Below are positions 1-64,000 of a DNA stretch of 64,000 bases, in pieces; the first letter of the stretch is position 1; each line of letters starts with the position of its first letter. Where the stretch lies: positions 19,061 through 83,060 of the forward strand of contig JAFWKK010000014.1 of assembly GCA_017514235.1 (NCBI GenBank), given 5' to 3'. The position numbers and the translations under genes were made by a program. Source of the DNA: Kiritimatiellia bacterium (lineage in GTDB: Bacteria > Verrucomicrobiota > Kiritimatiellia > RFP12 > UBA1067). Below the pieces are notes generated by a model, which saw only the letters and a program-made list of their open reading frames with translations, did no database searches and was not told where the DNA came from.

Positions 1-7907: not shown

Positions 7908-10900
7908 TCACTTTGTCGGGCGAACCCCCGCCGCAAGCCAATCGAAGGGTTTGAAACCAAGCGCATATGCCGGAGAATTCGGCTTAAGACGGAAATCCTG
8001 CCTGACCGGGTCGACAAATAACGGATCAGCGTACATCCCGCAGACCTCCTGCCCGCCTGTCCTCCAACCGTTCCAGTCCTTGCCGTCCAGCACCGGCTTG
8101 CCAGCAGCGTCCCACCAGAGATTTCCGGCCCACACGCCGCGCAAGGCATACTCGCCGGCAGACTTCAAGTCGCCGACCAGCGGAGAGCCATTCACATAGA
8201 CGATGTTGTTAACAAAGTCGAAGGCGCCCGGCATGTCTCCGTAGCGCACTTGCGACATGCGCACGGCGCCGGTGCGTCGGTTGAGTGCGAAGATATTGTT
8301 GCGCACAAGATTTCCAGTGCCGTAATGCTGATGGAACCCGCCATCATCGGTGTTCCAAACGAGATTGCGCTCGAAGAGCAACCCTTCAGACCCCTCGTCG
8401 GTGTAGAGGCCCCAACCGCCGTAGTCAAACGCCGTCACATTGTATATGACGTTGTCGGTGACTCGAGTGCCGAATCCCGTGCCGTTTGAATAGACACCGC
8501 CCATATCGCTCATGCCTGCTCCGCCGAGGTCGTGAATGCGATTAAACATTACACGGACACGCTGCGTGACACTGCCGGCATAGCCCCACGTCCATCCGAT
8601 CTCAACTCCTGAATAGTTGAAGTTGCATATCTCGTTATGCGCAATTGTCACGTCGCTCGCATGAGCAACCACAACGCCTACGCCTTCGGGATTAAACATG
8701 CCGCCGTTCCGTATGACACAATCCTCGACCGAGACGAAAGCCGTGGACATCGGACCGACTTTTTCTATGATCCGCCTCGTCAACTTCTCGCCAGGCGGCG
8801 GGATGCCTCTGTCGGCTGACGACCCTATCCAGATGCCTCCCGCGCCAAGATCCTCGAACAGGCACCGGTTGACACGGTTCGATTGACAGCCGTCGTAGAA
8901 CCGCATGCCATAGTTGCCGGTTCGGCGAAAAGAACACTGAACGAAGTCGACGTGGCGAGTCCCTGTCTGGGAGATGCAGCCATCTGACTGCATGGCCGCC
9001 TGGTAGTGGCGCGACTCCGTAGGACCTGTCGCACCACCCGTCGGATCGGAATATGCAAATCCTATTCCCTCAAACGAGATGTCCGTGACGAAACGCCCCT
9101 TCTCCGGCTCGCCACGAAAGTCGATGAGCCGAGACAGCTTGCCGAGGCTTGTCATGGCCTTCGCCGTGTCCGCTTGCTCTCCGGGCAGCGGAAGGTAGCG
9201 AACCTTCCCCGCCTTCGCATCGTAGAACCACTCGCCTGGGGAGTCAAATCCCGCACGCACGTTCTCAAAATAGAAAAGCGTCTTGTCAATCCACTTGTTC
9301 CAGCCCTGGCTCTTCCATTCGGACTCCGTCGACGTGCGCAACTTCGCCGCGTCAACCCCCCGCAAAACACGACGAGACTCGCTCCAGTGACAGATTACGA
9401 ACTGCTGCGCATACGGCATTTCGTCCGTTGTCATCTCAGCCAGCGCCGCCATTTCCGCTTTGTTGGTGAATGTCGCTTCATGACGATAGCGAATCTTGCC
9501 TGCCGCATCATTGAACGGCGTCTCGGTCGCACATGAGCAGCGCAGAAAACCCTCGTTTGGAATCCGTGCGCGCTGCGCCCTCTTCCCGTTCATCCAGAGC
9601 TGCTCGAAATGAACTGGCTTGCCGTCTGATCCCTTCGGGATGTCCGCCTCCCAAGATCCGTCGTCGGTCTTCTTCCAAGGCCCGACTTTGCCTCCACCGG
9701 TGAAGACTACGCCTTTCTCGCCGACCCAGCGGACTGGCGCCTCCGGCGCGCCAGAATCCTCCGATGTCAAGACCAACGTTTCGTTCAGCACATACGTCCC
9801 TTTTTTGACATGCACCGTCCACGCCGATGCGTCACCTTTCGCCTTGGCCGCGCGAATCGTCTCAAGCGCCGCCTTCGGCGACAGTCCGTCCGGAGCCACA
9901 GTCAATTCGCGTTTCAACGTCTTAGCTCCCATGAACAGCTCGACAGCGCGGACGCAGACATCCTGTGCCGGGCCGATAGCAAGCTCATTGACTCCATCCT
10001 TGAGCGCCGACACGGGGAAGTTGAAACGATAAGCAAACCTTGAGCCTGGCACATGATGCGGACGTCTCAACCAACTCGTCGGATCAATCTCCTCCCACAT
10101 GCTCACCCTTGTCCCGTTAATCGAAACCGCGCCGAGAACGGCAGAATCTACTGGGCTTTCAAAGGCAAGGTTTGCATACGTCTCTTTCGGCTCTCCGACC
10201 TTGCCGATCTTGATCTTAAACGTCATGCGGTCTTTCAGCACAACCGGGACCGCGGCCCCGTTCGACATGCCCTCAGGCACTGAATCACAGAATGTCAGCG
10301 GATACGCCCGGGCCTCCGCCCTGACAGCATCCTCGTCAGGAATGCCATCGCCCTGCACAAACTTCATGCACGGAACCGTATGAAAGTATTGAAAGAAGTT
10401 GAATACATAGAAATCACGGACTCCCTCCGCATACATACGCTCGAAATACCCTGCGCATTCAGCGCGCGTGGCTTCCGTCAAATTCCAATCAACCGGATCC
10501 AGCATGACACCGGATTTGTCGAAGCTGACGAGAAACTTCACATTCGGATTGGCCGCCGCAAGCGCCATGCGAAACTCCCCGCATTCAAGACCCCAGTCAT
10601 TTGTCGTGAAGAAAGCTCCAGCCGTCACCCAATCGACGAGACCTTCATTCGCCCAAGCGACAGCATCCGTGCCAAGGCCCCTTGCCGCTGCCATGCGAGA
10701 ACAAACACGCACACCAAGAAGTATCTTCTTGCCTCGTTTCCTGGAAATCTCGTCTATAATCTTGCGCATCTCACGCATGTACTCAGTCAGATACTTCGCA
10801 CCGTCCCCGGCCTTCTCTATTTCAGGAGAGAGGTGATGGGGGAAGCGCTGCCAGTCGCACTCGAAGCCATCCACGTCCCAGCGCTCAAGCATTTCGCGGG

Positions 10901-11471
10901 CAAGGGAAAGAGCATGTTCTCGGACGAGCTTGTGCTGGTAATCCAAGGCTGCAGGTTCCCACGGATAGCAACCCTGCTTGTCAAAGCCCGGAACGCGCCG
11001 GCACTCAGGATGCTTCAGCCAGAATGAGCATGTAGAACAAGTGTCTCGCGCTCCGATGTCATGGATGTCATTCATGCGCTGGGTGATCCAAGGGGATATG
11101 CCCCTTTCACGTGCGCGATCGATCCATATCTGCACACGATCGACGCCTCTGTCAGCAAGCAGCTTTGTGTTTGTCGCAACAATGTTAGTCGATGTCGGCA
11201 AATCAGGATCTACCCGATAACATGTATCCCAGACCTTCGAGTCAAACATTGCACAACGCGCATTGGCGCAAATGAAGAAATGCGTGTTTTTCCCGACGTT
11301 CACGAGGTCAAAGTATTCCTTTGCCCCCTCGGCGGTCATTTTCTCAGGCGGGAACGAATACTGAAAAAACGAATCGTCTTGATTCAACACCAATGTGTCC
11401 CGTACGAGGCCAGCGCGCATATCCGACCATGCCACTATGGCAACCATCGCCGTCATTATCTTAATTTTCAT
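7908..11471 (-). CDS. secreted two-module glycan-active enzyme: GHL10-type TIM-barrel domain plus right-handed parallel beta-helix domain
   Basis: Signal peptide present. The N-terminal half resembles glycosyl-hydrolase-like family 10 (DVDGFECDWQRFPHHL). The C-terminal half carries beta-helix repeats (NVIYNV..GGWGLYTDEGSEGLLFERNLVWNT..GNLVRNNIFA). Confidence 0.7.
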   Translation of the reverse strand: MKIKIMTAMVAIVAWSDMRAGLVRDTLVLNQDDSFFQYSFPPEKMTAEGAKEYFDLVNVGKNTHFFICANARCAMFDSKVWDTCYRVDPDLPTSTNIVATNTKLLADRGVDRVQIWIDRARERGISPWITQRMNDIHDIGARDTCSTCSFWLKHPECRRVPGFDKQGCYPWEPAALDYQHKLVREHALSLAREMLERWDVDGFECDWQRFPHHLSPEIEKAGDGAKYLTEYMREMRKIIDEISRKRGKKILLGVRVCSRMAAARGLGTDAVAWANEGLVDWVTAGAFFTTNDWGLECGEFRMALAAANPNVKFLVSFDKSGVMLDPVDWNLTEATRAECAGYFERMYAEGVRDFYVFNFFQYFHTVPCMKFVQGDGIPDEDAVRAEARAYPLTFCDSVPEGMSNGAAVPVVLKDRMTFKIKIGKVGEPKETYANLAFESPVDSAVLGAVSINGTRVSMWEEIDPTSWLRRPHHVPGSRFAYRFNFPVSALKDGVNELAIGPAQDVCVRAVELFMGAKTLKRELTVAPDGLSPKAALETIRAAKAKGDASAWTVHVKKGTYVLNETLVLTSEDSGAPEAPVRWVGEKGVVFTGGGKVGPWKKTDDGSWEADIPKGSDGKPVHFEQLWMNGKRAQRARIPNEGFLRCSCATETPFNDAAGKIRYRHEATFTNKAEMAALAEMTTDEMPYAQQFVICHWSESRRVLRGVDAAKLRTSTESEWKSQGWNKWIDKTLFYFENVRAGFDSPGEWFYDAKAGKVRYLPLPGEQADTAKAMTSLGKLSRLIDFRGEPEKGRFVTDISFEGIGFAYSDPTGGATGPTESRHYQAAMQSDGCISQTGTRHVDFVQCSFRRTGNYGMRFYDGCQSNRVNRCLFEDLGAGGIWIGSSADRGIPPPGEKLTRRIIEKVGPMSTAFVSVEDCVIRNGGMFNPEGVGVVVAHASDVTIAHNEICNFNYSGVEIGWTWGYAGSVTQRVRVMFNRIHDLGGAGMSDMGGVYSNGTGFGTRVTDNVIYNVTAFDYGGWGLYTDEGSEGLLFERNLVWNTDDGGFHQHYGTGNLVRNNIFALNRRTGAVRMSQVRYGDMPGAFDFVNNIVYVNGSPLVGDLKSAGEYALRGVWAGNLWWDAAGKPVLDGKDWNGWRTGGQEVCGMYADPLFVDPVRQDFRLKPNSPAYALGFKPFDWLAAGVRPTK

Positions 11472-11543
11472 TCTATCGCCTGTCTCCTTTCGTTTCTTAT
11501 TACCGACTCATTCTAGCAGTCGAAACGCCTCACCCCCAAACCA

Positions 11544-12947
11544 TCATCTCGTTTCAGCCGGCGCCGTGAACACGTCTTCCATCAGCGCATCCGCAAAGAT
11601 TGCGAGACCACGTGGATCTGGATGGTTAATGTCGTTGCACAGCAGCGTCATGTATGGAATCCCCTGTCGCCAAAGACGCCCCCACCGCTTCGATGCGTCC
11701 GCAAGGGCAATGTCGTGTTTCCGCGCAAAATCTCGAAGGCAGGAGACATACGGACGAGTGTCGTCGTCACAGCCCTTCTGCGAAATGAACTTCATTTGCT
11801 CAAGCCGCGAATAGTGCGGCGTCAGAATGATCCACTCTATGCCTTTTTTCTCAAACTGGGCGAGATATGCATCGCCATATGTCCGCTCCATGCTGTCAGC
11901 CGTTTGATAACATGAGAAATCATTTAAGAACTCGCTGACCACAAGATCCGGCTTCGCGTCCAGCACGGCCCGCCTGAAGTTCTTCGGGCTATCCGGCGGC
12001 GCCTTGAGAAAATCACTCGAATAATGCCCATCCCAGCCAGCAGTCACGAGTTCGATTTCAGCCATGGGGAACATCGGACGCAGCCTGCTGACGAACACTT
12101 CCTGCCAGCGCTTGCTCTTATCGGCCAGATAGTAGTCAAGCGTCTCTGTAACACTGTCGCCCCAAGCGAGAATGCGCACCTTTCCGCCATTCCTAAGTTT
12201 TGAGAACGTCTTCGGAATCAAACGAGAAGCCACCGTGTTGCCGTAAGGGTCGATGGTCTGCTGGCGGGGATACGACGCCTCAAGCACTGGAAAAACGTTA
12301 TCATCAGTCAGCCTCTTCGTCCGCGCATCGACATAGACATTAAGAATCCGCCGTTCGCATGCCGCAGTCTCAGGTGGCACCGGTGTCGCCACATGTGGCG
12401 TACCGATCCTATAGACGAGCGTTCCCCTTTCGTCCAAGACAACCGAGTCAATGCGCCGCTGGAGATAGGCGTAGTCGGCAACCACCGAATCTGACGCATC
12501 AATGTGTCCGTTCTCAAGCCTGCCGACAAGTCCCCAGGCTCCGTCGATCTCATAATCCACGCCCTGCAGCAGCGTGACGCCTTTTGCATCTCGAATGCGA
12601 ACAGACTCGGGCACGAGCGCGAACTTGACCGAACAGCCGAGTGCATAGACACCCTTGAACTGCCTCCCGCGAAAACACTCGTACTTGCCAGGATCGAAAA
12701 CCGGCAGGCCTTCGTAGCGCTCGTTATCCACCTCAATGCACGGCGGCGGCGCGACGACAAAGGCCCGGCTCCGTCCATCCACGGAGACCGACAAACACCA
12801 ATCCCTATCAATCGACCAATCCGTCACACAGGTGCCAGTCAAGGCTACGGATGCCATAATGGAGGCCAGCGCCCCTGCTATCTTCATACTCAAAATGCCT
12901 CTCCGATCTATGCTACCGCATTCATGCCGTATCTGCTTCTCGGACAT
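11544..12947 (-). CDS. SGNH/GDSL-family hydrolase (esterase) with N-terminal extra domain
   Basis: Block I is VRILAWGDSVTE and block V is DINHPDPRG. An alternative SD-preceded start at 12887 gives a lipoprotein-like signal peptide (MKIAGALASIMASVALTGTC). Confidence 0.75.
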   Translation of the reverse strand: MSEKQIRHECGSIDRRGILSMKIAGALASIMASVALTGTCVTDWSIDRDWCLSVSVDGRSRAFVVAPPPCIEVDNERYEGLPVFDPGKYECFRGRQFKGVYALGCSVKFALVPESVRIRDAKGVTLLQGVDYEIDGAWGLVGRLENGHIDASDSVVADYAYLQRRIDSVVLDERGTLVYRIGTPHVATPVPPETAACERRILNVYVDARTKRLTDDNVFPVLEASYPRQQTIDPYGNTVASRLIPKTFSKLRNGGKVRILAWGDSVTETLDYYLADKSKRWQEVFVSRLRPMFPMAEIELVTAGWDGHYSSDFLKAPPDSPKNFRRAVLDAKPDLVVSEFLNDFSCYQTADSMERTYGDAYLAQFEKKGIEWIILTPHYSRLEQMKFISQKGCDDDTRPYVSCLRDFARKHDIALADASKRWGRLWRQGIPYMTLLCNDINHPDPRGLAIFADALMEDVFTAPAETR

Positions 12948-12959
12948 TCTTGCCCGTTT

Positions 12960-14921
12960 CTATCGAACAGTGACAGAAAAGCCAGGCGCATCAACAATCT
13001 GTGAATAACGTATCGTGCCATCGCCCGGCGCACGGTAGCCTTCAGGGATAAAGAGCACGTCCTCTGACCTGTCGATACGCTTGAACAACGAGCCGCCGCC
13101 AGCAGTAGCCACGCCGACGAAGCCCGGAATAGTCTCTCCCACCTTCAGTACTTTTACCCTTTTGCCCGCCAGCTGCTTCGCATAGCCTGTGCGCACCGCG
13201 ATCCGGCCGCCACCACCAGGCGCCTGCGAACCGACGTCCAGCTCGTTCACCGCATCGCCGCCTTTTGCCATAATCATTCCTGTGCCAGCGAAAGTCTCTC
13301 CACAAAGATAAATACCACCGCCAGAGCCGGCGTGCGGACGGAAAAGATTGCCGCTGCCTGCAATGGCACTGGACCCGCAGCCAAAACCATTGGCTGTCAC
13401 CACGCCATCCACGGTCACGGCTCCACCCGCTTCAACGAAGATCAGCCCTCCGCCTGAACCACCGCTTTTCGCCACCTGTTCACCGCCTCCAGAACCGCAC
13501 ATATCCGGAAGCCATTCATCGCCATATGTCCTGCCTCGATCTTCTTCCAACCCATCCCACCCAGGGGCTCCGCCACATCCGCCCATGCCGCCATAGCCGC
13601 CAGAGCCCATGCCGCGTCCCGCGTCCGGGCCAAAGCCACTTTCGTGATTGACGTTGAAACTGGTAGAGGCATGGTAGCTGCCGCCAAGTCCGCCACGACC
13701 ATCAGCAGAAACGACACCCCCCGCCTCTACGGTAAAGTTACCGCCAATGGAAAAACGCGGCGCACCGAGATTCTCTTGATCACACGTCGCGATCAAACGC
13801 CCGCCGTCGTGCACAAACACCGAACCAGACACTACCACTTCGCCGCCCCACGTCGTCACGGCGTTTGTCTCTGCAGCGTTGATCTCAAGCGCACCGCCAT
13901 TCCGCAGCACGAGGTCGCCGCAGATTGAAATCTTGTTTGGCACGCGACCTGCCCAAACCTCGGCCGTCAGCATACGATTCGTCATGCAGACGCCACCGAC
14001 GTCGAGCCTCGCATCGCCATCTATCGTAAGATTGCCGTCCACCGTCACCGTAAAGCCTTCCTCGTCCGAACGTACATGTCCATGCGTCATGGTCGTGTCA
14101 CTATCGAATGTCAGCGAAGGCACCCCCACAAGACGCCCTGAAAGACCACTCCCGAAAAGCTGATATAGAAGCGTCGGGTTGGACAAGTAAACCGTGCCCG
14201 GTTCCGCGCCGACACAGTTCCAGTCCGAATCGGCAAAGCCATAAGACCTTGTCCCCGTTCCTCGGCCCTGATACGTGCCTTCCGCAGCCGAGACGTAAAG
14301 TCCGGCCGCCGGATTTGCCGCCTGTGCAGCCGCCTCCGTATATATGGCAATGCGTCCGCCGCCAGCGGGAAAGTGATCGAATCCGGCTTTGCGGTTGTAA
14401 TAGCGAATCAGCGGCAACTCTGGTGATGCACCCTTGCCGCCCTCGGCCGCGATAACGCCCAGTCCGCCGACAGACGCAGCGTCAATCCAGATGCTGCCGC
14501 CTGCGCCAGCCGTCTCGTAGTGCGACCAGTTGGCGCTCGTGGAGCCACCATTCGCGAGGATCGAGCCGTTGACCGTCACCCGTCCTGTCGCCTCGATACG
14601 CACGATGCCGCCACCGGAGACATCGAAACCGCCAGCACAGCTCTGCCCGCTCGAACCTGCCGTCGTCGGCTGTCGTGCATCGCCATACGGATACTTTATG
14701 GTCTCAGTATAGTTGAGTTCCGAGAATGCGCCCCGGCCACCATGCGTCGCACCGGCATACCACCATCCCGGCTGGCCTGGGCCAGAACCGTCACCACTAT
14801 TTGACGTGCCGTCGACAGGCCGCCATCCGCGGCAGCTGACGTCGATAGCCCCCCCCCCGCCATGACCATCAGATCTACACACTTCAGCCACACGCGTGAA
14901 GGCAACTCCCCTTCCGCACAC
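12960..14921 (-). CDS. C-terminal part of giant Gly-rich beta-helical surface protein (separated from the N-terminal part by a frameshift at the G10 tract)
   Basis: G-rich beta-helix-like repeats. As assembled there is no signal peptide and only a GTG start. The reading frame upstream of the tract continues the 14696-16945 product if one G is added. Confidence 0.65.
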   Translation of the reverse strand: MCGRGVAFTRVAEVCRSDGHGGGGAIDVSCRGWRPVDGTSNSGDGSGPGQPGWWYAGATHGGRGAFSELNYTETIKYPYGDARQPTTAGSSGQSCAGGFDVSGGGIVRIEATGRVTVNGSILANGGSTSANWSHYETAGAGGSIWIDAASVGGLGVIAAEGGKGASPELPLIRYYNRKAGFDHFPAGGGRIAIYTEAAAQAANPAAGLYVSAAEGTYQGRGTGTRSYGFADSDWNCVGAEPGTVYLSNPTLLYQLFGSGLSGRLVGVPSLTFDSDTTMTHGHVRSDEEGFTVTVDGNLTIDGDARLDVGGVCMTNRMLTAEVWAGRVPNKISICGDLVLRNGGALEINAAETNAVTTWGGEVVVSGSVFVHDGGRLIATCDQENLGAPRFSIGGNFTVEAGGVVSADGRGGLGGSYHASTSFNVNHESGFGPDAGRGMGSGGYGGMGGCGGAPGWDGLEEDRGRTYGDEWLPDMCGSGGGEQVAKSGGSGGGLIFVEAGGAVTVDGVVTANGFGCGSSAIAGSGNLFRPHAGSGGGIYLCGETFAGTGMIMAKGGDAVNELDVGSQAPGGGGRIAVRTGYAKQLAGKRVKVLKVGETIPGFVGVATAGGGSLFKRIDRSEDVLFIPEGYRAPGDGTIRYSQIVDAPGFSVTVR

Positions 14922-16945
14922 GAGCCCGACACCGTCACCGTCGCGCCGGCTCCAACTATAATGGCATCTGCCTCGATTGACGAAAATCCATTGGTGAAGA
15001 GCAACGTAGAGCCGCTGTCAAGAAACAACTCTCGGACCTTCGGCGCCGAGCCGTTCACCGTCACCGCAGCCGCACCAATAGTCACATCATGCGTCTCGTC
15101 CGGAACCCTGCCAATGCTCCAGTTTCCCGGGTCGTTCCAATCCCCCGAAGCTGCGCCTGACCAACCACACGGCAGTCCAAACCTACCGACTTCAATGACA
15201 CCCTCCCCTGAGAGCGTGCCGGCAAGCGCTACGGAATCCTTCGTATAAACCCCGACAGGCAAAGGATAGCCGCCATCTACCGAAAGCGTGTTAACGGTAA
15301 GCGTCACGTTCCGTCCGAGCCTTAGTCCGCCCGTTCCACCGGACGTCAGCTCCATCGCATAGGTCTTCTGATAAACATTGGCTGTCGCATCGATCTCCAA
15401 TACGGCATCCGCTGCAATCTTCACTGACGAAAGCGACGTAAAGCCATAGCCGTCCGACAGCAGCACCTTGCCGCTCTTGACCTCCACTTCGCCCGCAGTC
15501 GGAGAGATGGCCTGAGTAAGTGTCAAGGTGCTGTCTGACTGCGGATCCCACTTGAGGCCTGCCGCACCCTTGAACATGCCGTGGAACCCAAACGACGGGA
15601 TGCCCAGCCCGACGTAGCTGATTCGCGCCGGCTGATCCGCCGGGCTTGTGAACCCGTAGCTCGTGATACCGTCAGGCTCCGTGTATTTGCTTGCATTGAA
15701 CTGACTTATCAACTGATCATTGCCCTTCAGGTCGATGAACATCGGCACGACTCCCGTCTCGTCGTTCCACCACTTCAGCTCGTCTATCTTTGCCGGAAGA
15801 ACGTTCTCGGCCTCGCAGAAAACGTTAATGCCGGGTTTGAGCTGAAACCTCGCCGCATCCGTCGGGTTCTGCCCGTAGAAGTGCATTCCTACGTCCTGAC
15901 AGTCGGACACCAGATAATCGTTCTGATAGCCAAAAGTCAGGCCGGGAACCACGTCCAAATCGCCAGCCGCCATCGGACGGTGGAGATGGAAGTTCCCTCC
16001 CGATCCTATCGTGTAGAAATAGATTGTGCCGTAATTGGAAAAAACATACCCGTCAAAATGGACGTCTATTGGCATTTCCCTGACACTGCGGATTTCGAAA
16101 CAGTCGTTGGCCGCTTCGTTGTAGACATTGGCCGAAAAGCGGACGGCACCAGTAAACCCCGTGAATATGATGTCGCGCGTGTAGACCAACCATTGCCCGC
16201 ACATAGCGAATGTCTTAGATACGAAGACCGGTATCTCTATCGTACCTGGGGCCTTCACCCACAATTGGGTGCCGTAGTTTCCATCACCACCAAGGTCCGC
16301 CATCTGACACCCCAAAGCACCACAATCGTAGATGTGAACATCGCTAGATCCATAAGTCGGGCTGGTCGAAGCGGAAGATGTGTTCGAGACAAACCATCCA
16401 TCGCCACGATATGGAAATCCATCCACGACTTCTGCACGGGAAGAAAACACTCCTTCGAAATGGTTCGCACAATAGAGATGAATGTCCCCCCTGCCCGACT
16501 TCGCAATGCCGCCCGCACCCGAGATTTCTCCTCTAAACCGAAAGGGCCCGGCGATCGTACGGTCCACCGATGCGTCCAGAGACCCGCAATTGACAAGCGG
16601 AGTAGCCGGATCGAATATGCGAATCGCGTTTGAAACGTCTATGTCATTGCGCGAAGTAGAGACAATGCCACCATCGCCAAGCGTTATCTGCGCCCCGGTC
16701 AACGTCAGCGTCGCCGTTCCTGAAACCACCATGCCCTTCACAGCTACTGCCGAACCTACCGTAACCGCCGTAGGTTCGCGGACAGCGAACGTTGCTGTAT
16801 CCTCGTCCGCATTTGGATAACCTGAGTTGGGCAGCCAGTTCGTCGCCATCGTCCACTCGCCAGACGTTCCGCCGTTCCATGTGTATTCCACAGCCCATGC
16901 ACATGCACAAAGCAACGTTAACGCGGCGGCCAAATGAATTTTCAT
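14696..16945 (-). CDS. N-terminal part of giant surface protein (signal peptide, autotransporter-associated beta-strand-like repeats)
   Basis: MKIHLAAALTLLCACAWA signal peptide after an AAGGAAG SD. TWNGGTSGEWTMATNW and GDWNDPGNWS motifs are present. The last ~50 codons after the G10 tract look out of frame. Confidence 0.65.
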   Translation of the reverse strand: MKIHLAAALTLLCACAWAVEYTWNGGTSGEWTMATNWLPNSGYPNADEDTATFAVREPTAVTVGSAVAVKGMVVSGTATLTLTGAQITLGDGGIVSTSRNDIDVSNAIRIFDPATPLVNCGSLDASVDRTIAGPFRFRGEISGAGGIAKSGRGDIHLYCANHFEGVFSSRAEVVDGFPYRGDGWFVSNTSSASTSPTYGSSDVHIYDCGALGCQMADLGGDGNYGTQLWVKAPGTIEIPVFVSKTFAMCGQWLVYTRDIIFTGFTGAVRFSANVYNEAANDCFEIRSVREMPIDVHFDGYVFSNYGTIYFYTIGSGGNFHLHRPMAAGDLDVVPGLTFGYQNDYLVSDCQDVGMHFYGQNPTDAARFQLKPGINVFCEAENVLPAKIDELKWWNDETGVVPMFIDLKGNDQLISQFNASKYTEPDGITSYGFTSPADQPARISYVGLGIPSFGFHGMFKGAAGLKWDPQSDSTLTLTQAISPTAGEVEVKSGKVLLSDGYGFTSLSSVKIAADAVLEIDATANVYQKTYAMELTSGGTGGLRLGRNVTLTVNTLSVDGGYPLPVGVYTKDSVALAGTLSGEGVIEVGRFGLPCGWSGAASGDWNDPGNWSIGRVPDETHDVTIGAAAVTVNGSAPKVRELFLDSGSTLLFTNGFSSIEADAIIVGAGATVTVSGSCAEGELPSRVWLKCVDLMVMAGGGLSTSAAADGGLSTARQIVVTVLAQASRDGGMPVRRMVAGAHSRNSTILRP
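14849..14858 (-). repeat. homopolymer: C10 on the plus strand (G10 in the coding strand) at the frame junction of the two giant-protein ORFs
   Basis: Counted directly: ...gatagCCCCCCCCCCgccatg... Confidence 0.95.
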
Positions 16946-17014
16946 CTTCACTTCCTTTCGGTCTTGGTTGTTTACTTGCACCATTCGCACGTCATTCCCT
17001 GTCCACGAAACATT

Positions 17015-18112
17015 TCACATGAACAGCTCTCCAACGTCGACGAAGGCCTGTCCATCACGCTTGTACCAGAAACAGAACATCAGCCTGCCATCTTTTAAAC
17101 GAGTCACCGATGGCTGTCCAAACTTTATGAAGCCAAATATCTCCGGCATCTTCTCGTCGCGCCTGATAGGACCATTGCCGACGCTCCATATGACACCTTC
17201 CTGGACGACATTCCACGAACGGTCTCTAAAATCGCACACATAACCATAGACTCCCGGCATGTCCGTGTCACGGCGCCGTGCTATGACTGCTAGGAACTTC
17301 TCCCCGCCGAGTGCGCAAAGCGATGCCGCCTGACCCATGACGCCCGTGCTGATCGGCTTCGAGAACGTATGCCCATTGTCCTCTGAATAGGTAATGTGAT
17401 TTGGAAGGCGCGCACCAGTTTTGAGATTCTCGTTCCAACCGATGTCAACTATCGTTCCGGAATCCAGCACACAGAAACGTTGCTCGTAGCAGCTAACCTC
17501 GCCGTTGCCGAAGTCCATGCATATGACGTCGTCGTTCCACGTCCTTCCTGAGTCTCGCGAAACGAGGCAGCGCCCGCAAAGCGGCGCCGTCATCCGTCCG
17601 TCCCAATCCGGAAACCCCGTAATCGGAGCCGCCAACGAACCGTCATTTAACTGGACGATCGGCGCGGATGCCTCGGCATGGGCATGCCAGGCATCTGGAA
17701 TTGCAACTTTGTCCGACCAAGTCCTGGCGTTGTCCTCAGAAAACGAATAAAAAACACGATGCGAAATCAATCCACCCGTAGTCGGATTGCTCAGAAGTGC
17801 GTCACGATCCATCCGGACCGAGCCGTAGCCGAGAGCAAGAACACGACCGCCGCCAAGCGACGTACACTTGCAGTATTCTGACTCGCCAATGTCTTTAGTG
17901 AACATACGCCGCGATTCCGACCACGACACACCTCCGTCTTTGCTTTGCGCAAGATAGCAACGCGCATCGACTGCATCCATCGCTTCACCCATATAGAAAC
18001 AGCACAAAAGAGTGCCGTCGTCCAGCTCGCAAAGATTCGGGAAAAACGGCTGTCGGCTCCGAACCTGCGGAATGGGATTGTCATAAACGTGAACTAGGTT
18101 ACCGAGGGTCAT
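17015..18112 (-). CDS. BNR/Asp-box repeat protein, sialidase-fold six-bladed propeller (no signal peptide)
   Basis: Four Asp-boxes are present: SKDGGVSWS, SEDNARTWS, SRDSGRTWN, SEDNGHTFS. Confidence 0.7.
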   Translation of the reverse strand: MTLGNLVHVYDNPIPQVRSRQPFFPNLCELDDGTLLCCFYMGEAMDAVDARCYLAQSKDGGVSWSESRRMFTKDIGESEYCKCTSLGGGRVLALGYGSVRMDRDALLSNPTTGGLISHRVFYSFSEDNARTWSDKVAIPDAWHAHAEASAPIVQLNDGSLAAPITGFPDWDGRMTAPLCGRCLVSRDSGRTWNDDVICMDFGNGEVSCYEQRFCVLDSGTIVDIGWNENLKTGARLPNHITYSEDNGHTFSKPISTGVMGQAASLCALGGEKFLAVIARRRDTDMPGVYGYVCDFRDRSWNVVQEGVIWSVGNGPIRRDEKMPEIFGFIKFGQPSVTRLKDGRLMFCFWYKRDGQAFVDVGELFM

Positions 18113-19574
18113 GCTGATTCTCCTTTAGTGCGATGCTCACAAGCGATGCAACAGCAATGCAGATCGCCATTCCGCAGACTCCAAAGAGCAAAAGATGCGG
18201 TTTGTGCGGCATGGATGCGAAATCAAGGGTAAAACAGGCTACATAATTCGCCACAAGACCGAAGAACGCCCCAGTCCCGCGCACGAACGGCATAAATCGA
18301 CCCATGAAAAAGAGACTCGCAAGCCCACCCGTCAGGACGCCGAGGAACCTGAGGAACTGATCATAGATTGACCCGATGTCCATATTGGCGAGAACGATTG
18401 CGAACACACCGCCCATCAACCCGACAATGATCGTCACAACCTTTCCGCAGAAAAGTATCTTTCCATCCTCGCGAACCATGGCACAACGGCAACGTCCACC
18501 GAAAAGCCTCTTGTAGAAATCTGTCGTTACGGCTGTTGCAGCAGAATTGAGATTCGCGGACAAGGTACTCATCGTGGCCGCAGCAACTGCCGCGAGGACA
18601 ATGCCGGAGAAGCCGACTGGCAATTCGTTGGCTATGAACCATGGAAATATCTGATCCTGCTTCTCCAGTGTCGGAATCTTGTCTGCGTGCGACTGGTAGA
18701 AGGTCCATAGTGCGACGCCCAGCGTGAAGAACACAAAACAATTGACCAGAGACAAGACGCTGTTGAGGTAAATCGACTTTGCCGCGCCAGCTTCGTCCTT
18801 TGTCGTCATGTACCGCTGAACAACACATTGATCTGAAGTGTAGGATGCAAGGGTCTCAAGGGCACCTCCAAGGAACACAACCCAGAAAACAGGCTGCGCC
18901 CAGTCCCAGTCAAAATCAAAGATCCTGAATTTGCCTGACGACATGCCCATGGAAAGGAATCCAGAGACGCCGCCGTCAGTTCGGAGCACAAGGAACAGGT
19001 AGATCGCCACGGTCGAAAGAATCAGAATCACGCTCTGAATAAAGTCGCTCCACACAACAGCCTCAACTCCTCCAATTGCGCAATACACGATTGTAACAAA
19101 CGTCACCGCAGCAATGGCCGTGTTGACGTCCATGTCCACCACCGCGGAAATGGCAATCGCCGGCAAATAAACGACAATGGCCGCACGCACGATCATGAAA
19201 AGAACAAACGCAGCCGACGCGAAAAGCCGACAGCCAAGGTTAAATCGCACTTCAAGGTACTCATAGGCACTGGTCAAGTTCAGCTTTCGAAAGAACGGCA
19301 AATAGCACCGCGTCACCAAAGGTGCAAGAAAGAGAATCGGAAACGCGGCCACGAAATATCGACAATCGGAGTGAAAGACCAAAGCCGGAATGGAAAGAAA
19401 CGTAATCGACGAAAACATGGTAGCGTAAATCGACACGCTCACCACCCACCACGGCAAACGTCCACCTCCCCGAAAATAATCATCCGCCGACTTGTTGCGG
19501 CGCATAAACCACACCCCCACGCCAATCATGGCGAGAAGATAGGCGATGATGATCGTAGCGTCAATTCCGTTCAT
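18099..19574 (-). CDS. sodium:solute symporter (SSS) family transporter
   Basis: Roughly 13-TM protein with an SSS-typical N-terminus (DYFRGGGRLPWWVVSVSIYATMFSSITFL). Confidence 0.85.
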   Translation of the reverse strand: MNGIDATIIIAYLLAMIGVGVWFMRRNKSADDYFRGGGRLPWWVVSVSIYATMFSSITFLSIPALVFHSDCRYFVAAFPILFLAPLVTRCYLPFFRKLNLTSAYEYLEVRFNLGCRLFASAAFVLFMIVRAAIVVYLPAIAISAVVDMDVNTAIAAVTFVTIVYCAIGGVEAVVWSDFIQSVILILSTVAIYLFLVLRTDGGVSGFLSMGMSSGKFRIFDFDWDWAQPVFWVVFLGGALETLASYTSDQCVVQRYMTTKDEAGAAKSIYLNSVLSLVNCFVFFTLGVALWTFYQSHADKIPTLEKQDQIFPWFIANELPVGFSGIVLAAVAAATMSTLSANLNSAATAVTTDFYKRLFGGRCRCAMVREDGKILFCGKVVTIIVGLMGGVFAIVLANMDIGSIYDQFLRFLGVLTGGLASLFFMGRFMPFVRGTGAFFGLVANYVACFTLDFASMPHKPHLLLFGVCGMAICIAVASLVSIALKENQHDPR

Positions 19575-19649
19575 TCGACATCCGCTGCAAGTTCCATGGA
19601 CCTAGTCGTCATTCGTGGGATAGCGACTCTCCACGCATGTACGCCACAC

Positions 19650-19655
19650 ATTATA
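19650..19655 (-). promoter_or_regulatory. -10 element (CGATATAAT) for the 19574-7908 operon
   Basis: This is the only TATAAT in the 186-nt divergent intergenic region that reads toward the symporter gene. Confidence 0.4.
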
Positions 19656-19679
19656 TCGCATAAACTGACTCCGTCGCAA

Positions 19680-19713
19680 TTGAAATGATTGCAAATTTCT
19701 TTGAAATATTTGC
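19680..19713. promoter_or_regulatory. two direct repeats TTGAAATNNTTGC spaced 21 nt apart; candidate AraC/XylR-type operator
   Basis: TTGAAATGATTGC at 19680-19692 and TTGAAATATTTGC at 19701-19713. They lie between the two divergent -10 elements. Confidence 0.4.
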
Positions 19714-19746
19714 CGTCACTCTCTATACAGCCTAACCGTAATTTGG

Positions 19747-19752
19747 TATAGT
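19747..19752 (+). promoter_or_regulatory. extended -10 (TGGTATAGT) 8 nt upstream of ATG 19761 (leaderless regulator mRNA)
   Basis: The plus strand reads TTTGGTATAGTATGTCGATATG. Confidence 0.55.
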
Positions 19753-19760
19753 ATGTCGAT

Positions 19761-20930
19761 ATGCGAAAAATAGGCATTCTCATAGAACGGCAAAGAGCGT
19801 TCGGACGACAACTCTGTTCGGGAATCGTCCAATATGCGCAGACGTGCGATGACTGGTCGCTCACCATGCTCGACTGGGATGACCTCACATACTCATCGCG
19901 CCTCAAGGGATTAGACGGATTAATCGTGCGCGTGATAAACGATGGAATCGCAAAGACATTCGCACAGACCGGGAAGCCGTTGGTGGATGTATTCGAGGGC
20001 TGCACCTCTCAACCGTTCGTAAAGGTGATCCAGGACGCCACTCGAATTTCCCAGCTTGCGGTCAGGCACTTCATCCTGCACCACTTTTCGACGTTCGGCT
20101 TTTTCGGACACGAGGGGATGGCATATTCGGACATGAGACGCCGTGCGTTCGTTGAATGCTTGCGACTGCATCGCATGGGATGTTTCATCTACAAGGCGCC
20201 AGCTTCTGCCATACAAAACTTCGAATACAATGTCATGAAGAAGGAGAAGTACTCCGCTGATTCAGAAGAACGCGCCATCGCAAGATGGGTCAGGAAGCTT
20301 CCCAAGCCGATTGCCGTGTTCGCCTCGCACGACCTGCGCGCCTACCAACTGATCAAGGTCTGCCGCGAACTCAGAGTCTCCGTGCCGTCGGAGGTCGCCG
20401 TCCTTGGAGTGGACAACGACGAAATCCTGTGCAACTTCACCGATCCAACGATCTCAAGCATCGATCCTAACGCATGTGGGATAGGGTTCAAGGCCGCCGA
20501 AACGCTTGCTGCGCTAATGGATGGCCCACACTGTCCGCATGTTGTCCATGTCAAACCAACGAGACTGATTGAGCGCAAGTCAACGGCAATCTTTCCGCTC
20601 GACCCGCCATGGCTCTCGGATGCGCTTGTGTTCATTCGCGCCAACGTACGCAAGCGGCTGTCGGCAGCGGATGTCTATAGGCACATAGGACGCTCCCACA
20701 CGGTGGTGAACGATGCGTTTCGCAAAGTCCTCAACACGACAGTGTCAAAGGAAATAGCCGATTCGCGACTGAGGGAGGCACATCGTCTTGTAAGCACCTC
20801 TGCACTTCCATTCGCCGAAGTTGCCGAACTGTCGGGCTTCGCCTCCGTTCAATACTTCACTCGCTCCTTCACCGCCGCCTATAGAAAATGCCCTTCACAA
20901 ATTAGGAATGCGCCAAACGGAAATTCATAG
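19761..20930 (+). CDS. XylR-type hybrid regulator (periplasmic-binding-protein-like sugar sensor domain + AraC-family HTH)
   Basis: The N-terminus is LacI/PBP-like (IGILIERQRAFGRQLCSGIVQYA, FASHDLRAYQLIKVC). The C-terminus is an AraC HTH (FAEVAELSGFASVQYFTRSFTAAYRKCPSQIR). Confidence 0.85.
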   Translation: MRKIGILIERQRAFGRQLCSGIVQYAQTCDDWSLTMLDWDDLTYSSRLKGLDGLIVRVINDGIAKTFAQTGKPLVDVFEGCTSQPFVKVIQDATRISQLAVRHFILHHFSTFGFFGHEGMAYSDMRRRAFVECLRLHRMGCFIYKAPASAIQNFEYNVMKKEKYSADSEERAIARWVRKLPKPIAVFASHDLRAYQLIKVCRELRVSVPSEVAVLGVDNDEILCNFTDPTISSIDPNACGIGFKAAETLAALMDGPHCPHVVHVKPTRLIERKSTAIFPLDPPWLSDALVFIRANVRKRLSAADVYRHIGRSHTVVNDAFRKVLNTTVSKEIADSRLREAHRLVSTSALPFAEVAELSGFASVQYFTRSFTAAYRKCPSQIRNAPNGNS

Positions 20931-21137
20931 AAATCGTGTAGTGCCCTTGATGTCGATGCCAATCAGCAGGCAAAGCCATATCCTTGCGATTCTAGTCGCT
21001 GCCGGGTCTTCGGCAGAGCAATCTCCCGCGCATCAGGATAGAGTTCTTTGAACGCAAGGACGGGAAGTTCACCTCCATTTAGCCTCGGGCGGGACGGCGT
21101 GAAAACGGTTCGGGCGGCGGAATCGCGCGCGTCCCCG

Positions 21138-22361
21138 TCACATGGCCTTGCGCGAGCCGCAGACGGCGAAGAACAGTATGTACGCGAGGAACCCGGCGAA
21201 CACCCAGCAGCTCGAAAGGATGCCGAAGCGGTCCGTCACGACGCCGATGACGGCGAGGAGCGCCCCGCCCGAGACAAGCGACATCGTGATGCCGGAGGCG
21301 ACGGGCACGAGCCGCCCAAGACCGTCTGTAGCAAGGTTGAAGATGCCTCCGAACATCACCGAGATGCACAGGCCGCACGCGACCATCAGCAGCGACGATA
21401 GCGGCAGCGCAACGGCAACGAACGGCACGGGAACCTTCATGAACGGCACGAGAGCCGCCGCGGAGAGAAGCGCAATCGCCACCGCCGCCGCCGCGCCCAC
21501 CATCGCCTGCGGCGAGACGCGGTTGCCGAGAAGCCCCGCACCGAAGCGCCCGACCATCATGAGCGCACAGTAGGCCGAGACCATGGCGCCGCCCACCACC
21601 GCCCCGGCGTAGGCCGGCGTCCCTTCCGCCGTCAGGTACAGGTTCACCATGTTGCAGATGCCGCACTCGACCGGCTCGAAGAGCAGCATCGCAAGCGCGC
21701 CGAGCGCGAAATGACGGAACTTGAAAGCCGAAATCACGTCCCGCCAGGGCGACGGCGCGTCAGGCTCAAGGTGCGGCTCGGGTATGTCGGCCTTCAGTAT
21801 TACGATGAATCCGAACACGAAGAACGCGAGCGCGGCGATCTGCACCGGCAGGGCGTTGAGGACGTTCGCCTTGGAGACCTCGTTGCCGATCAGGAAGCCG
21901 AGGATGAGCGGCGAAGACATTCCGCCGACAGAGTTGAACGTGCAGCCGTACTGCACGAGCCGGTTGCCGCCCATCCCTCCGCCGCCGAGCGTGTTCATCA
22001 TCGGGTTCGCGACGACGTTCAGCATGCACATCGAGAGGCCCGCCACGAACGCGCCGACGACGTAGACCGCGAACGAGGCTGCGAAGCCTGCGAGCATCTG
22101 CAGGCCGACGCCGGCGATTCCGACCGAGACCGCCGCAAGCGACGTGAACCTGTAGCCCCTGCGCTTCAGCACCATGCCGCAGGGCAGGCCCATGAAAAGG
22201 TAGGCGAGGAAGTTCGCCGACGAGCCGAACTGAGAAAGCGCGTTCGACGCCCCGAACTGCGCCTTAACGACCGCCGCAAGCGGTCCCGTGAACATGGTGA
22301 CGAACCCTACCATGAACACCATGCCGAACATAACGGCGATAGTCAGCCTGTTGCCCTTCAT
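21138..22361 (-). CDS. MFS sugar:H+ symporter, FucP/GluP-like
   Basis: 12-TM protein whose N-terminus resembles L-fucose/glucose-galactose permeases (FMVGFVTMFTGPLAAVVKAQFG...SQFGSSANFLAYLFMGLPCG). Confidence 0.85.
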   Translation of the reverse strand: MKGNRLTIAVMFGMVFMVGFVTMFTGPLAAVVKAQFGASNALSQFGSSANFLAYLFMGLPCGMVLKRRGYRFTSLAAVSVGIAGVGLQMLAGFAASFAVYVVGAFVAGLSMCMLNVVANPMMNTLGGGGMGGNRLVQYGCTFNSVGGMSSPLILGFLIGNEVSKANVLNALPVQIAALAFFVFGFIVILKADIPEPHLEPDAPSPWRDVISAFKFRHFALGALAMLLFEPVECGICNMVNLYLTAEGTPAYAGAVVGGAMVSAYCALMMVGRFGAGLLGNRVSPQAMVGAAAAVAIALLSAAALVPFMKVPVPFVAVALPLSSLLMVACGLCISVMFGGIFNLATDGLGRLVPVASGITMSLVSGGALLAVIGVVTDRFGILSSCWVFAGFLAYILFFAVCGSRKAM

Positions 22362-22390
22362 CGTCAGCCAGCCTCTCCCTTTTTCCGCGC

Positions 22391-23533
22391 TCAGTAGCTG
22401 TCGCAGCGGTAGTATTCGATCGCCTCGTCAGAAACCTCGATGCCAAGGCCGGGCTTGGCAGGAACGTCAGCGTAGCCGTTGACGGCGGGAATGTCGTCCG
22501 GAACCAGGTCGTGGCGGATGGGCGTATCCTGCTCGCAGTATTCGAGCAGTTCCGCGTTCGGTATGGAGGCGATGATCTGGAGCGACGCAGCCTCGACGAT
22601 TCCGGAACTCCAGCAATGCGGCACAACGTTGATGGCGTTGACCTCGGCGTAGGACGCGATGCGCGACGCCTCCGTGATGCCGCCGCAGCGCGTGATGTCC
22701 GGCTGGACGAACCCAAGCTTGCAGTAGTCGATGAGCTGCTTGAAGCCAAAGCGCGTCGTCTCGTTCTCGCCGCAGACGATCCGTACGGAGGTCGATTCCT
22801 GCAGGCGCTTGTAGCCGAGGTAGTCGTGCGGCCAGAGCGCCTCTTCAACGGCATAGGGGTTGTATTTCTCAATCGCCTTGACGAGCTGAATGCGGGAAGC
22901 GACGTCGATAGTCACCTTGTCCGAAGGAATGTAGCCGATGTCGAAGATGAGGTCGATGTCGTCGCCTACCGCCTCGCGTGCGGCCTTGACGAGCTTCACC
23001 TCGGTCGCGAGATCCTGCTCGAAGCCTCCCCAGCCGAGCTTGATCGCGGTGTAGCCCTTCTCCTTCCACTTGAGCGCCTCTTCCTTCGCCTCCGCCTCGG
23101 TGTAAGGCATGAGAACGGATGCGTAGCAGCGCACCTTGTCGCGGTACTTGCCGCCCAGAAGCTGCCAGATCGGCTTGCCGAGCGCCTTGCCGAGAATGTC
23201 CCAGATGGCGATGTCGATGCCGCTCATCGCCTGAATCGCCGCGCCGTGGTTGCCGTAGAAGTTGCAGTGCAGGTACATGTCGTCCCAGATCTTCTTGTAG
23301 TCGAACGGGTCCCGTCCGACGACGACATTCGCAAGGCCCTGGCACGTGCGGTGCGAAACCGGCGACTCGATGATGGACTTTATGACCCACGGTGCGGAGT
23401 CAACCTCGCCGTAGCCGACGATCCCCTCGTCGGTCGTGACGCGCACGATGATGCCGTCCTGCGCGCTGTCGTTGATTTCCTTGATTTCACCCTTCTGCCT
23501 TACGGGTATCGCCTCTACCTTTACGATTTTCAT
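22391..23533 (-). CDS. enolase-superfamily (mandelate racemase/muconate lactonizing enzyme family) sugar-acid dehydratase
   Basis: The N-terminal capping domain (MKIVKVEAIPV...) and TIM-barrel region are typical of MR/MLE-family acid-sugar dehydratases. Strong SD (AAGGAGGAAAA). Confidence 0.85.
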   Translation of the reverse strand: MKIVKVEAIPVRQKGEIKEINDSAQDGIIVRVTTDEGIVGYGEVDSAPWVIKSIIESPVSHRTCQGLANVVVGRDPFDYKKIWDDMYLHCNFYGNHGAAIQAMSGIDIAIWDILGKALGKPIWQLLGGKYRDKVRCYASVLMPYTEAEAKEEALKWKEKGYTAIKLGWGGFEQDLATEVKLVKAAREAVGDDIDLIFDIGYIPSDKVTIDVASRIQLVKAIEKYNPYAVEEALWPHDYLGYKRLQESTSVRIVCGENETTRFGFKQLIDYCKLGFVQPDITRCGGITEASRIASYAEVNAINVVPHCWSSGIVEAASLQIIASIPNAELLEYCEQDTPIRHDLVPDDIPAVNGYADVPAKPGLGIEVSDEAIEYYRCDSY

Positions 23534-23561
23534 TTTTCCTCCTTATTTTAGACGTTCAAGT

Positions 23562-24596
23562 TCAGACGTTCAAGTGCAAGACTGCCTTTATCAGGTCGTC
23601 TGGATGCCGCCCGACGAGATCTACCGCAGCCGGCAGCTCGGAGAACTCGAAGCTGTGCGTCACCATGTCGGCGATGTTGAACCTGCCTGCGGCAACAAGA
23701 TCCATGAGCGGAACCCACGCAAGCTCGTTGTTGGTTCCGCCGCCTACCGTTATCTGCCGGAAGATCATGTCCTTCACCGGGAACGGCACCGGCACGTCAT
23801 CCGGCGGAATCCCGTAAAGCATAACCTTGCCGCCCTTCGCGCACGCCCTTACAGCCATGTCCAGCGTCGAGGCCGCGCCGGCAGCGTCTATCGAAAGGTC
23901 GACGCCCTCGCCGCCGGTCTCTTCCAGCACGCGCGCGACAAGATCCTCTTCCCTCACGTTCACCGCTACGTCCGCCCCGAACCTCTTCGCCTGCTCAAGC
24001 CTATGCGGATTGCGCGCCGCCACGATCACCTTGCGTGCGCCCTGAAGCCGCACGGACTGTATGAACGCCAGCCCGGCGACACCTGCTCCCTGAACGAGAA
24101 CGGACGAACCGACCTTCAGCCCTTCGCGGTATATGCGCCCGAACGGACAGATCGACGCCTCGAGGATCGCACCCTGATCGTCGGTCATCGACTCGGGCAT
24201 GTGCCTTACGCAGCCCTGCGGCACGGCAACGTACTCGGCATAGCCGCCGTCGAACGGAGGAAAGCCGATCTCTCCGGCATCCTTGCAAAGGTGCTTGTTG
24301 CCTGAACGGCACTTCGGACAGAATCCGCATGCGACGGAGGTTTCCACGACGACCCGTTCGCCGATCTCCGTCGCCGTCACGTCCGCGCCGACTTCGACGA
24401 CCTCGCCGCATATCTCGTGCCCAAGCACGGCCGGCGGACTTCCTGCGTCAAATTTTCCTGAGATGATCGCAACGTCCGTAGAGCATACGCCGGCCGAACG
24501 CACCTTCAGCACCACCCAGCCTGGCCTTGCCACAGGATCGGGATAGCCGGTTTCAAGCTCTATCCTGTTCGCCCCTTTCCATACCCATGCCTTCAT
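23562..24596 (-). CDS. zinc-dependent medium-chain dehydrogenase/reductase (sugar/polyol dehydrogenase-like)
   Basis: GHEICGEV zinc motif, structural-zinc Cys cluster (CGFCPKCRSGNKHLC) and GAGVAGL Rossmann motif are present. I trimmed the start to ATG 24596, which follows GGAGG. Confidence 0.85.
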   Translation of the reverse strand: MKAWVWKGANRIELETGYPDPVARPGWVVLKVRSAGVCSTDVAIISGKFDAGSPPAVLGHEICGEVVEVGADVTATEIGERVVVETSVACGFCPKCRSGNKHLCKDAGEIGFPPFDGGYAEYVAVPQGCVRHMPESMTDDQGAILEASICPFGRIYREGLKVGSSVLVQGAGVAGLAFIQSVRLQGARKVIVAARNPHRLEQAKRFGADVAVNVREEDLVARVLEETGGEGVDLSIDAAGAASTLDMAVRACAKGGKVMLYGIPPDDVPVPFPVKDMIFRQITVGGGTNNELAWVPLMDLVAAGRFNIADMVTHSFEFSELPAAVDLVGRHPDDLIKAVLHLNV

Positions 24597-24598
24597 CT

Positions 24599-25297
24599 TC
24601 AGCCTCCTATGATGAAATGCCCGATGTCCCTCGGATAGTCGAATAGATTCTTCACGCCGTCTTCCATGACAAGATAGTCGTTCTCCACGCGCATCCCCCA
24701 CTCGCCAGGCACATAGACGCCCGGCTCAAGCGTGCAGACGTCACCCGCTTCCACGACGTCGTCGCACCCCTCCTCAAACGCAGGCTTCATGTATGGCTCC
24801 GGCCCGACGAGATGCCCGCCGTGGTGCGGCATAAGTCCGCTGAATCCGCGAACTGCCAGCACTTCAATCATCGGCGGACGCACCGACGACGCCACGACGC
24901 CGGCGCGCACGGTCCGCACCCCCTCGTCTTGGCAGGCGAGCACTGCGGCATAAGCTTCGCGCTGACGCGGCGTCGGCTCGCCCAGGAAGAACGTGCGGCA
25001 CGTGTCGCTCCACACCTCGCCTCTCCTCACGGAGAGATCGAGAATGAACAGGTCGCCCGCCTTGAAAACATAGTCGGTGGGAGGCCCTTCTATCGAGCCA
25101 GTGCGCTCGCCGCCGACGAAATCGCCGATGAAATCGTGCGGCTCGTCTCCGCACGTGCGGTCGACCGCCGCCGCGACGAGCGCAAAGGCGTCGCGCTCCG
25201 TCATGCCGGTGCGCAGCCCGGCGCGGATCGCCTCGTAAGCCGCACGGTTCGCCTCAAGCGTCCGCATGACGCATTCTGGACCGACCTTCGCCCTCAT
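24599..25297 (-). CDS. M24-family (pita-bread fold) metallohydrolase, catalytic domain only
   Basis: Candidate D, D, H, E, E metal-ligand contexts are present (DLFILDLS, HGGHLVG, TLEPG, VENDYLV). The usual N-terminal creatinase/prolidase domain is missing. The start abuts the aldolase stop (TGAATG). Confidence 0.7.
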   Translation of the reverse strand: MRAKVGPECVMRTLEANRAAYEAIRAGLRTGMTERDAFALVAAAVDRTCGDEPHDFIGDFVGGERTGSIEGPPTDYVFKAGDLFILDLSVRRGEVWSDTCRTFFLGEPTPRQREAYAAVLACQDEGVRTVRAGVVASSVRPPMIEVLAVRGFSGLMPHHGGHLVGPEPYMKPAFEEGCDDVVEAGDVCTLEPGVYVPGEWGMRVENDYLVMEDGVKNLFDYPRDIGHFIIGG

Positions 25298-26086
25298 TCA
25301 GCCTCCAATCGCTTCTCGGGCGCGCGCCATCTGGAGCTTGCAGCCCTCGAACATCGCGCTCGTGTCGTTGCGGATCGCCATGTACTGAACGCCGCGCCGC
25401 TTCCACACGTCGAAGTTGGCTTCTGTGTAGCAGCCGAGCAATATGCCCTTATCGCACACCTTGCGGCAGCATTCGTCGAACGTCGCCGACACTTCCGGGT
25501 CGTCCCACTGTCCCGGCTTGCCCATCGACAGCGTGAAGTCGTACGGACCGACGATGATGGAATCTATTCCGGGAACCTCAAGGATCTTGTCAAGCCGCCG
25601 CGCCGCCGCGATGTGCTCCAGCTGGATGATGACTAGCGGGTCGTGGGCGGAAGCCTCCATGTACTTGCCGAAGTCGCCCGCCCCGTAGTTAAGCCCTCGC
25701 CGCGGACCGAACCCCCTCGTTCCGCCGCATGTAGGATAGCGGCAGTACGAGACGGCGCGGGCGGCGTCGTTCTCGTCCATCACCATCGGCACAATGATGC
25801 CCGCCGGCGCGAAATCGATAACCCGCTTGATCTCGGTATGGTCGCAAGCCGGCACGCGGTACAGGCTCGCCACGCCGGTGCCGTTCACCGCCATCAGGTG
25901 CTGCATGGCGTTCTCGCGGCCGAACTCGCCGTGCTCGCCGTCGATCCACATGAAGTCGAAGCCCGCCGCGCACGCAAGCTCCGTCACCGCGCTGTCGGTG
26001 AAGGTGACCGCAATGCCGAGCGGCATCTTGCCAGACCTGATCTTCTCCAGAAACCCTTCAAGCCCGTTCATTTTCATCTTTCGCAT
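25298..26086 (-). CDS. HpcH/HpaI-family 2-keto-3-deoxy-sugar-acid aldolase
   Basis: FMWIDGEHG, IVPMV and IIQLEHIAA...VGPYDFTLSMG motifs are typical of HpcH/YfaU-type class II aldolases. Confidence 0.85.
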   Translation of the reverse strand: MRKMKMNGLEGFLEKIRSGKMPLGIAVTFTDSAVTELACAAGFDFMWIDGEHGEFGRENAMQHLMAVNGTGVASLYRVPACDHTEIKRVIDFAPAGIIVPMVMDENDAARAVSYCRYPTCGGTRGFGPRRGLNYGAGDFGKYMEASAHDPLVIIQLEHIAAARRLDKILEVPGIDSIIVGPYDFTLSMGKPGQWDDPEVSATFDECCRKVCDKGILLGCYTEANFDVWKRRGVQYMAIRNDTSAMFEGCKLQMARAREAIGG

Positions 26087-27299
26087 GTCTCCTTCTGTAT
26101 TCGCTCATGGAGATTCCCTCGCTCTTGGAAAAGATCCTCCCCAGATAAGACTCCGTGCGGTAGCCGCACAACTTGCATATCGTGCCGATGGAATGTCCGC
26201 TGTACGCCAGCAACCGCCTGGCCCGCCTTATGCGGAACTCTACTATCGCCTTCCGAACCGACATTCCGGTAATCTGCCTGTAACGCAAGTCAAGAAGCCG
26301 CCTGGATATCTTAAGCTCGTCGGCTATGGTGTCGGAATTCAGGCTGCCGTGCGCGCGGGCGGATATTATCGCGTCCGCCCGGCGCACGAGCATTCCCGCC
26401 GAGGAGCTCGGCGCAGTGGAGAGACGGTGCGTTACCGTCGGCTCTCCGGAGACGATCCGACGCACACCGCGGCTGCGCCCTGAGATGAGCGCATCCATCT
26501 CCTGCGCGGCGGCATATCCCATCCCCGAAAAGTCGGGACGTATGCTGGAAAGCGTCGGACGCGTGTGGACGCAGAACACCGGGTCGTCGTCCACCCCCAG
26601 GACCGAAAGCTCATCGGGGACGCGCAGTCGGCTCCTGGCGCACACCTTCAGCACGATGTCAGCCGCACAGTCGTTGGCCGCAAAGACGGCGGCGGGCTTC
26701 GGCAGGGCCTTCAGCCACATGGGCAGGTCGTCGCCGTCAGCCTGCGGCTCGCCTCGGAAGAGGCGCACCGGACGCCTTCCCGCCCTCCTGACAGTCCGCG
26801 CAAAGGCGGCGCCTCGAAGGCGTGACCAGGCGAGCTCAGGGTGCAAGCCGACAAACCCGTACGACACGTACTCGCCGTTTGCAAGAATGACCTCCGCAGC
26901 CATCTCGCCTATCTTCTCCGAGTCAATGTTCAGGAACGAACATCTCGCAGGCTTGCGCCTGCGCACCTCGTCAAAAGGCCAATCCATTCCCACGAGAGGC
27001 ACGCCTGTGCCGACGCACAGCGACAGGCACTCCTGCCGCAAGGCGTCCGAATCGCACGAGCCGTCCCTGAATCCGATGTCGCCGAACATCACGCCGGAAA
27101 CGCACCCGTCGAGAGCCCGCCTGAAGGACGCGGCGCACCTGACGTCTCGCACAAGGCGCAGGTCCCAGTCCAAGCCGGTTTCGCGCAGGTAGCGCATTAT
27201 GCCGTCGTACTTGTCCCTTCCGTCCTGATAGGCGAACGGCAAAGCCACGACGACGGTTTCTCTGGTCGGATTCCTTGCCATCTCAGCGTTGCATTTCAC
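26058..27299 (-). CDS. XylR-type hybrid regulator (PBP-like domain + AraC HTH)
   Basis: Same architecture as 19761-20930. The C-terminus is IRRARRLLAYSGHSIGTICKLCGYRTESYLGRIFSKSEGISMSEYRRRH. Confidence 0.8.
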   Translation of the reverse strand: MKCNAEMARNPTRETVVVALPFAYQDGRDKYDGIMRYLRETGLDWDLRLVRDVRCAASFRRALDGCVSGVMFGDIGFRDGSCDSDALRQECLSLCVGTGVPLVGMDWPFDEVRRRKPARCSFLNIDSEKIGEMAAEVILANGEYVSYGFVGLHPELAWSRLRGAAFARTVRRAGRRPVRLFRGEPQADGDDLPMWLKALPKPAAVFAANDCAADIVLKVCARSRLRVPDELSVLGVDDDPVFCVHTRPTLSSIRPDFSGMGYAAAQEMDALISGRSRGVRRIVSGEPTVTHRLSTAPSSSAGMLVRRADAIISARAHGSLNSDTIADELKISRRLLDLRYRQITGMSVRKAIVEFRIRRARRLLAYSGHSIGTICKLCGYRTESYLGRIFSKSEGISMSEYRRRHAKDENERA

Positions 27300-27321
27300 A
27301 AAGCATATGTGCCGTCGTCAG

Positions 27322-30300
27322 CTACTTGCGCCTGAACAGCGGCGCAGCGATCTCGTAGAGCTCCTGGTCTTTCTGCAGCTTCTGGAACAAGCCCTGCGCG
27401 TCGATGTTGTAACCTTGAATGAAGCTCTGCTGCGCGGCCTGCTTGCGTCCCGCGCGGTGTTGCAGCTTGGCGAGATCGGCCCATGCGAAGGCGTCTTCGG
27501 TCGGCTTCATGCCGAGATAGCGGTTGAGCGTCTTCTCGGCGTCCGCATCGAGCTTCGCCTCCATGAAAAGCGTCGATGCGTATCGCAGCGACTGCGCGTC
27601 GGACAGTCTGTCGGCGAGGCCGTGCAGTATCTGCGCGGCCTCACGCACGCGGCCCATCTCGGCGTAGCAGTGCACTAGGGAGAAGGCGTCCGCATCGTCA
27701 AGCTTGCCGCCGGTCTCGCGGCGCTTTGCCTCGATCCGCTCCATCTCGGACGTGAGAGCGCGGACGCGGGCGATGTAGCCCTTGAGGTTCTCGGTGCGCT
27801 TGTTGCGCGGGTCGATGCGGTCGGTATAGGCCATCAGGTCAAGGGCCGCATCCCACCTGCGGAACGGCAGCAGGCATTCCTGTGCGTAACGGAAGGTCGC
27901 CTCGGGAGACGCCGGATAAAGCAAACAAGCCTCGCGGAACGCCTGCCCGGCCTCGCGGTAGCGGCCCTGGCGCTGGTAGAGGCCGGCGATCGCCGCGCGG
28001 AGCTTCGAGAACGACTTCTGCCCGGCGAAGTCGCGGCGGTACATCGGGTCGTCGAGGAGCCGACGGAAGTACCAGTCCCAGAAGTCCATGTCCTTGGCGG
28101 CACGCTGCGCGTCGTAGGGAGTCCGATCCGCATTGAGCTTCATGATCAGGCCGTGGGGCGACAGGTACGGGTACATCCACTGTATGACGTAGCTCTCCTC
28201 GACGTAGAACGAATGGCGCAGGCGGTCATGGTCGTGCATCATCTTCGTGAGAATGCCGTTGATCTCCATCACGCCGAGCGCACCCGTCACCTGAACGCGC
28301 CCGTTCTCTATCTTCAGGTCGCCGTTCGCCGGCCGCACGCCGCGCTGCACCTCGTCCACGTAGATGTTGAACGCCTCCGCCGAGTCCTCGCTCGATGGTA
28401 TCCATATCTCATCGCCGTAGAGGTCGCGCTCCACCTTCATGTACGTGTCGTCGGCGAGCGCGTTCTGCGTGATGAGGTACACGTCGGGACGAAACAGCGC
28501 CGAATAGATCATGTAAGTAGGCACGAACCTGCCCGGATCGGTTCCGCCGAAGAATATGGAGAACGGTTCCATCGGCTCCGGCCAGTCGGGGTCGGGCAGG
28601 GGCTCCTCATCGGCTACGAGCTGCTCGCGTATCGCCTTGGCGTCTTCCAGCTGGTATGCGCCGAACTGCCAGCCGAACGTGTGCCCGTTCTGCTCGCTTC
28701 CGCCAAGCTCGAAGACGAGACGGTCGTCTGTGTAGTTCTGGACGATAGGATACGCGGCGCAGACGACGATCATGGCTGCCGCCAGCGCAAGCGCCACACG
28801 CTTCGTCGCCCTGGCGCGGCAGCGCCGAAGCGCCAGCACCGCCGCGAACACTAGCCCGTATCCGATCCAGAGCGCGATCATCGCGTGGGACGATATGAAC
28901 TTTACCTTCTGGATGAAGCCGTCCTGCACGTCGCCCTTCACGTTCGCGAGCAGTATGAGCAGGCCCGACATCATCAGGAAGCACGCAAGCGCCGCGCTCA
29001 TCCACTGCCAGAACGCCTTGCACTGCGCCTTGCCGACGACCCACTTCGCCGCCACGAACGGAACCAGCGCGAGCGGCACGAGGAGGTCGGTGAACTGCAC
29101 CATGACGTCGCCGAAATAGTGCTTCATCTGCGTGCCCATGAAGTCAAGGAACGCGCCGACGGACGGGAAGCTCGGCACGCCGATCGCCTCGTACTGTCCG
29201 CGCATGATCGCGTGCTTGAAGCCGTCCCAGGTGCGCGGATACCCCCAGTTCATCGGCGGGTTCCTGAGGTCGCTGACGATCGGCATGTAGACGTAGAACG
29301 AGATGCCAAGCTGGGCAAAGAACGCCGCGCCGGCGACGCTGCGCCCGTTGGGGAGCGTCACCCACGCCAACGCCAGCAAAACGAAGTTCCAGGCTATAGG
29401 CCAGCCGAACCACCAGCTCTGCGGATGCGTGAGGCCGTTCATCGCGCCGTGCGCCAGGAGCGTGAAGACCGCCAAATGCAGTCCCGCAACCGGTATTGCG
29501 AAGCACAGGCCCTTGCGCGTGAAGGCTGTCAGCGCGAACAGGACCGCCACCATCATCCAGAACATGAACGTCGACTTGCCCCACGGGAACTTCTCGCCGG
29601 CGTAACCACCGTCGCCGGCCGACGGAACAGCCGCCGCGAAAACGACGGCCGCCAGTGCGAACGCCGCGGCGATGCCGATGAGCTTCAGCGACTTCGGGGC
29701 AAGGAGACGCTCGTCGTCGCGAAGCGCCGCGAGGGTCGCCGCGACGACAGAGCCCGCCACGCACGCGGCGATCAGCGCGTAGCGCGTAGGCTCTATGAGC
29801 GGCGCGACCGGCGCCGTGATTCCGCTCCACGTGTTCTTGGAGACGAAGACGAAAGATGAGAGCAGCATCAGCGCCGCCGCGCTCCCGCCGCCGTACAGCA
29901 CGGCCTTCCGGGCGCGTTCAGCATCGCCCCGGCGCTTCAGCACCGCTGCCGCAGCGATGGAGCAGACTAGCGCGACGACGGCGATGACAAGGACCGTCGT
30001 CGACGGCGTCGTGACCGCCTGGCCCACTATCGCCTCGTGCTTGTTTATGACGTCGGCGTGCATGAAACGGTCAGCCCGCATGAGGCTGCCGATCTTCAGC
30101 ACCTGCCACGTCATCCCGACCGGCATGAGGTATATGAACACGTCGCGGAACAGCCCGATGTCACGCATCGCGATAAGGATCGCAAGCGGCACGATGGCGA
30201 AAAGCAGCACCTGATAGTTCGTGAGGCCGAGGCCGAACACGAACGCTGTCATGAACAGCATCTTGTCGGACGGCTTGCGCATCCAGCGGTAGGAGAGCAG

Positions 30301-30804
30301 GAACACCCACATCAGGAAAAGCGCGTTGAGCGAGTATATCTCGACGATCGTCGCCTGCGACCACTCCACCGGCGAGAACGCGAACGTAAGCGCCCCGCCT
30401 ACACCGCCGCCGAAGCAGAGCCAGGGGCTGCTCGCGGACATGCCGGAGCCTTCCTCCCCTTCGCCGGCGACGAAGTCGTTTGCACTGCGGCAGATCAGCA
30501 TAGCCGTGCAGCCGGCTGCGAACGCGCCGAACGTAGCCGAGCAGAGGCTTACGGCCCAAGCCGGCGTCGGGTGGCCCATGTATGTCACCCACGAGAACGC
30601 CTTACAGAACATCCAGCAGCAGAACGTCCAGAACGGATAGCCCGGCGGGTGCGGCACCCCGAGGTTCGCCGCCGCCGTCGCAAGCTCACCGGAGTCCTCA
30701 AGTCCGACGGATGGGCCGAGCGTGAGGAAATATACGACAAAAGTGATGAGTGTGGCGGTCCAGAAAGCCGCCCAATCAAGTTTGGTGAAGAATCTTTCCC
30801 TCAT
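27322..30804 (-). CDS. DUF2723 (GT117/TMEM260-like) polytopic membrane protein with C-terminal TPR repeats
   Basis: The N-terminus is typical of DUF2723 (LITFVVYFLTLGPSVGLEDSGELATAAANLGVPHPPGYPFWT). Many TM segments are present. The tail is TPR-like (YREAGQAFREACLLYP...). Confidence 0.8.
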   Translation of the reverse strand: MRERFFTKLDWAAFWTATLITFVVYFLTLGPSVGLEDSGELATAAANLGVPHPPGYPFWTFCCWMFCKAFSWVTYMGHPTPAWAVSLCSATFGAFAAGCTAMLICRSANDFVAGEGEEGSGMSASSPWLCFGGGVGGALTFAFSPVEWSQATIVEIYSLNALFLMWVFLLSYRWMRKPSDKMLFMTAFVFGLGLTNYQVLLFAIVPLAILIAMRDIGLFRDVFIYLMPVGMTWQVLKIGSLMRADRFMHADVINKHEAIVGQAVTTPSTTVLVIAVVALVCSIAAAAVLKRRGDAERARKAVLYGGGSAAALMLLSSFVFVSKNTWSGITAPVAPLIEPTRYALIAACVAGSVVAATLAALRDDERLLAPKSLKLIGIAAAFALAAVVFAAAVPSAGDGGYAGEKFPWGKSTFMFWMMVAVLFALTAFTRKGLCFAIPVAGLHLAVFTLLAHGAMNGLTHPQSWWFGWPIAWNFVLLALAWVTLPNGRSVAGAAFFAQLGISFYVYMPIVSDLRNPPMNWGYPRTWDGFKHAIMRGQYEAIGVPSFPSVGAFLDFMGTQMKHYFGDVMVQFTDLLVPLALVPFVAAKWVVGKAQCKAFWQWMSAALACFLMMSGLLILLANVKGDVQDGFIQKVKFISSHAMIALWIGYGLVFAAVLALRRCRARATKRVALALAAAMIVVCAAYPIVQNYTDDRLVFELGGSEQNGHTFGWQFGAYQLEDAKAIREQLVADEEPLPDPDWPEPMEPFSIFFGGTDPGRFVPTYMIYSALFRPDVYLITQNALADDTYMKVERDLYGDEIWIPSSEDSAEAFNIYVDEVQRGVRPANGDLKIENGRVQVTGALGVMEINGILTKMMHDHDRLRHSFYVEESYVIQWMYPYLSPHGLIMKLNADRTPYDAQRAAKDMDFWDWYFRRLLDDPMYRRDFAGQKSFSKLRAAIAGLYQRQGRYREAGQAFREACLLYPASPEATFRYAQECLLPFRRWDAALDLMAYTDRIDPRNKRTENLKGYIARVRALTSEMERIEAKRRETGGKLDDADAFSLVHCYAEMGRVREAAQILHGLADRLSDAQSLRYASTLFMEAKLDADAEKTLNRYLGMKPTEDAFAWADLAKLQHRAGRKQAAQQSFIQGYNIDAQGLFQKLQKDQELYEIAAPLFRRK

Positions 30805-30813
30805 AGTTTGCGT

Positions 30814-30819
30814 ATTATA
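30814..30819 (-). promoter_or_regulatory. extended -10 (TGATATAAT) 9 nt upstream of ATG 30804
   Basis: The minus strand reads GATTATGATATAATACGCAAACTATG. The same 16-mer occurs at the rpmE promoter. Confidence 0.5.
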
Positions 30820-31146
30820 TCATAATCCGCGCCTAACATGAGAGACTCAAAGGACGCCGCACCGTCAACCTTCGGGGCGTGAAGTCCAGGAGCAACTGCT
30901 AGTTTCCCTTGCAGTTCCTACGGGTCGTAATTCGTGGTTCCGGTCCCGTTCACGCCGCCTCCAGTCGCGCCGCCAGCTTCCAACCGTGGGACGCATACCC
31001 GATCCCCTCCACAGTCCTCGCTCGGGCGCTCCGCGACCTCACCTTGTCCGAGAACCTCCCGAGCATCTCCGCCACGAACGCCGCGCTCCCGAGTATCTTA
31101 CCGCACGAAACCTGCGCTATCCGCCTCATCAGCCGCCCCTCCTCCA

Positions 31147-31159
31147 GGGGACTGTCCCC
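31147..31159. repeat. palindrome GGGGACTGTCCCC (copy 1, inside the transposase CDS)
   Basis: Read directly from the sequence. Confidence 0.9.
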
Positions 31160-31591
31160 GGTTATGACGCCAAGGATTGAGAGCAGCCACTCCCGGCAGC
31201 GAACCGCGAACGCGTTCCCACGCCTCGCCGCTCCGACGGTGTTCCACGCGTAGTCGGACGTGCGCACGGCGAGCCCCGCCCTCACAGGGTTCATCTCCAC
31301 GTACGCCGCGCACCTCCTGAGGTACTCCACCCCGCCAACGAGCGTGCTCCTGAACCTGCCCTCCCACAGAGTCCCTGGAAAGGGCCTGCGACTGCGGAAG
31401 AGACGCCCGAACTCCTCCTTGAACGTCTTCACGAACTGGCTGAGGTCGTGCATTCGCGCCCGCAGCCTGCCGAGCTCTGCCTCAGCGGCGGCCGCGTGGC
31501 CACGCTCGCGTAGGCCGCAGAGGCGCGCCTCCAGCCGCAGGGACGCCCTGCCACCCATGAGTACCGCATAGCGACGCAGCACCTCCGACTC

Positions 31592-31604
31592 GGGGACAGT
31601 CCCC
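31592..31604. repeat. palindrome GGGGACAGTCCCC (copy 2, inside the transposase CDS)
   Basis: Read directly from the sequence. Confidence 0.9.
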
Positions 31605-31861
31605 TCGTGACAGGGGACCTGGACGACCACGTGGAAGTGGTTGTCCATGACGGCGAACGCACCCACGTTCACCCCGCTGAACTCCGCCGCACGCTCGAGG
31701 GCGTCCAGCATGTCGTCCTTCACTCCCGCGCCAGCGAGCAGCATCTGGCGGCCCGATATCCGCGAGGTCACGTGGTGCAGCGCGTCGCGGTCCGGGAACT
31801 TGATCCTCATTGTCCTTGCCATTCGAATCTCTCCTTTCGCTTGTGGTTGTCGCGTCCCGGC

Positions 31862-31874
31862 GGGGACTGTCCCC
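31862..31874. repeat. palindrome GGGGACTGTCCCC (copy 3, transposase 5' UTR)
   Basis: Read directly from the sequence. Confidence 0.9.
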
Positions 31875-31887
31875 GCGGAACGTGAGC

Positions 31888-31893
31888 ATAATA
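31888..31893 (-). promoter_or_regulatory. extended -10 (TGGTATTAT) for the transposase gene
   Basis: The plus strand reads ATAATACCA, 66 nt upstream of ATG 31822. Confidence 0.45.
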
Positions 31894-31956
31894 CCACATT
31901 TAAGGAAGAGAATTATTTCCCGACGATTAGCACCCCTACCCGCCACGACGCATCGT

Positions 31957-31981
31957 CCCCCCCCCCCCACCACCACCACCA
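31957..31981. repeat. compound simple-sequence repeat: C12 followed by (CCA)5
   Basis: Counted directly: catcgtCCCCCCCCCCCCACCACCACCACCAgcg. Confidence 0.95.
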
Positions 31982-31984
31982 GCG

Positions 31985-31997
31985 GGGGACTGTCCCC
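31985..31997. repeat. palindrome GGGGACTGTCCCC (copy 4, upstream of the transposase promoter)
   Basis: Read directly from the sequence. Confidence 0.9.
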
Positions 31998-32213
31998 AAC
32001 AGCCCCCATGCAGGCGCAGGACGCGGCGGAGATCGCGGCGTGGGAGCTGAACATGCTGCCCGTGGACGGCGTCGGCGTCATGGTCGTGAAGGAACTGACG
32101 AGCGCGATGCTCGACGAGAGGACGATTTCGTACGCGGTCCGTCTGGAGGTCCAGACGACGCTTGGCGATCCACTTGACAGCGGAAAGGAGTAGGCGGTAT
32201 ACTACGCGGGGAG

Positions 32214-32351
32214 ATGAATGAACTCACCAGAGAGTCGATCGACAGGATCGTAGGCAAGATTTGCGACGTGATCGAGATTGCAGTCATGATCGCATTTCTG
32301 CCTCTCTTGGCATTCTTCATCTACATTACGTTGAACACGCCCGTTCAGTGA
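32214..32351 (+). CDS. 45-aa single-TM small protein (hypothetical)
   Basis: My translation is MNELTRESIDRIVGKICDVIEIAVMIAFLPLLAFFIYITLNTPVQ. A GGGGAG lies just upstream. It is too short for the ORF track. Its 3' end overlaps the convergent 32345 gene by 7 nt. Confidence 0.3.
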   Translation: MNELTRESIDRIVGKICDVIEIAVMIAFLPLLAFFIYITLNTPVQ

Positions 32352-33091
32352 TGCCGCCGCCAGGCGATGGCGGACAGCAACAAGGTTGACATAAACTTCG
32401 ACGCCCAGACCCGCAAGGCCAAGGGCGACGTACGGGCGTCCGCCGCAGACTGCTCGGCTGCGGAGGCCTTGTCCTTCAGCGCCTTGCAGGCCGCCACGGC
32501 CGCGTCTTCCGACGCGTCCTCGGCAAGGCCGAGCTCTGCCATCAGTTTCTTCATGTGGATTTCTCCTTTTTTGTTCTTGACCTCCGCTGCACGCGCAGCG
32601 GCTAGATTGGAAAGCTCCTTGAAGTGCGGGGTGTTCGTCATGCCGATCGACATGAGCCGCACGGGGCGGTAGTACCTGCCGTCCTTCTCGCAGGCGAACG
32701 CCGGCGAGCGGTTGAGGAGCGTCTTCGACTCCCACAGCTCGCGGCCCTTCGGCGTAAACTCCCAGCGCGTCCAGATGGATCCGTCCGGTTCCTGGCGGAT
32801 GTCCTTGGCCCAGGCCATCGCGGCGCTCGACTTCGAGCGGTCGAGGGAGTAGTGCTCTTCGTCGACGAGGATTCCCGGCCATTGCGGATCGCGTGCAGCG
32901 GCCTTGAAGGACTCGATCACGGCCTTTGCAGTTGCCTCGTCGAAGACGAACTCGGCGTCCTTGGCGGCACCTTCGACGGTGCCGCCCACGGGATAGCGCC
33001 CGTACGGCGGGAACGTCTGGAACCAGGTGGCGTTCGTCGCCGGGTCGTTCCTGAACTCGCGGCACGCCGCGAAGATTGCTGTCGTTTTCAT
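32345..33091 (-). CDS. Mu gpI-like phage head protease/scaffold protein, probably C-terminally degenerate (prophage remnant)
   Basis: VDEEHYS and IGMTNTPHF motifs resemble the Mu-like prophage I protein family. The scaffold-like tail is KKLMAELGLAEDASEDAAVAACKALKDKA. I trimmed the start to ATG 33091. Confidence 0.6.
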   Translation of the reverse strand: MKTTAIFAACREFRNDPATNATWFQTFPPYGRYPVGGTVEGAAKDAEFVFDEATAKAVIESFKAAARDPQWPGILVDEEHYSLDRSKSSAAMAWAKDIRQEPDGSIWTRWEFTPKGRELWESKTLLNRSPAFACEKDGRYYRPVRLMSIGMTNTPHFKELSNLAAARAAEVKNKKGEIHMKKLMAELGLAEDASEDAAVAACKALKDKASAAEQSAADARTSPLALRVWASKFMSTLLLSAIAWRRHH

Positions 33092-33212
33092 TTCGCTGTT
33101 GCCTTTCCGAAGTCGGTTGTGGTATAATTCACGGCAGCTAGGGGCGAAACGGTCCGATGCGCCAGTAGCCCGCAGCCTGGCGAAGACAGCCGGCAATGTC
33201 TTCTAACCTTCT

Positions 33213-33656
33213 TCATCTCTTCCCCTTCCTGTTCGGAACGATTGTGAATACGTGTTCGATCGTGTCGCTTCCCTCTTCGGATATGGCAATCATCCCGAAG
33301 TTCTCAAATGCCTTTGAGTAGAGCGTCCTGCCTTCGAACCCCTTGTGGTCTTTCTCCACCTTGGCAGGGCTGGTCACTGTGTTGACGGCAAACATCAGCC
33401 GGGTCTTGCGTGCGTCCGCGTCGCCTTCAAGATGCGTATCGAGATGCACAAGCAGCTTCTTTCCAAAGCCAACCTGCTTGCCCTCCGGGTTCTTGACGTA
33501 GAACCCCTCGGTGAGCGCAGCCGTGGCGTCGGCAGCGCTGATCATCTTCGGCTCGCCTGACATGATTCTCTTCACCAGCTCGCTGTGCTTGTGGTTGGGG
33601 TGGGTGCAGCCTGCATCGCCGATGAACCCGCCGTCCTGTGGGCAGTGCTCGCTCAT
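33213..33656 (-). CDS. phage-associated hypothetical protein (position and size fit a MuF-associated toxin-like module; unproven)
   Basis: Protein-like composition. The start is coupled to the upstream ORF through an ATGA overlap at 33653-33656. Confidence 0.5.
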   Translation of the reverse strand: MSEHCPQDGGFIGDAGCTHPNHKHSELVKRIMSGEPKMISAADATAALTEGFYVKNPEGKQVGFGKKLLVHLDTHLEGDADARKTRLMFAVNTVTSPAKVEKDHKGFEGRTLYSKAFENFGMIAISEEGSDTIEHVFTIVPNRKGKR

Positions 33657-33952
33657 TTCGACATCATCTCCTCGTAGAGTTCTTCGGCTTGCTCCTGGGT
33701 AATTTCGCCGCCCGGGGACTTTGGGGACTTCGGGGACGATGGGGACGATTCCCCATTCCCCGTTCCCCTCAACTTTTCAACTTCCTCCGCCATCGCCTCG
33801 GCCATGGCGTCGGCGAGGACGGTGGCCGTAACGGGATCGGCGGGCAGCAGGTCCGGCAGGTCGGCCAGGAACTTCTCGCAAGCCTCCTTCGAGAAGTCTT
33901 TAAGAAGCTCTTGAACCGCCTTCGCGGCAGGAGGCCCACGAGACATTACCAT
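33653..33952 (-). CDS. hypothetical protein with low-complexity SPK linker (phage remnant)
   Basis: The ORF is translationally coupled to 33213-33656. The probable start is ATG 33952 or 33946 rather than 34021. Confidence 0.4.
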   Translation of the reverse strand: MVMSRGPPAAKAVQELLKDFSKEACEKFLADLPDLLPADPVTATVLADAMAEAMAEEVEKLRGTGNGESSPSSPKSPKSPGGEITQEQAEELYEEMMSK

Positions 33953-34002
33953 TTCCAAATTCAAACCAAAAAAGCCGTCCGCACCAACGAATAATATTTT
34001 GG

Positions 34003-34008
34003 TATAAT
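34003..34008 (+). promoter_or_regulatory. extended -10 (TGGTATAAT) for paaK-ACT
   Basis: The plus strand reads TTTTGGTATAAT, 28 nt upstream of ATG 34037, with a GGAAGGA SD in between. Confidence 0.55.
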
Positions 34009-34036
34009 ACCGGCAAATCAATCCGGAAGGACAAAT

Positions 34037-35338
34037 ATGAACCCCATATCAAAACCGGACTTCACGCCGGTGCCCGAACTGCGCAAAATGCAGCTTGCGA
34101 AGCTGCAGAAGCTCATACCTTACGAATACGAACACGTTGCCCTCTTCCGGCAGCGTTGCGACGAGAAAGGCGTAAAGCCGCGCGACCTCGTGACGCTTGC
34201 CGACCTCGCCAAGTTCCCATTCATGAAGAAGACGGACCTTCGCGACGAGTATCCGCTAGGGCTCACCGCCGCACCGATGCACGACATCGTACGCTTCCAC
34301 TGCTCCTCCGGCACTACCGGCAAGCCGATCTGCATTCCCAGCACGCAGGGCGACCTTGACATCTGGTCGGAAGGCGCGGCGCGGTGTCTCGCGATGTACG
34401 GCATAACGCAGGACGACGTGGTGCAGGTCTCGTACGGCTACGGGCTGTTCACCGGCGGGCTGGGCGCCCACTACGGCGCGGAACGCCTCGGCTGCGCAGT
34501 CCTACCAACTGGAGCAGGCAACACCGAAAAGCAGATCATGCTGATGCAGGACCTCGGCGTAACCGTCATCTGCTGCACCCCGAGCTACTTCCTGCATCTC
34601 GCAACGGTCGCCGAGAAGATGGGCATCGACTTTCGCCGCGACACAAAGCTCAAGCACGGCGTCTTCGGAGCCGAGCCGTGGACGGACGAGATCCGCGAGA
34701 GAATCGAGCAGATCTCGGGAATCACCGCACACGACATCTACGGGCTGACCGAGATCGCCGGTCCGGGTGTCGCCGGCAACTGCCAGCACTGCCACGGCCT
34801 CCACATCTGGGAAGACCATTTCTATCCAGAAATCATCGACCCCGACACGCTGGAGGTGCTGCCGGACGGCGAGCAGGGCGAGCTGGTATTCACGACGCTC
34901 GACCGCTTAGGCACCCCGATGGTCCGCTACCGCACGCGCGACATCTCGCGCCTCCAGACCGGCGAATGCCCCTGTGGACGCACCATGCGCGTCATGGACC
35001 GCATCCACGCCCGCTCCGACGACATGCTGATAATCCACGGCGTGAACGTGTTCCCAAGCCAAATAGAGGCGTGTCTCATGAAGGTGCCGGAGGTTGCTCC
35101 GCACTACATGATAGACTTGTCCTCCACAGATACTATGGACCGCTTCGAAATAAAGGTCGAAGTTACCGCCGAGGCGTTCTCCGACGACATACGCGCCCTC
35201 GAGGGACTGCGGCGCCGCGTCCTCGACGCCGTGAAGTCCGTAGTCGGCCTCTCTCCGAAGATCACGCTCGTGGCGCCCGGCTCGCTGCCGCGTTCAGAGG
35301 GAAAGATAAAGCGCGTCATCGACAACCGCCGCAAGTGA
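34037..35338 (+). CDS. paaK: phenylacetate--CoA ligase family protein
   Basis: The adenylate-forming PaaK/F390-synthetase pattern is present (FHCSSGTTGKPI, YGLTE, GRTMRVMDRIHARSDDMLIIHGVNVFPSQIE). Confidence 0.9.
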   Translation: MNPISKPDFTPVPELRKMQLAKLQKLIPYEYEHVALFRQRCDEKGVKPRDLVTLADLAKFPFMKKTDLRDEYPLGLTAAPMHDIVRFHCSSGTTGKPICIPSTQGDLDIWSEGAARCLAMYGITQDDVVQVSYGYGLFTGGLGAHYGAERLGCAVLPTGAGNTEKQIMLMQDLGVTVICCTPSYFLHLATVAEKMGIDFRRDTKLKHGVFGAEPWTDEIRERIEQISGITAHDIYGLTEIAGPGVAGNCQHCHGLHIWEDHFYPEIIDPDTLEVLPDGEQGELVFTTLDRLGTPMVRYRTRDISRLQTGECPCGRTMRVMDRIHARSDDMLIIHGVNVFPSQIEACLMKVPEVAPHYMIDLSSTDTMDRFEIKVEVTAEAFSDDIRALEGLRRRVLDAVKSVVGLSPKITLVAPGSLPRSEGKIKRVIDNRRK

Positions 35339-35351
35339 AAGGAGCAGAACC

Positions 35352-35750
35352 ATGACCATCAAGCAACTGTCAGTGTTCCTGGAGAACAAGCCCGGCCAGC
35401 TTGCCGGCATAATGAAGACGCTTGCCGAGGCTGACGTGAACATCGTCACGCTGTCGCTCGCCAACGCGCCGGAGTTCGGCATCGTCCGCATGATTGCCGA
35501 CGACCACGTCAAGGGCGCTGACGCGCTCGCGAAAGCCGGCTACGCCGTGCGCGAAACCGAGGTCGTCGCCGTAACCGTGCCGGACAGGCCGGGTGGCATG
35601 GCGGACCTCACCGCGAAGCTCGACCGCGCCGGCGTCGACATCGAATACTCCTACGCCTACTCGCTCGGACACGGGGAGAAGGCCATCCTGGTATTCAGGT
35701 TCGACGACAACGCTAAGGCCGAGGCCGCCCTCGCCGCCGAACAGACCTAA
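35352..35750 (+). CDS. ACT-domain protein (amino-acid-binding regulatory domain pair)
   Basis: Two ACT-like halves are present (QLSVFLENKPGQLAGIMKTLAEADVNI; VAVTVPDRPGGMADLTAKLDRAGVDI). This is the usual partner of PaaK in anaerobes. Confidence 0.85.
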   Translation: MTIKQLSVFLENKPGQLAGIMKTLAEADVNIVTLSLANAPEFGIVRMIADDHVKGADALAKAGYAVRETEVVAVTVPDRPGGMADLTAKLDRAGVDIEYSYAYSLGHGEKAILVFRFDDNAKAEAALAAEQT

Positions 35751-35760
35751 TGCGCAGACA

Positions 35761-36129
35761 CTAACGTTTGCCTGCGCCGACCTTGAGTCCGGCCAGGCGA
35801 ACGGAAAGCCTGGCAGAGGACAGAATCATCTCGAACAGCCGGATGTACTGGGCCTTCTCGGCCTCGTAGCGCGGCGGCACCCGCATCTTGCGAGCATCCG
35901 CCAGCGCCATCTCGGCCTGCGGAAGGTACTTCGCAATAACCGGCAGCTTTTCAGGCGCCGCCTCGTACTCGGCGCCGAAGCTCTCGAAGACCGGCATGTA
36001 CTTCTTCGTCACGGGACCGAAGAACCCCGCCGCCCTGTCCAGCTTCTCCTGAGGCAGCATGGACGACACCATCTGCTCAACGGGGAGCGCGCAGAGCATG
36101 AACGCGGCGACTGCGAGAAGCAACTTCAT
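35761..36129 (-). CDS. hypothetical secreted protein
   Basis: Signal peptide MKLLLAVAAFMLCALP. It lies directly downstream of glnS. I recognised no family. Confidence 0.5.
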   Translation of the reverse strand: MKLLLAVAAFMLCALPVEQMVSSMLPQEKLDRAAGFFGPVTKKYMPVFESFGAEYEAAPEKLPVIAKYLPQAEMALADARKMRVPPRYEAEKAQYIRLFEMILSSARLSVRLAGLKVGAGKR

Positions 36130-36138
36130 GGGGCGCCC

Positions 36139-37854
36139 TCACGCCGGCTTGTAGCCGTCCTTCAGCGAACACGTGCGGTTGAAGACCGGGGCGCCCGGCT
36201 TCGAGTCGAACTCGTCGGCGACGAAGTATCCGGTGCGTTCGAACTGGAAGCGGTCAAGCCCCTTCGCCTCGCCCAGCGCCGGCTCGACGTAGGCAGAGAC
36301 GACTTTCAGCGAATCCGGATTCAGATACTTCAGGAAGTTGTCAGGACCGTCCTTCATAGGATCCTTCTCCGTAAAGAGCCGATCGTAAAGGCGGACCTCG
36401 GCCTTGACGCCCGTCGCGCAGTCAACCCAGTGGATGGTTCCCTTCACCTTGCGCCCGTCCGCCGCGTTGCCGCCCCACGACTGCTCGTCCCAGGTGCCGT
36501 GTATCTCGACGACCTTGCCGGAACCGTCTTTCACGCAGCCAGTGCAACGGAATATGCACGCACCACGCAGGCGGACCTCCTGGCCGGGTGCCATACGGAA
36601 GAACTTCTTCTCGGGAACCTCCATGAAGTCGGAGCGGTCGATCCAGACCGTGCCTCCGAACGGCATGCGCCGCGTACCTGCCGACTCGTCGAGCGGATTG
36701 TTCGGCAGCTCCACGTCACGCGCGCCTCCCGCCCAGTTGTCGACGACGACCTTAACAGGGTCCAGAACCGCCATGCGCCGCGCAGCCGTGCGGTTCAGCT
36801 CCTCGCGGACGCACCACTCGAGAAGCGCGGGGTCGCTCTCCGACTCCACCTTCGACACGCCTATGCGGTCGCAGAACTCGCGTATCGCCCCGGGCGTATA
36901 GCCACGCCGGCGCATTCCGCACACCGTCGGCATGCGCGGATCGTTCCACCCGGAGACCACGCCCTCCTGCACCATCTGCAGCAGGAGACGCTTCGACATG
37001 ACCGTATACGTGAGGTTGAGGCGTGCGAACTCGCGCTGCTGCGTGCGTATCTTGACGCCGTTCCTGACTGGCAGGAGCCCCTGCTCGTCCATTCGGTCGA
37101 CGACCCAGTCGTAGAGCGGGCGGTGCACCTCGAACTCCAGCGTGCACATCGAATGCGTCACGCCTTCCAGCGCGTCCTCGATCGGGTGCGCGAAGTCATA
37201 CATCGGATACACGCACCACTTGTCGCCAAGGTGGTAGTGGGCGACATGGCGGATCCTGTAGATCACAGGATCACGGAAATGAATGTTCGGCGAAGCCATG
37301 TCGATCTTGGCGCGAAGGCACCACTCGCCGTCGGCGTACTTGCCGTCGCGCATCTCGCGGAAGATGCGCAAGTTGCGCTCGGGGTCGGTGTCGCGGGACG
37401 GGCTGGGCTTCCCCGGCTTCTCCGGCACGCCGCGGTACGCCTTCCACTCCTCCTGCGTAAGGTTGCAGCAGTAGGCCTGGCCGCGGCGGACAAGCTCTTC
37501 CGCAATGGCGTACATCTTGTCGAACATGTTAGACGCATTGTAGAAGCCGGGCTCGCCGGAATCGCCTTCGCCGGACCACTGGAAGCCGAGCCAGTTGATG
37601 TCGCGCTTGATGTTCTCGGCGTACTCGTCGGACTCCTTCGTCGGGTTCGTGTCGTCGAGGCGAAGATGGCATTCGCCGCCGAAGAGCTTCGCCATGCCAA
37701 AGTCGACGCACACGGCCTTCGCGTGCCCGATGTGAATGTAGCCGTTGGGCTCTGGCGGGAAGCGCGTCACGACCTTGCCGCCGGTCTTGCCGTCGGCAAC
37801 GTCCTTCTCGATCCACTGCCTGAGAAAATGCCTGGAAGTGTCTGATTCGCTCAT
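36139..37854 (-). CDS. glnS: glutamine--tRNA ligase
   Basis: TRFPPEPNGYIHIGHAK (HIGH motif), VMSKR (KMSKS motif) and an N-terminus collinear with E. coli GlnRS. Confidence 0.97.
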   Translation of the reverse strand: MSESDTSRHFLRQWIEKDVADGKTGGKVVTRFPPEPNGYIHIGHAKAVCVDFGMAKLFGGECHLRLDDTNPTKESDEYAENIKRDINWLGFQWSGEGDSGEPGFYNASNMFDKMYAIAEELVRRGQAYCCNLTQEEWKAYRGVPEKPGKPSPSRDTDPERNLRIFREMRDGKYADGEWCLRAKIDMASPNIHFRDPVIYRIRHVAHYHLGDKWCVYPMYDFAHPIEDALEGVTHSMCTLEFEVHRPLYDWVVDRMDEQGLLPVRNGVKIRTQQREFARLNLTYTVMSKRLLLQMVQEGVVSGWNDPRMPTVCGMRRRGYTPGAIREFCDRIGVSKVESESDPALLEWCVREELNRTAARRMAVLDPVKVVVDNWAGGARDVELPNNPLDESAGTRRMPFGGTVWIDRSDFMEVPEKKFFRMAPGQEVRLRGACIFRCTGCVKDGSGKVVEIHGTWDEQSWGGNAADGRKVKGTIHWVDCATGVKAEVRLYDRLFTEKDPMKDGPDNFLKYLNPDSLKVVSAYVEPALGEAKGLDRFQFERTGYFVADEFDSKPGAPVFNRTCSLKDGYKPA

Positions 37855-37864
37855 ATGTCTGTGT

Positions 37865-37870
37865 AGTATA
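37865..37870 (-). promoter_or_regulatory. extended -10 (TGGTATACT) 10 nt upstream of the glnS ATG
   Basis: The minus strand reads TTTTGGTATACTACACAGACATATG. Confidence 0.5.
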
Positions 37871-37891
37871 CCAAAATTCGCCCCGTCCCGG

Positions 37892-38374
37892 TCAATCGAA
37901 CGCGATGCAGACCAGCGTCGCCCATGCGATTCCCACCAGCATTCCCCAGAACACCTCCTTGCGGGTGTGGCCTAGCAGCTCGCGGAAGCGCCTCTGCGGA
38001 TCGAACTTCAGTTCCTTGATGTCGCGGACTATCGCGTTGAGGACCCTTGCATGCTCGCCGGCCGCGCGACGCACCGTCGCGGCGTCGAACATCGTGATCA
38101 CCGCGAACGCCATCGCCAGCACGCATTCGGCGGACCCGAACCCATTAGCGTAGCCTATGCCGAACGCAAGGCCGGAAACCGTAGCGGAATGGCTGGACGG
38201 CATGCCGCCCGTTGCCACCAAGTACGTGAAGTCGAACTCATGGGTCTTCCAGGCGGCGATTGCCATCTTGATGACGGAGGCGACAATCCAGCCGCCAAGG
38301 CCGCACCAGAACACGCGCGAGGTGAAGATATCCCAGACCTCGTGATGGCTGATTGCCGCGAGCACCTGCGTCAC
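37892..38374 (-). CDS. divergent PAP2-family (DUF212) membrane protein
   Basis: [11 protein letters not shown] motif and 4-5 TM segments. The GTG start overlaps the prfA stop (GTGA). Confidence 0.8.
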
Positions 38375-39360
38375 GCCTCCTTCGCGGCAAGCGCGCGGCT
38401 AACACGGTCATCGATGTCGTGGTCGCGAAGAGCGTCGAGCAGCGTCTGCATGTCACCCTCGATTATCGTGTCCAAAGAATGAAGCGTAAGCCCTATGCGG
38501 TGGTCGGTGAGCCTGTTTTGCGGAAAGTTGTAGGTGCGTATCTTCTCCGACCTGTCGCCGCTGCCGCGCAGCGTCATGCGGTCGGCCCCGGCCTTGGCCT
38601 CCTCCTCGCGGCGCCGCAGGCCCAGTATGCGCGCCTTAAGCGTCGCGAAGCACTTCTCGCGGTTGCGGATCTGGCTGCGCTCGTCCTGGCAGACGGCAAC
38701 AAGCCCCGTGGGCAGGTGCGTCATGCGAACCGCGCTTTCAGTCTTGTTAACGTGCTGCCCGCCAGCTCCGCCGGCGCAGAACAGGTCGATGCGGATGTCC
38801 TTCTCGGGAATCTCAATGTCATCGCTCTCGTCGGCCTCGGGAAACACGACGACGGTCGCCGCCGACGTGTGAATGCGGCCCTGCGCCTCCGTCGCCGGAA
38901 CGCGCTGCACGCGGTGGCCGCCCGACTCGAACCTAAACGCGCCGTAAGCCCCTTCCCCGGCAACGGTGAACACGATTTCCTTGAAGCCGTCAAGCGAAGT
39001 GGCGTTGGAGTGCATGACCGACACCTTCCAGCCCTTCGACTCGCAATAGCGAGAATACATGCGGAAGAGATCCCCCGCGAAGAGAGCCGCCTCCTCCCCG
39101 CCGGTGCCGGCGCGAATCTCCATCACGGCGTTACGCCCCTCCACCGGGTCCGGCGGCAGGAGCGCGGCGGCCAGGTCGCGCTCAGTCGCCTCGCCAAGCT
39201 GGTATGCCACGTAGGCGTAGTCCAGGCGCTTTAGCGCCGAATAATCAGCCAGCACCGCGCGGTAGCGCGCCCGGTCGTTGAAAACAGACGGGTCGCCCAA
39301 CTCCGCCTCGACGGACTTCAGGCGACCCAGCGCTTGCTCGATCTGGCCGACGTCAACCAA
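38371..39360 (-). CDS. prfA: peptide chain release factor 1
   Basis: GGQ motif ([15 protein letters not shown]) and the RF1-specific PAT tripeptide ([14 protein letters not shown]). TTG start 6 nt after the rpmE stop. Confidence 0.93.
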
Positions 39361-39366
39361 GCCAGA

Positions 39367-39576
39367 TCACTTCTTCGCGAACTTCGCGTAGCGCTTGCGG
39401 AACGAGTCGACCCGCCCCTCGGTGTCGACCATGGTCTTCGCACCGGTGAAATAAGGATGGCAGGCCGAGCAAGTGTTGACCGTCATCTCCTTGCGAGTGG
39501 AACGCGTCTTCATGACGTTGCCGCACGCGCAGGTGATGGTGGCGTCTTCATACTTCGGATGGATGTCGCTCTTCAT
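39367..39576 (-). CDS. rpmE: 50S ribosomal protein L31
   Basis: MKSDIHPKY...CACGN...CSACHPYFTG. AAGGAGAA SD upstream. Confidence 0.95.
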   Translation of the reverse strand: MKSDIHPKYEDATITCACGNVMKTRSTRKEMTVNTCSACHPYFTGAKTMVDTEGRVDSFRKRYAKFAKK

Positions 39577-39603
39577 GATTCTCCTTCTTGAAACTGAATG
39601 TGT

Positions 39604-39609
39604 ATTATA
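39604..39609 (-). promoter_or_regulatory. extended -10 (TGATATAAT) for rpmE-prfA-PAP2
   Basis: The minus strand reads GATTATGATATAATAC, 27 nt upstream of the rpmE ATG. Confidence 0.55.
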
Positions 39610-39642
39610 TCATAATCGCCGAAAACACGCAAGAGCCCCAAC

Positions 39643-41151
39643 TTACGGATCAAGGCGCGGACGATACACCGGCGCAAGCGCGTCATGGACGCGACGGTAG
39701 CATGCGAAGAGACGGCCGTACTTCGCGGCAACGGACGGATCCGGCTCGATTCTCCGCGAAATCTTGAGGCACCTCGTCACCGCAGACTTCACGTCGGGGA
39801 AAAGCCCCGCGCCGACGCCGGCCAGAAGCGCGGCGCCGAAGCTCGCGTCGCCAGGCTCCGGAACAGCGACCGTGCAGTCGAACACGTTCGCTACGATATC
39901 GCTCCAAAGCCGCGAACGGGCTCCGCCGCCGATGAGGAATATGCGCTTCACGGGAAGCTTCATCTCCTCCAGCGTGCGGTAGCAGTCGCGAAGCGAGAAC
40001 GCCACGCCTTCCATCAGCGCACGGGCGAAGTCGCCGCGAGTCGTCGAGATCGAGACGCCTGTGAAAGACGCGCGAAGATTCGGATCCCAGTACGGGCACC
40101 TCTCGCCCTGCAAGTAAGGATGGAAGAACACTCCGTTCGCACCGACGCCCGAAGACGACGCCTCGCTGTCTATGAGCGAATAGGCGCCGCCGGACGCTTC
40201 CAGCCGCTCCACGCTGCAGTCGCCGTAAAACGAATCCCTAAGCCACCTCATGCATAGCGCGGCGGCGTTCGTCGCGGAAACGGAATACCACATTCCCGGC
40301 ACGATGTGCGAGTAGGTTAGGGTCTTCGGATGCGGATGCGCCGCCGCCGTCATGGAGTTGACGTTGCCGGCCGTCGCAAGCTTGATGATCAGGTCTCCAG
40401 GCTCCACCGCGCCCGCGCCATAGTCCTCGACCGCGCTGTCGCTCGACCCGCACACCACCGGAAGGCCCTCGGGAAGCCCTGTCGCGGCGGCCGCTCCTGC
40501 GGTCACGCAGCCTACGACATCCGTCGGTTCGACAAAGCGCGGAAGCTTCTCGCGGGAGAGCCCGGCCAGCACGACAAGATCGTCGCACCAGTCGCCCTTC
40601 GCCATGTCGAAGAAAAGAGTGCCCTGGGCTTCGATGCGGTCTGTCGCCGCCTTGCCCGTAAGCAGGTAGCGCACATAATCCTTGACGAACAGCACGTGCT
40701 CCGTCTTCGCAAGCGCTTCCGGCTCGTTAGCCTTGAGCCACATCATCTGCGGAAGAGTCCATGTAGGCGCGGGCATCTGGAAGCACGTTGAGAATATCCT
40801 TTCGCCCCAGCCGGCCTTCAGCGCCTCGCATTCCGCAGTCGCGCGCTGGTCCGTCCACATGATCGTGCGGCGGACCGGCTTCCAGCCGGCGTCAAGCAGC
40901 ACGGCATTGTGCGTGGAGCCGTCCAGGGCACAGGCGACGACGGACTTCAGGTCGACGCCGCCTGCCGCAAGCTTCTTAAGCGATGCGGCGAGTGCGCTCC
41001 ACCAGTCCTGCGGATCCTGTTCGCTCCATCCGGGGTGATCGTGGTAGGTTGGGAACTCAGTCGACGCTTCGCCCGCGAACGAGCCATCCGCGCCAATCGC
41101 CGTGACCTTGCACCCGCCGGTTCCGTAGTCAATGCCAAGCAGAAGTTTCAT
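39643..41151 (-). CDS. FGGY-family carbohydrate kinase (xylulokinase-like)
   Basis: MKLLLGIDYGTGGCK N-terminus, EQDPQDWW, and the C-terminal FGGY domain (IFLIGGGARSRLW). Confidence 0.88.
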   Translation of the reverse strand: MKLLLGIDYGTGGCKVTAIGADGSFAGEASTEFPTYHDHPGWSEQDPQDWWSALAASLKKLAAGGVDLKSVVACALDGSTHNAVLLDAGWKPVRRTIMWTDQRATAECEALKAGWGERIFSTCFQMPAPTWTLPQMMWLKANEPEALAKTEHVLFVKDYVRYLLTGKAATDRIEAQGTLFFDMAKGDWCDDLVVLAGLSREKLPRFVEPTDVVGCVTAGAAAATGLPEGLPVVCGSSDSAVEDYGAGAVEPGDLIIKLATAGNVNSMTAAAHPHPKTLTYSHIVPGMWYSVSATNAAALCMRWLRDSFYGDCSVERLEASGGAYSLIDSEASSSGVGANGVFFHPYLQGERCPYWDPNLRASFTGVSISTTRGDFARALMEGVAFSLRDCYRTLEEMKLPVKRIFLIGGGARSRLWSDIVANVFDCTVAVPEPGDASFGAALLAGVGAGLFPDVKSAVTRCLKISRRIEPDPSVAAKYGRLFACYRRVHDALAPVYRPRLDP

Positions 41152-41159
41152 GATACGCT

Positions 41160-41165
41160 ATTATA
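41160..41165 (-). promoter_or_regulatory. extended -10 (TGGTATAAT) 8 nt upstream of ATG 41151 (leaderless kinase mRNA)
   Basis: The minus strand reads TTATGGTATAATAGCGTATCATG. Confidence 0.55.
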
Positions 41166-41412
41166 CCATAACGGCGCACTTAAGGAGGTTCAGCATCGTG
41201 GCCTGGAACTGAAGCGACGGGACGATTCCTGCGGCCTTGGCGTCCTTGACAGCCACGGCAAGAACCTCGGCGCGAGCGCGGTGCCAGTCAAGCGACGGCA
41301 CCCCGGTTCCGGTCGAAAACCATATCTCGTCGCAACAGCCGGGATTCTCAGCAATCGCCTTGCTCATAATACTTTTCTCACATTGCGCATGATCCTGTTG
41401 TGGCAACGACAT
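41161..41412 (-). CDS. hypothetical 83-aa ORF (possibly a gene remnant)
   Basis: Support is the ORF track only. No promoter or strong SD was seen. The downstream kinase's promoter lies at its 3' end. Confidence 0.25.
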   Translation of the reverse strand: MSLPQQDHAQCEKSIMSKAIAENPGCCDEIWFSTGTGVPSLDWHRARAEVLAVAVKDAKAAGIVPSLQFQATMLNLLKCAVMV

Positions 41413-41476
41413 TCTTCATGGCGAACGCTCCGCAGTTGAGAACCATTCTCCGCGCACAATCGCTTTCGCGGTCATG

Positions 41477-41507
41477 ATGCAATGCGTTTATTTGCTTCGC
41501 ATTGCAT
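41477..41507 (-). terminator. perfect 10-bp stem hairpin (ATGCAATGCG-N11-CGCATTGCAT) abutting the stop codon of the beta-helix gene
   Basis: Arms and loop read directly from the sequence. No U-tract follows, so terminator function is uncertain. Confidence 0.4.
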
Positions 41508-43879
41508 TACTGCTGCGGCACATTCGGATAGCAGAGAAAGGCCTTAAGCGGAAGCTCGCTGCCATTCGGAAGCCTTCTGCGAAACGGATGCTCGCTTAGG
41601 AAGTCAAATCCGTCCACCTCCGCCAGCCGCACCTGCGACTCGGGCGTGTCGGTGCAGACAGTTGCCCTGCCGGCGCGAAGCCGCTGGCAAAGCTGCACCG
41701 AGAAGCCGCCTTCGATGTACGTCGTTGCATCCTTGCCGTACTGGTAGACGGCTGTAAGGCCGTCCCATTCGCCGCCGAAGCGCATGTCGTAGGCGCGGAA
41801 CGTCCCGTAGTTGTCAACCCAGCGGAAATCGCCGACCTGCTCCGGCGTCGGCTTCTCGTTTATCTTTGAGAATGGCCATACGAATTCGAAAAACATAGGC
41901 GATGCAAGAACCGAATGGAATTCAAGCCTCCCGCCGGCGAGATTCGTCATCGGACAATACGACGACTTCTCCTCGCCCTTGCGATGGTTGACGCCCGGAT
42001 TGAACTGCGAGCCGTCCAGAAGCATCGGATCGGCGTTGCCTCGGTAGATGTCGTGGGCATGGGCGTTGCAGCCGCTCATCTCGATGCGCATTGAGCTTTT
42101 TCCCTTCACGACCGAATGCACGGAGGACTCGGCTTGGTCAAAGAAGCCACAGAAGAAGAAACGCGCACGTCCGGTCGGAACATCAGCCTGGAGGACATGT
42201 CGCCCGCCTCGGAAAAGAATGTTCTCAAATACGACGTCGGCGCCCTCTTCGACCGTAAACATCGGCTCTGCGTCCGTCCTCCCCGTCAGGACGGCGATTC
42301 CATCCACGGTCACGCGAACCTTTCCGCGCAACCGGATCGGCGTTCTCACCGTCAGCCAACGCGGCGGCAGGCAGACCGTGCAGGAAGCGCCGGACGACCC
42401 GTCCATAGCACGGGCAAAGAGCAGGTGCAGCTTTTGATCGTCCGCATGGAGCAGCATATGCGCAGAGTCCGAACCAATGGATGCGTCGGCATAGGCCTTT
42501 CCCCACTCCGACGGCTCAATCTGCCCAAAGTGCTCCGTGTCAGGTTCGTAGGCGTCCGCTGGCGGCGTCCTAAAGACGCGTTGGAGCAGCTTCGGCATCC
42601 GCGTGTCGAACACTGCAGGATCGACTCCCGACACGGTAACGCCGTACGTTCGCTCGAACGCCATTTTAGGCGGCAAGTATCTGGATCGCTCCTCGGCCCG
42701 CGCAAGCCAAGCCGGAATCTCGCTCTCGATCGGTTCCTCTTCGAACTCAAACAAGGGCTTGGCCTTGGGAAGCCGCTTCACGGCCTCGACGCCACGCACG
42801 GAGAGAATGTTGGGAAGCGTCCACTTCGGGATGCGGATGGCCGGCGCAAGTCCAGTGTCCAGACGAAGGTTGCGTATCGCAAGACGCGTGCCGATCGTGC
42901 TCATGCACCCCTGCCCAGCCGCCAGAATCGCCGTCAGGTCGCCGTCGGACTTCACTTCGCAATCCTGGATCGTCGTAATGAGGTGGCGCGTCTTGATGGC
43001 GTATTGCTCCAAGTCGGGGTTGCGCGCAACATCGAACTTGACACGCTGAAGAAGCGTCTTCGACTTCACCTCCACTGCCGGACCAGACGCCCAGCGCGGA
43101 ACCTTGACCGTGCAGTCCCGCACGATCTGCCCGTCAGAGACGATGTCGAGCGCCTTAGCGTTGTCCTCGAACCGGCACCGTTCGATCAGCAGCAACGCCG
43201 AAGAGTAGTTACCCTTCATCAGGGACGGATCGCGCGGCGTGACATCGCAGCGACCGTCGCTGCGGCGCGTGACGATGCAGGGCGAGCAGTCCGACTCGTT
43301 GTGATCCATCTCGCCATGCACCGGCTTGTCCTTCCATGCGTAGGTGCGGTAGGAAAAGCTCAGTTGGGTTGCCCGTCTGAATGTGCACTTCTGGACTATC
43401 ATCGGACCGGTGCCGTCAATCGTCCAGATGCGGAGCTGCGTGCGGCCGCCCTCGAAGACAAGGTTCTCCACCCTCGTGTACTGCATGTACTGCATGAAGA
43501 ACGAGTCCTGTCCGTCGGATTCGTTGCGGATTATTGCCCCGTCCTCGCCCCGCAGGGTCTGCGGATGGGTGAACACGACCGGCCCAGTAATTCGATAGAT
43601 TCCTTTCGGGAAAAAGACCTCGCGCGCTGGACCATACAGCGATGCGGAGATGAACCGTTTGCGCAGCGGAGCGAAATCGCGATCCGCAAGGTGCTTCCCG
43701 TCCGGGTAAACGGCGTCCGCCGCCTTCTGCAGAGCCAGTGTGTCGTCATGGACACCATCGCCGACAGCCCCAAAATCCTTGACGTTGATGCTGCCGTATC
43801 CGGCACATGCGCACATGAAAGCCACCAACACGGCAAGTATTGAGCTTGGCTTCCCATCAAGTGCTTTTCCTGTTGCCAT
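41507..43879 (-). CDS. secreted right-handed beta-helix protein (pectate-lyase-superfamily / GH28-related N-terminal domain)
   Basis: INVKDFGAVGDGVHDDTLALQKAADAV is the classic Pectate_lyase_3-type opening. A signal-anchor is present (SSILAVLVAFMCACAG). I trimmed the start to ATG 43879, which follows AAGGAAG. Confidence 0.75.
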   Translation of the reverse strand: MATGKALDGKPSSILAVLVAFMCACAGYGSINVKDFGAVGDGVHDDTLALQKAADAVYPDGKHLADRDFAPLRKRFISASLYGPAREVFFPKGIYRITGPVVFTHPQTLRGEDGAIIRNESDGQDSFFMQYMQYTRVENLVFEGGRTQLRIWTIDGTGPMIVQKCTFRRATQLSFSYRTYAWKDKPVHGEMDHNESDCSPCIVTRRSDGRCDVTPRDPSLMKGNYSSALLLIERCRFEDNAKALDIVSDGQIVRDCTVKVPRWASGPAVEVKSKTLLQRVKFDVARNPDLEQYAIKTRHLITTIQDCEVKSDGDLTAILAAGQGCMSTIGTRLAIRNLRLDTGLAPAIRIPKWTLPNILSVRGVEAVKRLPKAKPLFEFEEEPIESEIPAWLARAEERSRYLPPKMAFERTYGVTVSGVDPAVFDTRMPKLLQRVFRTPPADAYEPDTEHFGQIEPSEWGKAYADASIGSDSAHMLLHADDQKLHLLFARAMDGSSGASCTVCLPPRWLTVRTPIRLRGKVRVTVDGIAVLTGRTDAEPMFTVEEGADVVFENILFRGGRHVLQADVPTGRARFFFCGFFDQAESSVHSVVKGKSSMRIEMSGCNAHAHDIYRGNADPMLLDGSQFNPGVNHRKGEEKSSYCPMTNLAGGRLEFHSVLASPMFFEFVWPFSKINEKPTPEQVGDFRWVDNYGTFRAYDMRFGGEWDGLTAVYQYGKDATTYIEGGFSVQLCQRLRAGRATVCTDTPESQVRLAEVDGFDFLSEHPFRRRLPNGSELPLKAFLCYPNVPQQ

Positions 43880-43913
43880 GAATACTTCCTTTCTTGCCCG
43901 TTTGTTGGCGCAT

Positions 43914-43919
43914 ATTATA
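43914..43919 (-). promoter_or_regulatory. -10 element TATAAT followed by ATGCGCC, for the beta-helix gene
   Basis: The minus strand reads TACTATAATATGCGCCAAC. Confidence 0.5.
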
Positions 43920-43942
43920 GTAAAAAGGCATTCTCTATCCAA

Positions 43943-43958
43943 CCCTACGAATGTAGGG
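43943..43958. promoter_or_regulatory. palindromic operator candidate CCCTAC-GAAT-GTAGGG (copy A)
   Basis: It lies exactly 23 nt upstream of the -10 hexamer. An identical 16-mer sits at identical spacing at 54815-54830. Confidence 0.55.
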
Positions 43959-43964
43959 GGGGGG
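43956..43964. repeat. G9 homopolymer overlapping the distal arm of operator copy A
   Basis: Counted directly: atgtaGGGGGGGGGaggagg. Confidence 0.95.
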
Positions 43965-44020
43965 AGGAGGACGGGCACCCAAATGGGCCATCCATGCCGC
44001 GCACGTTCCTTGCACCACTT

Positions 44021-45253
44021 TTAGCGTTTCGTTCCAGCCGATCCGAACACCTTGTGGATTGCTTCAAGGTAACCGAAGCCGAATTGCGAATCAGGCTCAA
44101 GGTACGAACCCTCGGTCCACTCGTTCCAAGAGTTGATCGTGATGAGTTTTGGGAGTGGCGAAGCGATGTTAACATCCGCCCATGCCTTGATGCGGCGTGA
44201 ATAACGCTCGAAGTCGGCAGGATTGGAGTTGCGGATGACGCGTTTAGACTCATGGGCCGGATATCGCGCGTTGTTGTCCCAGCCAATGGACACATTCGGG
44301 AAGTACACCATACCGGACGACTTTGCGGCGTCGCGGCAGGCGTCATGTACTTTGAGCGCCAGCTCACCCCATTCAGAATACGTCAGCTCCGGCTGCGACC
44401 TGTCGCCGAGACGCTTGTGGGTGCCGTCAATCCAGCAGTAGCATGTGGCAGAGTCAATGCCTAGCGCCGTCAAATCCTTGCGCATGAGCAAATCACTGCT
44501 GCCACAGATTATCTGGAGATGAAGACCGGTAAATCCCGCCGCCTTCACACGTTCGCGAAGACTGGCTACGCGCTCCTTCGCCTTGTCCAGCCCTTCCCAC
44601 CCAATGAACGACTTTACATCATAAATGGGAAGCACAGGCTTACCGTCGATCTTATAGTAATTCGTTCGCTTGAAGTACTGTGTAATCCAGTGATCCGCAA
44701 TCTGTCGTCAATCGTCGTCGGTGACATTCGCTGGCCATATGACCTTGTACTTGCCGTCCTTTGTCCCCACCTTGTTGTTCCAATAGCTGTTTACGTCATG
44801 GTTGGCCCACATGATGTAGAACTTCATCTTGCCGTTGTTGGATGCGCCGAGAAATCCCTTGTTCAGTGCATCTTCGAGGAACGGACGGCCGCCGTACCAG
44901 TACCAGTCGTAGATAAACACGTTTACGCCATGCGACACCGCAGCGTCGATCTTGCGCTCCACCACCTTAGGATCGGCATCGTTCTCATAGCCCCAGAGCG
45001 GCATGAGCGGCTGGCGGTGCCCTTCCCACTTCGGCACGGCTTCCTTGACGTTCTGCCATTCGCCGATCCCCTCGTTGAAGATGCCAAGCTCTGCCCAGCG
45101 CGGCTCAGGCTGGTATGCCGGCCACACATAGGCGGCAACGTCATACGCCGCCGCCTCGCTCCGCGCACTGCCCGGCCCCGCATCAGCCAAGAACGTCCCG
45201 GCAAAGGCCAGTCCGCATAACAGCACCGCCGCGCAACAATCCTGACTGCGCAT
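44021..45253 (-). pseudogene. WbsX / GH99-like domain protein gene interrupted by one in-frame TGA (44708-44710)
   Basis: ORFs 44708-45253 and 44021-44635 are in the same frame. My translation across the junction is ...WPANVTDDD*RQIADHWITQYFKRTNYYKIDGKPVLPIYD.... The N-terminal half has the WbsX-type pattern (EW.NV...GH.QP..P.WGY...FIYDWYW). Confidence 0.75.
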
Positions 45254-45432
45254 ATCAACGGATGGAGATTATCATGCCAAGCGGCAGAAATTCCACTTGA
45301 GCGGTCGCCGCCTCGCCTACGACCTTCTCGTTGAAGACTGTATAGACAGGTTTCACGGAATAAGTATAGGTATGCATGCTCATCTTTGCTTTTGCCCTAG
45401 TCCAATTCAGCGTCAGCGCAGTGCCCCAAGCG

Positions 45433-46701
45433 TTACTTCGTTAGGCGAAGGAGCGCACCGCCACCGCGAACGATCAAAAGGTCGAACTCCGCGCCGACTG
45501 GCGACCATGTACCAGCAAGCGCATCAAAACGTTCGGCGGCGGTTGGTGCCTTGATGTGGAGTGTGCGGTCTTTGCGGTAGTCGCAGTTCACCACCATCAG
45601 ATGTGTCGGCTTGCCGGGCGCATCAAAGCGCGTAACGAGCGTCGTGTCGGTCAACTCCTGCAATGGCTGAACTTCAGCATATGGTGTTTCAGGCGCAATC
45701 TCCAACAACGCCTGTTCGCAGTACGGCGTCGTGCCAGTCGGGTGAAGCCCCTGAAAATATGCGCCCTTGAAGCGAAGTCCATAAAGTATCTTTGCTATGG
45801 CTACGAACTCGCGATTGAGTGTCTTCAATGCCTCGTACTTTGCATCCGGCGTGCCGTCCAACGCCACGATGGAACCAACGTGCCCCTTGCGGCAGTACAC
45901 ATAGTAGTATATGCCGTGTGCACCATACGCCGCCGTCGTATAGACAAGGTAGCGCATTTCGTCAGGCCCAGGGATGCGCGGAGACGATGGAGAAGCAAGC
46001 TTGCCGGGGGTCCATGAGCAAGCCTGTACGCCGTTCCAGAACGGAATCCCCATTGCCGCCGCACACTGGCGGATAATGCCCATGTTAAGAAAATAGCTTC
46101 CCGCATCCCCGCTCGTCTTGAACTGATAATGGTCGTAGGTCAGGAATTCAGGACCATACGCCTCCCCATAGCGTTTCGCATATTCCCATTAGGCACGGGT
46201 TCTGTCGCCCTCCACGCCAAGTTGCTTGTTTGTGGCATAGCAAGGCAGAAGGTTGATCCACGTAGCATGGTTCGGGTCGCGTCGGCGAATCCATTCCTTT
46301 ACATGTGTCAGTTCGGCGAATCTCTCCGCCGAAGGCTCGTCCCAATGCTGATAGACATAAAGCGCAGGATGGTTCTTCACGCGGTCAATGCGCTCAGCCA
46401 ATGCCGATGCCTGTGCCGCATCGTCAAGATCGACCTTGAACCAAACGGTCTTGGGGTCGAGCATGTAGATTGCGCGCATCCCGTACTTGGCGGCATTGTC
46501 CAGCTCTTCGGGCGTTCGCGCCCACACTGTGTTGAAGCCGCCATCCTTCAGCTGCTGAAGCCAGCGGTCATCCAGCTTCTCCTCGTTCGTCCAATAGCCA
46601 GGCCCACCCCATTAAGCCGCAACTGGCTCTCCCGGCTCCCACGACGCAATGGCGACCACCGCCCAAAGGCATGCGGTCGCCGCCATGAAACCATTCCTCA
46701 T
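45433..46701 (-). pseudogene. clan GH-A-like TIM-barrel glycoside hydrolase gene with two in-frame TAA codons (46612-46614, 46189-46191)
   Basis: A single frame runs from ATG 46701 (GGAGAAAGGG SD, signal peptide MRNGFMAATACLWAVVAIAS) to 45433. The junctions read ...EPVAA*WGGPGYW... and ...DRTRA*WEYAKRYGEAYGPEFLTYDHYQF.... It is paralogous to 60544-61832. Confidence 0.65.
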
Positions 46702-46723
46702 CGCCGAACCCTTTCTCCTACTC

Positions 46724-48808
46724 CTACCGAATCAGAACCGCCATGCCACGCGGCACGAGATAGCCAGCAGACGTAATGCCGAGCCGTATCGTCTTGCCGT
46801 TTGGCTTCTCTGCGCGAATCATCTTCACCTGCGCATCGGTGAGCGCCGCCGCCGAAGTGCCGAATCTCACGGCACCTTCGCGGAAGCCCTTGACAAGCAA
46901 CGTTCCAGACCATGTCTTTGCACTCGAATCTGCAAACGTCATCGTTGCGTTCGCGCCCAACTCAAGAACGGCGCCGTCTGTCACCGTAAGCGCATCCAGT
47001 TCCAACGCACCAGCCGTCTTGCCGAACTTCGCGCCGTTCTTAAGAACAAACTCCCTCTTTCCGGAAACGCTCGTGCGCACCTGAGTGTCAGCACCAATCG
47101 GGAACGGACCACCGTTGTCGCCAAACACAATGCCGCCGCCATTGACAGTTACCGTGCCGCGCATTGCCCATTGTCCGTTGATGCGCATGGTTCCATCACC
47201 ATCCTTCTGCGTGGTGTAGTAGCGGTAATTGGCATGGGAGCCCGATTCAAACGCCGGGATTTCCCCGCCCACAATGAAATCCGCCGCCTCGTCGCCCGTA
47301 ACGTCGGCAACAGAGAACTTGAGAACTTGGCTTGTCCATCCAAGCGCACCGATGGCATCGACTGTTGCAGGCGTTTGGCTTTCGCCGACCACCATCCACT
47401 GCATGAGCTGGTTGTTGCCAACATTTGCGTATGGACCCTTGATTTGCGCACCGTTCAATAGCGTCACGAGCGGCAGGTATGTCTTTGAATCCTTCCAGGT
47501 TCCGCCAGCAGCATACGCACTGTCATGCCCAACCCAGAGAATGCCGCCGTCCACGACGACACATTGTTTGCCGCCATTGAATGTATGTTGGGTAGATGTC
47601 TTTTCTATGAACATCTTGCCATCCTGATGGATGCACAGTTCAGGATAGCCACCACACAGATCGCTGGCAGTTGTATTTATCGACAAGGTGCTGTTCGCAT
47701 ACACATTTACTATGCCATTCGTGGGAACCGAATTGTTTGCCCTTACCGTGACAACCGCGCCGCTCGTGACGGTGAGGTACGATGAGTATTCAAGGTAGTT
47801 CGCCTTCGCCAGCGTCGCGTTGCGCTGATACTCTACGTCGCCCCCGCCGCTGAACACCGGCGCGGCAAACGTGCTGTTCGCCTTTGGCAGAACGGACATC
47901 TTCACGCCAAGCGCAACATCCACCGTGCCGTTCATTGTCGCATCACCGGCAAAGCCAACCGTCGCAACCGAAGCGTTCTTATGCCGCCACACAACGTGCT
48001 TTATGCCGCTGTAGCCAGTGCTGCCGTTGCCTGCCTGTCCTTTATACACTCCACCCTTGATGTGACGCGTATTACCGCTCTTCTCGTTTATGAACCACCA
48101 CCATGCATCGTCCAGCAAACCGTTCGGATAGTAGAAATACGTGTCCCACACGTCTGTCTTCGGCTCGTAAACGCCAAAAGGCTGGCGAACAATCGTTGCC
48201 AACCGGAGATGGACGTCTACATTGCCGGCTTTCGCCGTCTGCATACGAAGCGACCATGTGTATCCGTTTTTCCAGAGATTCATCGCATAAGCGCCGTTGA
48301 CTGGTGCCACGTCTGTCAACTGATAGGTGCCGCGAGGGAAGGAGACGGGCGCACCTGATGGCGGATCGGCAAACGCAGAATAGAACATGTAGTTGTCGAT
48401 AACACCGGCTTTCCCGGGAAGCGCATTGACATCATAGTTTGAAGTCCCTTTCAAGATGGTGTTAGCGCCAGTCCATGAAAGAAATGCTTCGTCCGTGCGC
48501 GTCATGTTGAGATCGCCTTCCGCCGTAACGTCGTTGGCGAAGACAAGACTGCCGTTCGCGACCGCGCCGTCCGACGGCGCGGCGAACTCGATTGTCGCCC
48601 CTGTCGCAAAGGTCATTGCGTTGCCTGTGATGCGCAGTTCCTCGCCGCCTGTCGGCTTGACGGTGACGTTCGTCACGTTGCCGCTACCATCACAGAGAAT
48701 CGTCACCTTGCCGCCCGCCAGCGTCGCGTCGCCGCCAGTCCACGGAAGTTCCGTAGCGGATGCGACCATCGCCGTCGCCGCGCATGTCATAGCCAGTAGT
48801 CTTTTCAT
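46724..48808 (-). CDS. secreted beta-helical repeat surface protein
   Basis: Signal peptide MKRLLAMTCAATAMVASA. Repetitive G/T/N-rich beta-strand pattern. The C-terminus ...GMAVLIR is shared with other giants in the window. Confidence 0.7.
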   Translation of the reverse strand: MKRLLAMTCAATAMVASATELPWTGGDATLAGGKVTILCDGSGNVTNVTVKPTGGEELRITGNAMTFATGATIEFAAPSDGAVANGSLVFANDVTAEGDLNMTRTDEAFLSWTGANTILKGTSNYDVNALPGKAGVIDNYMFYSAFADPPSGAPVSFPRGTYQLTDVAPVNGAYAMNLWKNGYTWSLRMQTAKAGNVDVHLRLATIVRQPFGVYEPKTDVWDTYFYYPNGLLDDAWWWFINEKSGNTRHIKGGVYKGQAGNGSTGYSGIKHVVWRHKNASVATVGFAGDATMNGTVDVALGVKMSVLPKANSTFAAPVFSGGGDVEYQRNATLAKANYLEYSSYLTVTSGAVVTVRANNSVPTNGIVNVYANSTLSINTTASDLCGGYPELCIHQDGKMFIEKTSTQHTFNGGKQCVVVDGGILWVGHDSAYAAGGTWKDSKTYLPLVTLLNGAQIKGPYANVGNNQLMQWMVVGESQTPATVDAIGALGWTSQVLKFSVADVTGDEAADFIVGGEIPAFESGSHANYRYYTTQKDGDGTMRINGQWAMRGTVTVNGGGIVFGDNGGPFPIGADTQVRTSVSGKREFVLKNGAKFGKTAGALELDALTVTDGAVLELGANATMTFADSSAKTWSGTLLVKGFREGAVRFGTSAAALTDAQVKMIRAEKPNGKTIRLGITSAGYLVPRGMAVLIR

Positions 48809-48865
48809 CTCTGTTTTCCTATCTCGTTCAGAAGTTGGCAGTCAGTTGGTAAAAATACGAACCGA

Positions 48866-48871
48866 ATTATA
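48866..48871 (-). promoter_or_regulatory. extended -10 (TGTATAAT) for 48808 gene
   Basis: The plus strand reads GAATTATACAC in the intergenic region, 57 nt upstream of the SD-preceded ATG. Confidence 0.5.
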
Positions 48872-48969
48872 CACTATCTGCCATGCAGCTTCAAGCAGGG
48901 CACGAAAATTCACCATCCGGCCTTCGCCGCGATGACTGGCTTTCTCTTGTCAGGTCTAAAGATATCGCA

Positions 48970-51906
48970 TCAGCGAATCAATATCATCGTTCCCTTCTGC
49001 CAAAGCAAGAGAGCTTGACCGCCACCGTCCAACGACGCGATTTCAAGCTTGTACCCCTTAAGCCCGTTCGCAAGCCTGGGGATCGTCCCCGTGAAAGAAC
49101 CTGTCGTCTTGAGAACAAGCTCCCCACCCAGAACGAACGCCTCGGGATCTGGGAACCCGATGGCCGAGATCGACGAAAGATCAAATGTCTCACGGTCAAT
49201 CGTCATCGGTTCTCCGCCCTCGCGAACAAGCGTAAAGCCTGCGGCAAAGCTTACGGAAGACTCGACCGTGACCGGCCCGGCATTCGTCGCAGTGCCGGCG
49301 ATGGTGCCGTTGCGAATCGTTCCTGTGCCATAGATCCCGGAGACCGGATGCGCCTTGCCATCCAAATCGACCGTCGCGCCAGCGGCGATGTCCAGCGTCC
49401 ACGGAAATTCCGACTCGGACGTCAACGTCGCCACGCCGCTCCGGACATCCAGGACAGGGGTGCCGGACGAGACCGCCTCCACCGTCAATGCCCCCGCCCC
49501 GGTCTTGCGCATCGTCGCCACGTCCTTCCAGACGCCACCGACAGCCTTTGCGTCGGCACAGTCCACCACGAACGTTCCCGAGCCTTCAACGCTGCCGTTG
49601 CCTTCAATGGTTTCAACAGGCTGTACGACGCCTTCGGAAAGTTCGATCGCGCCGGGGAAGCCGATTATGCAGCGGCGGATCGTCGAACACTGCTGGTTCG
49701 CCGCCAGCGACAACACGCCGTCGCTCACCACGACCTGACGCAACGCGCTGCGGCCACCGGCAAGCGTAAGACGTCCGCCCTTTGTCTTGGAAAGCGCAGT
49801 TTCCGGCCAGGCCGACGCAACGGTCACGTTGCCGCCCATGATCTCGCCCGTCATAACGGGCATGCCGTTCAATGTCAAGGCGCCCGTGGACACCAGATTG
49901 CGCACCGTGACTCCGTTGCCCACGGTCAGCGTAGTTTCTCCGTCGGCATCTACGAGGGCATCCCTACCGACCCCCTTCTCGGCCGACCAGGGGTTTTCCG
50001 GCACCGTTCCGGACGACGCCCAGCCGGAAGCACCAGTCGTCCATGTGCCGGACGAACCGCCAGACCATACCAGCAGGTCTGTGCCGGGAGGTGCAGGCAG
50101 ACGATTCAGGCGACGCACCTGCACGGCATTCACCTGAGGCGATACGTTTTGTGCGCTGTTCGCCGTGTACTGCATCTTCATGACATGGGAAGAAGAACTC
50201 GGGAGGAAAGCGAGCACAGCGCTGTTTGTGTAGCGGACGAAATCCGCCTGGTTGCCATACTTTACGAGACGGTCTTCGGTACCAGCACCAACACGAGAAT
50301 CATTGACGAAGACCTGGATTAGATAAGGCTTGAACGGTTCAAGTCCGTTGAACGTCAAAGACTTTTCCATTATCAACTGCCCGCCGTTGGCGTAAATACC
50401 GGCAGCAAGCAACTTTTCGAAAGACGTCGTCGCACCTGGAAGGAATGCCGTTGCGTTGCGCTTCGTGAAACCTGCAAGTTCCACGTTCCCGGAACCCCAC
50501 GACGTATAGGATGTTTGCCAAGCGAAGGTCACTCCGTTAACGGTCTGGTCCGAATTCGCCGGAGTATAGGCATAGACCGTCTGCCCATCGTTTCGCACAG
50601 ACGTCTCGTCCGCAAGCCCGACCGTAGTATTCTCGGCCACCAACGACTCCACTTCCATGTCCGTGATGTCGCGAACCTGCAGCGCATTGAACGCCGGATT
50701 GTTTTTCGACGATCCGTCCCTGTTGTAGCCGCGTATGCGAATGGTCTTGTTCGTGGAGCCTGCGACGAACACGCCTGTCACGGTCTGTCCCCTGTATCCG
50801 TTGGCGCCGTCGTAAGCGTCCAGCGAACGCACTCCATCCACTTTCTGGTACACCGCGCATACGGCGTCTTCGTAGCGCGCATCAACATACCACATCTGGA
50901 CAAGGTACTTTCTGCCAGGAACGAGCTTCGTCAACGTAACGTCAAGCCACGATGCCCCATACCCCCTGACGAACAAGATCGAATAGACAAGATTCTTATA
51001 TTCCCCTGGCGTCCCCGCCGGATATTCCGACCTCGCAATCATAGAAGCGCCTGACGAGGACTTCTCAACACTGGTCGTCGTTCCATCTTGCCGCGCCACG
51101 AGCACGTCGTCGCCCGATATGCTTAGGTTCTTGAATGTGACCCCGTTCACATTGAGGTCGTCCTGACTGCCGTTGACATGATATGCGTACAAAGTTGTGC
51201 CGACATTGACGACTTCCGAACCGTCTCCTATCGTCTGCGGTTCACCCCATGCTATCGAAGGGAGTTTCCGCACCTGAATCGCATTGATCATGGGCTGCGT
51301 TGCGCTGTAGATCGAAATCGCCTGCTGTACGGAATCCGCCCTGAAACGGCCTATGGCATATTGGCCGTAACTTGCACCGTCCGGATGGGCACCAACCGTA
51401 CAGGTTCCATCAAGGACCATGTTATAGCTCGACACCGTTGAACGGTTGTCGTTGATCCAAATCTGCACCAGATATTCTTCGCCGGGCTGCAGACCGAGCA
51501 GCGTTGCCGTCGCCGTGGCATTTCCACCGCGATGCCAAGCTGCTCCGGCCAGAAGATTTCTATATGCGTCCGAGAACGTGGATGTGACCACGAAATTACC
51601 AAGGAAAGTATTGACACGCAGTTGTTCTAAAGTCGCCAACTGGACGTCAGGCTCCTGAGAACTCACATACAGCTGACCGGAGGAGGAGAGTCCCTTGAAC
51701 ATAACGCCGTTGATCTCCGCATCGGCATTGTTCTCGTTGTAGGCGTACAGAAGTTCGCCCTCTGTCGAAACATCGGTATCTGCGCCGATGTTCTGCGCTT
51801 CTTCCCACGCGATCGTGGCGGAAAACAGCCGAAGCGGCATCGTCGCCGCCGCAATTATCGCCGCAAGGCCCACATGACTCCGAAGCAATCCAATGATCTT
51901 TCTCAT
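48970..51906 (-). CDS. secreted giant protein: three tandem ~190-aa carbohydrate-binding-like modules plus beta-helical C-terminal half
   Basis: Signal peptide present. Three repeats each contain YAY..(I/V)NGV(M/T)F, PG..YLVQ(I/M)W and NA(I/L/V)QVR(K/D/R)(L/I). The C-terminus is ...GTMILIR. Confidence 0.7.
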   Translation of the reverse strand: MRKIIGLLRSHVGLAAIIAAATMPLRLFSATIAWEEAQNIGADTDVSTEGELLYAYNENNADAEINGVMFKGLSSSGQLYVSSQEPDVQLATLEQLRVNTFLGNFVVTSTFSDAYRNLLAGAAWHRGGNATATATLLGLQPGEEYLVQIWINDNRSTVSSYNMVLDGTCTVGAHPDGASYGQYAIGRFRADSVQQAISIYSATQPMINAIQVRKLPSIAWGEPQTIGDGSEVVNVGTTLYAYHVNGSQDDLNVNGVTFKNLSISGDDVLVARQDGTTTSVEKSSSGASMIARSEYPAGTPGEYKNLVYSILFVRGYGASWLDVTLTKLVPGRKYLVQMWYVDARYEDAVCAVYQKVDGVRSLDAYDGANGYRGQTVTGVFVAGSTNKTIRIRGYNRDGSSKNNPAFNALQVRDITDMEVESLVAENTTVGLADETSVRNDGQTVYAYTPANSDQTVNGVTFAWQTSYTSWGSGNVELAGFTKRNATAFLPGATTSFEKLLAAGIYANGGQLIMEKSLTFNGLEPFKPYLIQVFVNDSRVGAGTEDRLVKYGNQADFVRYTNSAVLAFLPSSSSHVMKMQYTANSAQNVSPQVNAVQVRRLNRLPAPPGTDLLVWSGGSSGTWTTGASGWASSGTVPENPWSAEKGVGRDALVDADGETTLTVGNGVTVRNLVSTGALTLNGMPVMTGEIMGGNVTVASAWPETALSKTKGGRLTLAGGRSALRQVVVSDGVLSLAANQQCSTIRRCIIGFPGAIELSEGVVQPVETIEGNGSVEGSGTFVVDCADAKAVGGVWKDVATMRKTGAGALTVEAVSSGTPVLDVRSGVATLTSESEFPWTLDIAAGATVDLDGKAHPVSGIYGTGTIRNGTIAGTATNAGPVTVESSVSFAAGFTLVREGGEPMTIDRETFDLSSISAIGFPDPEAFVLGGELVLKTTGSFTGTIPRLANGLKGYKLEIASLDGGGQALLLWQKGTMILIR

Positions 51907-51952
51907 GTCATTACTCCTTATTGGTTTCTTGTTTTCGACATGCTGACGAGCT

Positions 51953-52300
51953 TCATTTAAGCCTCCTCGCGAAGTCGATCATCCCATCAAGAATGGCCGC
52001 ACCCTCCGGCTTGCCGGAAAGAAGATCAAGGCCGAAGCTCTCCACCGCGACACCATCTCCGACATTGCGCTGGGCAAGATAGGCGAAGCATTCCTCCCTG
52101 CCCTCGCCAACCATGAAGAGATCCTTCTCGGCGATGCCGGAACCGGCCAATGGCTTTCCGTTCCCGATGATGCGGAAAAGGAGCGGCGAAAGAAATCCTT
52201 CATGAGGCAAATCGCCAAAAACCGGATGCTTCAAAAGCGCCGTGCCGACCTGACTGCCCATCCTCCACCAGCCGAGTTTCACATTGGGAACTCCCTCGGC
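51953..52300 (-). pseudogene. in-frame continuation of the GH2 gene beyond a TAG codon (C-terminal ~115 codons)
   Basis: Same frame as 52301-54772. The junction reads ...CRVVAIG*AEGVPNVKLGWWRMGSQ.... Composition after the stop is protein-like. Confidence 0.55.
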
Positions 52301-54772
52301 CTAGCCGATAGCCACGACGCGGCATCCTTGCGAAAGCGCATCTTCCGCCTCTGGCGAATCAGATTCCACGACCACGACGGGTGGGACGCTGTCCTGCGAA
52401 TCTTTTTCAGCCGCAGCGGACTGCGACCCTCCCGCATTCGGTCGCAACATGCGTGTCCTTCCCGCGTTGAACACCTCAAAACCGCAGTACAGCTTCGACA
52501 TGGCATCTTTGAGCGACGGCGAAACGGCGATTCCGCGCCCGTCTCTCCGTTCGCGGCGCGGAAACACCCAGAAGTCCCATTCGTTCGAGACGCCGCCGAC
52601 TGACGCAGAGAGCGTAACCTTGACGGGCTTTTCTACGGACGGGAAGACTATCTTCTCCGAAGCGATCTTGCGTACAGGCCCGATGGCAATGTCGCCCACC
52701 TTGCATGAACCGGTGACATTCCCGATGCTCAAGCTCCATTCAAGCGCTGCGTCCCTCAGCGCCGCGTCGCCGTAATGGGCGAACAGGACGTTCGCATCCA
52801 GCGTCTCGCCAGACGTAAACACCCGCCGGTCGTCCGGCACGTCGAGAAGGATGCACGACGGGCCGTTGAACAACGCAAACTCCGCCGCCGCGAATCCGCC
52901 GCGCATCGGTTCCCAGAAAGGATTGAACAGCCCTTGTGCCGTGTAGGTGCCGCTCTGCTCCACTGCCACATCGGCTATAGTCCAGAAACAATAGCCGTCG
53001 CAGTACGGGTCGCACCGCGCCGACTCCACCCCGCTCTTCTGGCAATGCCGCTGAAGCGCGTGCTGTGCGTCCTGGAGCCGGTCGCCCCATTCCATGCCGA
53101 GGCCAAACTTCGCGAGCCAATCGGCGCGAGCCTTGCGCGTCACGGGCGGCATCCACGCGCCGGTGTATCCGAACTCGTCGCGCGAATCGGACTTGACGCA
53201 GAGATTCAGGTATTCGTGCGTCACGAACGGACGGTCGGGGTTCAAGCTCCCGCGCTCCCATACGTTTATCGGCCCTCCGAGGTAATCCGCCGCCTCGGGC
53301 GGATTGATCCACGCTTCATGGCAGTCCTGGTTGATCTTGAGCCTGTCGGGATCCATCGCCTTGACGTAGGCATGCATCTGCCGATCCAGCGCCGTTCCGA
53401 ACGATCCTTCATTTCCCATCGAATAGACTGCGAACGACGGATGGCGGCGGTAGTTGAGCCAAAGTTCAGTAACGTCGCGCTTGGGATCGAACGCAAAGTT
53501 CTCGGTCGGCGCATCGCTGTAGTACGGCAGCTCGGCCTGGATCAGAATCCCAAGTTCATCCGCGGCCTCGAAATACTCCGGCAGTTCGCAGTGGGTATGC
53601 AGACGCACGAAATTGAAGCCTGCTTCCCGCGCTTTTGCGAGATGCCCACGATGGAAGTCGCGGGCCGCAGGCGAAAGCCCTGTCAGCGGGTAGACCGCAT
53701 CGTCTCCGAACCCGCGCACAAAGAACGGCTTGCCGTTGAAATAAAACTCCTTTCCTCTCACCTCAAGCTTCCTCACGCCGAACCGTTCGCGCCTCGCATG
53801 GATGACCTTGTCGTTCTCGACCAGCTCCACGACACCGGTATAGAGATTAGGATGTTCAGGAGACCATGCGCGAAAGGCGGGGAGGGAAAGCTTGAGAGTC
53901 TGAGGGTTCGAAGGTTTGAGAGTTTGTTCCACAACGGTTCCGTCAACCGTAAAGCGAATCCGAACGGGAGAGGCGGGCGCCGCCCCGTCCAAGGCCGACA
54001 CGGAGGTCAGCCCTCCTATCGTCGCATGAACCTCGGCGGTCTTCTCGTCAAAGTCGCCGCGCACCCAGGCATCGTCTATGAACGTCTGAGGCGTAGCCTC
54101 AATCTCCACGTCGCGGTATATGCCGCCCCATTTGTGCACATTGCTCATCAAGCCCTTGCGCGACGGGCACACATTGTTCACCTGCGCGACAATCATGGCG
54201 TTCGAGCCAGGCGAAACAAGATCGGATATCTCGTATTTGCATGTGCCGCAGTAGTTGTCCACGAGCGCGACCTGCTTCCCGTTCACCCAGAACCATCCGC
54301 AAGACTTCACGCCGCCAACTTTCAACCAAATGCGCTTGCCCGCCCAATCGGCAGGAATGCCGACGGACTTGCGATACCAGCCGTCACCACGGTGCTTGTG
54401 GCGAATCGGCTTCTTGCTGTTGTCCCATGCCGCATCCCAGCATTCGGACATCCCCGGTTCGCCCACGCCCTGCGCTTCCCAGCATCCCGGCACGGATATC
54501 GCGCGCACCCCGGGCCAAACCGCTTCTTTGTAAAAATCATGCCATATGCCGTTGCGCCAAGGCACAGCCATGTTCTGCGAAGCAAACTCCCATTCGCCGC
54601 GCAGCGAAAGCACGCTCCCCTGTTCGTTTCCAGCTACCGGATTCACGACGGCCAAATGCTCCCTGCGCCCGCCCCAGACACAGGCCACCTCCGATTCCGG
54701 CAACTCCGCCGTCCACGCGCTCGCAGACGCAAACGCAACGGCCATCGCCAACTTGTACGCCACCTTGTTCAT
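52301..54772 (-). CDS. glycoside hydrolase family 2 protein (beta-galactosidase/glucuronidase/mannosidase-type)
   Basis: Signal peptide present. Sugar-binding domain (GDGWYRKSV...WLKVGGVKSCGWFWVNGKQV), WGGIYRDVEIEA, and TIM barrel (GFNFVRLHTHCELPEYFEAADELGILIQAELPYY). Confidence 0.85.
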   Translation of the reverse strand: MNKVAYKLAMAVAFASASAWTAELPESEVACVWGGRREHLAVVNPVAGNEQGSVLSLRGEWEFASQNMAVPWRNGIWHDFYKEAVWPGVRAISVPGCWEAQGVGEPGMSECWDAAWDNSKKPIRHKHRGDGWYRKSVGIPADWAGKRIWLKVGGVKSCGWFWVNGKQVALVDNYCGTCKYEISDLVSPGSNAMIVAQVNNVCPSRKGLMSNVHKWGGIYRDVEIEATPQTFIDDAWVRGDFDEKTAEVHATIGGLTSVSALDGAAPASPVRIRFTVDGTVVEQTLKPSNPQTLKLSLPAFRAWSPEHPNLYTGVVELVENDKVIHARRERFGVRKLEVRGKEFYFNGKPFFVRGFGDDAVYPLTGLSPAARDFHRGHLAKAREAGFNFVRLHTHCELPEYFEAADELGILIQAELPYYSDAPTENFAFDPKRDVTELWLNYRRHPSFAVYSMGNEGSFGTALDRQMHAYVKAMDPDRLKINQDCHEAWINPPEAADYLGGPINVWERGSLNPDRPFVTHEYLNLCVKSDSRDEFGYTGAWMPPVTRKARADWLAKFGLGMEWGDRLQDAQHALQRHCQKSGVESARCDPYCDGYCFWTIADVAVEQSGTYTAQGLFNPFWEPMRGGFAAAEFALFNGPSCILLDVPDDRRVFTSGETLDANVLFAHYGDAALRDAALEWSLSIGNVTGSCKVGDIAIGPVRKIASEKIVFPSVEKPVKVTLSASVGGVSNEWDFWVFPRRERRDGRGIAVSPSLKDAMSKLYCGFEVFNAGRTRMLRPNAGGSQSAAAEKDSQDSVPPVVVVESDSPEAEDALSQGCRVVAIG

Positions 54773-54785
54773 TTTCCTGGCGCAT

Positions 54786-54791
54786 ATTGTA
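54786..54791 (-). promoter_or_regulatory. -10 element TACAAT followed by ATGCGCC, for the GH2 gene
   Basis: The minus strand reads TTATACAATATGCGCCAGGAAAATG. Confidence 0.5.
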
Positions 54792-54814
54792 TAAAATCGC
54801 CGTCACCTTTCACA

Positions 54815-54830
54815 CCCTACGAATGTAGGG
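54815..54830. promoter_or_regulatory. palindromic operator candidate CCCTAC-GAAT-GTAGGG (copy B; extended arms CACCCTAC/GTAGGGTG)
   Basis: It lies 23 nt from the minus-strand -10 and 24 nt from the plus-strand -10, so it is centred between the divergent GH2 and kinase promoters. Confidence 0.55.
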
Positions 54831-54854
54831 TGGGTGCGTCGATTCAAGATATGC

Positions 54855-54860
54855 TATAAT
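54855..54860 (+). promoter_or_regulatory. extended -10 (TGCTATAAT) 8 nt upstream of ATG 54869 (leaderless kinase mRNA)
   Basis: The plus strand reads ATGCTATAATGAACTCCAATG. Confidence 0.55.
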
Positions 54861-54868
54861 GAACTCCA

Positions 54869-56983
54869 ATGAAGGTACGTCATGCCATCACCTTGTTGTC
54901 CCTCTTTGCCGCCTTGGCCGCCCGCAACATCCGTGCAACGGGAACAATCCGCAGCACAGACGGCATAAGGTCAATCAGCATGAGGGATGCCGTGTCACCG
55001 GGCGTTCCGTTCGACATAAAAGCATGGGTCGTCTATCCAGAAAAGATCGGTTGCGAAGAACACGACAGCATCTACATCAAGGACGATTCCGGCTCGGCAA
55101 CGCTGCTGAACCGCCTCACCCCGACAAACGCCACCATTTGCGCAGGAGATCTTGTCCGTGCAACCGGACGCGTCGTTCTGGACGGCAATGGCATCTGCAT
55201 CTACGCATACTGCCTTGAAATGACACGCCTTGCGCACAAAAAGCCGGAGCCGCCCATGAAGATGACGGTCGAAGAACTCCTTTCAGGACAGCATGACGGG
55301 CAGTTCGTCACCGTGCGCGGCGAGATACGCGATTCATTCCCTGACGACATCGACAACCGGTTCCTGTATTTCAGCCTGAAGGACGGCAAAAAGTCCATAT
55401 ACATGGCAACCCCCACAAACAGATGCGTCAAGACGGATCGCGACGGCATAATCGGCGACACAGTGGAGGCTACAGGCATTTGGGTGTTGGGGAAATACGG
55501 GGGAACGCGGCAGCACATCGGGCGGTTTCTCGCGCTGGTCGGAGCCGATTCCCTGCGGACTGTCAAAACCCACGGAGCCGACATCTTCAACGCCCCGGAG
55601 ATTGCGGACGTGAAGTCTCTCATGCCAAACGAACTGCCGCCCCTTGAACGCCGGCGCATCACCGGAACCGTGCTGGCGTCGTGGCATGATGACCAGGCGC
55701 TAGTCAGGACCGACGACGGAAGCATTGTCCGCATAGACACCTCATCCCCTCCAGTTCCTGAAGCCGGCCGCCGGATAGAGGCGGTGGGGTTCCCAGAAAC
55801 AGATCTCTACGCCGTAAACCTCAGCAACGTCAGGTGGCGTCCGACGCAAGGCGACCCGATTCCGCAGCTGCCTTCGGTACGTCTTCCTGAAGGATATGTC
55901 CGCACAGACGGCGCAACGCCCCAACAGGTACAGGCAGCCCTTCATGGACGCACAGTCGTCGTCACCGGGATAGTCCGCGGCCTTCCGCAGAGCGAAAGCG
56001 ACAGGCGGCTGATACTGGAATGCGAGGGGAACCTCCTGCCGATCGACTTCAGTTCCTGCCAGGACGCCTTTTCGGGACTCGCCATAGGAAGCACCGTTGA
56101 AGTGCGCGGCGTATGGGTGATGGTAGCGGACAATTGGCGGCCGAACTCCGTCTTTCCGAAAGTGAAGGGAGCTTTTGTTGTCGTGAATTCGCCGGACGAC
56201 CTTCGCGTGCTGGCACGTCCTTCGTGGTGGACTGCCGGACGTTCCCTGACTGTGATCGGGCTGCTGCTGGCAATGATGCTCGCCACACTTGCGTGGAACA
56301 GGTCGCTCAAGGCGATTGCGGAACGGCGCGGACGCGAACTGTTCGAGGAAAGGGTCGCGCATGTCGCATCCGACCTGCGCGTGGGCGAGCGAACGAGCCT
56401 CGCCGTGGAGCTGCACGACACGATCGCGCAGAACCTCACAGGCGTAGCGCTTGAGATAAACGCCGCCAACAAGCTCATCGGCTCCGACCTTTCAAGCGCG
56501 CACAGGCACCTCGACACCGCGGCAAAGACCCTCAGCTCGTGCAGGACGGAACTCAAGAACTGTCTCTTCGACCTGCGCGGCAACGCCCTCGGGCAGCGAG
56601 ACATGGATGCGGCCATCCGCCTTTCCGTCACGCCGGTGATCGGGGATGCGGAATTGGCCGTGCGCTTCAACGTGCCGCGAGAACTCATCACAGACGCCTC
56701 TGCCCACGCCATCATACGGATCGTCCGCGAACTCGCGTCTAACGCCGTCCGTCACGGCGGCGCACGCAAAGTCAAGGTAGCGGGGTCGGCCGATGCCGGA
56801 GTGCTCATGTTCTCGGTCACGGACGACGGCTGCGGTTTCGCCGTGGAGCAGGCGCCAGGCATTAACGAATGCCATTTCGGTCTTCAAGGCATCCGCGAGC
56901 GCGTGGCGCGCTTCCAAGGCGAGATGAAGATCGAATCAACGCCCGGCAAAGGCACACATGTAACCGTCGCCATAAAAGCATGA
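54869..56983 (+). CDS. sensor histidine kinase (HisKA_3/NarX-DesK type) with large extracytoplasmic N-terminal sensor region
   Basis: Signal peptide, then ~440 aa with repeated beta-rich modules (VTVRGEIRD-like segments), a TM segment (SLTVIGLLLAMMLATLAW), the H-box LAVELHDTIAQNLTG and an HATPase domain (DDGCGF...GLQGIRERV). Confidence 0.88.
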   Translation: MKVRHAITLLSLFAALAARNIRATGTIRSTDGIRSISMRDAVSPGVPFDIKAWVVYPEKIGCEEHDSIYIKDDSGSATLLNRLTPTNATICAGDLVRATGRVVLDGNGICIYAYCLEMTRLAHKKPEPPMKMTVEELLSGQHDGQFVTVRGEIRDSFPDDIDNRFLYFSLKDGKKSIYMATPTNRCVKTDRDGIIGDTVEATGIWVLGKYGGTRQHIGRFLALVGADSLRTVKTHGADIFNAPEIADVKSLMPNELPPLERRRITGTVLASWHDDQALVRTDDGSIVRIDTSSPPVPEAGRRIEAVGFPETDLYAVNLSNVRWRPTQGDPIPQLPSVRLPEGYVRTDGATPQQVQAALHGRTVVVTGIVRGLPQSESDRRLILECEGNLLPIDFSSCQDAFSGLAIGSTVEVRGVWVMVADNWRPNSVFPKVKGAFVVVNSPDDLRVLARPSWWTAGRSLTVIGLLLAMMLATLAWNRSLKAIAERRGRELFEERVAHVASDLRVGERTSLAVELHDTIAQNLTGVALEINAANKLIGSDLSSAHRHLDTAAKTLSSCRTELKNCLFDLRGNALGQRDMDAAIRLSVTPVIGDAELAVRFNVPRELITDASAHAIIRIVRELASNAVRHGGARKVKVAGSADAGVLMFSVTDDGCGFAVEQAPGINECHFGLQGIRERVARFQGEMKIESTPGKGTHVTVAIKA

Positions 56984-57603
56984 AACAGCCGATTCGCATC
57001 CTGATTGCCGATGACCACGCCGTCGTGCGGCGCGGACTTCGCTCCATACTCCAGATCGAGAAGGACTTCCAGATAGCAGGCGAGGCGGCGAGCGGCGCCG
57101 AAGCCGTGGAAATGGCAAGGCAACTCAAGCCGCAGGTCGTCATCATGGATCTCATCATGCCGGAGAAAAGCGGCAGCGAAGCGACCGCCGAGATCCTTAC
57201 CGAGCTTCCCGAGACGCGGATACTGCTGCTGACGACGTTCGGGACTGCAGATGACGTGACGAAAGCGCTTGAAGCCGGAGCGGTCGGGGCGCTGATGAAA
57301 ACATCGGACGAATCCGAGATAATCTCCTCGATACGTACAGTCGCCGCAGGCGGACGTGCCGTATCCGATGAAATCAAACGCCTCATCGAGGAAAACCCGC
57401 CGACCCCGGAGCTGACTCCTCGACAGCTCGAGATACTGAACTCATTGTCTCGCGGCTACTCAAACGCCGAAATCGCAGAAGTGTTCGGCATCAACGAATT
57501 CACCGTAAGGGAACATGTCGCAAACATCATGGCGAAGCTCGACGCGTCAAATCGAGCAGAAGCCGTTGCCATCGCGCTGCGCAGGAGCCTGTTGAAATTC
57601 TAA
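56980..57603 (+). CDS. NarL/FixJ (LuxR-type HTH) response regulator
   Basis: Receiver domain IRILIADDHAVVRRGL...VVIMDLIMP. LuxR HTH LTPRQLEILNSLSRGYSNAEIAEVFGINEFTVREHVANIMAKL. The start is ATG 56980, overlapping the kinase stop (ATGA). Confidence 0.92.
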   Translation: MKQPIRILIADDHAVVRRGLRSILQIEKDFQIAGEAASGAEAVEMARQLKPQVVIMDLIMPEKSGSEATAEILTELPETRILLLTTFGTADDVTKALEAGAVGALMKTSDESEIISSIRTVAAGGRAVSDEIKRLIEENPPTPELTPRQLEILNSLSRGYSNAEIAEVFGINEFTVREHVANIMAKLDASNRAEAVAIALRRSLLKF

Positions 57604-57623
57604 ACTGCCTCCGCATGCATTTG

Positions 57624-57646
57624 CAAACCGCCGCGAAGCGGGTTTG
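57624..57646. terminator. hairpin between convergent genes (CAAACCGC-N6-GCGGGTTTG, one bulge)
   Basis: Read directly from the sequence. It lacks a clear U-tract on either strand. Confidence 0.3.
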
Positions 57647-57655
57647 ACAATCGGC

Positions 57656-60538
57656 TTACCGGCGCAAGTTGACCGGTCCAAGAAGCCCGGAGAGCCTTAG
57701 GCCCGCCTTTGGGTTCAGGCACGGCGGCGTTCTTTCGCCCACCTGCCAAACCGTCCATGTCTTGCGCTTTTCGGAAGGCTGATTGAAGTCATAGGCAAGA
57801 CGATTGAACCAAGTGGACGTAACTTCGACCTTGATCTCGTTCTCGCCTTTCAATGCAAACGGCGCGATGTCGCATCTGTATGGCTCCGCCCAAAGCGCCG
57901 CAACATCACGTCCGTTCACAAATACGCGGGCAAAATCGCGAACATCGCCAAGGTCAAGTTGCAGCGCGCCTTCCGGCTTTGCCTCCAGGCTAACCATCGT
58001 CGTATATGTTGCCGTTCCGGAAAACGAACGCCCCTCCTCCGAGACGCCGGGCAGGTCTTTCCACGGCACAAGCCTGTCGATGGCGATAATTTCCGGCGCA
58101 CCCCAGCCCTTTGGGAAAGAGAGTTTCCAATTCGTCAACAGGATCGTGGCTGCGTTTTCCGCTTGCTGGCACATATGGCCATTGTCATTATCCATGCCAT
58201 CATCCTTGCCGAACTCCAGCAGCAGCGTCTCAAACGGCGAAAGGCTGAACTGGCGAACCCGTTCGCCATGCTGTGTGAGGAACGTCGCCTTGCCTGTGAA
58301 CCCCTTCTCGTCCGCAGCGACAAAGAAGCAGTCCGAATCGCCATCAGCGCGGCGGTACCAGAGCAGCGAAGAGTCCGAAACGACCTGCGGCTTCAGCCCA
58401 GCCACAGAGGCGCCCGCCGAGCCATAGACCACGCGACCGCCCTTGGCGGCAAGCGCATCAAGCCGCGCGCGGGTCTTCGGCAGGATCATCACCGAATCTG
58501 GCACCCAGACAACCGAGTAGGACATGCCGTCGGGCAGCACAAAGCGCCCGTTCTTCACGTCGAGGCGGTTGAAGAGCACGTCGGCGTTGAGATAGTCGTT
58601 CTTGAATCCTTCCGGGAAATGCTCCAGCTCGTCCGGCTTGTGGTCGAGTTCGTCGCCGAGGTAGCGAAGCGCATCGACAACAGGCAGTCCGCGCTCGAGG
58701 AACGCGCAGCATTTCTCCGTCCACTCGGTAAAGTAACGCAGGAACGGCCACCACGTCTGCCCGCGAATGAACGGCGTGCCGATGAACGTGCCAAAGCTCG
58801 TGCCTGGCACTCGTCCGTCGGTCTGCGGATTGTGCGTGCAGGTGTGAAAGACGAGATGCGTGACGCCGCGAGCGAAGTGGCGCACCGCCTGTTCCTTGAG
58901 AGCGCGGAAGTTCTCGTCCCACGTCAGGTTCATGCTGGTGAACGCCTCACAGTCCACGCGCCGCTTGCCGTATAGGTGCGCCGCCGAGACGCAGGGTCTG
59001 ACCGGCTTGAAGTTTGGGTGGCCGACAAAACCGACATCCGGGGTGTAAGGCTGCCAGAACTCGCACATCGGCGTATCGCAGAACTTCCAGTATTCGAGGA
59101 TGTCGCCCGGCACCACGTCGCCAAGTGCCGTCTCGTACGCCACGGTCAACCCCTTCGCATGGGCCAGTTCCGCCATACGCCCGTAGTAGTTCTTCGTTAC
59201 GAGGTCTGAAACCGTCCGCCTCCAGTCGATAAGCTTCTTTTCCGTTTCGGCAGGAGAACCGATCACCCAGCCGAAAACCGAGGGAAGAATCTCCTTCACG
59301 TCGTAGCCGTTCGCCTCGCGAAACCATTCCTCCATGCGCCACGTCCACGTCTGGCGCTCGCATTCCCAGCTGTCGACAATCATGCCCTTCAGCTTGCCGC
59401 CCCCGAGCGGCCCGTCCGCAAGCCGCCCGATGTATCCGGCGAAGTTCGCTTCTATGCCGTGCGGATCGAGCTTGTCGCACTCCCATCCCGTAGCCTCCTT
59501 CGGCGCAGGGGCGTTGACCTTCTTCATGTTGACGTGCCCGATGCGCAGAACGGTCCACCTCCCGTCAGCCAGCGCATCTCCTGGCTTCACCACGCGCACC
59601 GCGCCATGCGGTATGTACGCAGCGGCGGGCTGTCTGGGATACGGGCGCTTGAGCTGTCCGCGCAGGACATGCCCCGACAGTCCCTCCCAGTTGTCAAGGC
59701 GCGCCCCTGAATGGAACCACAGGAACGGCACCGCAATCTCATGCGGCGACACGAGCGAGAGCCGCCACGTCTTCGCCGTCGCCTCGCTGCACGCAAGTGA
59801 AAACGGAACGAGGTCCTGCCAGCACCCCTGCGGATAGCGGACGTCACAAACGGTCTGCCATCCGTTCGCGGTCTCCGCCTCGAAAAGAACGCGCGTATCT
59901 GGATTGTAGCACCAATCATGGTTAAGATGGCTCGGCGAAGGCAGTTCAAGCGTACGAATCGTCACCGGCTCCGCGAAATGGACGATGCGCACGTTGCCGT
60001 TCGTCTCGACAGCCGCGGGAATGCAAACGTCCTCATCCGCCGCGCTCCCCAACGGCGTCGGAAACGCAACGTAACAAACGTCATGCCAATCGCTGTCCAC
60101 ATCGCGGAACCCCGGCGGAACGGGAATCTCCGGCACGACGTCAGCGACGTCGCGCCTCGCATACGCCAGTTTCCGCATCGCGTTCGACGGCGCGATCCAA
60201 GGTCCGCCGCTCATCGACCAGCCTGGACAGTTCTGCATCTTGAACGTCATGCCGAGCCGGATGCACTCGTCTGCGGCATGCGTCACGAGATCGTCCCACT
60301 TCGCGCTCAAGCACGGAATCTGTTCGGCGACGCCATCCCACGCCTCAGCCTTTCCGTACTGGCCGTGGAAGAACTGGACGCCGCCGAATCCCGCATTCCT
60401 GAGCGCCTCCAGGTCTGCCGTCAGCCCCGCCTTCGACACATTGCCACCGATGACATGGAACCACGTCTCCGGCCGGAAATCCCCAGCTACCGCCACAACC
60501 GGCAACGCGGCAGCAAGCAATACCGCTTTCGTTTTCAT
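57656..60538 (-). CDS. large secreted glycoside hydrolase, GH106-like (alpha-L-rhamnosidase family) with C-terminal jelly-roll domain
   Basis: Signal peptide present. The opening ETWFHVIGGNVSKAGLTADLEALRNAGFGGVQFF and the C-terminal FSGTATYT...VFVNGRDVA...CDIAPFALKGENEIKVEVTSTWFNRL are typical of this family as I recall it. The family call is tentative. Confidence 0.6.
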   Translation of the reverse strand: MKTKAVLLAAALPVVAVAGDFRPETWFHVIGGNVSKAGLTADLEALRNAGFGGVQFFHGQYGKAEAWDGVAEQIPCLSAKWDDLVTHAADECIRLGMTFKMQNCPGWSMSGGPWIAPSNAMRKLAYARRDVADVVPEIPVPPGFRDVDSDWHDVCYVAFPTPLGSAADEDVCIPAAVETNGNVRIVHFAEPVTIRTLELPSPSHLNHDWCYNPDTRVLFEAETANGWQTVCDVRYPQGCWQDLVPFSLACSEATAKTWRLSLVSPHEIAVPFLWFHSGARLDNWEGLSGHVLRGQLKRPYPRQPAAAYIPHGAVRVVKPGDALADGRWTVLRIGHVNMKKVNAPAPKEATGWECDKLDPHGIEANFAGYIGRLADGPLGGGKLKGMIVDSWECERQTWTWRMEEWFREANGYDVKEILPSVFGWVIGSPAETEKKLIDWRRTVSDLVTKNYYGRMAELAHAKGLTVAYETALGDVVPGDILEYWKFCDTPMCEFWQPYTPDVGFVGHPNFKPVRPCVSAAHLYGKRRVDCEAFTSMNLTWDENFRALKEQAVRHFARGVTHLVFHTCTHNPQTDGRVPGTSFGTFIGTPFIRGQTWWPFLRYFTEWTEKCCAFLERGLPVVDALRYLGDELDHKPDELEHFPEGFKNDYLNADVLFNRLDVKNGRFVLPDGMSYSVVWVPDSVMILPKTRARLDALAAKGGRVVYGSAGASVAGLKPQVVSDSSLLWYRRADGDSDCFFVAADEKGFTGKATFLTQHGERVRQFSLSPFETLLLEFGKDDGMDNDNGHMCQQAENAATILLTNWKLSFPKGWGAPEIIAIDRLVPWKDLPGVSEEGRSFSGTATYTTMVSLEAKPEGALQLDLGDVRDFARVFVNGRDVAALWAEPYRCDIAPFALKGENEIKVEVTSTWFNRLAYDFNQPSEKRKTWTVWQVGERTPPCLNPKAGLRLSGLLGPVNLRR

Positions 60539-60543
60539 CGAGC

Positions 60544-61832
60544 CTACATTTCAAAGACAACCAGAACCGAGCCATTCGACTTCAGGTCGAATGCGTAGCG
60601 ATTCCCGTCAGCCGTCCGTCTAAGCGGCACAGGGCCGTTCGCTGCGAATGCCGAGACTTTCCCGACGCATTCGAACGAGACAGTCCTCACCTTCGGGGAC
60701 TCGTCCCATGGATCCTCGGCGGCCACGACATAAAGCGCTTTGCGCGATGGAACGCCGCGCCGGTCCGTCATGATACCGACCACAAGCGCATCACCGTCTT
60801 CCGCCTTAAGCTGACGGAAGAAGCCGCCGTCAAGCGCGGCGACGCTTGTGGAATCAGATCCCTTGAGCCAGTCTGGATGCCTCTCGAAGCCGACTAGCCG
60901 CGTATCCACGTTTCTGAACTCCATGAAGCGCGGCGCAATGCCCTTGACCTCCGCGTTCACGCGCTTGAGGCGGTCGTACTGGACGGTCTTGACGCCGTTC
61001 GTATCCAGCACGTTCATCTCCCACCATCCCTCCGTCCAGCACGCCCAGACAAGCGTTTCGGCACCGAACGCCATCGCCATGTTTGCCTGGTACCGGAGCT
61101 TCTGCTCGGTAATCTCCACCCTCACGTCCTTCGTGTTGACCTGCGGAACGAACCAGAACCGACGACCCGTGCGGCGGCAGGCATCGGCGACGATCTTGAA
61201 GTTCCTCAGGAACGGCCCCATGCTCTCCTGACGGGGAAGCGTGGAATAGAGGTAATGGTCGTATGACAGATAGTCAAGCGGCACGTTCTCCATGTACTTG
61301 TCGATGTACTCGTAATAGTTCGCCGAGCCGATGTAGCCGAAGTCCGCCTCGACGGGCGGATAGCATGGATGCAGGTTCATGTGTGGGGTCTGGCGCGGCA
61401 GAAGCCTATTGAGCCGTGCGACAAAGTCATTGTAATACGGAAAGTCAAGCGCCGAAGGCTCATCGCCAATCGTAACCATTGAGACGGCAGGGTGCACGTC
61501 CGCACCCGCAGTCTTCATCGCGGCAGCACCCTTCTCCACCACATGCGGCGGAACGGTCTCCGACAGTTTCCCGTTGAGACCCTTTATGCCACCCCACCAG
61601 CTCCGATATACGCCTTCGACAATGGCCTTTAGTCCGTATTTCTCAAACAGATCAAGCGTCTTGCAGTCAGTGTATTCGATGCCATAGACGAAATCCACAT
61701 GGCAGTCTCGGATATCCTTGACATGCTGTTCCGTGCGCGCATACGGCTTTAGGCAATAGACGCCAATCTGGAAGTCTGCCGCCTCCGCCGCAAGCGCGGC
61801 AAAGCCGCGGCTGCAACTGTGAGTTTATTCAT
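60544..61832 (-). pseudogene. clan GH-A-like TIM-barrel glycoside hydrolase whose signal-peptide region is frameshifted (or assembly indel)
   Basis: TTTGGTATAAT, then AAGGATGGGG SD, then ATG 61832 opens MNKLTVAAAAL..., which stops at 61749. The main frame (ORF track 60544-61698) is open back to 61824 and reads ...SRGFAALAAEAADFQIGVYCLKPY.... One added base near 61806 would yield a normal signal peptide MNKLTVAAAAFAALAAEAADFQ.... Confidence 0.65.
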
Positions 61833-61862
61833 GTTCTCGCCCCATCCTTTCCCATGCCGAAC

Positions 61863-61868
61863 ATTATA
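61863..61868 (-). promoter_or_regulatory. extended -10 (TGGTATAAT) for the 61832 gene
   Basis: The plus strand reads ACATTATACCAAA, 30 nt upstream of ATG 61832. Confidence 0.55.
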
Positions 61869-61948
61869 CCAAATACAGGTGCCTAACGAAAGCTCAACAT
61901 GTAGTCTATATAGTTATTTGCTCCTGGTGTCACTTCTCTCTGCTCGAC

Positions 61949-61976
61949 AAAAAGCCCCCGCTGTGGTGGCGGGGGC
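61949..61976 (-). terminator. rho-independent terminator (GCCCCCGC-N7-GCGGGGGC followed by TTTTT on the minus strand)
   Basis: Perfect 8-bp GC stem plus U5 tract, read directly from the sequence. It lies 240 nt downstream of the GH43 stop. Confidence 0.75.
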
Positions 61977-62216
61977 GGACGGAGAGAAGAACGCGGGGCG
62001 CGGCAGTTGCCGTCGCCCGCGCTTATTGCGATGGAACTCCTCTCGTCACAGCAGCCGTTCCGCCGTCGGCTCCAATCTTCTTCGCTACATCATTCGACAG
62101 CATCTTATACGCTCAATCCTATACACTTAGATCTGAGCTTGTTGAATCCACGGGAGCAGTCACTCGCGCCATGCAGAATCGGCGCTATTTTCCCCACCCT
62201 CGCTGGGGAATCTTCG

Positions 62217-63209
62217 CTACCGGCTTGCCGGATTAGCCGTCATGACGACGGGCTTTATGCCGTCGTCCGCATCAAACTCCATGCGGTTGATGCAGACGAC
62301 GCGGTGGTCGCGTCCCTCGCTGGGGATCGGACGGCGATGGTAGCAGATGTACCAGTCGTCGGTTCCGGGCGCGCAGATCACGGAATGATGTCCTGCGCCC
62401 GTGGCAAGGGGCTTCTGCGAGGCGAGAACCCGCCCCTTGAACTCGAACGGCCCGAACGGGGTGCTGCCGACACTGTAGTTCACGCAGTAGCTGTCCTTCG
62501 TCCAGCTGCCGCTTGAATACATGAAATACCACCTGCCCATGCGCTCGAACATGACCGAGCCCTCGACGTAGTCCTTTGGCGTGAAGTCTCGCCACATCGC
62601 TCCGTCCTCGAAGGGAACAAGCGACTTGAAGTTCTTCGCCAGCTTCACGAGGTTGCAGCGTCCCCAGCCGCCGTACACCATGTACCATCCGCCCTTGTAC
62701 CCGAACACATACTGGTCGATGGGCTGGGCGCGGTTCCAGAAGCGATCCACGAGCGGCTTGCCGATGAGGTCGCGGTACGGCCCTTCCGGCCTTTCCGCCA
62801 CAGCGACGCCTATGCCGCCGTAGCCCGACAGCTTCGCCTCCTTCTGCGGCTCTCCGTCCTCGCGCTTGCCGCCGACGGGATAGGAGTCGTTCGCGCTGAA
62901 GAAGAGATAGTATCTGCCGCCGACCTCGTGCGCATCCGGCGCCCACATCGCGCCTTTCGCCCATGACACCTCGTTCGTCGTCAAGATCCGCGGATGCTTC
63001 GTCCACGCCTTCATGTCCTTGGACGAAAACGCATCGAAGGACGTCTGGTTCGCGAACCGCGCCGAAGTCGTCGGGAACACCCAGTACGTGTCGCCGTAGC
63101 GCCTTATCTGCGGGTCGGCGTACCAGCCCTCGAATATCGGGTTCGCCGAAGCGGCCAATCCCATCAGCGCCGCACACGCGGCAATCCTGATCTTGTTTCT
63201 GCTTTTCAT
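62217..63209 (-). CDS. glycoside hydrolase family 43 protein (arabinofuranosidase/xylosidase type)
   Basis: Signal peptide followed by NPIFEGWYADPQIRRYGDTYWVFPT, WAPDAHEVGGRYYLFF and the five-bladed propeller pattern. GGGAGGGAAACA SD. Confidence 0.88.
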   Translation of the reverse strand: MKSRNKIRIAACAALMGLAASANPIFEGWYADPQIRRYGDTYWVFPTTSARFANQTSFDAFSSKDMKAWTKHPRILTTNEVSWAKGAMWAPDAHEVGGRYYLFFSANDSYPVGGKREDGEPQKEAKLSGYGGIGVAVAERPEGPYRDLIGKPLVDRFWNRAQPIDQYVFGYKGGWYMVYGGWGRCNLVKLAKNFKSLVPFEDGAMWRDFTPKDYVEGSVMFERMGRWYFMYSSGSWTKDSYCVNYSVGSTPFGPFEFKGRVLASQKPLATGAGHHSVICAPGTDDWYICYHRRPIPSEGRDHRVVCINRMEFDADDGIKPVVMTANPASR

Positions 63210-63340
63210 TGTTTCCCTCCCAATACCTTCAAGAGCGCCGCGAAGTCGGATGCGTCAGCGTTCAGGAAAAGAGGCGGCGGAAACACGTCTGCGCTACTGC
63301 GCAATCCATGTATCACAAAGTTTAACTGACACCCGTCAGG

Positions 63341-64000
63341 CTATTTGACGCTGATGACCATGCCTGGCACACCCATCCGCAGCTTGTGATATTCAAACGT
63401 TACCCAGTTGCCGGGAACATCAGTGTCATAAACCCACTTCAGTTCATTGAGTCCTGGCCGCGTGTAGACGGCATCTATCTCAACGCATATCGTGTCGCCA
63501 ATGGCTACGCCATCCGAAGACCATACGGTTGTTCCGTTGACTTCAAGGTGAATGGGCTGCTTGGTTGCCGTCCTGTTGAAATTGGCTATGGCTGTTCTGT
63601 AAACGACAGACTGTGCGGGTTCGTCCTTCGGCGCATTCCAAATGAGCTTAAGCGGCGGATAGCTTTTGTGCAGCGCCCGCCAGAAATGCCCGGTGGCCGT
63701 ATCGCCGATGAACGCCGTTGCCGTCCCGTTGCGCCCTTCCTGTGTCGTAAGCGTCCCCGTATTGAACGTGCTGCCTTTTCCGCCGAACGACTGCACCCCG
63801 TCGAATCCAGCCATCACGGTCCACATCTCGGCTTCGGACAAGAGACGGTTCCATCCCTTGGCGCCGGCAATCGAGCCACGGAACACCTTGGTCGCATTTG
63901 CGCCAGTCATGACAGCCGAGGCGGAAGGAGCCGATTCGCAGCCAGTCCGAAGAAGCGTGGTTGTGGAATTCATGTGCGGGATCGCGGCCGCGTCGCCAAA
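63341..64000 (-). CDS. LamG/concanavalin-A-like lectin domain protein, 5' end beyond window
   Basis: FRGSIAGAKGWNRLLSEAEMW is a typical LamG-domain end. The frame stays open upstream to the window edge. The C-terminus is ...GMVISVK. Confidence 0.55.
   Translation of the reverse strand, partial: FGDAAAIPHMNSTTTLLRTGCESAPSASAVMTGANATKVFRGSIAGAKGWNRLLSEAEMWTVMAGFDGVQSFGGKGSTFNTGTLTTQEGRNGTATAFIGDTATGHFWRALHKSYPPLKLIWNAPKDEPAQSVVYRTAIANFNRTATKQPIHLEVNGTTVWSSDGVAIGDTICVEIDAVYTRPGLNELKWVYDTDVPGNWVTFEYHKLRMGVPGMVISVK

What the first reader, a model, noticed from the sequence alone, without database searches (positions are those of the whole stretch)
12960..16990. G10 tract splits a ~1343-codon surface-protein gene; one extra G restores a single ORF (candidate phase-variable contingency locus)
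Minus-strand ORFs 14696-16990 and 12960-14921 overlap by 226 nt in different frames, and a run of 10 C (plus strand 14849-14858, G10 in the coding strand) lies in the overlap. In the upstream frame the tract reads ...DLMVMAGGG. With G11 (or G8) the same ribosome would continue as AIDVSCRGWRPVDGTSNSG..., which is the downstream ORF. The result would be one ORF running from 16945 to 12960. The upstream part has the signal peptide and the downstream part has none. Both halves are Gly/Thr-rich beta-helix-like sequence, and the ~50 codons after the tract in the upstream frame look like out-of-frame read-on. Homopolymers this long are unexpected in GC-rich coding sequence. In known contingency loci such tracts are the classic slipped-strand ON/OFF switch for surface proteins. 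Two other long tracts occur in the window (C12 at 31957, G9 at 43956).
Basis: partly seen in the sequence, partly recalled or inferred. Interest (0 to 1): 0.75.

Follow-up and report, generated by a model that had tools for sequence, protein, structure and literature searches.

The report
PolyG frameshift splits gut-bacterium surface gene
A run of ten G's really does break a large secreted beta-helix protein gene of an uncultured ruminant-gut Kiritimatiellae bacterium in several independent metagenome assemblies, while a sister strain with a shorter, interrupted run has the gene intact; this is an ordinary slipped-strand ON/OFF polymorphism, currently OFF, and it may equally be the start of gene loss.

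Summary
G10 (minus strand, 14849-14858) separates two overlapping ORFs, and G11 or G8 gives one 1,328-aa ORF. Fifteen homologues of 1,111-1,811 aa from Kiritimatiellae gut MAGs span the junction without any homopolymer.

It is not an assembly indel. The same G10 appears in four sequenced contigs from Illumina ruminant-gut metagenomes (two Logan, two ENA). It is inferred on two more contigs from the exact G10-specific product.

A sister strain (99.9% identical) reads GGGGGGGA and has the gene intact. So the run is a strain-level mutation hot spot: at least 2 events at the run against 2 SNPs in the rest of the 4-kb gene.

A second tract in the window (G12, 31957-31968) reads 10, 11 or 12 in the same strains, which shows that long G runs are hypermutable here.

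No uninterrupted in-frame length (G8 or G11) was found anywhere, and the tract is absent from orthologues. The surrounding 13-kb island shows excess nonsynonymous polymorphism and other nonsense lesions.

Best reading (0.5): a recent slippage frameshift at a hypermutable run, mechanistically a phase-variable switch now OFF. Main rival (0.38): an early pseudogene. This is a known kind of mechanism in a new lineage, of modest interest.

The parts
14849..14858 (-). T1: the G10 homopolymer (C10 on the plus strand) at codons ~697-700. It is the frameshift site. G11 or G8 restores the frame. A sister strain reads GGGGGGGA here.
14859..16945 (-). Authentic N-terminal coding part (about 695 codons from the ATG at 16945). 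It is homologous to the N-terminal half of the full-length homologues and its AF2 model is a beta-solenoid (pLDDT 82).
16892..16945 (-). Probable Sec signal peptide MKIHLAAALTLLCACAWA, with cleavage after AWA. It is followed by the family-wide (D/E)YTWNGG motif.
   Evidence: sequence; inferred, no predictor run
14696..14848 (-). Out-of-frame read-on in the G10 state: 50 codons after the tract (LSTSAAADGG...STILRP) plus the stop. It has no counterpart in the homologues.
12960..14849 (-). Downstream frame: 629 codons plus stop (AIDVSCRGW...PGFSVTVR). It is homologous to the C-terminal half of the family and has no further disruption. Its AF2 model is a Gly-rich beta-solenoid (pLDDT 80).
12963..12989 (-). 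Extreme C-terminal motif APGFSVTVR-COOH (family consensus PG-L/F-x-hydrophobic-x-hydrophobic-R). It is conserved in all full-length homologues and is lost in the OFF product.
31957..31968 (-). T2: G12 (C12 on the plus strand), intergenic, about 135 nt upstream of the ATG of a Y1_Tnp-like gene (30950-31822). Its length is 10, 11 or 12 in near-identical strains, and one contig ends inside it.
43956..43964 (+). T3: G9 (C9 on the gene strand), 14 nt upstream of the -35 of a promoter-like site for the pectate-lyase-like gene 41507-43879(-). It is invariant (9) in four other assemblies.

Best explanation
**What it is.** The gene encodes a ~1,328-aa secreted beta-solenoid protein: a signal peptide, two beta-helical halves and a conserved C-terminal PG..R tail. 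It lies in a 13-kb glycan-utilisation island (BNR sialidase-like, SSF transporter, GDSL esterase, GH141, AraC regulator) of an uncultured ruminant-gut Kiritimatiellae bacterium.

**How the tract arose.** In an intact allele the Ala-Gly-Gly codons read GCG GGG GGG ACT, a chance G7 in a very glycine-rich gene. In the lineage of this window an A>G change joined the run to G8. Slipped-strand mispairing then added two G's to give G10.

**Effect of G10.** Translation shifts frame at codon ~700 and stops 50 codons after the tract. The product is a 749-aa truncated secreted protein that lacks the C-terminal beta-helix and tail. The downstream 629 codons are not translated. The premature stop may also lower expression of the GDSL and GH141 genes downstream through polarity.

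**Switching.** G/C runs of 9-12 are hypermutable in this organism, so +1 slippage (G11) or -2 slippage (G8) should regenerate full-length ON variants at a high rate. Mechanistically the locus is therefore a simple-sequence-repeat ON/OFF switch that is OFF in the majority of cells of every sampled population carrying the long tract. It is a young, lineage-specific hot spot and not a conserved contingency locus.

**Shown:** the tract, the frameshift, its reproducibility, the intact sister allele and the length variation of T2.

**Inferred:** the order of mutations, reversion in vivo, polarity, surface location and function.
For: **Anatomy**
- Tract and frames.
- Single-ORF homologues span the junction and read EGGS-IDVS or AGGK-IDVS from GAAGGCGGTTCG-type DNA. 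G8 matches their length exactly, and G11 adds one Gly.

**Reproducibility**
- G10 was read directly in four contigs: Logan contigs from SRR12529301 (Duodenum-3) and SRR12529293 (Ileum-5), and ENA scaffolds from SAMN15830013 and SAMN15830016.
- The exact G10-specific product is also carried by contigs of up to 177 kb; an 80-kb k141 contig carries the separately called downstream 547-aa product and is probably one of them.
- The data are Illumina 150-bp reads from different numbered samples, most likely different animals.

**Intact allele**
- L010 (SAMN15830015) reads GGGGGGGA and encodes the 1,327-aa product P0021. It is 99.91% identical over 15.4 kb.
- The two alleles differ by at least 2 events at the tract, against 2 SNPs in the other 3,976 bp of the gene.

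**Hypermutability**
- T2 reads G10, G11 or G12 in strains at least 99.9% identical.
- Of the five places where indels were seen among about 20 strain loci, two are T1 and T2. T2 alone accounts for at least two slippage events.

**Statistics and comparison**
- The run-length spectrum is bimodal and the Markov expectation for runs of 9 or more is 0.07.
- GGG makes up 17% of Gly codons across the window's genes and the gene has 218 Gly codons, so a chance G7 is plausible.
- In C. jejuni, G8 tracts mutate mainly by insertion, G11 tracts mainly by deletion, and the modal length is 9 (PMC3401435). This would explain a jump from runs of 6 or fewer to 9-12.
Against: - No in-frame uninterrupted variant (G8, G11) and no other OFF length (G7, G9, G12, G13) exists as an exact product in the 15-billion-protein collection. 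The 90% cluster has only 5 members.
- T1 is G10 in all six long-tract assemblies, although T2 changed at least twice among the same strains.
- Orthologues at 33-64% identity have no tract.
- The island shows 7 nonsynonymous to 1 synonymous strain SNPs, against 8 to 21 outside it (Fisher p = 0.004). One strain has a nonsense mutation in GH141.
- All three SNPs in the gene are nonsynonymous and lie in the untranslated downstream half. One, specific to the window, replaces a near-invariant Gly (G1108D).
- Within-sample tract heterogeneity could not be measured because no reads were available.
Confidence: 0.5

Rival explanations
1. Early pseudogene. The G10 frameshift is a one-way inactivating mutation that happened to fall in a slippery run. 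The gene, and perhaps the whole island, is being lost in this lineage. Revertants have no selective role.
For: - Only G10 is seen in the long-tract allele, and no ON length was found anywhere.
- The tract is absent from orthologues.
- The island has an excess of nonsynonymous polymorphism, 7:1 against 8:21 outside, p = 0.004.
- One strain (L011) has a Q>stop in GH141.
- The three SNPs in the gene are all nonsynonymous and all lie downstream of the tract, including G1108D at a near-invariant Gly.
- The same genome carries other, non-repeat lesions in glycan genes: an in-frame TGA in a WbsX-like gene in all strains, and a TAG in a GH2 gene that only the window has.
Against: - The downstream 1,890 nt remain a clean ORF with no second frameshift or stop in any of six alleles.
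- The intact allele co-circulates in the same sample series, whose host species was not determined.
- A G10 run is intrinsically reversible, and T2 shows that such runs do change length on this timescale.
- The SNP counts are tiny, and the intact allele also carries one nonsynonymous change (Y920C).
Confidence: 0.38
2. Evolved contingency locus in the strict sense. The tract is maintained by selection for switchability of a surface protein, as part of a genome-wide polyG/C 'phasome' in this Kiritimatiellae lineage.
For: - There are three G/C runs of 9-12 in 64 kb and none of 7-8. This density is higher than the 29 loci of seven or more repeats reported for C. jejuni NCTC11168 (PMC4965091 abstract).
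- One tract is in a secreted beta-helix gene, and two lie just upstream of promoter-like sites.
- T2 is polymorphic.
Against: - The tract is not conserved in any orthologue.
- The nearest intact allele has only an interrupted G7.
- No ON/OFF pair of uninterrupted lengths was seen.
- T3 is invariant, and neither T2 nor T3 lies between the -35 and -10 hexamers.
- A further 10 kb of the same genome has no tract.
- Only about 74 kb of the genome could be surveyed.
Confidence: 0.2
3. Sequencing or assembly artefact. The true tract is G11 (or G8) and the gene is intact.
For: Homopolymers of 10 or more have raised indel error rates in Illumina reads. All assemblies come from one study's read sets.
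Against: - The same G10 was read in four contigs from at least two samples. Contig names and the paper point to several different assemblers: Logan, SPIRE-type scaffolds, a k141 contig, and IDBA-UD/MEGAHIT in the original study.
- The same pipelines report 10, 11 and 12 at T2 and GGGGGGGA at T1 in another sample, so they do resolve length differences.
Confidence: 0.03
4. Recoding. The full-length protein is made from the G10 allele by -1 ribosomal frameshifting on G GGG GGG, or by transcriptional slippage that adds one G to the mRNA.
For: - A -1 shift or one extra G in the transcript gives exactly the downstream frame.
- A hairpin starts 4 nt after the tract.
Against: - The downstream fold is no better than shuffled sequence (z = -0.66, 50 of 200 shuffles fold as well).
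- The same downstream sequence is present in the intact allele, so it did not evolve as a stimulator.
- From general knowledge, not tested here: efficient X XXY YYZ slippery sites need A or U at the Y positions, and RNA polymerase slippage is documented mainly for A/T runs.
Confidence: 0.05

Closest known systems
[quoted passage not shown] 2012, PMC3401435)
   Same: - Intragenic G8-G11 runs whose +/-1 slippage turns surface-related genes ON or OFF.
- A bimodal run-length spectrum with a modal length of about 9-10.
- Insertion bias at G8 and deletion bias at G11, which fits a G8 to G10 path.
   Different: - In Campylobacter the tracts are conserved across strains, and both ON and OFF lengths are seen within populations. 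Switching rates have been measured.
- Here only one long length (G10, OFF) is seen, and the ON allele has a short interrupted run.
- The host here is an uncultured GC-rich commensal of the Kiritimatiellae.
Homopolymer-tract frameshift variants in Mycobacterium tuberculosis (glpK 7C tract; espA-upstream HT; PMC6667613, PMC10334774)
   Same: - A GC-rich genome in which an ordinary gene carries a short run.
- Slippage gives reversible loss-of-function alleles that are polymorphic between closely related strains.
- The status, adaptive toggle or decay, has to be argued from population data.
   Different: - The Mtb tracts are shorter (7-9). Recurrence on a phylogeny of thousands of isolates, and reversion in culture, have been shown.
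- Here there are about 8 assemblies and no culture.
Contingency loci of Neisseria and Haemophilus, and the polyC tracts of Bordetella fim promoters (own knowledge, not looked up here)
   Same: Homopolymer slippage in coding regions or near promoters of surface-protein genes. T2 and T3 are promoter-proximal like the fim and opc tracts.
   Different: In those systems the promoter tracts lie between or directly at the -35 and -10 elements. T3 lies 14 nt upstream of the -35, and T2 lies about 65 nt upstream of a weak extended -10.
Antigen 43 and other beta-helical autotransporter or tapirin-type adhesins
   Same: - They are the best, though non-significant, structural neighbours of both halves (7ko9, 4kh3, 1wxr, 4wa0).
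- They are long secreted right-handed beta-solenoids.
- Ag43 is itself phase-variable.
   Different: - Foldseek E-values are all at least 0.015 and TM-scores 0.1-0.3.
- There is no beta-barrel translocator.
- There are no Pfam, NCBIfam or PDB sequence matches.
- Ag43 switches epigenetically (Dam/OxyR), not through a repeat.

Membership tests
SSR-mediated phase-variable (contingency) locus | A homopolymer or short repeat long enough to slip (about 7-8 or more) lies inside the ORF or its promoter | tested here: met
   G10 at 14849-14858, inside the ancestral ORF
SSR-mediated phase-variable (contingency) locus | A change of repeat number switches between a full-length and a truncated product | tested here: met
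   - G8, G11 and G14 give 1,340-1,342 aa.
- G7, G10 and G13 give 761-763 aa.
- G9 and G12 give 728-729 aa.
SSR-mediated phase-variable (contingency) locus | Both ON and OFF repeat numbers are found among close relatives or within one population | tested here: inconclusive
   - The OFF state is G10 in six assemblies (four read directly, two inferred from the exact product).
- The only ON allele is the interrupted GGGGGGGA.
- No G8, G9, G11 or G12 product exists in the collection.
- Within-sample reads were not available.
SSR-mediated phase-variable (contingency) locus | Tract mutation rate far above the base-substitution rate | tested here: met
   - T1 shows at least 2 events against 2 SNPs in 3,976 bp.
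- T2 reads 10, 11 and 12 among strains at least 99.9% identical.
- Two of the five indel sites among the strain loci are these tracts.
- This is a comparative inference; no rate was measured.
SSR-mediated phase-variable (contingency) locus | Reversible switching at about 1e-5 to 1e-2 per division, shown experimentally | not testable with these tools
   The organism is uncultured; no reads or isolates are available
SSR-mediated phase-variable (contingency) locus | The tract is retained at the orthologous site in related strains or species (maintained mutability) | tested here: not met
   - Homologues at 59-64% identity read GAAGGCGGTTCG or GAGGGCGGTTCG at the site.
- There is no G/C run longer than 6 in 75 kb of related loci.
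- No relatives between 64% and 99.9% identity are known.
SSR-mediated phase-variable (contingency) locus | The product is exposed to the environment (surface or secreted) | tested here: inconclusive
   - An N-terminal signal-peptide-like segment is present in all homologues.
- The models are beta-solenoids with weak resemblance to adhesins and glycan enzymes.
- Localisation was not predicted or measured.
Autotransporter (type V) adhesin such as Ag43 | A C-terminal beta-barrel translocator domain | tested here: not met
   - There are no Pfam or NCBIfam hits.
- The C-terminal model is beta-solenoid to the end and finishes in a short PG..R tail.
Programmed -1 ribosomal frameshift site | A slippery X XXY YYZ heptamer plus a downstream stimulatory structure better than chance | tested here: not met
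   The only heptamer is G GGG GGG, and the downstream fold has z = -0.66

The most novel reading that the evidence does not exclude
This gut Kiritimatiellae lineage may have a Campylobacter-like polyG/C 'phasome'. In that reading, runs that pass about G8 expand to 9-12 and act as stochastic switches at roughly one per 20-25 kb. One of them would toggle a large secreted beta-solenoid protein, and by polarity the esterase and GH141 genes behind it, inside a horizontally acquired glycan-foraging island. As far as the held literature shows, that would be the first simple-repeat phase variation described in Kiritimatiellota, and a case of phase-variable glycan foraging in a non-pathogenic commensal.
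Probability: 0.25. Interest if true: 0.55.

Novelty: new member of a known kind. Interest (0 to 1): 0.33.

Why it matters
If the switch is real, an uncultured commensal of the ruminant gut varies a large surface or secreted beta-helix protein by the same cheap mutational device used by Campylobacter, Neisseria and M. tuberculosis. Metagenome assemblies, which report one tract length per sample, would then hide that heterogeneity.

There is also a practical point for annotation. The two 'hypothetical proteins' (749 aa and 547 aa) are halves of one gene, and MAG pipelines will miscount such loci.

If it is only an early pseudogene, it is an ordinary example of gene decay at a slippery run. The case is cheap to settle because the raw reads are public.

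Tried and rejected
- **Family assignment.** Pfam and NCBIfam gave no hit for the fused protein. A PDB profile search gave nothing below E = 0.1. Foldseek searches with two confident AF2 models gave only generic beta-helix neighbours at E >= 0.015. No family was assigned.
- **Other tract lengths.** Exact look-ups of the products expected for G7, G8, G9, G11, G12 and G13 all came back absent.
- **JGI metagenomes.** A variable-gap DNA pattern for G7-G15 or G7A found nothing. A protein-seeded scan found only distant relatives.
- **GTDB genomes.** Only homologues at 61% identity or less were found, all Kiritimatiellae or Verrucomicrobia MAGs. The window's own species was not found.
- **-1 PRF.** The downstream fold is no better than shuffles, so this was rejected.
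- **Gene duplication.** The two 823-aa ORFs (41507-43978 and 52301-54772) turned out to be unrelated.
- **Extending the survey.** The look-up of the first gene of the window failed. At the other end, 10 kb more sequence held no long tract.
- **My own error.** Four look-ups used start coordinates off by one codon and are uninformative.
- **Order-5 Markov model.** It is contaminated by the tracts themselves and was not used.
- **Literature.** No paper links Kiritimatiellae with phase variation or homopolymer switching.

Full report
**1. Observation**

The minus strand carries G10 at 14849-14858. ORF 14696-16990(-) reads ...CVDLMVMAGGG through the tract and then runs 50 unrelated codons to a stop. 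ORF 12960-14921(-) is in the +1 frame and overlaps it by 226 nt.

Editing the run in silico gives the following products, counted from the caller's ATG at 16984:
- G8, G11 or G14: one ORF of 1,340-1,342 aa
- G7 or G13: 761 or 763 aa
- G9 or G12: 728 or 729 aa

From the likely true start MKIHL at 16945 the full-length products are 1,327 aa (G8) and 1,328 aa (G11).

The window (59.7% G+C) has a bimodal run-length spectrum. C runs end at 6 and G runs at 5, and then there are only runs of 9, 10 and 12. An order-3 Markov model expects 0.07 runs of 9 or more per window.

**2. What the gene is**

The fused protein has no Pfam or NCBIfam match. A search of 5.8 billion protein clusters found 15 relatives. 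Thirteen are 1,300-1,376 aa, one is 1,811 aa, one is a shorter 1,111-aa entry, and identities are 32-64%. All cover the junction. The GTDB genomes that encode relatives are ruminant-gut Kiritimatiellae or 'Verrucomicrobia' MAGs. NCBI names the exact N-terminal product MBR3221143.1, 'Kiritimatiellae bacterium'.

At the junction the homologues read (E/A)GG(S/K)IDVS. In the three closest, the DNA is GAAGGCGGTTCG or GAGGGCGGTTCG, with no homopolymer. G8 would match their length exactly (AGGAIDVS), while G11 adds one glycine.

AlphaFold models of the two halves are confident (mean pLDDT 82 and 80) and are beta-solenoids. Foldseek finds only weak, generic neighbours, all at E >= 0.015: Ag43, Hbp/SepA passengers, tapirins, PL6 lyases and tailspikes. 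A PDB sequence-profile search is empty.

All family members start with a signal-peptide-like segment followed by (D/E)YTWNGG. All end in GT(V/I)R(F/Y)...PG(L/F)xhxhR-COOH, where h is a hydrophobic residue.

The neighbouring genes on the same strand are a BNR sialidase-like gene, an SSF transporter, a GDSL esterase and a GH141, with a divergent AraC-type regulator. The gene is therefore a secreted beta-helix protein of unknown activity, either an adhesin or a glycan-active enzyme, in a glycan-utilisation cluster.

**3. Is the frameshift real?**

Yes. The exact G10-specific truncated product occurs on contigs from several assemblies. The DNA reads G10 in four of them:
- Logan contigs of SRR12529301 and SRR12529293 (L001, L002)
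- ENA scaffolds of SAMN15830016 and SAMN15830013 (L011, L012)

By the exact-product look-up, the same product is also carried by contigs of up to 177 kb. An 80-kb k141 contig carries the separately called downstream product and is probably one of them.

The runs are Illumina 150-bp metagenomes of ruminant gut sites: Duodenum-3, Ileum-1 and Ileum-5 (Xie et al. 2021, PMC8199421). These loci are 99.95-99.99% identical to the window. The same pipelines report other lengths elsewhere (section 4), so a systematic miscall is unlikely.

**4. Polymorphism**

One assembly (L010, SAMN15830015, 99.91% identical over 15.4 kb) reads GGC-GGGGGGG-A-CTATC and encodes an intact 1,327-aa protein, P0021 (AGGTIDVS). 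The two alleles are separated by at least two events at the tract: an A/G change and a 2-nt length change. The remaining 3,976 bp of the gene differ at two sites only.

The second tract, T2, is G12 in the window and lies about 135 nt upstream of a Y1_Tnp-like gene. In the same set of strains it reads:
- G10 in L013 and L015
- G11 in L019
- G12 in L014/L020 and L017

One contig starts inside it. T3 (C9 on the gene strand) is 9 in all four other assemblies.

Across all near-identical loci, indels occur at five places only: T1, T2, position 35380, and two adjacent positions in a divergent patch of L016. Long G/C runs are thus the main indel hot spots of this organism.

**5. What was not found**

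No product corresponding to G7, G8, G9, G11, G12 or G13 is in the 15-billion-sequence collection. The 90% cluster holds only the two N-terminal truncations, two C-terminal fragments and P0021. JGI metagenomes hold neither the locus nor close relatives. There are no relatives between 64% and 99.9% identity, so conservation of the tract over intermediate distances cannot be judged. At 64% identity and below it is absent.

**6. Evidence for relaxed constraint**

The gene sits in a 13.4-kb segment (7713-21144). The segment has low GC3 (0.60-0.65, against 0.8-0.88 in the flanks) and is bounded by an exact 58-bp direct repeat that duplicates the 3' end of an MFS gene.

Strain SNPs in that segment are 7 nonsynonymous to 1 synonymous, against 8 to 21 elsewhere (Fisher p = 0.004). 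One strain has a Q>stop in GH141.

The three SNPs inside the beta-helix gene are all nonsynonymous and all lie in the downstream half. The one specific to the window, G1108D, hits a glycine kept in 13 of 14 homologues.

The genome also carries two further lesions:
- an in-frame TGA in a WbsX-like gene, in all strains
- a TAG in a GH2 gene, in the window only, where four other assemblies read AAG

Gene decay by ordinary mutation is therefore going on around this locus.

**7. Mechanism**

The most economical history starts from a chance G7 (GCG GGG GGG A) in a gene with 218 glycine codons, 13% of them GGG; across the window's genes GGG makes up 17% of glycine codons. An A>G change made G8, and slippage then added two G's. 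In C. jejuni, G8 tracts mutate mostly by insertion and G11 tracts mostly by deletion, and the modal length is 9 (PMC3401435). Such dynamics would produce exactly the gap seen here between runs of 6 or fewer and runs of 9-12.

In the G10 state the product is a 749-aa signal-peptide-bearing fragment that lacks the C-terminal solenoid and the conserved tail. The downstream ORF has no signal peptide.

Reversion by +1 (or -2) slippage is expected on physical grounds and from the behaviour of T2, but it was not observed.

Recoding is unlikely. The downstream RNA fold is not better than shuffles (z = -0.66), the same sequence occurs in the intact allele, and G GGG GGG is not an efficient slippery heptamer (general knowledge).

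**8. Comparison and verdict**

The locus works like the polyG genes of Campylobacter and the homopolymer frameshift variants of M. tuberculosis (PMC3401435, PMC10334774, PMC6667613).

Against the defining features of a contingency locus:
- Met: the tract, the frame effect and the elevated mutability.
- Inconclusive: ON/OFF repeat numbers in populations.
- Not met: conservation of the tract.
- Untestable here: measured reversible switching.

I therefore rate it as a real slipped-strand OFF allele at a hypermutable run (0.5 as a working switch), with early pseudogenisation as a strong rival (0.38). The strict 'evolved contingency locus' reading is a subset of the first (about 0.2). An artefact is about 0.03 and recoding about 0.05.

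No paper in the held library links Kiritimatiellae with phase variation. The case would be new for the lineage but not for biology. Interest is modest. Counting tract lengths in the public reads would settle it.

Noticed in passing
window 7655-7712 and 21145-21202: An exact 58-bp direct repeat brackets a 13.4-kb segment of low GC3 (0.60-0.65, against 0.8-0.88 in the flanks). The segment holds GH141, a GDSL esterase, the beta-helix gene, a BNR sialidase-like gene, an SSF transporter and an AraC regulator. The repeat duplicates the last ~20 codons of the MFS gene 21138-22361(-). This looks like an island inserted at a gene's 3' end, but no integrase is visible. Strain SNPs inside it are 7 nonsynonymous to 1 synonymous, against 8 to 21 outside (p = 0.004). 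Short-read contigs end in these repeats.
   Followed up: partly
window 31957-31968 (T2) and 31147-31997: The G12 tract upstream of a Y1_Tnp (IS200-like/RAYT-like) gene (30950-31822, minus strand) is preceded by (GGT)4 and reads 10, 11 or 12 in near-identical strains. The 13-nt palindrome GGGGACAGTCCCC occurs four times within 850 bp: two copies inside the gene and two flanking the tract and promoter region (0.06 expected by chance). Several contigs from other samples break just here.
   Followed up: partly
window 43956-43964 (T3): A C9 run on the gene strand ends 14 nt upstream of the -35 of a good promoter-like site (TGGATA-16-TATAAT) for a pectate-lyase-fold gene (41507-43879, minus strand). 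It is invariant in four other assemblies.
   Followed up: partly
window 44708-44710: An in-frame TGA splits a WbsX-like (PF14307) gene into products of 181 aa and 204 aa. The reading frame continues unchanged after the stop (...VTDDD*RQIADHWITQYF...). The gene is split the same way in the other assemblies that cover it. It is either a nonsense pseudogene or a read-through or recoded stop.
   Followed up: partly
window 52301-52303: The stop codon TAG of the GH2-like gene (823 aa here) is AAG (Lys) in four other assemblies, where the product is 936-939 aa. The window's strain therefore carries a private nonsense mutation that removes about 116 residues, or else a consensus error.
   Followed up: partly
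window 12963-12989 and all homologues P0001-P0015: All full-length family members (P0004, the truncated N-terminal product, aside) end with GT(V/I)R(F/Y)x(5-8)PG(L/F)xhxh(R/K)-COOH, where h is a hydrophobic residue. This is a short amphipathic strand ending in a basic residue (Arg in all but P0005, which ends in Lys). It could be an undescribed C-terminal sorting or anchoring signal of Kiritimatiellae secreted beta-helix proteins.
   Followed up: no
L011 (SAMN15830016), equivalent to window 11081 and ~11967-12009: This strain has a Q>stop in the GH141 gene and a short unaligned stretch (12 nt in L011 against 43 nt in the window) in the GDSL esterase gene, so further genes of the island appear disrupted in some populations.
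   Followed up: no
L016, equivalent to window 28843-28997: A 155-bp patch of dense substitutions (about 30 differences, mostly synonymous) lies in the TMEM260-like gene of one sample, next to otherwise identical sequence. It is either a short recombination tract from a diverged relative or a chimeric contig end.
   Followed up: no
window 32345-33656: Mu-like prophage protease (PF10123) and neighbouring small phage-like ORFs lie directly upstream of T2 and the Y1_Tnp-like gene. They look like a prophage remnant bordering the variable region.
   Followed up: no

Follow-up and report, generated by a model that had tools for sequence, protein, structure and literature searches.

Results

A Y1 HUH transposase gene and its product

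The window analysed here, the whole 64-kb stretch of genomic DNA, carries on its minus strand a Y1 HUH (TIRYT-like) transposase gene at 30950-31822, encoding 290 aa plus stop. The open reading frame spans 30950-31897 on the same strand, and homologs back the ATG at 31822 as the start. Judged from its sequence, the product is an intact Y1 HUH transposase: the catalytic residues H62 and H64 (within NHFH, residues 61-64), W153-E, and Y174 (in YVEMNP) are present, and H62, H64, Y174, N178, and P179 are invariant across 43 homologs. It matches Pfam Y1_Tnp above the threshold (E of 8.9e-8; 32.7 bits, the cutoff being 23), and a PDB profile search returns 4er8 as the best sequence match (E of 1.3e-6). 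An AF2 model of the protein (pLDDT of 91.8) recovers 4ER8_A, E. coli TnpAREP, as the top Foldseek match (TM of 0.73, E of 1e-6), with ISDra2 and IS608 TnpA next; 4ER8 captures TnpAREP bound to a REP hairpin.

Beyond this shared fold, a helical insertion of ~50 aa separates the HUH strand of the protein from its Tyr helix, and ~95 residues that extend past the catalytic core are modelled as a small mixed alpha/beta domain. The C-terminal 89 residues gave zero Pfam matches, even at E up to 1. Because the transposase scores 58.7 bits against NCBIfam REP_Tyr_transpos, under the cutoff of 80, and because its associated repeat lacks a GT[AG]G foot, we consider that it is not a canonical RayT and that it appears to fit the TIR-associated branch of the family (TIRYT; class 2, subclass 2.1/2.3-like). 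The source genome (G000) holds one copy of this transposase plus one paralog, 44% identical to it, on contig C63.

Palindromes in the coding sequence and leader

Four exact matches to the 13-nt palindrome GGGGACWGTCCCC lie in and around the gene, at 31147-31159, 31592-31604, 31862-31874, and 31985-31997, and the 64-kb window holds no further match with one mismatch allowed. Two inverted half-sites, GGGGACAG and CTGTCCCC, overlap to make up the palindrome, and both fit GGGGWSAS. Four copies within ~850 bp compare with one per ~160 kb genome-wide, and dinucleotide-preserving shuffles give an expectation of 0.01 matches per window, with 0 of 100 shuffles reaching four. Two of the copies are within the coding sequence. 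Specifically, the copy at 31147-31159 (coding offset +663, frame 0) encodes GDSP (aa 222-225) in a linker that the AF2 model places ahead of the C-terminal domain with low confidence, and the copy at 31592-31604 (coding offset +218, frame 2) encodes (E)GTVP (aa 73-77) in the loop following the HUH strand. A preliminary description of this DNA had listed all four palindromes, read the two coding copies as GDSP and GTVP, and held their number to be beyond chance; exact matching, the reading frames, and the shuffles agree with it on each count.

The third copy (31862-31874) is located in the 5' leader, 40-52 nt before the ATG, where flanking bases lengthen its stem. With these flanks it is predicted to fold at -9.6 kcal/mol as single-stranded DNA, and in the RNA fold it pairs into a stem at the very start of the leader; the core palindrome hairpin is weak as single-stranded DNA (-4 kcal/mol). 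A Shine-Dalgarno sequence, AAGGAGAG, can be read 6 nt ahead of the ATG (31829-31836, minus strand) and is unpaired in the RNA fold. Since a two-hexamer sigma-70 scan found no site upstream of the transposase gene, the promoter is assigned by a putative extended -10 element alone, TGgTATTAT (31888-31896, minus strand), likewise read from the letters. A terminator scan at the transposase locus found no intrinsic terminators, and an Rfam search of 30500-32500 yielded nothing at threshold, its single match being at chance level (21.5 bits). It is plausible that the leader palindrome acts as an operator or as a 5' hairpin controlling transposase expression, an autoregulation that the preliminary description had also suggested, given that its position is conserved between clades: a copy 41-53 nt before the ATG is shared by the orthologous clade and one distant clade.

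Cassette boundaries and mobility

The fourth and outermost copy (31985-31997; 163-175 nt before the ATG) marks where the cassette of the source genome ends on its right-hand side, and equivalent copies are kept in orthologs of the congener G006. The window cassette carries two upstream and two internal palindromes and zero downstream. Its conserved part (30926-31951, minus strand), the stretch alignable to the multi-copy cassettes of G006, shows 87-90% blastn identity to five G006 contigs; at ~1.0-1.3 kb, the conserved cassette leaves no room for a second gene. Adjoining the cassette is a phage-gene remnant of 61 codons (32008-32193, plus strand), truncated at its 5' end; contig C37 has a longer ORF whose 3' part matches this remnant at 82% DNA (~97% protein) identity. 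Homology to this longer phage gene of the same genome starts at 32013, 15 bp past the outermost palindrome.

Elsewhere the cassette is present in multiple copies. The five G006 contigs bear copies with 94-97% identity in the parts that they have in common, flanked by palindrome arrays on both sides, and no G006 cassette shares a neighbourhood with the window copy. Four copies, 84-99% identical, come from a MAG whose deposited name is 'uncultured Verrucomicrobia bacterium', and their repeat unit runs from the -277 palindrome to a point at or in the +54 palindrome. In these two genomes, the boundaries of the repeated cassette fall at palindromes or adjoin palindrome arrays, and some copies have extra palindromes beyond the boundaries. 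Metagenome homologs of the transposase are often found on contigs of ~1.2-1.3 kb. Six metagenome assemblies of the window's species all have the cassette in the same place, with no presence/absence polymorphism.

Distribution of the 13-mer and of its variants

Genome-wide, the source genome contains 25 exact copies of the 13-mer against ~0.4 expected, and 48 at up to one mismatch. The sequence is carried by 17 of 24 congeners (maximum of 66 copies), and genomes from other families of the order have 0-3 copies. A reversed-sequence control gives 0-1 matches per genome, and palindromes built from reordered bases of the same five-base half-site occur 0-12 times, versus 28 for the palindrome itself. 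No GT[AG]G tetranucleotide is present in the sequences flanking the 25 copies, the only preference being for T at position -1, and copies in tandem are spaced 21-24 nt apart. Unrelated AAA_14/DUF4143 ATPase genes are bracketed by palindromes as well. In two palindrome-rich congeners, the incomplete MAGs G022 (58 copies; 82% complete) and G002 (34 copies; 84% complete), no close homolog of the transposase was found.

Around homologs of 30-90% identity in many genomes of the genus, the palindromes follow a common layout: upstream copies, one of them 41-53 nt before the ATG, a copy at +218, one at ~+614 to +663, and one downstream. The copy at the place equivalent to +663 is found in homologs of 37-90% identity. 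The gene has copies to either side in the orthologs of G006 and of the 'uncultured Verrucomicrobia bacterium' MAG, and also in the paralog clade, where GGGGACAGR lies upstream and its reverse complement downstream; in that clade the flanking copies are therefore terminal inverted repeats. The central A/T is inconsistent between orthologous copies, so the central base cannot orient the perfect palindrome, and only imperfect variants have an orientation. The preliminary description had proposed a REPtron-like arrangement, and that proposal is supported both by the enrichment of the 13-mer elsewhere in the genome and by its presence, or that of a one-base variant, in a conserved layout at paralogous and orthologous transposase loci.

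The variants follow the transposases. The perfect form accompanies the window-type clade, and GGGGYCTGTCCCC accompanies the paralog-type clades. In genomes with GGGGYCTGTCCCC flanking their transposases, the same variant dominates genome-wide over the perfect form (94 vs 2 in G004, 65 vs 0 in G011, and 17 vs 7 in G003); the counts are 42 vs 0 in G014, though only transposase fragments were found there. This split extends to orthologous sites in housekeeping genes, with GGGGYCTGTCCCC at the folP and mfd sites of G014 and G003 and at the mfd sites of G004, and the perfect form at the same folP and mfd sites in G000, G006, and G013. The genome-wide counts divide along the same line, each transposase type being associated with its own repeat variant.

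Copies inside genes

Fifteen of the 25 copies in the source genome lie in frame within genes, including the housekeeping genes folP, mfd, birA, and mnmE, and the other 10 are intergenic; the intergenic bias typical of REP sequences, which the preliminary description had suggested recording, is not seen, with 60% of copies within genes. Tandem arrays of the palindrome in protein loops appear as indels of 7-11 codons. Several observations point to constraint at the level of DNA. Of 27 GTVP peptides in a partial set of ORFs, 7 have the exact palindrome as their coding sequence, versus 0.07 expected from codon usage; the peptide itself is not over-represented, yet its palindromic encoding is ~100-fold enriched. 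Orthologous folP palindromes are identical at 13 of 13 positions, where only 35-61% of identical-residue codons are conserved. Furthermore, the internal transposase copy equivalent to +663 is read in another frame in the paralog clade, as G[TPS]VP, and a copy kept in different frames in two clades again argues for DNA-level constraint. In G008, a folP copy apparently arose by substitution in a conserved PGATP segment. The preliminary description was correct that copies sit in frame within the coding sequence of the transposase; its view of them as unusual is weakened by the published precedent of subclass 2.4, for which in-frame repeats within tnpAREP genes have been described in Cyanobacteria and Bacteroidetes (PMC6006769).

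Discussion

Here we describe a locus that we read, with a probability of roughly three in four, as a TIRtron/REPtron-type unit, in which an intact Y1 HUH transposase gene is accompanied by copies of the cognate sequence that its product recognises. This reading draws on the local enrichment and lineage specificity of the palindrome, its conserved layout around homologs, the mobility of the cassette, the co-variation of repeat variant and transposase clade, DNA-level constraint on copies inside genes, an intact enzyme, and the literature on related systems. The association of palindrome and gene, the layout, the matching of variants to transposases, and the cassette boundaries are seen in the sequences themselves, and binding, recognition of a hairpin, cleavage, and autoregulation are inferred. 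In the chain of events that we infer, replication forks would expose the motif in single-stranded form, most likely folded into a small hairpin with a 5-bp stem and a loop of 3 nt; a transposase dimer would bind it there and would cut and rejoin the DNA beside it by means of Tyr174 and the HUH-bound metal. The ~1.0-1.3 kb cassette between outer palindromes could be copied in this way, copying itself being evident from the multi-copy cassettes of two other genomes. Solo and tandem copies (21-24 nt spacing) would be seeded round the chromosome and kept uniform, and some would settle in protein loops, where 21-nt units keep the reading frame. The source-genome cassette, which adjoins the truncated phage gene, has lost its downstream palindrome; it is probably fixed, with one end only, and remains a source of the enzyme.

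We counted several observations against this reading. The copy number is low for a REP family (25 exact copies, 48 within one mismatch), 60% of copies are in genes, and the window cassette has no downstream palindrome. The hairpin of the core palindrome is weak, and with its perfect 13-bp symmetry the motif would suit a protein dimer on duplex DNA equally well. G022 and G002 are palindrome-rich without a close homolog of the transposase, and the six assemblies show no polymorphism.

The symmetry of the palindrome leads to a different account, which we think improbable, in which its main role is that of an operator, bound as duplex DNA by a dimeric regulator that may be the C-terminal domain of the transposase itself; copies at the gene would be purely regulatory, and the others would have arisen by point mutation and selection. 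A perfect 13-bp palindrome fits a symmetric dimer, the conserved copy 41-53 nt before the ATG lies over the predicted transcript start, and both the weak single-stranded core hairpin and the apparent origin of the G008 folP copy by substitution agree with such a role. However, an operator leaves unexplained the duplication of cassettes bounded at palindromes, the tandem arrays that appear as 7-11 codon indels in protein loops, and the genome-wide switch of variant to match the resident transposase, and the C-terminal domain of the transposase belongs to no recognisable DNA-binding family. It is also conceivable, but in our estimation doubtful, that the palindromes are neither ends nor cargo of the cassette but its preferred insertion targets, having spread by slippage or through an unrelated enzyme. 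Several insertion sequences indeed target REP sequences (background cited in PMC3733652), and the extra palindromes beyond some cassette boundaries, as well as the palindrome-bracketed AAA_14/DUF4143 ATPase genes, agree with such a role. Yet the leader (-41/-53), +218, and +614/+663 copies are inside the unit and conserved across clades, and the variant at each transposase clade is the dominant variant of its genome, a match that a mere target does not need.

A third account, that the clustering reflects chance, base composition, or peptide-level selection for GTVP and GDSP in a GC-rich genome, is refuted by the counts and retains next to no probability. The genome is 60% GC and another G/C-rich palindrome, TCGCCG-N-CGGCGA, is also frequent (23 copies), but shuffles give 0.01 matches per window, reordered half-sites reach 0-12 occurrences against 28, the reversed control gives 0-1 per genome, and GTVP is enriched in its palindromic encoding and not as a peptide. 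Finally, there is a more far-reaching version of the preferred TIRtron/REPtron reading, which we regard as speculative and unlikely though worth stating: the 13-mer may itself be a minimal mobile unit, two overlapping end motifs with no cargo, that the enzyme writes, in modules of 21-24 nt, between genes and into protein loops (folP, mfd, birA, mnmE) and keeps uniform, such that orthologous sites switch variant with the transposase clade, with the two in-gene copies serving self-regulation or self-processing. If true, this would amount to an active single-strand-DNA editing system that reshapes protein loops.

As a bacterial repeat system, the locus adds a new example to a kind already known; what is unusual is that the palindrome lies in frame in ordinary genes as well as in the transposase gene. 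Among REP-transposase-like proteins, TnpAY1 subclass 2.1/2.3 (Bertels group 1) makes up the largest group, and this uncultured gut/rumen lineage of Kiritimatiellae appears to supply a clear cognate pair for it, with a very short, perfectly palindromic recognition sequence, two natural variants that track two transposase clades, multi-copy cassettes in some genomes, and palindromes embedded in essential genes. The pair opens two questions to experiment, namely what these enzymes recognise and whether the enzyme keeps dispersed copies uniform. It is also relevant to MAG annotation: the palindromic repeats break assemblies into contigs of ~1.2 kb and add lineage-specific loops to conserved proteins.

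Comparison with known systems

Our literature search found no paper combining Kiritimatiellae, transposase, and palindrome, and within the literature searched TIRYT is treated only in PMC3733652 and PMC6006769. Like the E. coli REPtron (4ER8), the locus places a Y1 transposase gene alongside short palindromes that are also dispersed on the chromosome, with a separate repeat variant for each transposase type. Unlike it, the repeat has no GT[AG]G foot and a far shorter stem (5-6 bp), and the gene does not stay single-copy throughout the genus, its product scoring below the NCBIfam RayT cutoff. Copies number in the tens and not in the hundreds (>100) of canonical REPtrons, and most are not extragenic.

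With the IS200/IS605 elements (IS608, ISDra2, IS200), the locus shares the Y1 HUH fold. Those elements are multi-copy units bounded by small hairpins; here, multiple copies occur in G006 and in the 'uncultured Verrucomicrobia bacterium' MAG, and the source genome has a single one besides its paralog. The expression of IS200 is controlled by a leader stem-loop. These elements (subclass 1.1) differ in having Y...Q where the present protein has Y...NP, and in their length of ~150 aa against 290 aa; moreover, the cassette described here has no tnpB partner, and its boundary hairpin also occurs as many solo copies.

In-frame tolerance of the repeat likewise has counterparts. The in-gene copies resemble those of subclass 2.4 in keeping frame and occupying peripheral loops, but the present transposase is of another subclass, the subclass 2.4 repeats are long GTAG-footed REPs, and here the second copy lies past the catalytic core, with both positions conserved across diverged clades. 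Rickettsia palindromic elements, the intragenic REPs of Opitutus terrae (PMC3733652), and HIP1 are likewise tolerated in frame in housekeeping genes, including repair genes. In contrast to the 13-mer, the Rickettsia elements are ~100-150 bp long, and CGTC-tagged repeats have no known transposase. Cyanobacterial HIP1 is an 8-mer that occurs thousands of times.

For the TIRtrons themselves, Di Nocera et al. (2013; PMC3733652) describe the GGGGWSAS end motif of TIRYT, as well as TIR repeat families that are clustered and self-complementary. TIRtrons/TIRYT correspond to TnpAY1 subclass 2.1 and the derived subclass 2.3, for neither of which REP-like repeats were found (Quentin et al., 2018; PMC6006769). 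The present transposase resembles TIRYT in its NH[YF]H, W[EQ], and Y[IV]xxNP motifs and long C-terminal tail (compare Table 1 of PMC6006769), and resembles subclass 2.3 in its ~50-aa helical insertion; it differs from subclass 2.1 in that no Bac_DnaA_C, HTH_23, or HTH_28 C-terminal domain was detected. The flanking inverted repeats, here GGGGACAG, include GGGGWSAS as in TIRYT, and, as in TIRtrons, they are moderately abundant, often arranged as dimers or clusters, with the gene in multiple copies in some genomes. What sets this system apart from TIRtrons is the fusion of two end motifs into one perfect 13-nt palindrome, and the presence of copies at fixed positions within the gene and its leader.

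The palindrome and its transposase

The palindrome GGGGACWGTCCCC occurs exactly at 31147, 31592, 31862 and 31985, as the preliminary description had reported, with no further match in the window when one mismatch is allowed; the shuffled window holds a mean of 0.01 matches. The transposase open reading frame spans 30950-31897 on the minus strand, and its start is most likely the ATG at 31822, since a Shine-Dalgarno sequence, AAGGAGAG, precedes that codon and all homologs begin MART... there. Two copies lie within the coding sequence and encode the peptides first proposed for them, one at offset +663 in frame 0 (GDSP, residues 222-225) and one at +218 in frame 2 ((E)GTVP, residues 73-77). A third lies 40-52 nt upstream of the ATG, just 3' of an extended -10 element, TGgTATTAT, that a simple two-hexamer scan does not score, and the fourth 163-175 nt upstream; Rfam families and terminators were also sought, and none accounts for the copies.

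A C12-(CCA)5 tract (31957-31981), which separates the promoter region from the outermost palindrome, differs in length among metagenome assemblies of the same species, reading (TGG)4G11, (TGG)5G12 or (TGG)5G10 on the other strand, and one such assembly carries the point variant GGGGCCAGTCCCC in the outer palindrome. A promoter stretch (31885-31937, 53 bp, …acatttaaggaagagaattatttcccgacgattagcacccc) has an 89%-identical counterpart ahead of an unrelated gene of the same genome (C82:43035-43087), which may represent a promoter module used by both genes or what is left of a cassette.

The protein passes the Pfam Y1_Tnp threshold, and metagenomes from gut and rumen contain many homologs of it. H62, H64, W153, Y174, N178 and P179 are invariant in an alignment of 43 sequences, and the AlphaFold model built from that alignment is confident (pLDDT 91.8, pTM 0.90). 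Its nearest PDB structure is E. coli TnpAREP with bound REP hairpin (4ER8_A, TM 0.73), followed by the TnpA proteins of ISDra2 and IS608, and a profile search of PDB sequences agrees with these neighbours. Both internal palindromes encode loops in the model: residues 73-77 fall between the HUH strand (62-69) and the following helix, and residues 222-225 within the sole low-confidence linker (218-235), ahead of a small C-terminal domain that matched no Pfam family. The original reading of the locus as REPtron-like, with a RayT transposase, is supported overall, but not in the sense of a canonical RayT: the NCBIfam RayT equivalog score is 58.7 bits against a cutoff of 80. Rather, the NHFH, WE and YVEMNP signatures, together with a long tail and a helical insertion of ~50 residues that separates the HUH strand from the Tyr helix, fit TnpAY1 subclass 2.1 and its offshoot 2.3 (Quentin et al., PMC6006769).

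A shared layout at homologous loci

Approximately 60 homologous loci (30-90% identity) were fetched, and exact and one-mismatch copies were mapped relative to each gene. The preliminary description had proposed comparing paralogous and orthologous loci; copies or one-base variants are indeed present there. Most members of the window-type clade (62-90% identical) have a single layout in common, with at least one copy 150-500 nt upstream, one 41-53 nt before the ATG, one each at +218 and +663, and one 34-65 nt past the stop; the ortholog in congener G008 (62% identical) keeps only the +657 copy. A paralog clade (~37-47% identical), comprising a gene on contig C63 of the window's own genome (G000) and its relatives, uses an imperfect variant: GGGGACAGRCCCC lies ~200 nt upstream, its reverse complement GGGGYCTGTCCCC or the perfect form at ~+614, and GGGGYCTGTCCCC 56-83 nt downstream, so that the outer copies are true terminal inverted repeats. 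The third clade (~380 aa; L021, L022, L028) has the perfect form on either side, and a more distant clade (29-36% identical; L024-L027, L029, L030) has no copies within ~1.8 kb of the gene.

A separate repeat was seen in 74%-identical orthologs of an 'uncultured Verrucomicrobia bacterium' MAG (L043-L047): cgtaacatt(c) recurs three times in tandem, with an inverted gttacg ahead of it, ~60-110 nt before the transposase ATG and immediately 5' of a -10-like GATAAT. The window copy lacks this iteron- or operator-like array.

Co-variation of the palindrome with the transposase clade

G000, which belongs to a Kiritimatiellae MAG lineage found in goat, sheep, horse and human gut (assembly of 3.96 Mb, 82 contigs, 60% GC), holds 25 exact palindromes against ~0.4 expected, an enrichment that answers the genome-wide count first suggested, and 48 at up to one mismatch. 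Matches to the 11-nt core extend to the whole 13-mer in 25 of 28 cases, reordered-base palindromes from the same five-base half-site occur 0-12 times each, and tandem copies at 21-24 nt spacing are frequent. The palindrome is lineage-specific, being present in 17 of 24 congeners (up to 66 copies) and 0-3 times in other families of the order, with 0-1 occurrences of the reversed-sequence control per genome.

Which form prevails differs between genomes. The perfect form numbers 66, 64, 56 and 25 in G013, G017, G006 and G000, where GGGGYCTGTCCCC numbers 13, 10, 22 and 12; in G004, G011 and G014 the corresponding counts are 2, 0 and 0 against 94, 65 and 42. Wherever resident transposase genes were recovered (G014 yielded fragments only), the dominant form is also the one that flanks them: the imperfect form at L007 (G004), L011 (G011) and L005 and L040 (G003), and the perfect form at L001/L013 (G000, G006), L021 (G017), L022 (G013) and L028 (G001). 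The switch is also visible within genes: where G000, G006 and G013 have the perfect form in folP and mfd, G014 and G003 have GGGGTCTGTCCCC, as does G004 at the mfd sites (the only ones compared there). Dispersed copies thus evolve in step with the transposase clade resident in their own genome; of the indirect evidence for a functional link between palindrome and transposase, we regard this as the strongest.

Cassette boundaries and signs of mobility

Five G006 contigs carry the 89%-identical ortholog, four of them ending within it; the segment common to these copies corresponds to window positions 30926-31951, and palindrome arrays lie on both flanks. The Verrucomicrobia MAG has four copies of its ortholog, mutually 84-99% identical, whose repeat unit begins at the -277 palindrome in the more diverged pair, extends ~75 bp further upstream to include the -339 palindrome in the near-identical pair, and ends just past the +54 palindrome, at the exact centre of which one copy diverges. 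Many metagenome homologs lie on ~1.2-1.3 kb contigs, as expected for a collapsed repeat. Related Y1 elements (L090-L099) reach 39 copies in G032 and 21 in G038, from two other families, and transposases of this group are thus active insertion-sequence-like elements in the order; those of G032 are bounded by 24-bp inverted repeats (GTGTCAGACTGTTACACTTGACAT) and those of G038 by a direct-repeated hairpin, CTTAAA-TAGTCTGTCCC-TTTAAG, with TAGTCTGTCCC in its loop. In G038 a further transposase clade is flanked by some of that genome's 76 copies of GGGGYCTGTCCCC.

The window cassette has no downstream palindrome copy. Its upstream edge adjoins a phage gene with a truncated 5' end, and homology to a longer copy on C37 begins at 32013, 15 bp past the outermost palindrome. 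The cassette is bordered by a TMEM260-like glycosyltransferase gene and, on the opposite side, by a small Mu-like prophage remnant. Six metagenome assemblies of the species show this arrangement too, and the locus thus appears fixed.

The 61-codon ORF beside the cassette is the 3' part of the phage gene intact on C37 (window 32008-32431; C37:3465-3881; also C7:12019-12118), and the stretch 32345-34021, with a Mu-like protein I homolog and small ORFs, resembles what is left of a prophage after truncation at the cassette. Within a phage-remnant ORF, 33714-33768 holds four GGGGAC half-sites at 9-nt spacing, then three TCCCC-type half-sites, which read on the minus strand as a Ser/Pro-rich linker. 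Elsewhere in G000, two single AAA_14/DUF4143 ATPase genes with GC3 below their neighbours (C16:12516-13831 and C16:35619-37195) each lie between two palindromes in direct orientation, and the second of these pairs shares ~45 nt of identical flank (ccacgaaatacacgaaaa...ggcctgacgc-palindrome-aatca); they may be cassettes mobilised or targeted via palindromes.

A DNA element inside genes

An intergenic bias, raised in the preliminary description, was not borne out, as 15 of the 25 G000 copies lie in frame within genes: two in the transposase, three each in folP (C30:4650-5519), mfd (C30:45213-48311) and birA (C28:~104100-105000), and one each in mnmE (C39:1631-2917), a BspA-like surface protein, a secreted protein and a GH78-like enzyme. 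They encode GTVP (11), GLSP (3) or GDSP (1), and the tandem array in mfd, with its 21-nt (7-codon) period, gives GTVPADT-GTGPANV-GTVPGRF.

In a partial ORF set, GTVP is no more frequent than its own permutations, and the exact palindrome encodes 7 of 27 GTVP peptides against 0.07 expected from codon usage. Across 16 congeners, folP and mfd alignments place the palindromes in variable loops, some as 7-11-codon insertions, with unrelated loop sequence at the corresponding places in palindrome-free congeners. Orthologous folP copies are identical at 13 of 13 bases, whereas codons for identical residues are only 35-61% conserved between those species, and the transposase copy that precedes the C-terminal domain uses frame 0 (GDSP) in one clade and frame 2 (G[TPS]VP) in the other. 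Taken together, these comparisons indicate that the conserved entity is a DNA element and not a peptide.

Possible mechanism

Beyond the observed association, layout, boundaries, co-variation and DNA-level constraint, the biochemistry of IS608, ISDra2 and TnpAREP (summarised in PMC6006769) suggests that the transposase would recognise the hairpin in single-stranded DNA, with cleavage and ligation via its tyrosine. With a 5-bp stem and a 3-nt loop, the core hairpin is short (-4 kcal/mol), and the transposase could conceivably bind the palindrome as a duplex. Flanks lengthen the leader copy to ~-9.6 kcal/mol, and in the RNA fold it forms a stem at the leader 5' end that leaves the Shine-Dalgarno free; a role as operator or 5' stabiliser is plausible, given that the orthologous clade and one distant clade keep a copy at this position.

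Comparison with known systems

Every single feature of this system has precedent. Bertels' group 1 and the TIRYT proteins are the counterparts of subclass 2.1/2.3 (PMC6006769; PMC3733652), and in several phyla TIRYT genes are flanked by inverted repeats with the consensus GGGGWSAS (Di Nocera et al., PMC3733652). The window half-site GGGGACAG fits this consensus, and the TIRtrons described there already pair Y1 transposases with flanking GGGGWSAS inverted repeats, some self-complementary and clustered. Repeat copies that keep the frame within tnpAREP genes are already known from subclass 2.4, and REP-type elements within housekeeping and repair genes from Opitutus, Rickettsia and Thauera. New here are the host lineage, a perfect palindrome that is very compact and occupies fixed places inside a 2.1/2.3-like gene, and the concerted variant switch at orthologous coding sites.

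What the first reader, a model, noticed from the sequence alone, without database searches (positions are those of the whole stretch)
43914..54860. Identical 16-nt palindrome at fixed 23-nt distance from the -10 in two promoters 11 kb apart, and centred between the divergent GH2 and two-component-system promoters
CCCTACGAATGTAGGG occurs at 43943-43958 and 54815-54830, and I saw it nowhere else in the window. Read on the minus strand, both copies share the same layout: 23 nt of unrelated sequence, then a -10 hexamer (TATAAT at 43919-43914, TACAAT at 54791-54786), then the identical heptamer ATGCGCC. These precede the beta-helix gene (ATG 43879) and the GH2 gene (ATG 54772). Copy B also lies 24 nt upstream of the plus-strand TGCTATAAT (54855-54860) of the leaderless histidine kinase / LuxR-type response-regulator operon. 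One dimer-sized site therefore sits at a class-II-activator-like position (about -42) for two divergent promoters. LuxR/NarL-type regulators typically bind short inverted repeats. The simplest model is an autoregulated two-component system whose regulon includes at least these two secreted glycan-active enzymes. Conservation of only the palindrome and the -10/discriminator, with divergent spacers, argues for selection rather than duplication.
Basis: partly seen in the sequence, partly recalled or inferred. Interest (0 to 1): 0.75.

Follow-up and report, generated by a model that had tools for sequence, protein, structure and literature searches.

The report
Conserved two-component regulator binding site
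The repeated 16-base palindrome is real and is most likely the DNA docking site of the neighbouring two-component regulator, switching on plant-glycan-degrading genes in an uncultured gut or rumen bacterium; it is a sound but ordinary kind of regulatory site.

Summary
CCCTACGAATGTAGGG occurs exactly twice in the window (0.01 expected by chance). In both copies it lies 23 nt upstream of a TAYAAT hexamer followed by ATGCGCC. Copy B also lies 24 nt upstream of the TGCTATAAT of the leaderless kinase gene.

The window comes from an uncultured Kiritimatiellae bacterium. In every related kinase/regulator locus I could fetch, CCCTAC-N4-GTAGGG or a nested variant of it sits between the kinase gene and a divergent gene for a secreted protein. 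That divergent gene differs from locus to locus (GH2, GH28, LamG-like, unknown). The arms never change, and only the two loop bases nearest the target gene vary. The distance to the target-side -10 is 23 nt in 14 of 14 promoters.

In two relatives the beta-helix gene is the third gene of the GH2 operon. In the window a 5-kb segment splits that operon, and copy A sits at the segment's downstream edge.

The best reading is an operator for the adjacent NarL/LiaR-type response regulator, probably activating. Its geometry matches ComA (6-4-6) and SsrB (7-4-7) sites. Binding, transcription starts and the inducing signal are all untested.

This is a new member of a known kind, of moderate interest.

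The parts
54815..54830 (.). Palindrome copy B (CCCTAC-GAAT-GTAGGG). With flanks it reads CACA-CCCTAC-N4-GTAGGG-TGGG. It is shared by the divergent GH2 and kinase promoters.
   Evidence: conserved in orthologous loci
43943..43958 (.). Palindrome copy A, identical 16-mer, in front of the beta-helix gene only. There is no divergent promoter on its plus side.
54786..54791 (-). Predicted -10 (TACAAT) of the GH2 operon promoter, 23 nt from copy B
54779..54785 (-). ATGCGCC block immediately after the -10 (discriminator and start region). It recurs in orthologous target promoters.
54808..54814 (-). -35-like TGTGAAA abutting the palindrome. It also forms the outer flank of the extended dyad.
54852..54860 (+). 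Extended -10 (TGCTATAAT) of the kinase/regulator operon. The hexamer starts 24 nt from copy B and is followed by 8 nt before the ATG, so the transcript is predicted to be leaderless.
54869..56983 (+). Sensor histidine kinase (704 aa): HisKA_3 + HATPase_c core, with an N-terminal sensor region of about 450 aa that matches no family
56980..57603 (+). NarL/LiaR-type response regulator (207 aa; receiver + GerE helix-turn-helix). It is the candidate binder of the palindrome.
51953..54772 (-). GH2 gene, first gene of the target operon. The window copy carries a premature stop at codon 824 (52301-52303).
48970..51906 (-). 978-aa protein of unknown family, second gene of the ancestral operon
43921..48962 (-). 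5,042-bp segment absent from the closest relative (L043). It carries its own TGTATAAT promoter (hexamer starting at 48871, minus strand), genes for 694-aa and 216-aa proteins, a split WbsX/GH99-like gene and, at its downstream end, copy A with its 23-nt spacer.
43914..43919 (-). Predicted -10 (TATAAT) of the beta-helix gene promoter, 23 nt from copy A. The indel junction relative to L043 falls here.
43907..43913 (-). ATGCGCC block after the -10 of copy A's promoter (ATTCGCC in L043)
41507..43879 (-). Rhamnogalacturonase-A/pectate-lyase-like beta-helix protein (790 aa). It is the third gene of the GH2 operon in relatives.

Best explanation
The palindrome is the operator of the adjacent two-component system, and its full form is about 18-24 bp: (CMCA)-CCCTAC-AT-NN-GTAGGG-(TGKG).

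Proposed mechanism:
1. The membrane kinase (54869-56983) senses an extracellular signal through its large N-terminal domain. The signal is probably a pectin- or rhamnogalacturonan-derived glycan.
2. The kinase phosphorylates the NarL/LiaR-type regulator (56980-57603).
3. The regulator dimer binds the two GTAGGG half-sites.
4. From a position abutting the -35 region (site centre about -43.5), the dimer helps RNA polymerase start at the target promoter, whose -10 lies exactly 23 nt away.

At copy B the same dimer also faces the kinase promoter, giving positive autoregulation on top of a basal extended -10 promoter. Copy A gives the beta-helix gene the same control now that a 5-kb segment separates it from the GH2 operon it belongs to in relatives.

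Shown: the sequence anatomy, its conservation, its linkage to the two-component system, and the operon history. Inferred: who binds, the direction of control, the transcription starts and the signal.
For: **Non-random repeat.** There are two exact copies against 0.01 expected.

**Linkage to the two-component system.**
- Loci fetched through the regulator or beta-helix protein, and so not selected for the motif, were winB, L012, L015b, L040, L051 and L053. All have CCCTAC-N4-GTAGGG between the kinase gene and a divergent gene.
- L011 has a nested 28-nt version, CCCCTACCCCTCA-CA-TGAGGGGTAGGGG.
- Loci found by DNA pattern (L020, L022, L023, L025, L026, L032) were all kinase-adjacent too.
- The divergent gene differs between loci: GH2, GH28, LamG-like, glycine-rich and unknown.

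**Protein-site signature.** The arms are invariant. Read towards the target gene the loop is ATTC, ATTT, ATAT or ATGT, so only its two target-proximal bases vary. Information content is 1.94 bits per position in the site, against 0.3-1.0 in the flanks.

**Spacing.**
- The target-side -10 is 23 nt away in 14 of 14 promoters.
- The kinase side is 24 nt in 9 loci, 23 in 1 and 22 in 1.
- In L022 a 16-nt duplication of the right half-site restores 24 nt on the kinase side while the target side keeps 23.

**Candidate binder.**
- The regulator has a receiver plus GerE helix-turn-helix; its closest solved relatives are VraR/LiaR, DesR, NarL and DevR.
- Its recognition-helix region is (N/K/S)EF(T/S)(V/A)REH(V/I) in all palindrome loci.
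- The only paralogue seen (44% identity; SLTGVKKHLQ) has a different inverted repeat and no CCCTAC site.

**Regulon.**
- L040 and L043 have GH2, the roughly 970-aa gene and the beta-helix gene contiguous. L040 has the palindrome upstream of GH2.
- L026 independently has a second, non-kinase-adjacent copy 23 nt upstream of TATAAT, in front of the gene after GH28.

**Precedent.** ComA binds a 6-4-6 inverted repeat upstream of the RNA polymerase site (PMC4797271). SsrB uses a 7-4-7 palindrome with a degenerate 4-bp spacer (PMC2837388).
Against: - No binding, expression or transcription-start data exist for this organism, and the -10 elements are consensus matches only.
- Several target promoters have near-consensus -10 and fair -35-like hexamers (winA matches 10 of 12). 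They might be active without an activator, which would fit repression as well.
- The kinase promoter is an extended -10 type that is common in this genome and may be independent of the site.
- Only one paralogue was available to test whether regulator specificity and site sequence change together.
- Many loci were found by searching for the motif itself, which inflates the apparent conservation of the core.
- One rumen MAG (RUG11810) has two distinct kinase loci with the same site. If the binning is right, the site is not unique to one regulator copy.
- The rest of the source genome could not be scanned, so the size of the regulon is unknown.
Confidence: 0.65

Rival explanations
1. The same regulator binds the site but acts as a repressor or a dual regulator. 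Occupying the dyad between two back-to-back promoters blocks both until the signal arrives.
For: Target promoters have good -10 hexamers and -35-like TTGGAT/TGTGAA at a 16-17 nt gap. The kinase promoter is an extended -10 type that should fire unaided. The extended dyad flank overlaps the -35 region.
Against: The site lies upstream of the -35 hexamer rather than over the -10 or the start. An exact 23-nt distance in 14 of 14 promoters, and the spacing-restoring duplication in L022, are what face-of-helix contacts with RNA polymerase would require; simple occlusion would not. The characterised relatives with this geometry, ComA and SsrB, are activators (PMC4797271, PMC2837388).
Confidence: 0.2
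2. The palindrome is the operator of a different transcription factor encoded elsewhere, and its position next to the two-component system is incidental or reflects control of that system by another regulator.
For: No binding data exist. Two kinase loci in one MAG share the same site. Copies also occur away from any kinase gene: winA and the second copy in L026.
Against: Every locus with a regulator of this family has the site, or the nested L011 variant, whatever the neighbouring gene. Within about 252 kb of related DNA, part of it overlapping, every copy is at a kinase locus or in its operon. The 6-4-6 / 7-4-7 dyad is the geometry used by NarL-family dimers.
Confidence: 0.1
3. It is a structural RNA or DNA element: a hairpin acting as a terminator, processing site or attenuator.
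For: The 16-mer can fold into a 6-bp stem with a 4-nt loop, -8.1 kcal/mol. Copy A and the second L026 copy lie between co-directional genes and could be transcribed by read-through.
Against: No T-run follows on either strand, and the terminator scan finds nothing at either copy. There is no Rfam match. At kinase loci the site lies upstream of both predicted starts. The arms never covary, being invariant in sequence, which points to base-specific reading rather than pairing.
Confidence: 0.03
4. It is a dispersed repeat (REP/MITE-like), or simply a remnant of a duplication with no function.
For: REP elements often carry GTAG/CTAC ends (PMC2817692). Copy A sits at the edge of a 5-kb indel. The promoter modules are homologous to one another.
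Against: There are only 2 copies in 64 kb, and every copy found in about 252 kb of related DNA is at a promoter 23 nt from a -10. The core stays exact across loci whose flanks have diverged to 0.3-1 bit per position. Single GTAGGG hexamers are not enriched: 10 observed against 13 expected.
Confidence: 0.02

Closest known systems
ComA boxes of Bacillus subtilis (NarL-family response regulator)
   Same: An inverted repeat of two hexamers separated by 4 nt (TTGCGG-N4-CCGCAA), placed upstream of the RNA polymerase site of activated promoters. Extra half-sites occur nearby (PMC4797271), as in the L011 and L022 variants here.
   Different: The half-site sequence is different (GTAGGG). The system here is linked to glycan-degrading genes rather than quorum sensing. 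One site is shared by two divergent promoters. Nothing has been tested experimentally.
SsrB 18-bp 7-4-7 palindrome of Salmonella SPI-2 (NarL family)
   Same: With its invariant flanking A/T the site reads ACCCTAC-N4-GTAGGGT, a 7-4-7 layout. The 4-bp spacer is the most variable part. A site also lies upstream of the regulator's own operon. New genes have been recruited by gaining the site (PMC2837388).
   Different: SsrB sites are degenerate, and a single heptamer can suffice. Here the arms are invariant and the distance to the -10 is fixed to the base.
LuxR/TraR-type lux boxes and class II activator sites (from general knowledge)
   Same: A dyad site abutting or overlapping the -35 region and centred in the low -40s, with strict spacing.
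   Different: The predicted centre here is -43.5/-44.5, assuming a start 7 nt after the -10. The regulator is a phosphorylation-driven response regulator, not an autoinducer receptor.
Locus-specific glycan sensors of Bacteroidota polysaccharide utilisation loci (hybrid two-component systems, SusR, ECF/anti-sigma pairs; from general knowledge)
   Same: A sensor/regulator pair is encoded next to, and presumably controls, secreted glycoside hydrolases (here GH2, GH28, a rhamnogalacturonase-like protein, and GH106 nearby).
   Different: This is a classical two-protein HisKA_3/NarL system in Kiritimatiellae. No SusC/SusD pair was seen in the genes examined. The regulator and its promoter are highly conserved while the adjacent target gene changes between relatives.

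Membership tests
Operator of a NarL/FixJ (GerE helix-turn-helix) response regulator | Dyad-symmetric site made of 6-7-nt half-sites with a short spacer | tested here: met
   CCCTAC-N4-GTAGGG, extended to ACCCTAC-N4-GTAGGGT in all loci except winA, where a G follows GTAGGG
Operator of a NarL/FixJ (GerE helix-turn-helix) response regulator | A regulator of that family is encoded with the site | tested here: met
   Receiver + GerE protein at 56980-57603. Its closest solved relatives are VraR/LiaR, DesR, NarL and DevR. It co-occurs with the site, or the nested L011 variant, in all related loci.
Operator of a NarL/FixJ (GerE helix-turn-helix) response regulator | Half-sites conserved and spacer free to vary among orthologous promoters | tested here: met
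   The arms are invariant. Read towards the target gene the loop is ATTC, ATTT, ATAT or ATGT: AT is constant and the two target-proximal bases vary. Information content is 1.94 bits in the site against 0.3-1.0 in the flanks. Part of the set was found through the motif itself.
Operator of a NarL/FixJ (GerE helix-turn-helix) response regulator | Site sequence changes when the recognition helix changes | tested here: inconclusive
   One paralogue (44% identity, different helix) has a different inverted repeat and no CCCTAC site. One case is too few.
Operator of a NarL/FixJ (GerE helix-turn-helix) response regulator | Direct, specific binding by the regulator | not testable with these tools
   Needs EMSA, footprinting or DAP-seq
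Class II-type activator-dependent promoter | Site centred near -41.5 and overlapping the -35 region, at a fixed distance | tested here: inconclusive
   The distance to the -10 is fixed at 23 nt in 14 of 14 promoters. The centre would be -43.5 if the start is 7 nt after the -10, but no transcription start has been mapped.
REP / dispersed extragenic palindromes | High copy number scattered through intergenic DNA without promoter register | tested here: not met
   2 copies in 64 kb; every copy in about 252 kb of related DNA is in promoter register. The whole genome was not available.
Intrinsic terminator | G+C-rich stem followed by a T-run | tested here: not met
   The terminator scan finds nothing at either copy, and no T-run follows on either strand
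Known structured RNA family (Rfam) | Match to a covariance model | tested here: not met
   No match at E <= 1 across 43000-56000

The most novel reading that the evidence does not exclude
The kinase, the regulator and the bidirectional palindrome promoter form a conserved, portable control cassette in rumen and gut Kiritimatiellae. The regulators are 84-92% identical across the related loci compared, and the promoter is fixed to the base. The gene plugged into the target side has been swapped repeatedly (GH2, GH28, LamG-like, glycine-rich proteins). Extra copies of the 45-nt 'palindrome + 23 nt + -10' module have spread to further genes (winA at the edge of a 5-kb indel; the second copy in L026). 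On this reading, regulon growth happens by moving a ready-made promoter module rather than by point mutation.
Probability: 0.3. Interest if true: 0.5.

Novelty: new member of a known kind. Interest (0 to 1): 0.35.

Why it matters
Kiritimatiellae are abundant, mostly uncultured degraders of complex glycans in guts and sediments. My three literature searches found no described promoter or operator for them.

This site gives three things:
- a concrete, testable regulator-operator pair;
- a short motif for predicting the regulon in metagenome-assembled genomes;
- a clean example of a promoter whose spacing is fixed to the base across species.

It also shows that extended -10, leaderless promoters are common in this lineage. 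It does not reveal a new regulatory principle.

Tried and rejected
1. **Genome-collection scan** with CCCTACRAATGTAGGGKGG. It gave only 3 true and 3 chance hits. The KGG flank was too strict: it misses L040-type sites with a TGT flank. The source species gave no hit.
2. **Metagenome scan** with ACCCTACRWWTGTAGGGKGG. Of 16 stretches, 6 were true (5 distinct loci). The rest were unrelated conserved sequences or a tandem repeat (L039).
3. **Origin of copy A.** Homologues of the WbsX-like gene that precedes it (L044-L050) have no palindrome downstream, so the origin is unresolved.
4. **Insertion or deletion.** I could not decide whether the 5-kb segment was inserted in the window lineage or deleted in L043. 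L043 keeps CTATGATATTCGCCAAC where the window has CTATAATATGCGCCAAC, which fits either microhomology or a decayed remnant.
5. **Kinase sensor domain.** A single-sequence AlphaFold model failed (pLDDT 36). Pfam and NCBIfam give nothing for it, so there is no structural clue to the signal.
6. **More sites in the window.** A search for half-site + N23-24 + TAnnnT found only the three known promoters, plus three one-mismatch matches with poor hexamers: 6 observed against 13 expected.
7. **Literature.** No paper turned up on Kiritimatiellae promoters or two-component control, or on a GTAGGG dyad bound by a response regulator.
8. **Exact-protein look-up of the window's GH2** failed, because the window copy has a nonsense SNP.

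Full report

Yes. CCCTACGAATGTAGGG occurs at 43943-43958 and 54815-54830 and nowhere else in the window, even with two mismatches allowed. Chance expectation is 0.01, and no shuffle gave two copies. Relaxing the loop to N4 and allowing two mismatches adds nothing.

The element is an inverted repeat with 6-nt arms and a 4-nt loop. The loop GAAT is not self-complementary, and both copies point the same way relative to their minus-strand genes.

Read on the minus strand, both copies are followed by 23 nt, then TATAAT (43919-43914) or TACAAT (54791-54786), then ATGCGCC. Copy B is also followed on the plus strand by 24 nt, then TATAAT (54855-54860) preceded by TGC, then 8 nt, then the kinase ATG at 54869.

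The two regions align without gaps over 62 nt at 74% identity (D6). The 23-nt spacers are 11/23 identical by my count, so they are not unrelated.

Pfam confirms the genes:
- a rhamnogalacturonase-A/pectate-lyase-like beta-helix protein (41507-43879, minus strand);
- GH2 (to 54772, minus strand);
- a HisKA_3 kinase (54869-56983);
- a receiver+GerE regulator (56980-57603);
- a GH106 rhamnosidase (57656-60538, minus strand).

**2. Where does the window come from?**

The regulator is 100% identical to a protein of a Kiritimatiellae metagenome-assembled genome. More than 120 distinct relatives at 83-100% identity exist in metagenomes. The window is part of a 177-kb ENA scaffold. Related contigs carry names of rumen uncultured genomes.

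**3. Comparative evidence**

I fetched loci in three ways: through regulator homologues, through beta-helix homologues, and through DNA pattern scans.

*Loci not selected for the motif.* L012, L015b, L040, L051 and L053, together with the window, all have CCCTAC-N4-GTAGGG between the kinase gene and a divergently transcribed gene. L011 has a nested 28-nt version with four half-sites, CCCCTACCCCTCA-CA-TGAGGGGTAGGGG. L025, which encodes the identical regulator protein, has the ordinary site.

*Loci found by pattern.* All true hits (L020, L022, L023, L025, L026, L032) are also kinase-adjacent.

*The divergent gene varies.* It is GH2, GH28, a LamG-like repeat protein, a glycine-rich protein or an unknown secreted protein. 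The kinases are 73-78% identical in most loci. L020 (63%) and L023/L036, which have a different sensor domain (54% over the C-terminal 500 aa), are the exceptions. The regulators are 84-92% identical to the window's. So the site goes with the two-component system, not with the target gene.

*Conservation profile.* In an ungapped register alignment of ten kinase loci, the 16-mer carries 1.94 bits per position. The target-side -10 carries 1.7 bits, the spacers about 0.9-1.0, and the outer flanks 0.3-0.5. The core value is inflated because six loci were found through the motif.

*Loop and flanks.* Read towards the target gene, the loop is ATTC, ATTT, ATAT or ATGT: AT is constant and only the two target-proximal bases vary. 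The flanks extend the dyad to roughly CMCA-CCCTAC-N4-GTAGGG-TGKG.

*Spacing.* The target-side -10 is exactly 23 nt from the repeat in 14 of 14 promoters. On the kinase side it is 24 nt in nine loci, 23 in one and 22 in one. In L022 it is 40 nt, but there a 16-nt duplication has created a second GTAGGG half-site exactly 24 nt from the kinase -10, while the full dyad keeps 23 nt on the other side.

**4. The two window genes are functionally linked**

In L040 (83% nucleotide identity) and L043 (88%), GH2, the roughly 970-aa gene and the beta-helix gene are contiguous. They are 55-60 nt apart with no palindrome between them. L040 has the palindrome between the kinase gene and GH2.

In the window, 5,042 bp (43921-48962) are absent from L043. 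This segment has lower G+C. It carries its own extended -10 promoter, two genes of unknown family and a split WbsX/GH99-like gene. Copy A and its 23-nt spacer form the downstream end of this segment.

The junction falls at the -10: L043 reads CTATGATATTCGCCAAC where the window reads CTATAATATGCGCCAAC. Two histories fit, and I cannot decide between them:
- the segment was inserted in the window lineage, guided by microhomology;
- the segment was present in the common ancestor and was deleted in L043, leaving a decaying remnant.

Either way, a gene that relatives transcribe from the palindrome promoter has its own copy of that promoter in the window.

L026 gives an independent parallel. It reads: kinase gene, palindrome, GH28 gene, second palindrome (loop ATGT), 23 nt, TATAAT, glycine-rich protein gene.

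**5. Promoter context**

In this genome many genes have TGnTATAAT followed by 7-9 nt and the ATG. These are extended -10, leaderless promoters, for example at 41165, 30819 and 5622. The kinase promoter is of this type.

Most target-side promoters (9 of 14) lack the TG motif. They have a T-rich tract before the -10 and a -35-like TTGGAT/TGTGAA that abuts the dyad.

ATGCGCC, or a close variant, follows the -10 in winA, winB, L015b, L023, L051, L053 (ACGCGCC) and L022 (ACGCACC). It is absent from the other promoters in the window. It is a feature of this promoter module whose role I cannot explain.

**6. Mechanism**

The most likely reading is an operator for the adjacent regulator. That protein has a GerE helix-turn-helix. 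Its nearest solved relatives are VraR/LiaR, DesR, NarL and DevR, and these bind dyad sites as dimers.

Two characterised family members use the same geometry:
- ComA recognises two hexamers separated by 4 nt, upstream of the RNA polymerase site, often with extra half-sites (PMC4797271).
- SsrB uses a 7-4-7 palindrome whose 4-bp spacer is the degenerate part, including a site at its own operon (PMC2837388).

The recognition-helix region is nearly constant in all palindrome loci. The one paralogous pair seen (L015a, 44% identity, different helix) has a different inverted repeat and no CCCTAC site. That is suggestive but is a single case.

I favour activation, at roughly 2:1 over repression. The base-exact distance and the spacing-restoring duplication are what contacts with RNA polymerase would demand. 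The good -10 and fair -35 elements keep repression open.

The signal is unknown. The gene set points to pectin or rhamnogalacturonan: GH28 in two loci, a rhamnogalacturonase-like beta-helix protein, GH2, and GH106 next door. That is inference from family names.

**7. Rivals rejected**

- **Terminator or RNA hairpin.** There is no T-run and no scan hit, no Rfam match, and the arms are invariant rather than covarying. The hairpin would be -8.1 kcal/mol.
- **REP-like repeat.** Every copy in about 252 kb of related DNA is in promoter register. Single GTAGGG hexamers are not enriched.
- **Chance.** Excluded and by conservation across species.

**8. Limits**

- The source genome beyond the window could not be scanned.
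- The single genome-collection scan used too strict a flank.
- The origin of copy A is unresolved.
- The kinase sensor domain has no family match, and the single-sequence structure model failed.
- No literature on this system was found.

**9. Verdict**

This is a real, selected, conserved regulatory site. It is most likely the operator of a NarL-type two-component system that controls secreted glycan-active genes in an uncultured Kiritimatiellae lineage. It is a new member of a well-known kind of system. It is useful for annotating and testing regulation in this phylum, but not surprising in principle.

Noticed in passing
window 52301-52303 (GH2 gene 51953-54772, minus strand): The window's GH2 gene has a premature in-frame stop at codon 824, caused by one SNP (52303 A, versus T in the otherwise near-identical contig L001, where the protein is 939 aa). 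This is either strain-level pseudogenisation or an assembly or consensus error.
   Followed up: yes
window 44021-45253 (minus strand): A WbsX/GH99-like gene is split into two ORFs: 44708-45253 matches the N-terminal part of the profile and 44021-44635 the C-terminal part. It is probably a frameshifted pseudogene inside the 5-kb segment.
   Followed up: partly
window 41165, 30819, 5622, 54855 (-10 hexamers): Several genes have TGnTATAAT followed by only 7-9 nt before the ATG. Extended -10, leaderless promoters therefore seem common in this Kiritimatiellae genome.
   Followed up: partly
window 43907-43913 and 54779-54785; also L015, L023, L051, L053, L022: The heptamer ATGCGCC (variants ACGCGCC, ACGCACC) directly after the target-side -10 is conserved across species but absent from other promoters in the window. 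It is a G+C-rich discriminator or start region of unknown role.
   Followed up: partly
L011 1153-1301: A locus whose regulator protein is identical to that of L025 has a nested 28-nt palindrome, CCCCTACCCCTCA-CA-TGAGGGGTAGGGG (four half-sites), instead of the 16-mer. Its kinase -10 is about 39 nt away.
   Followed up: partly
L022 about 1330-1390: A 16-nt tandem duplication (GTAGGGTGGTGGGAAA / GTAGGGTGGGAAAG) adds a third half-site. Both promoter distances (23 and 24 nt) are preserved as a result.
   Followed up: yes
L015 122-239 (also L016, L017): A second, distantly related HisKA_3/NarL pair (regulator 44% identical) lies 5 kb from the first. It has a different inverted repeat (CCAAAG-N9-CTTTGG), 24 nt upstream of its kinase-side TATAAT.
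   Followed up: partly
L020 and L022 (both contigs of MAG RUG11810): One rumen MAG holds two distinct kinase loci with the same palindrome but different divergent genes and different kinase N-termini. Either these are paralogous systems sharing an operator, or the bin is mixed.
   Followed up: no
window 7648-7712 and 21138-21202 (also 7719-7747 and 21334-21362): Two stretches are 95-97% identical and lie 13.5 kb apart. They are probably paralogous coding segments.
   Followed up: no
L041/L042 4554-9712: In a more distant relative, the beta-helix orthologue (79% identical) follows an FGE-sulfatase-family gene and a 464-aa sigma-70-like protein. There is no palindrome and no two-component system nearby, so this gene's regulatory context is not conserved throughout the lineage.
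   Followed up: partly
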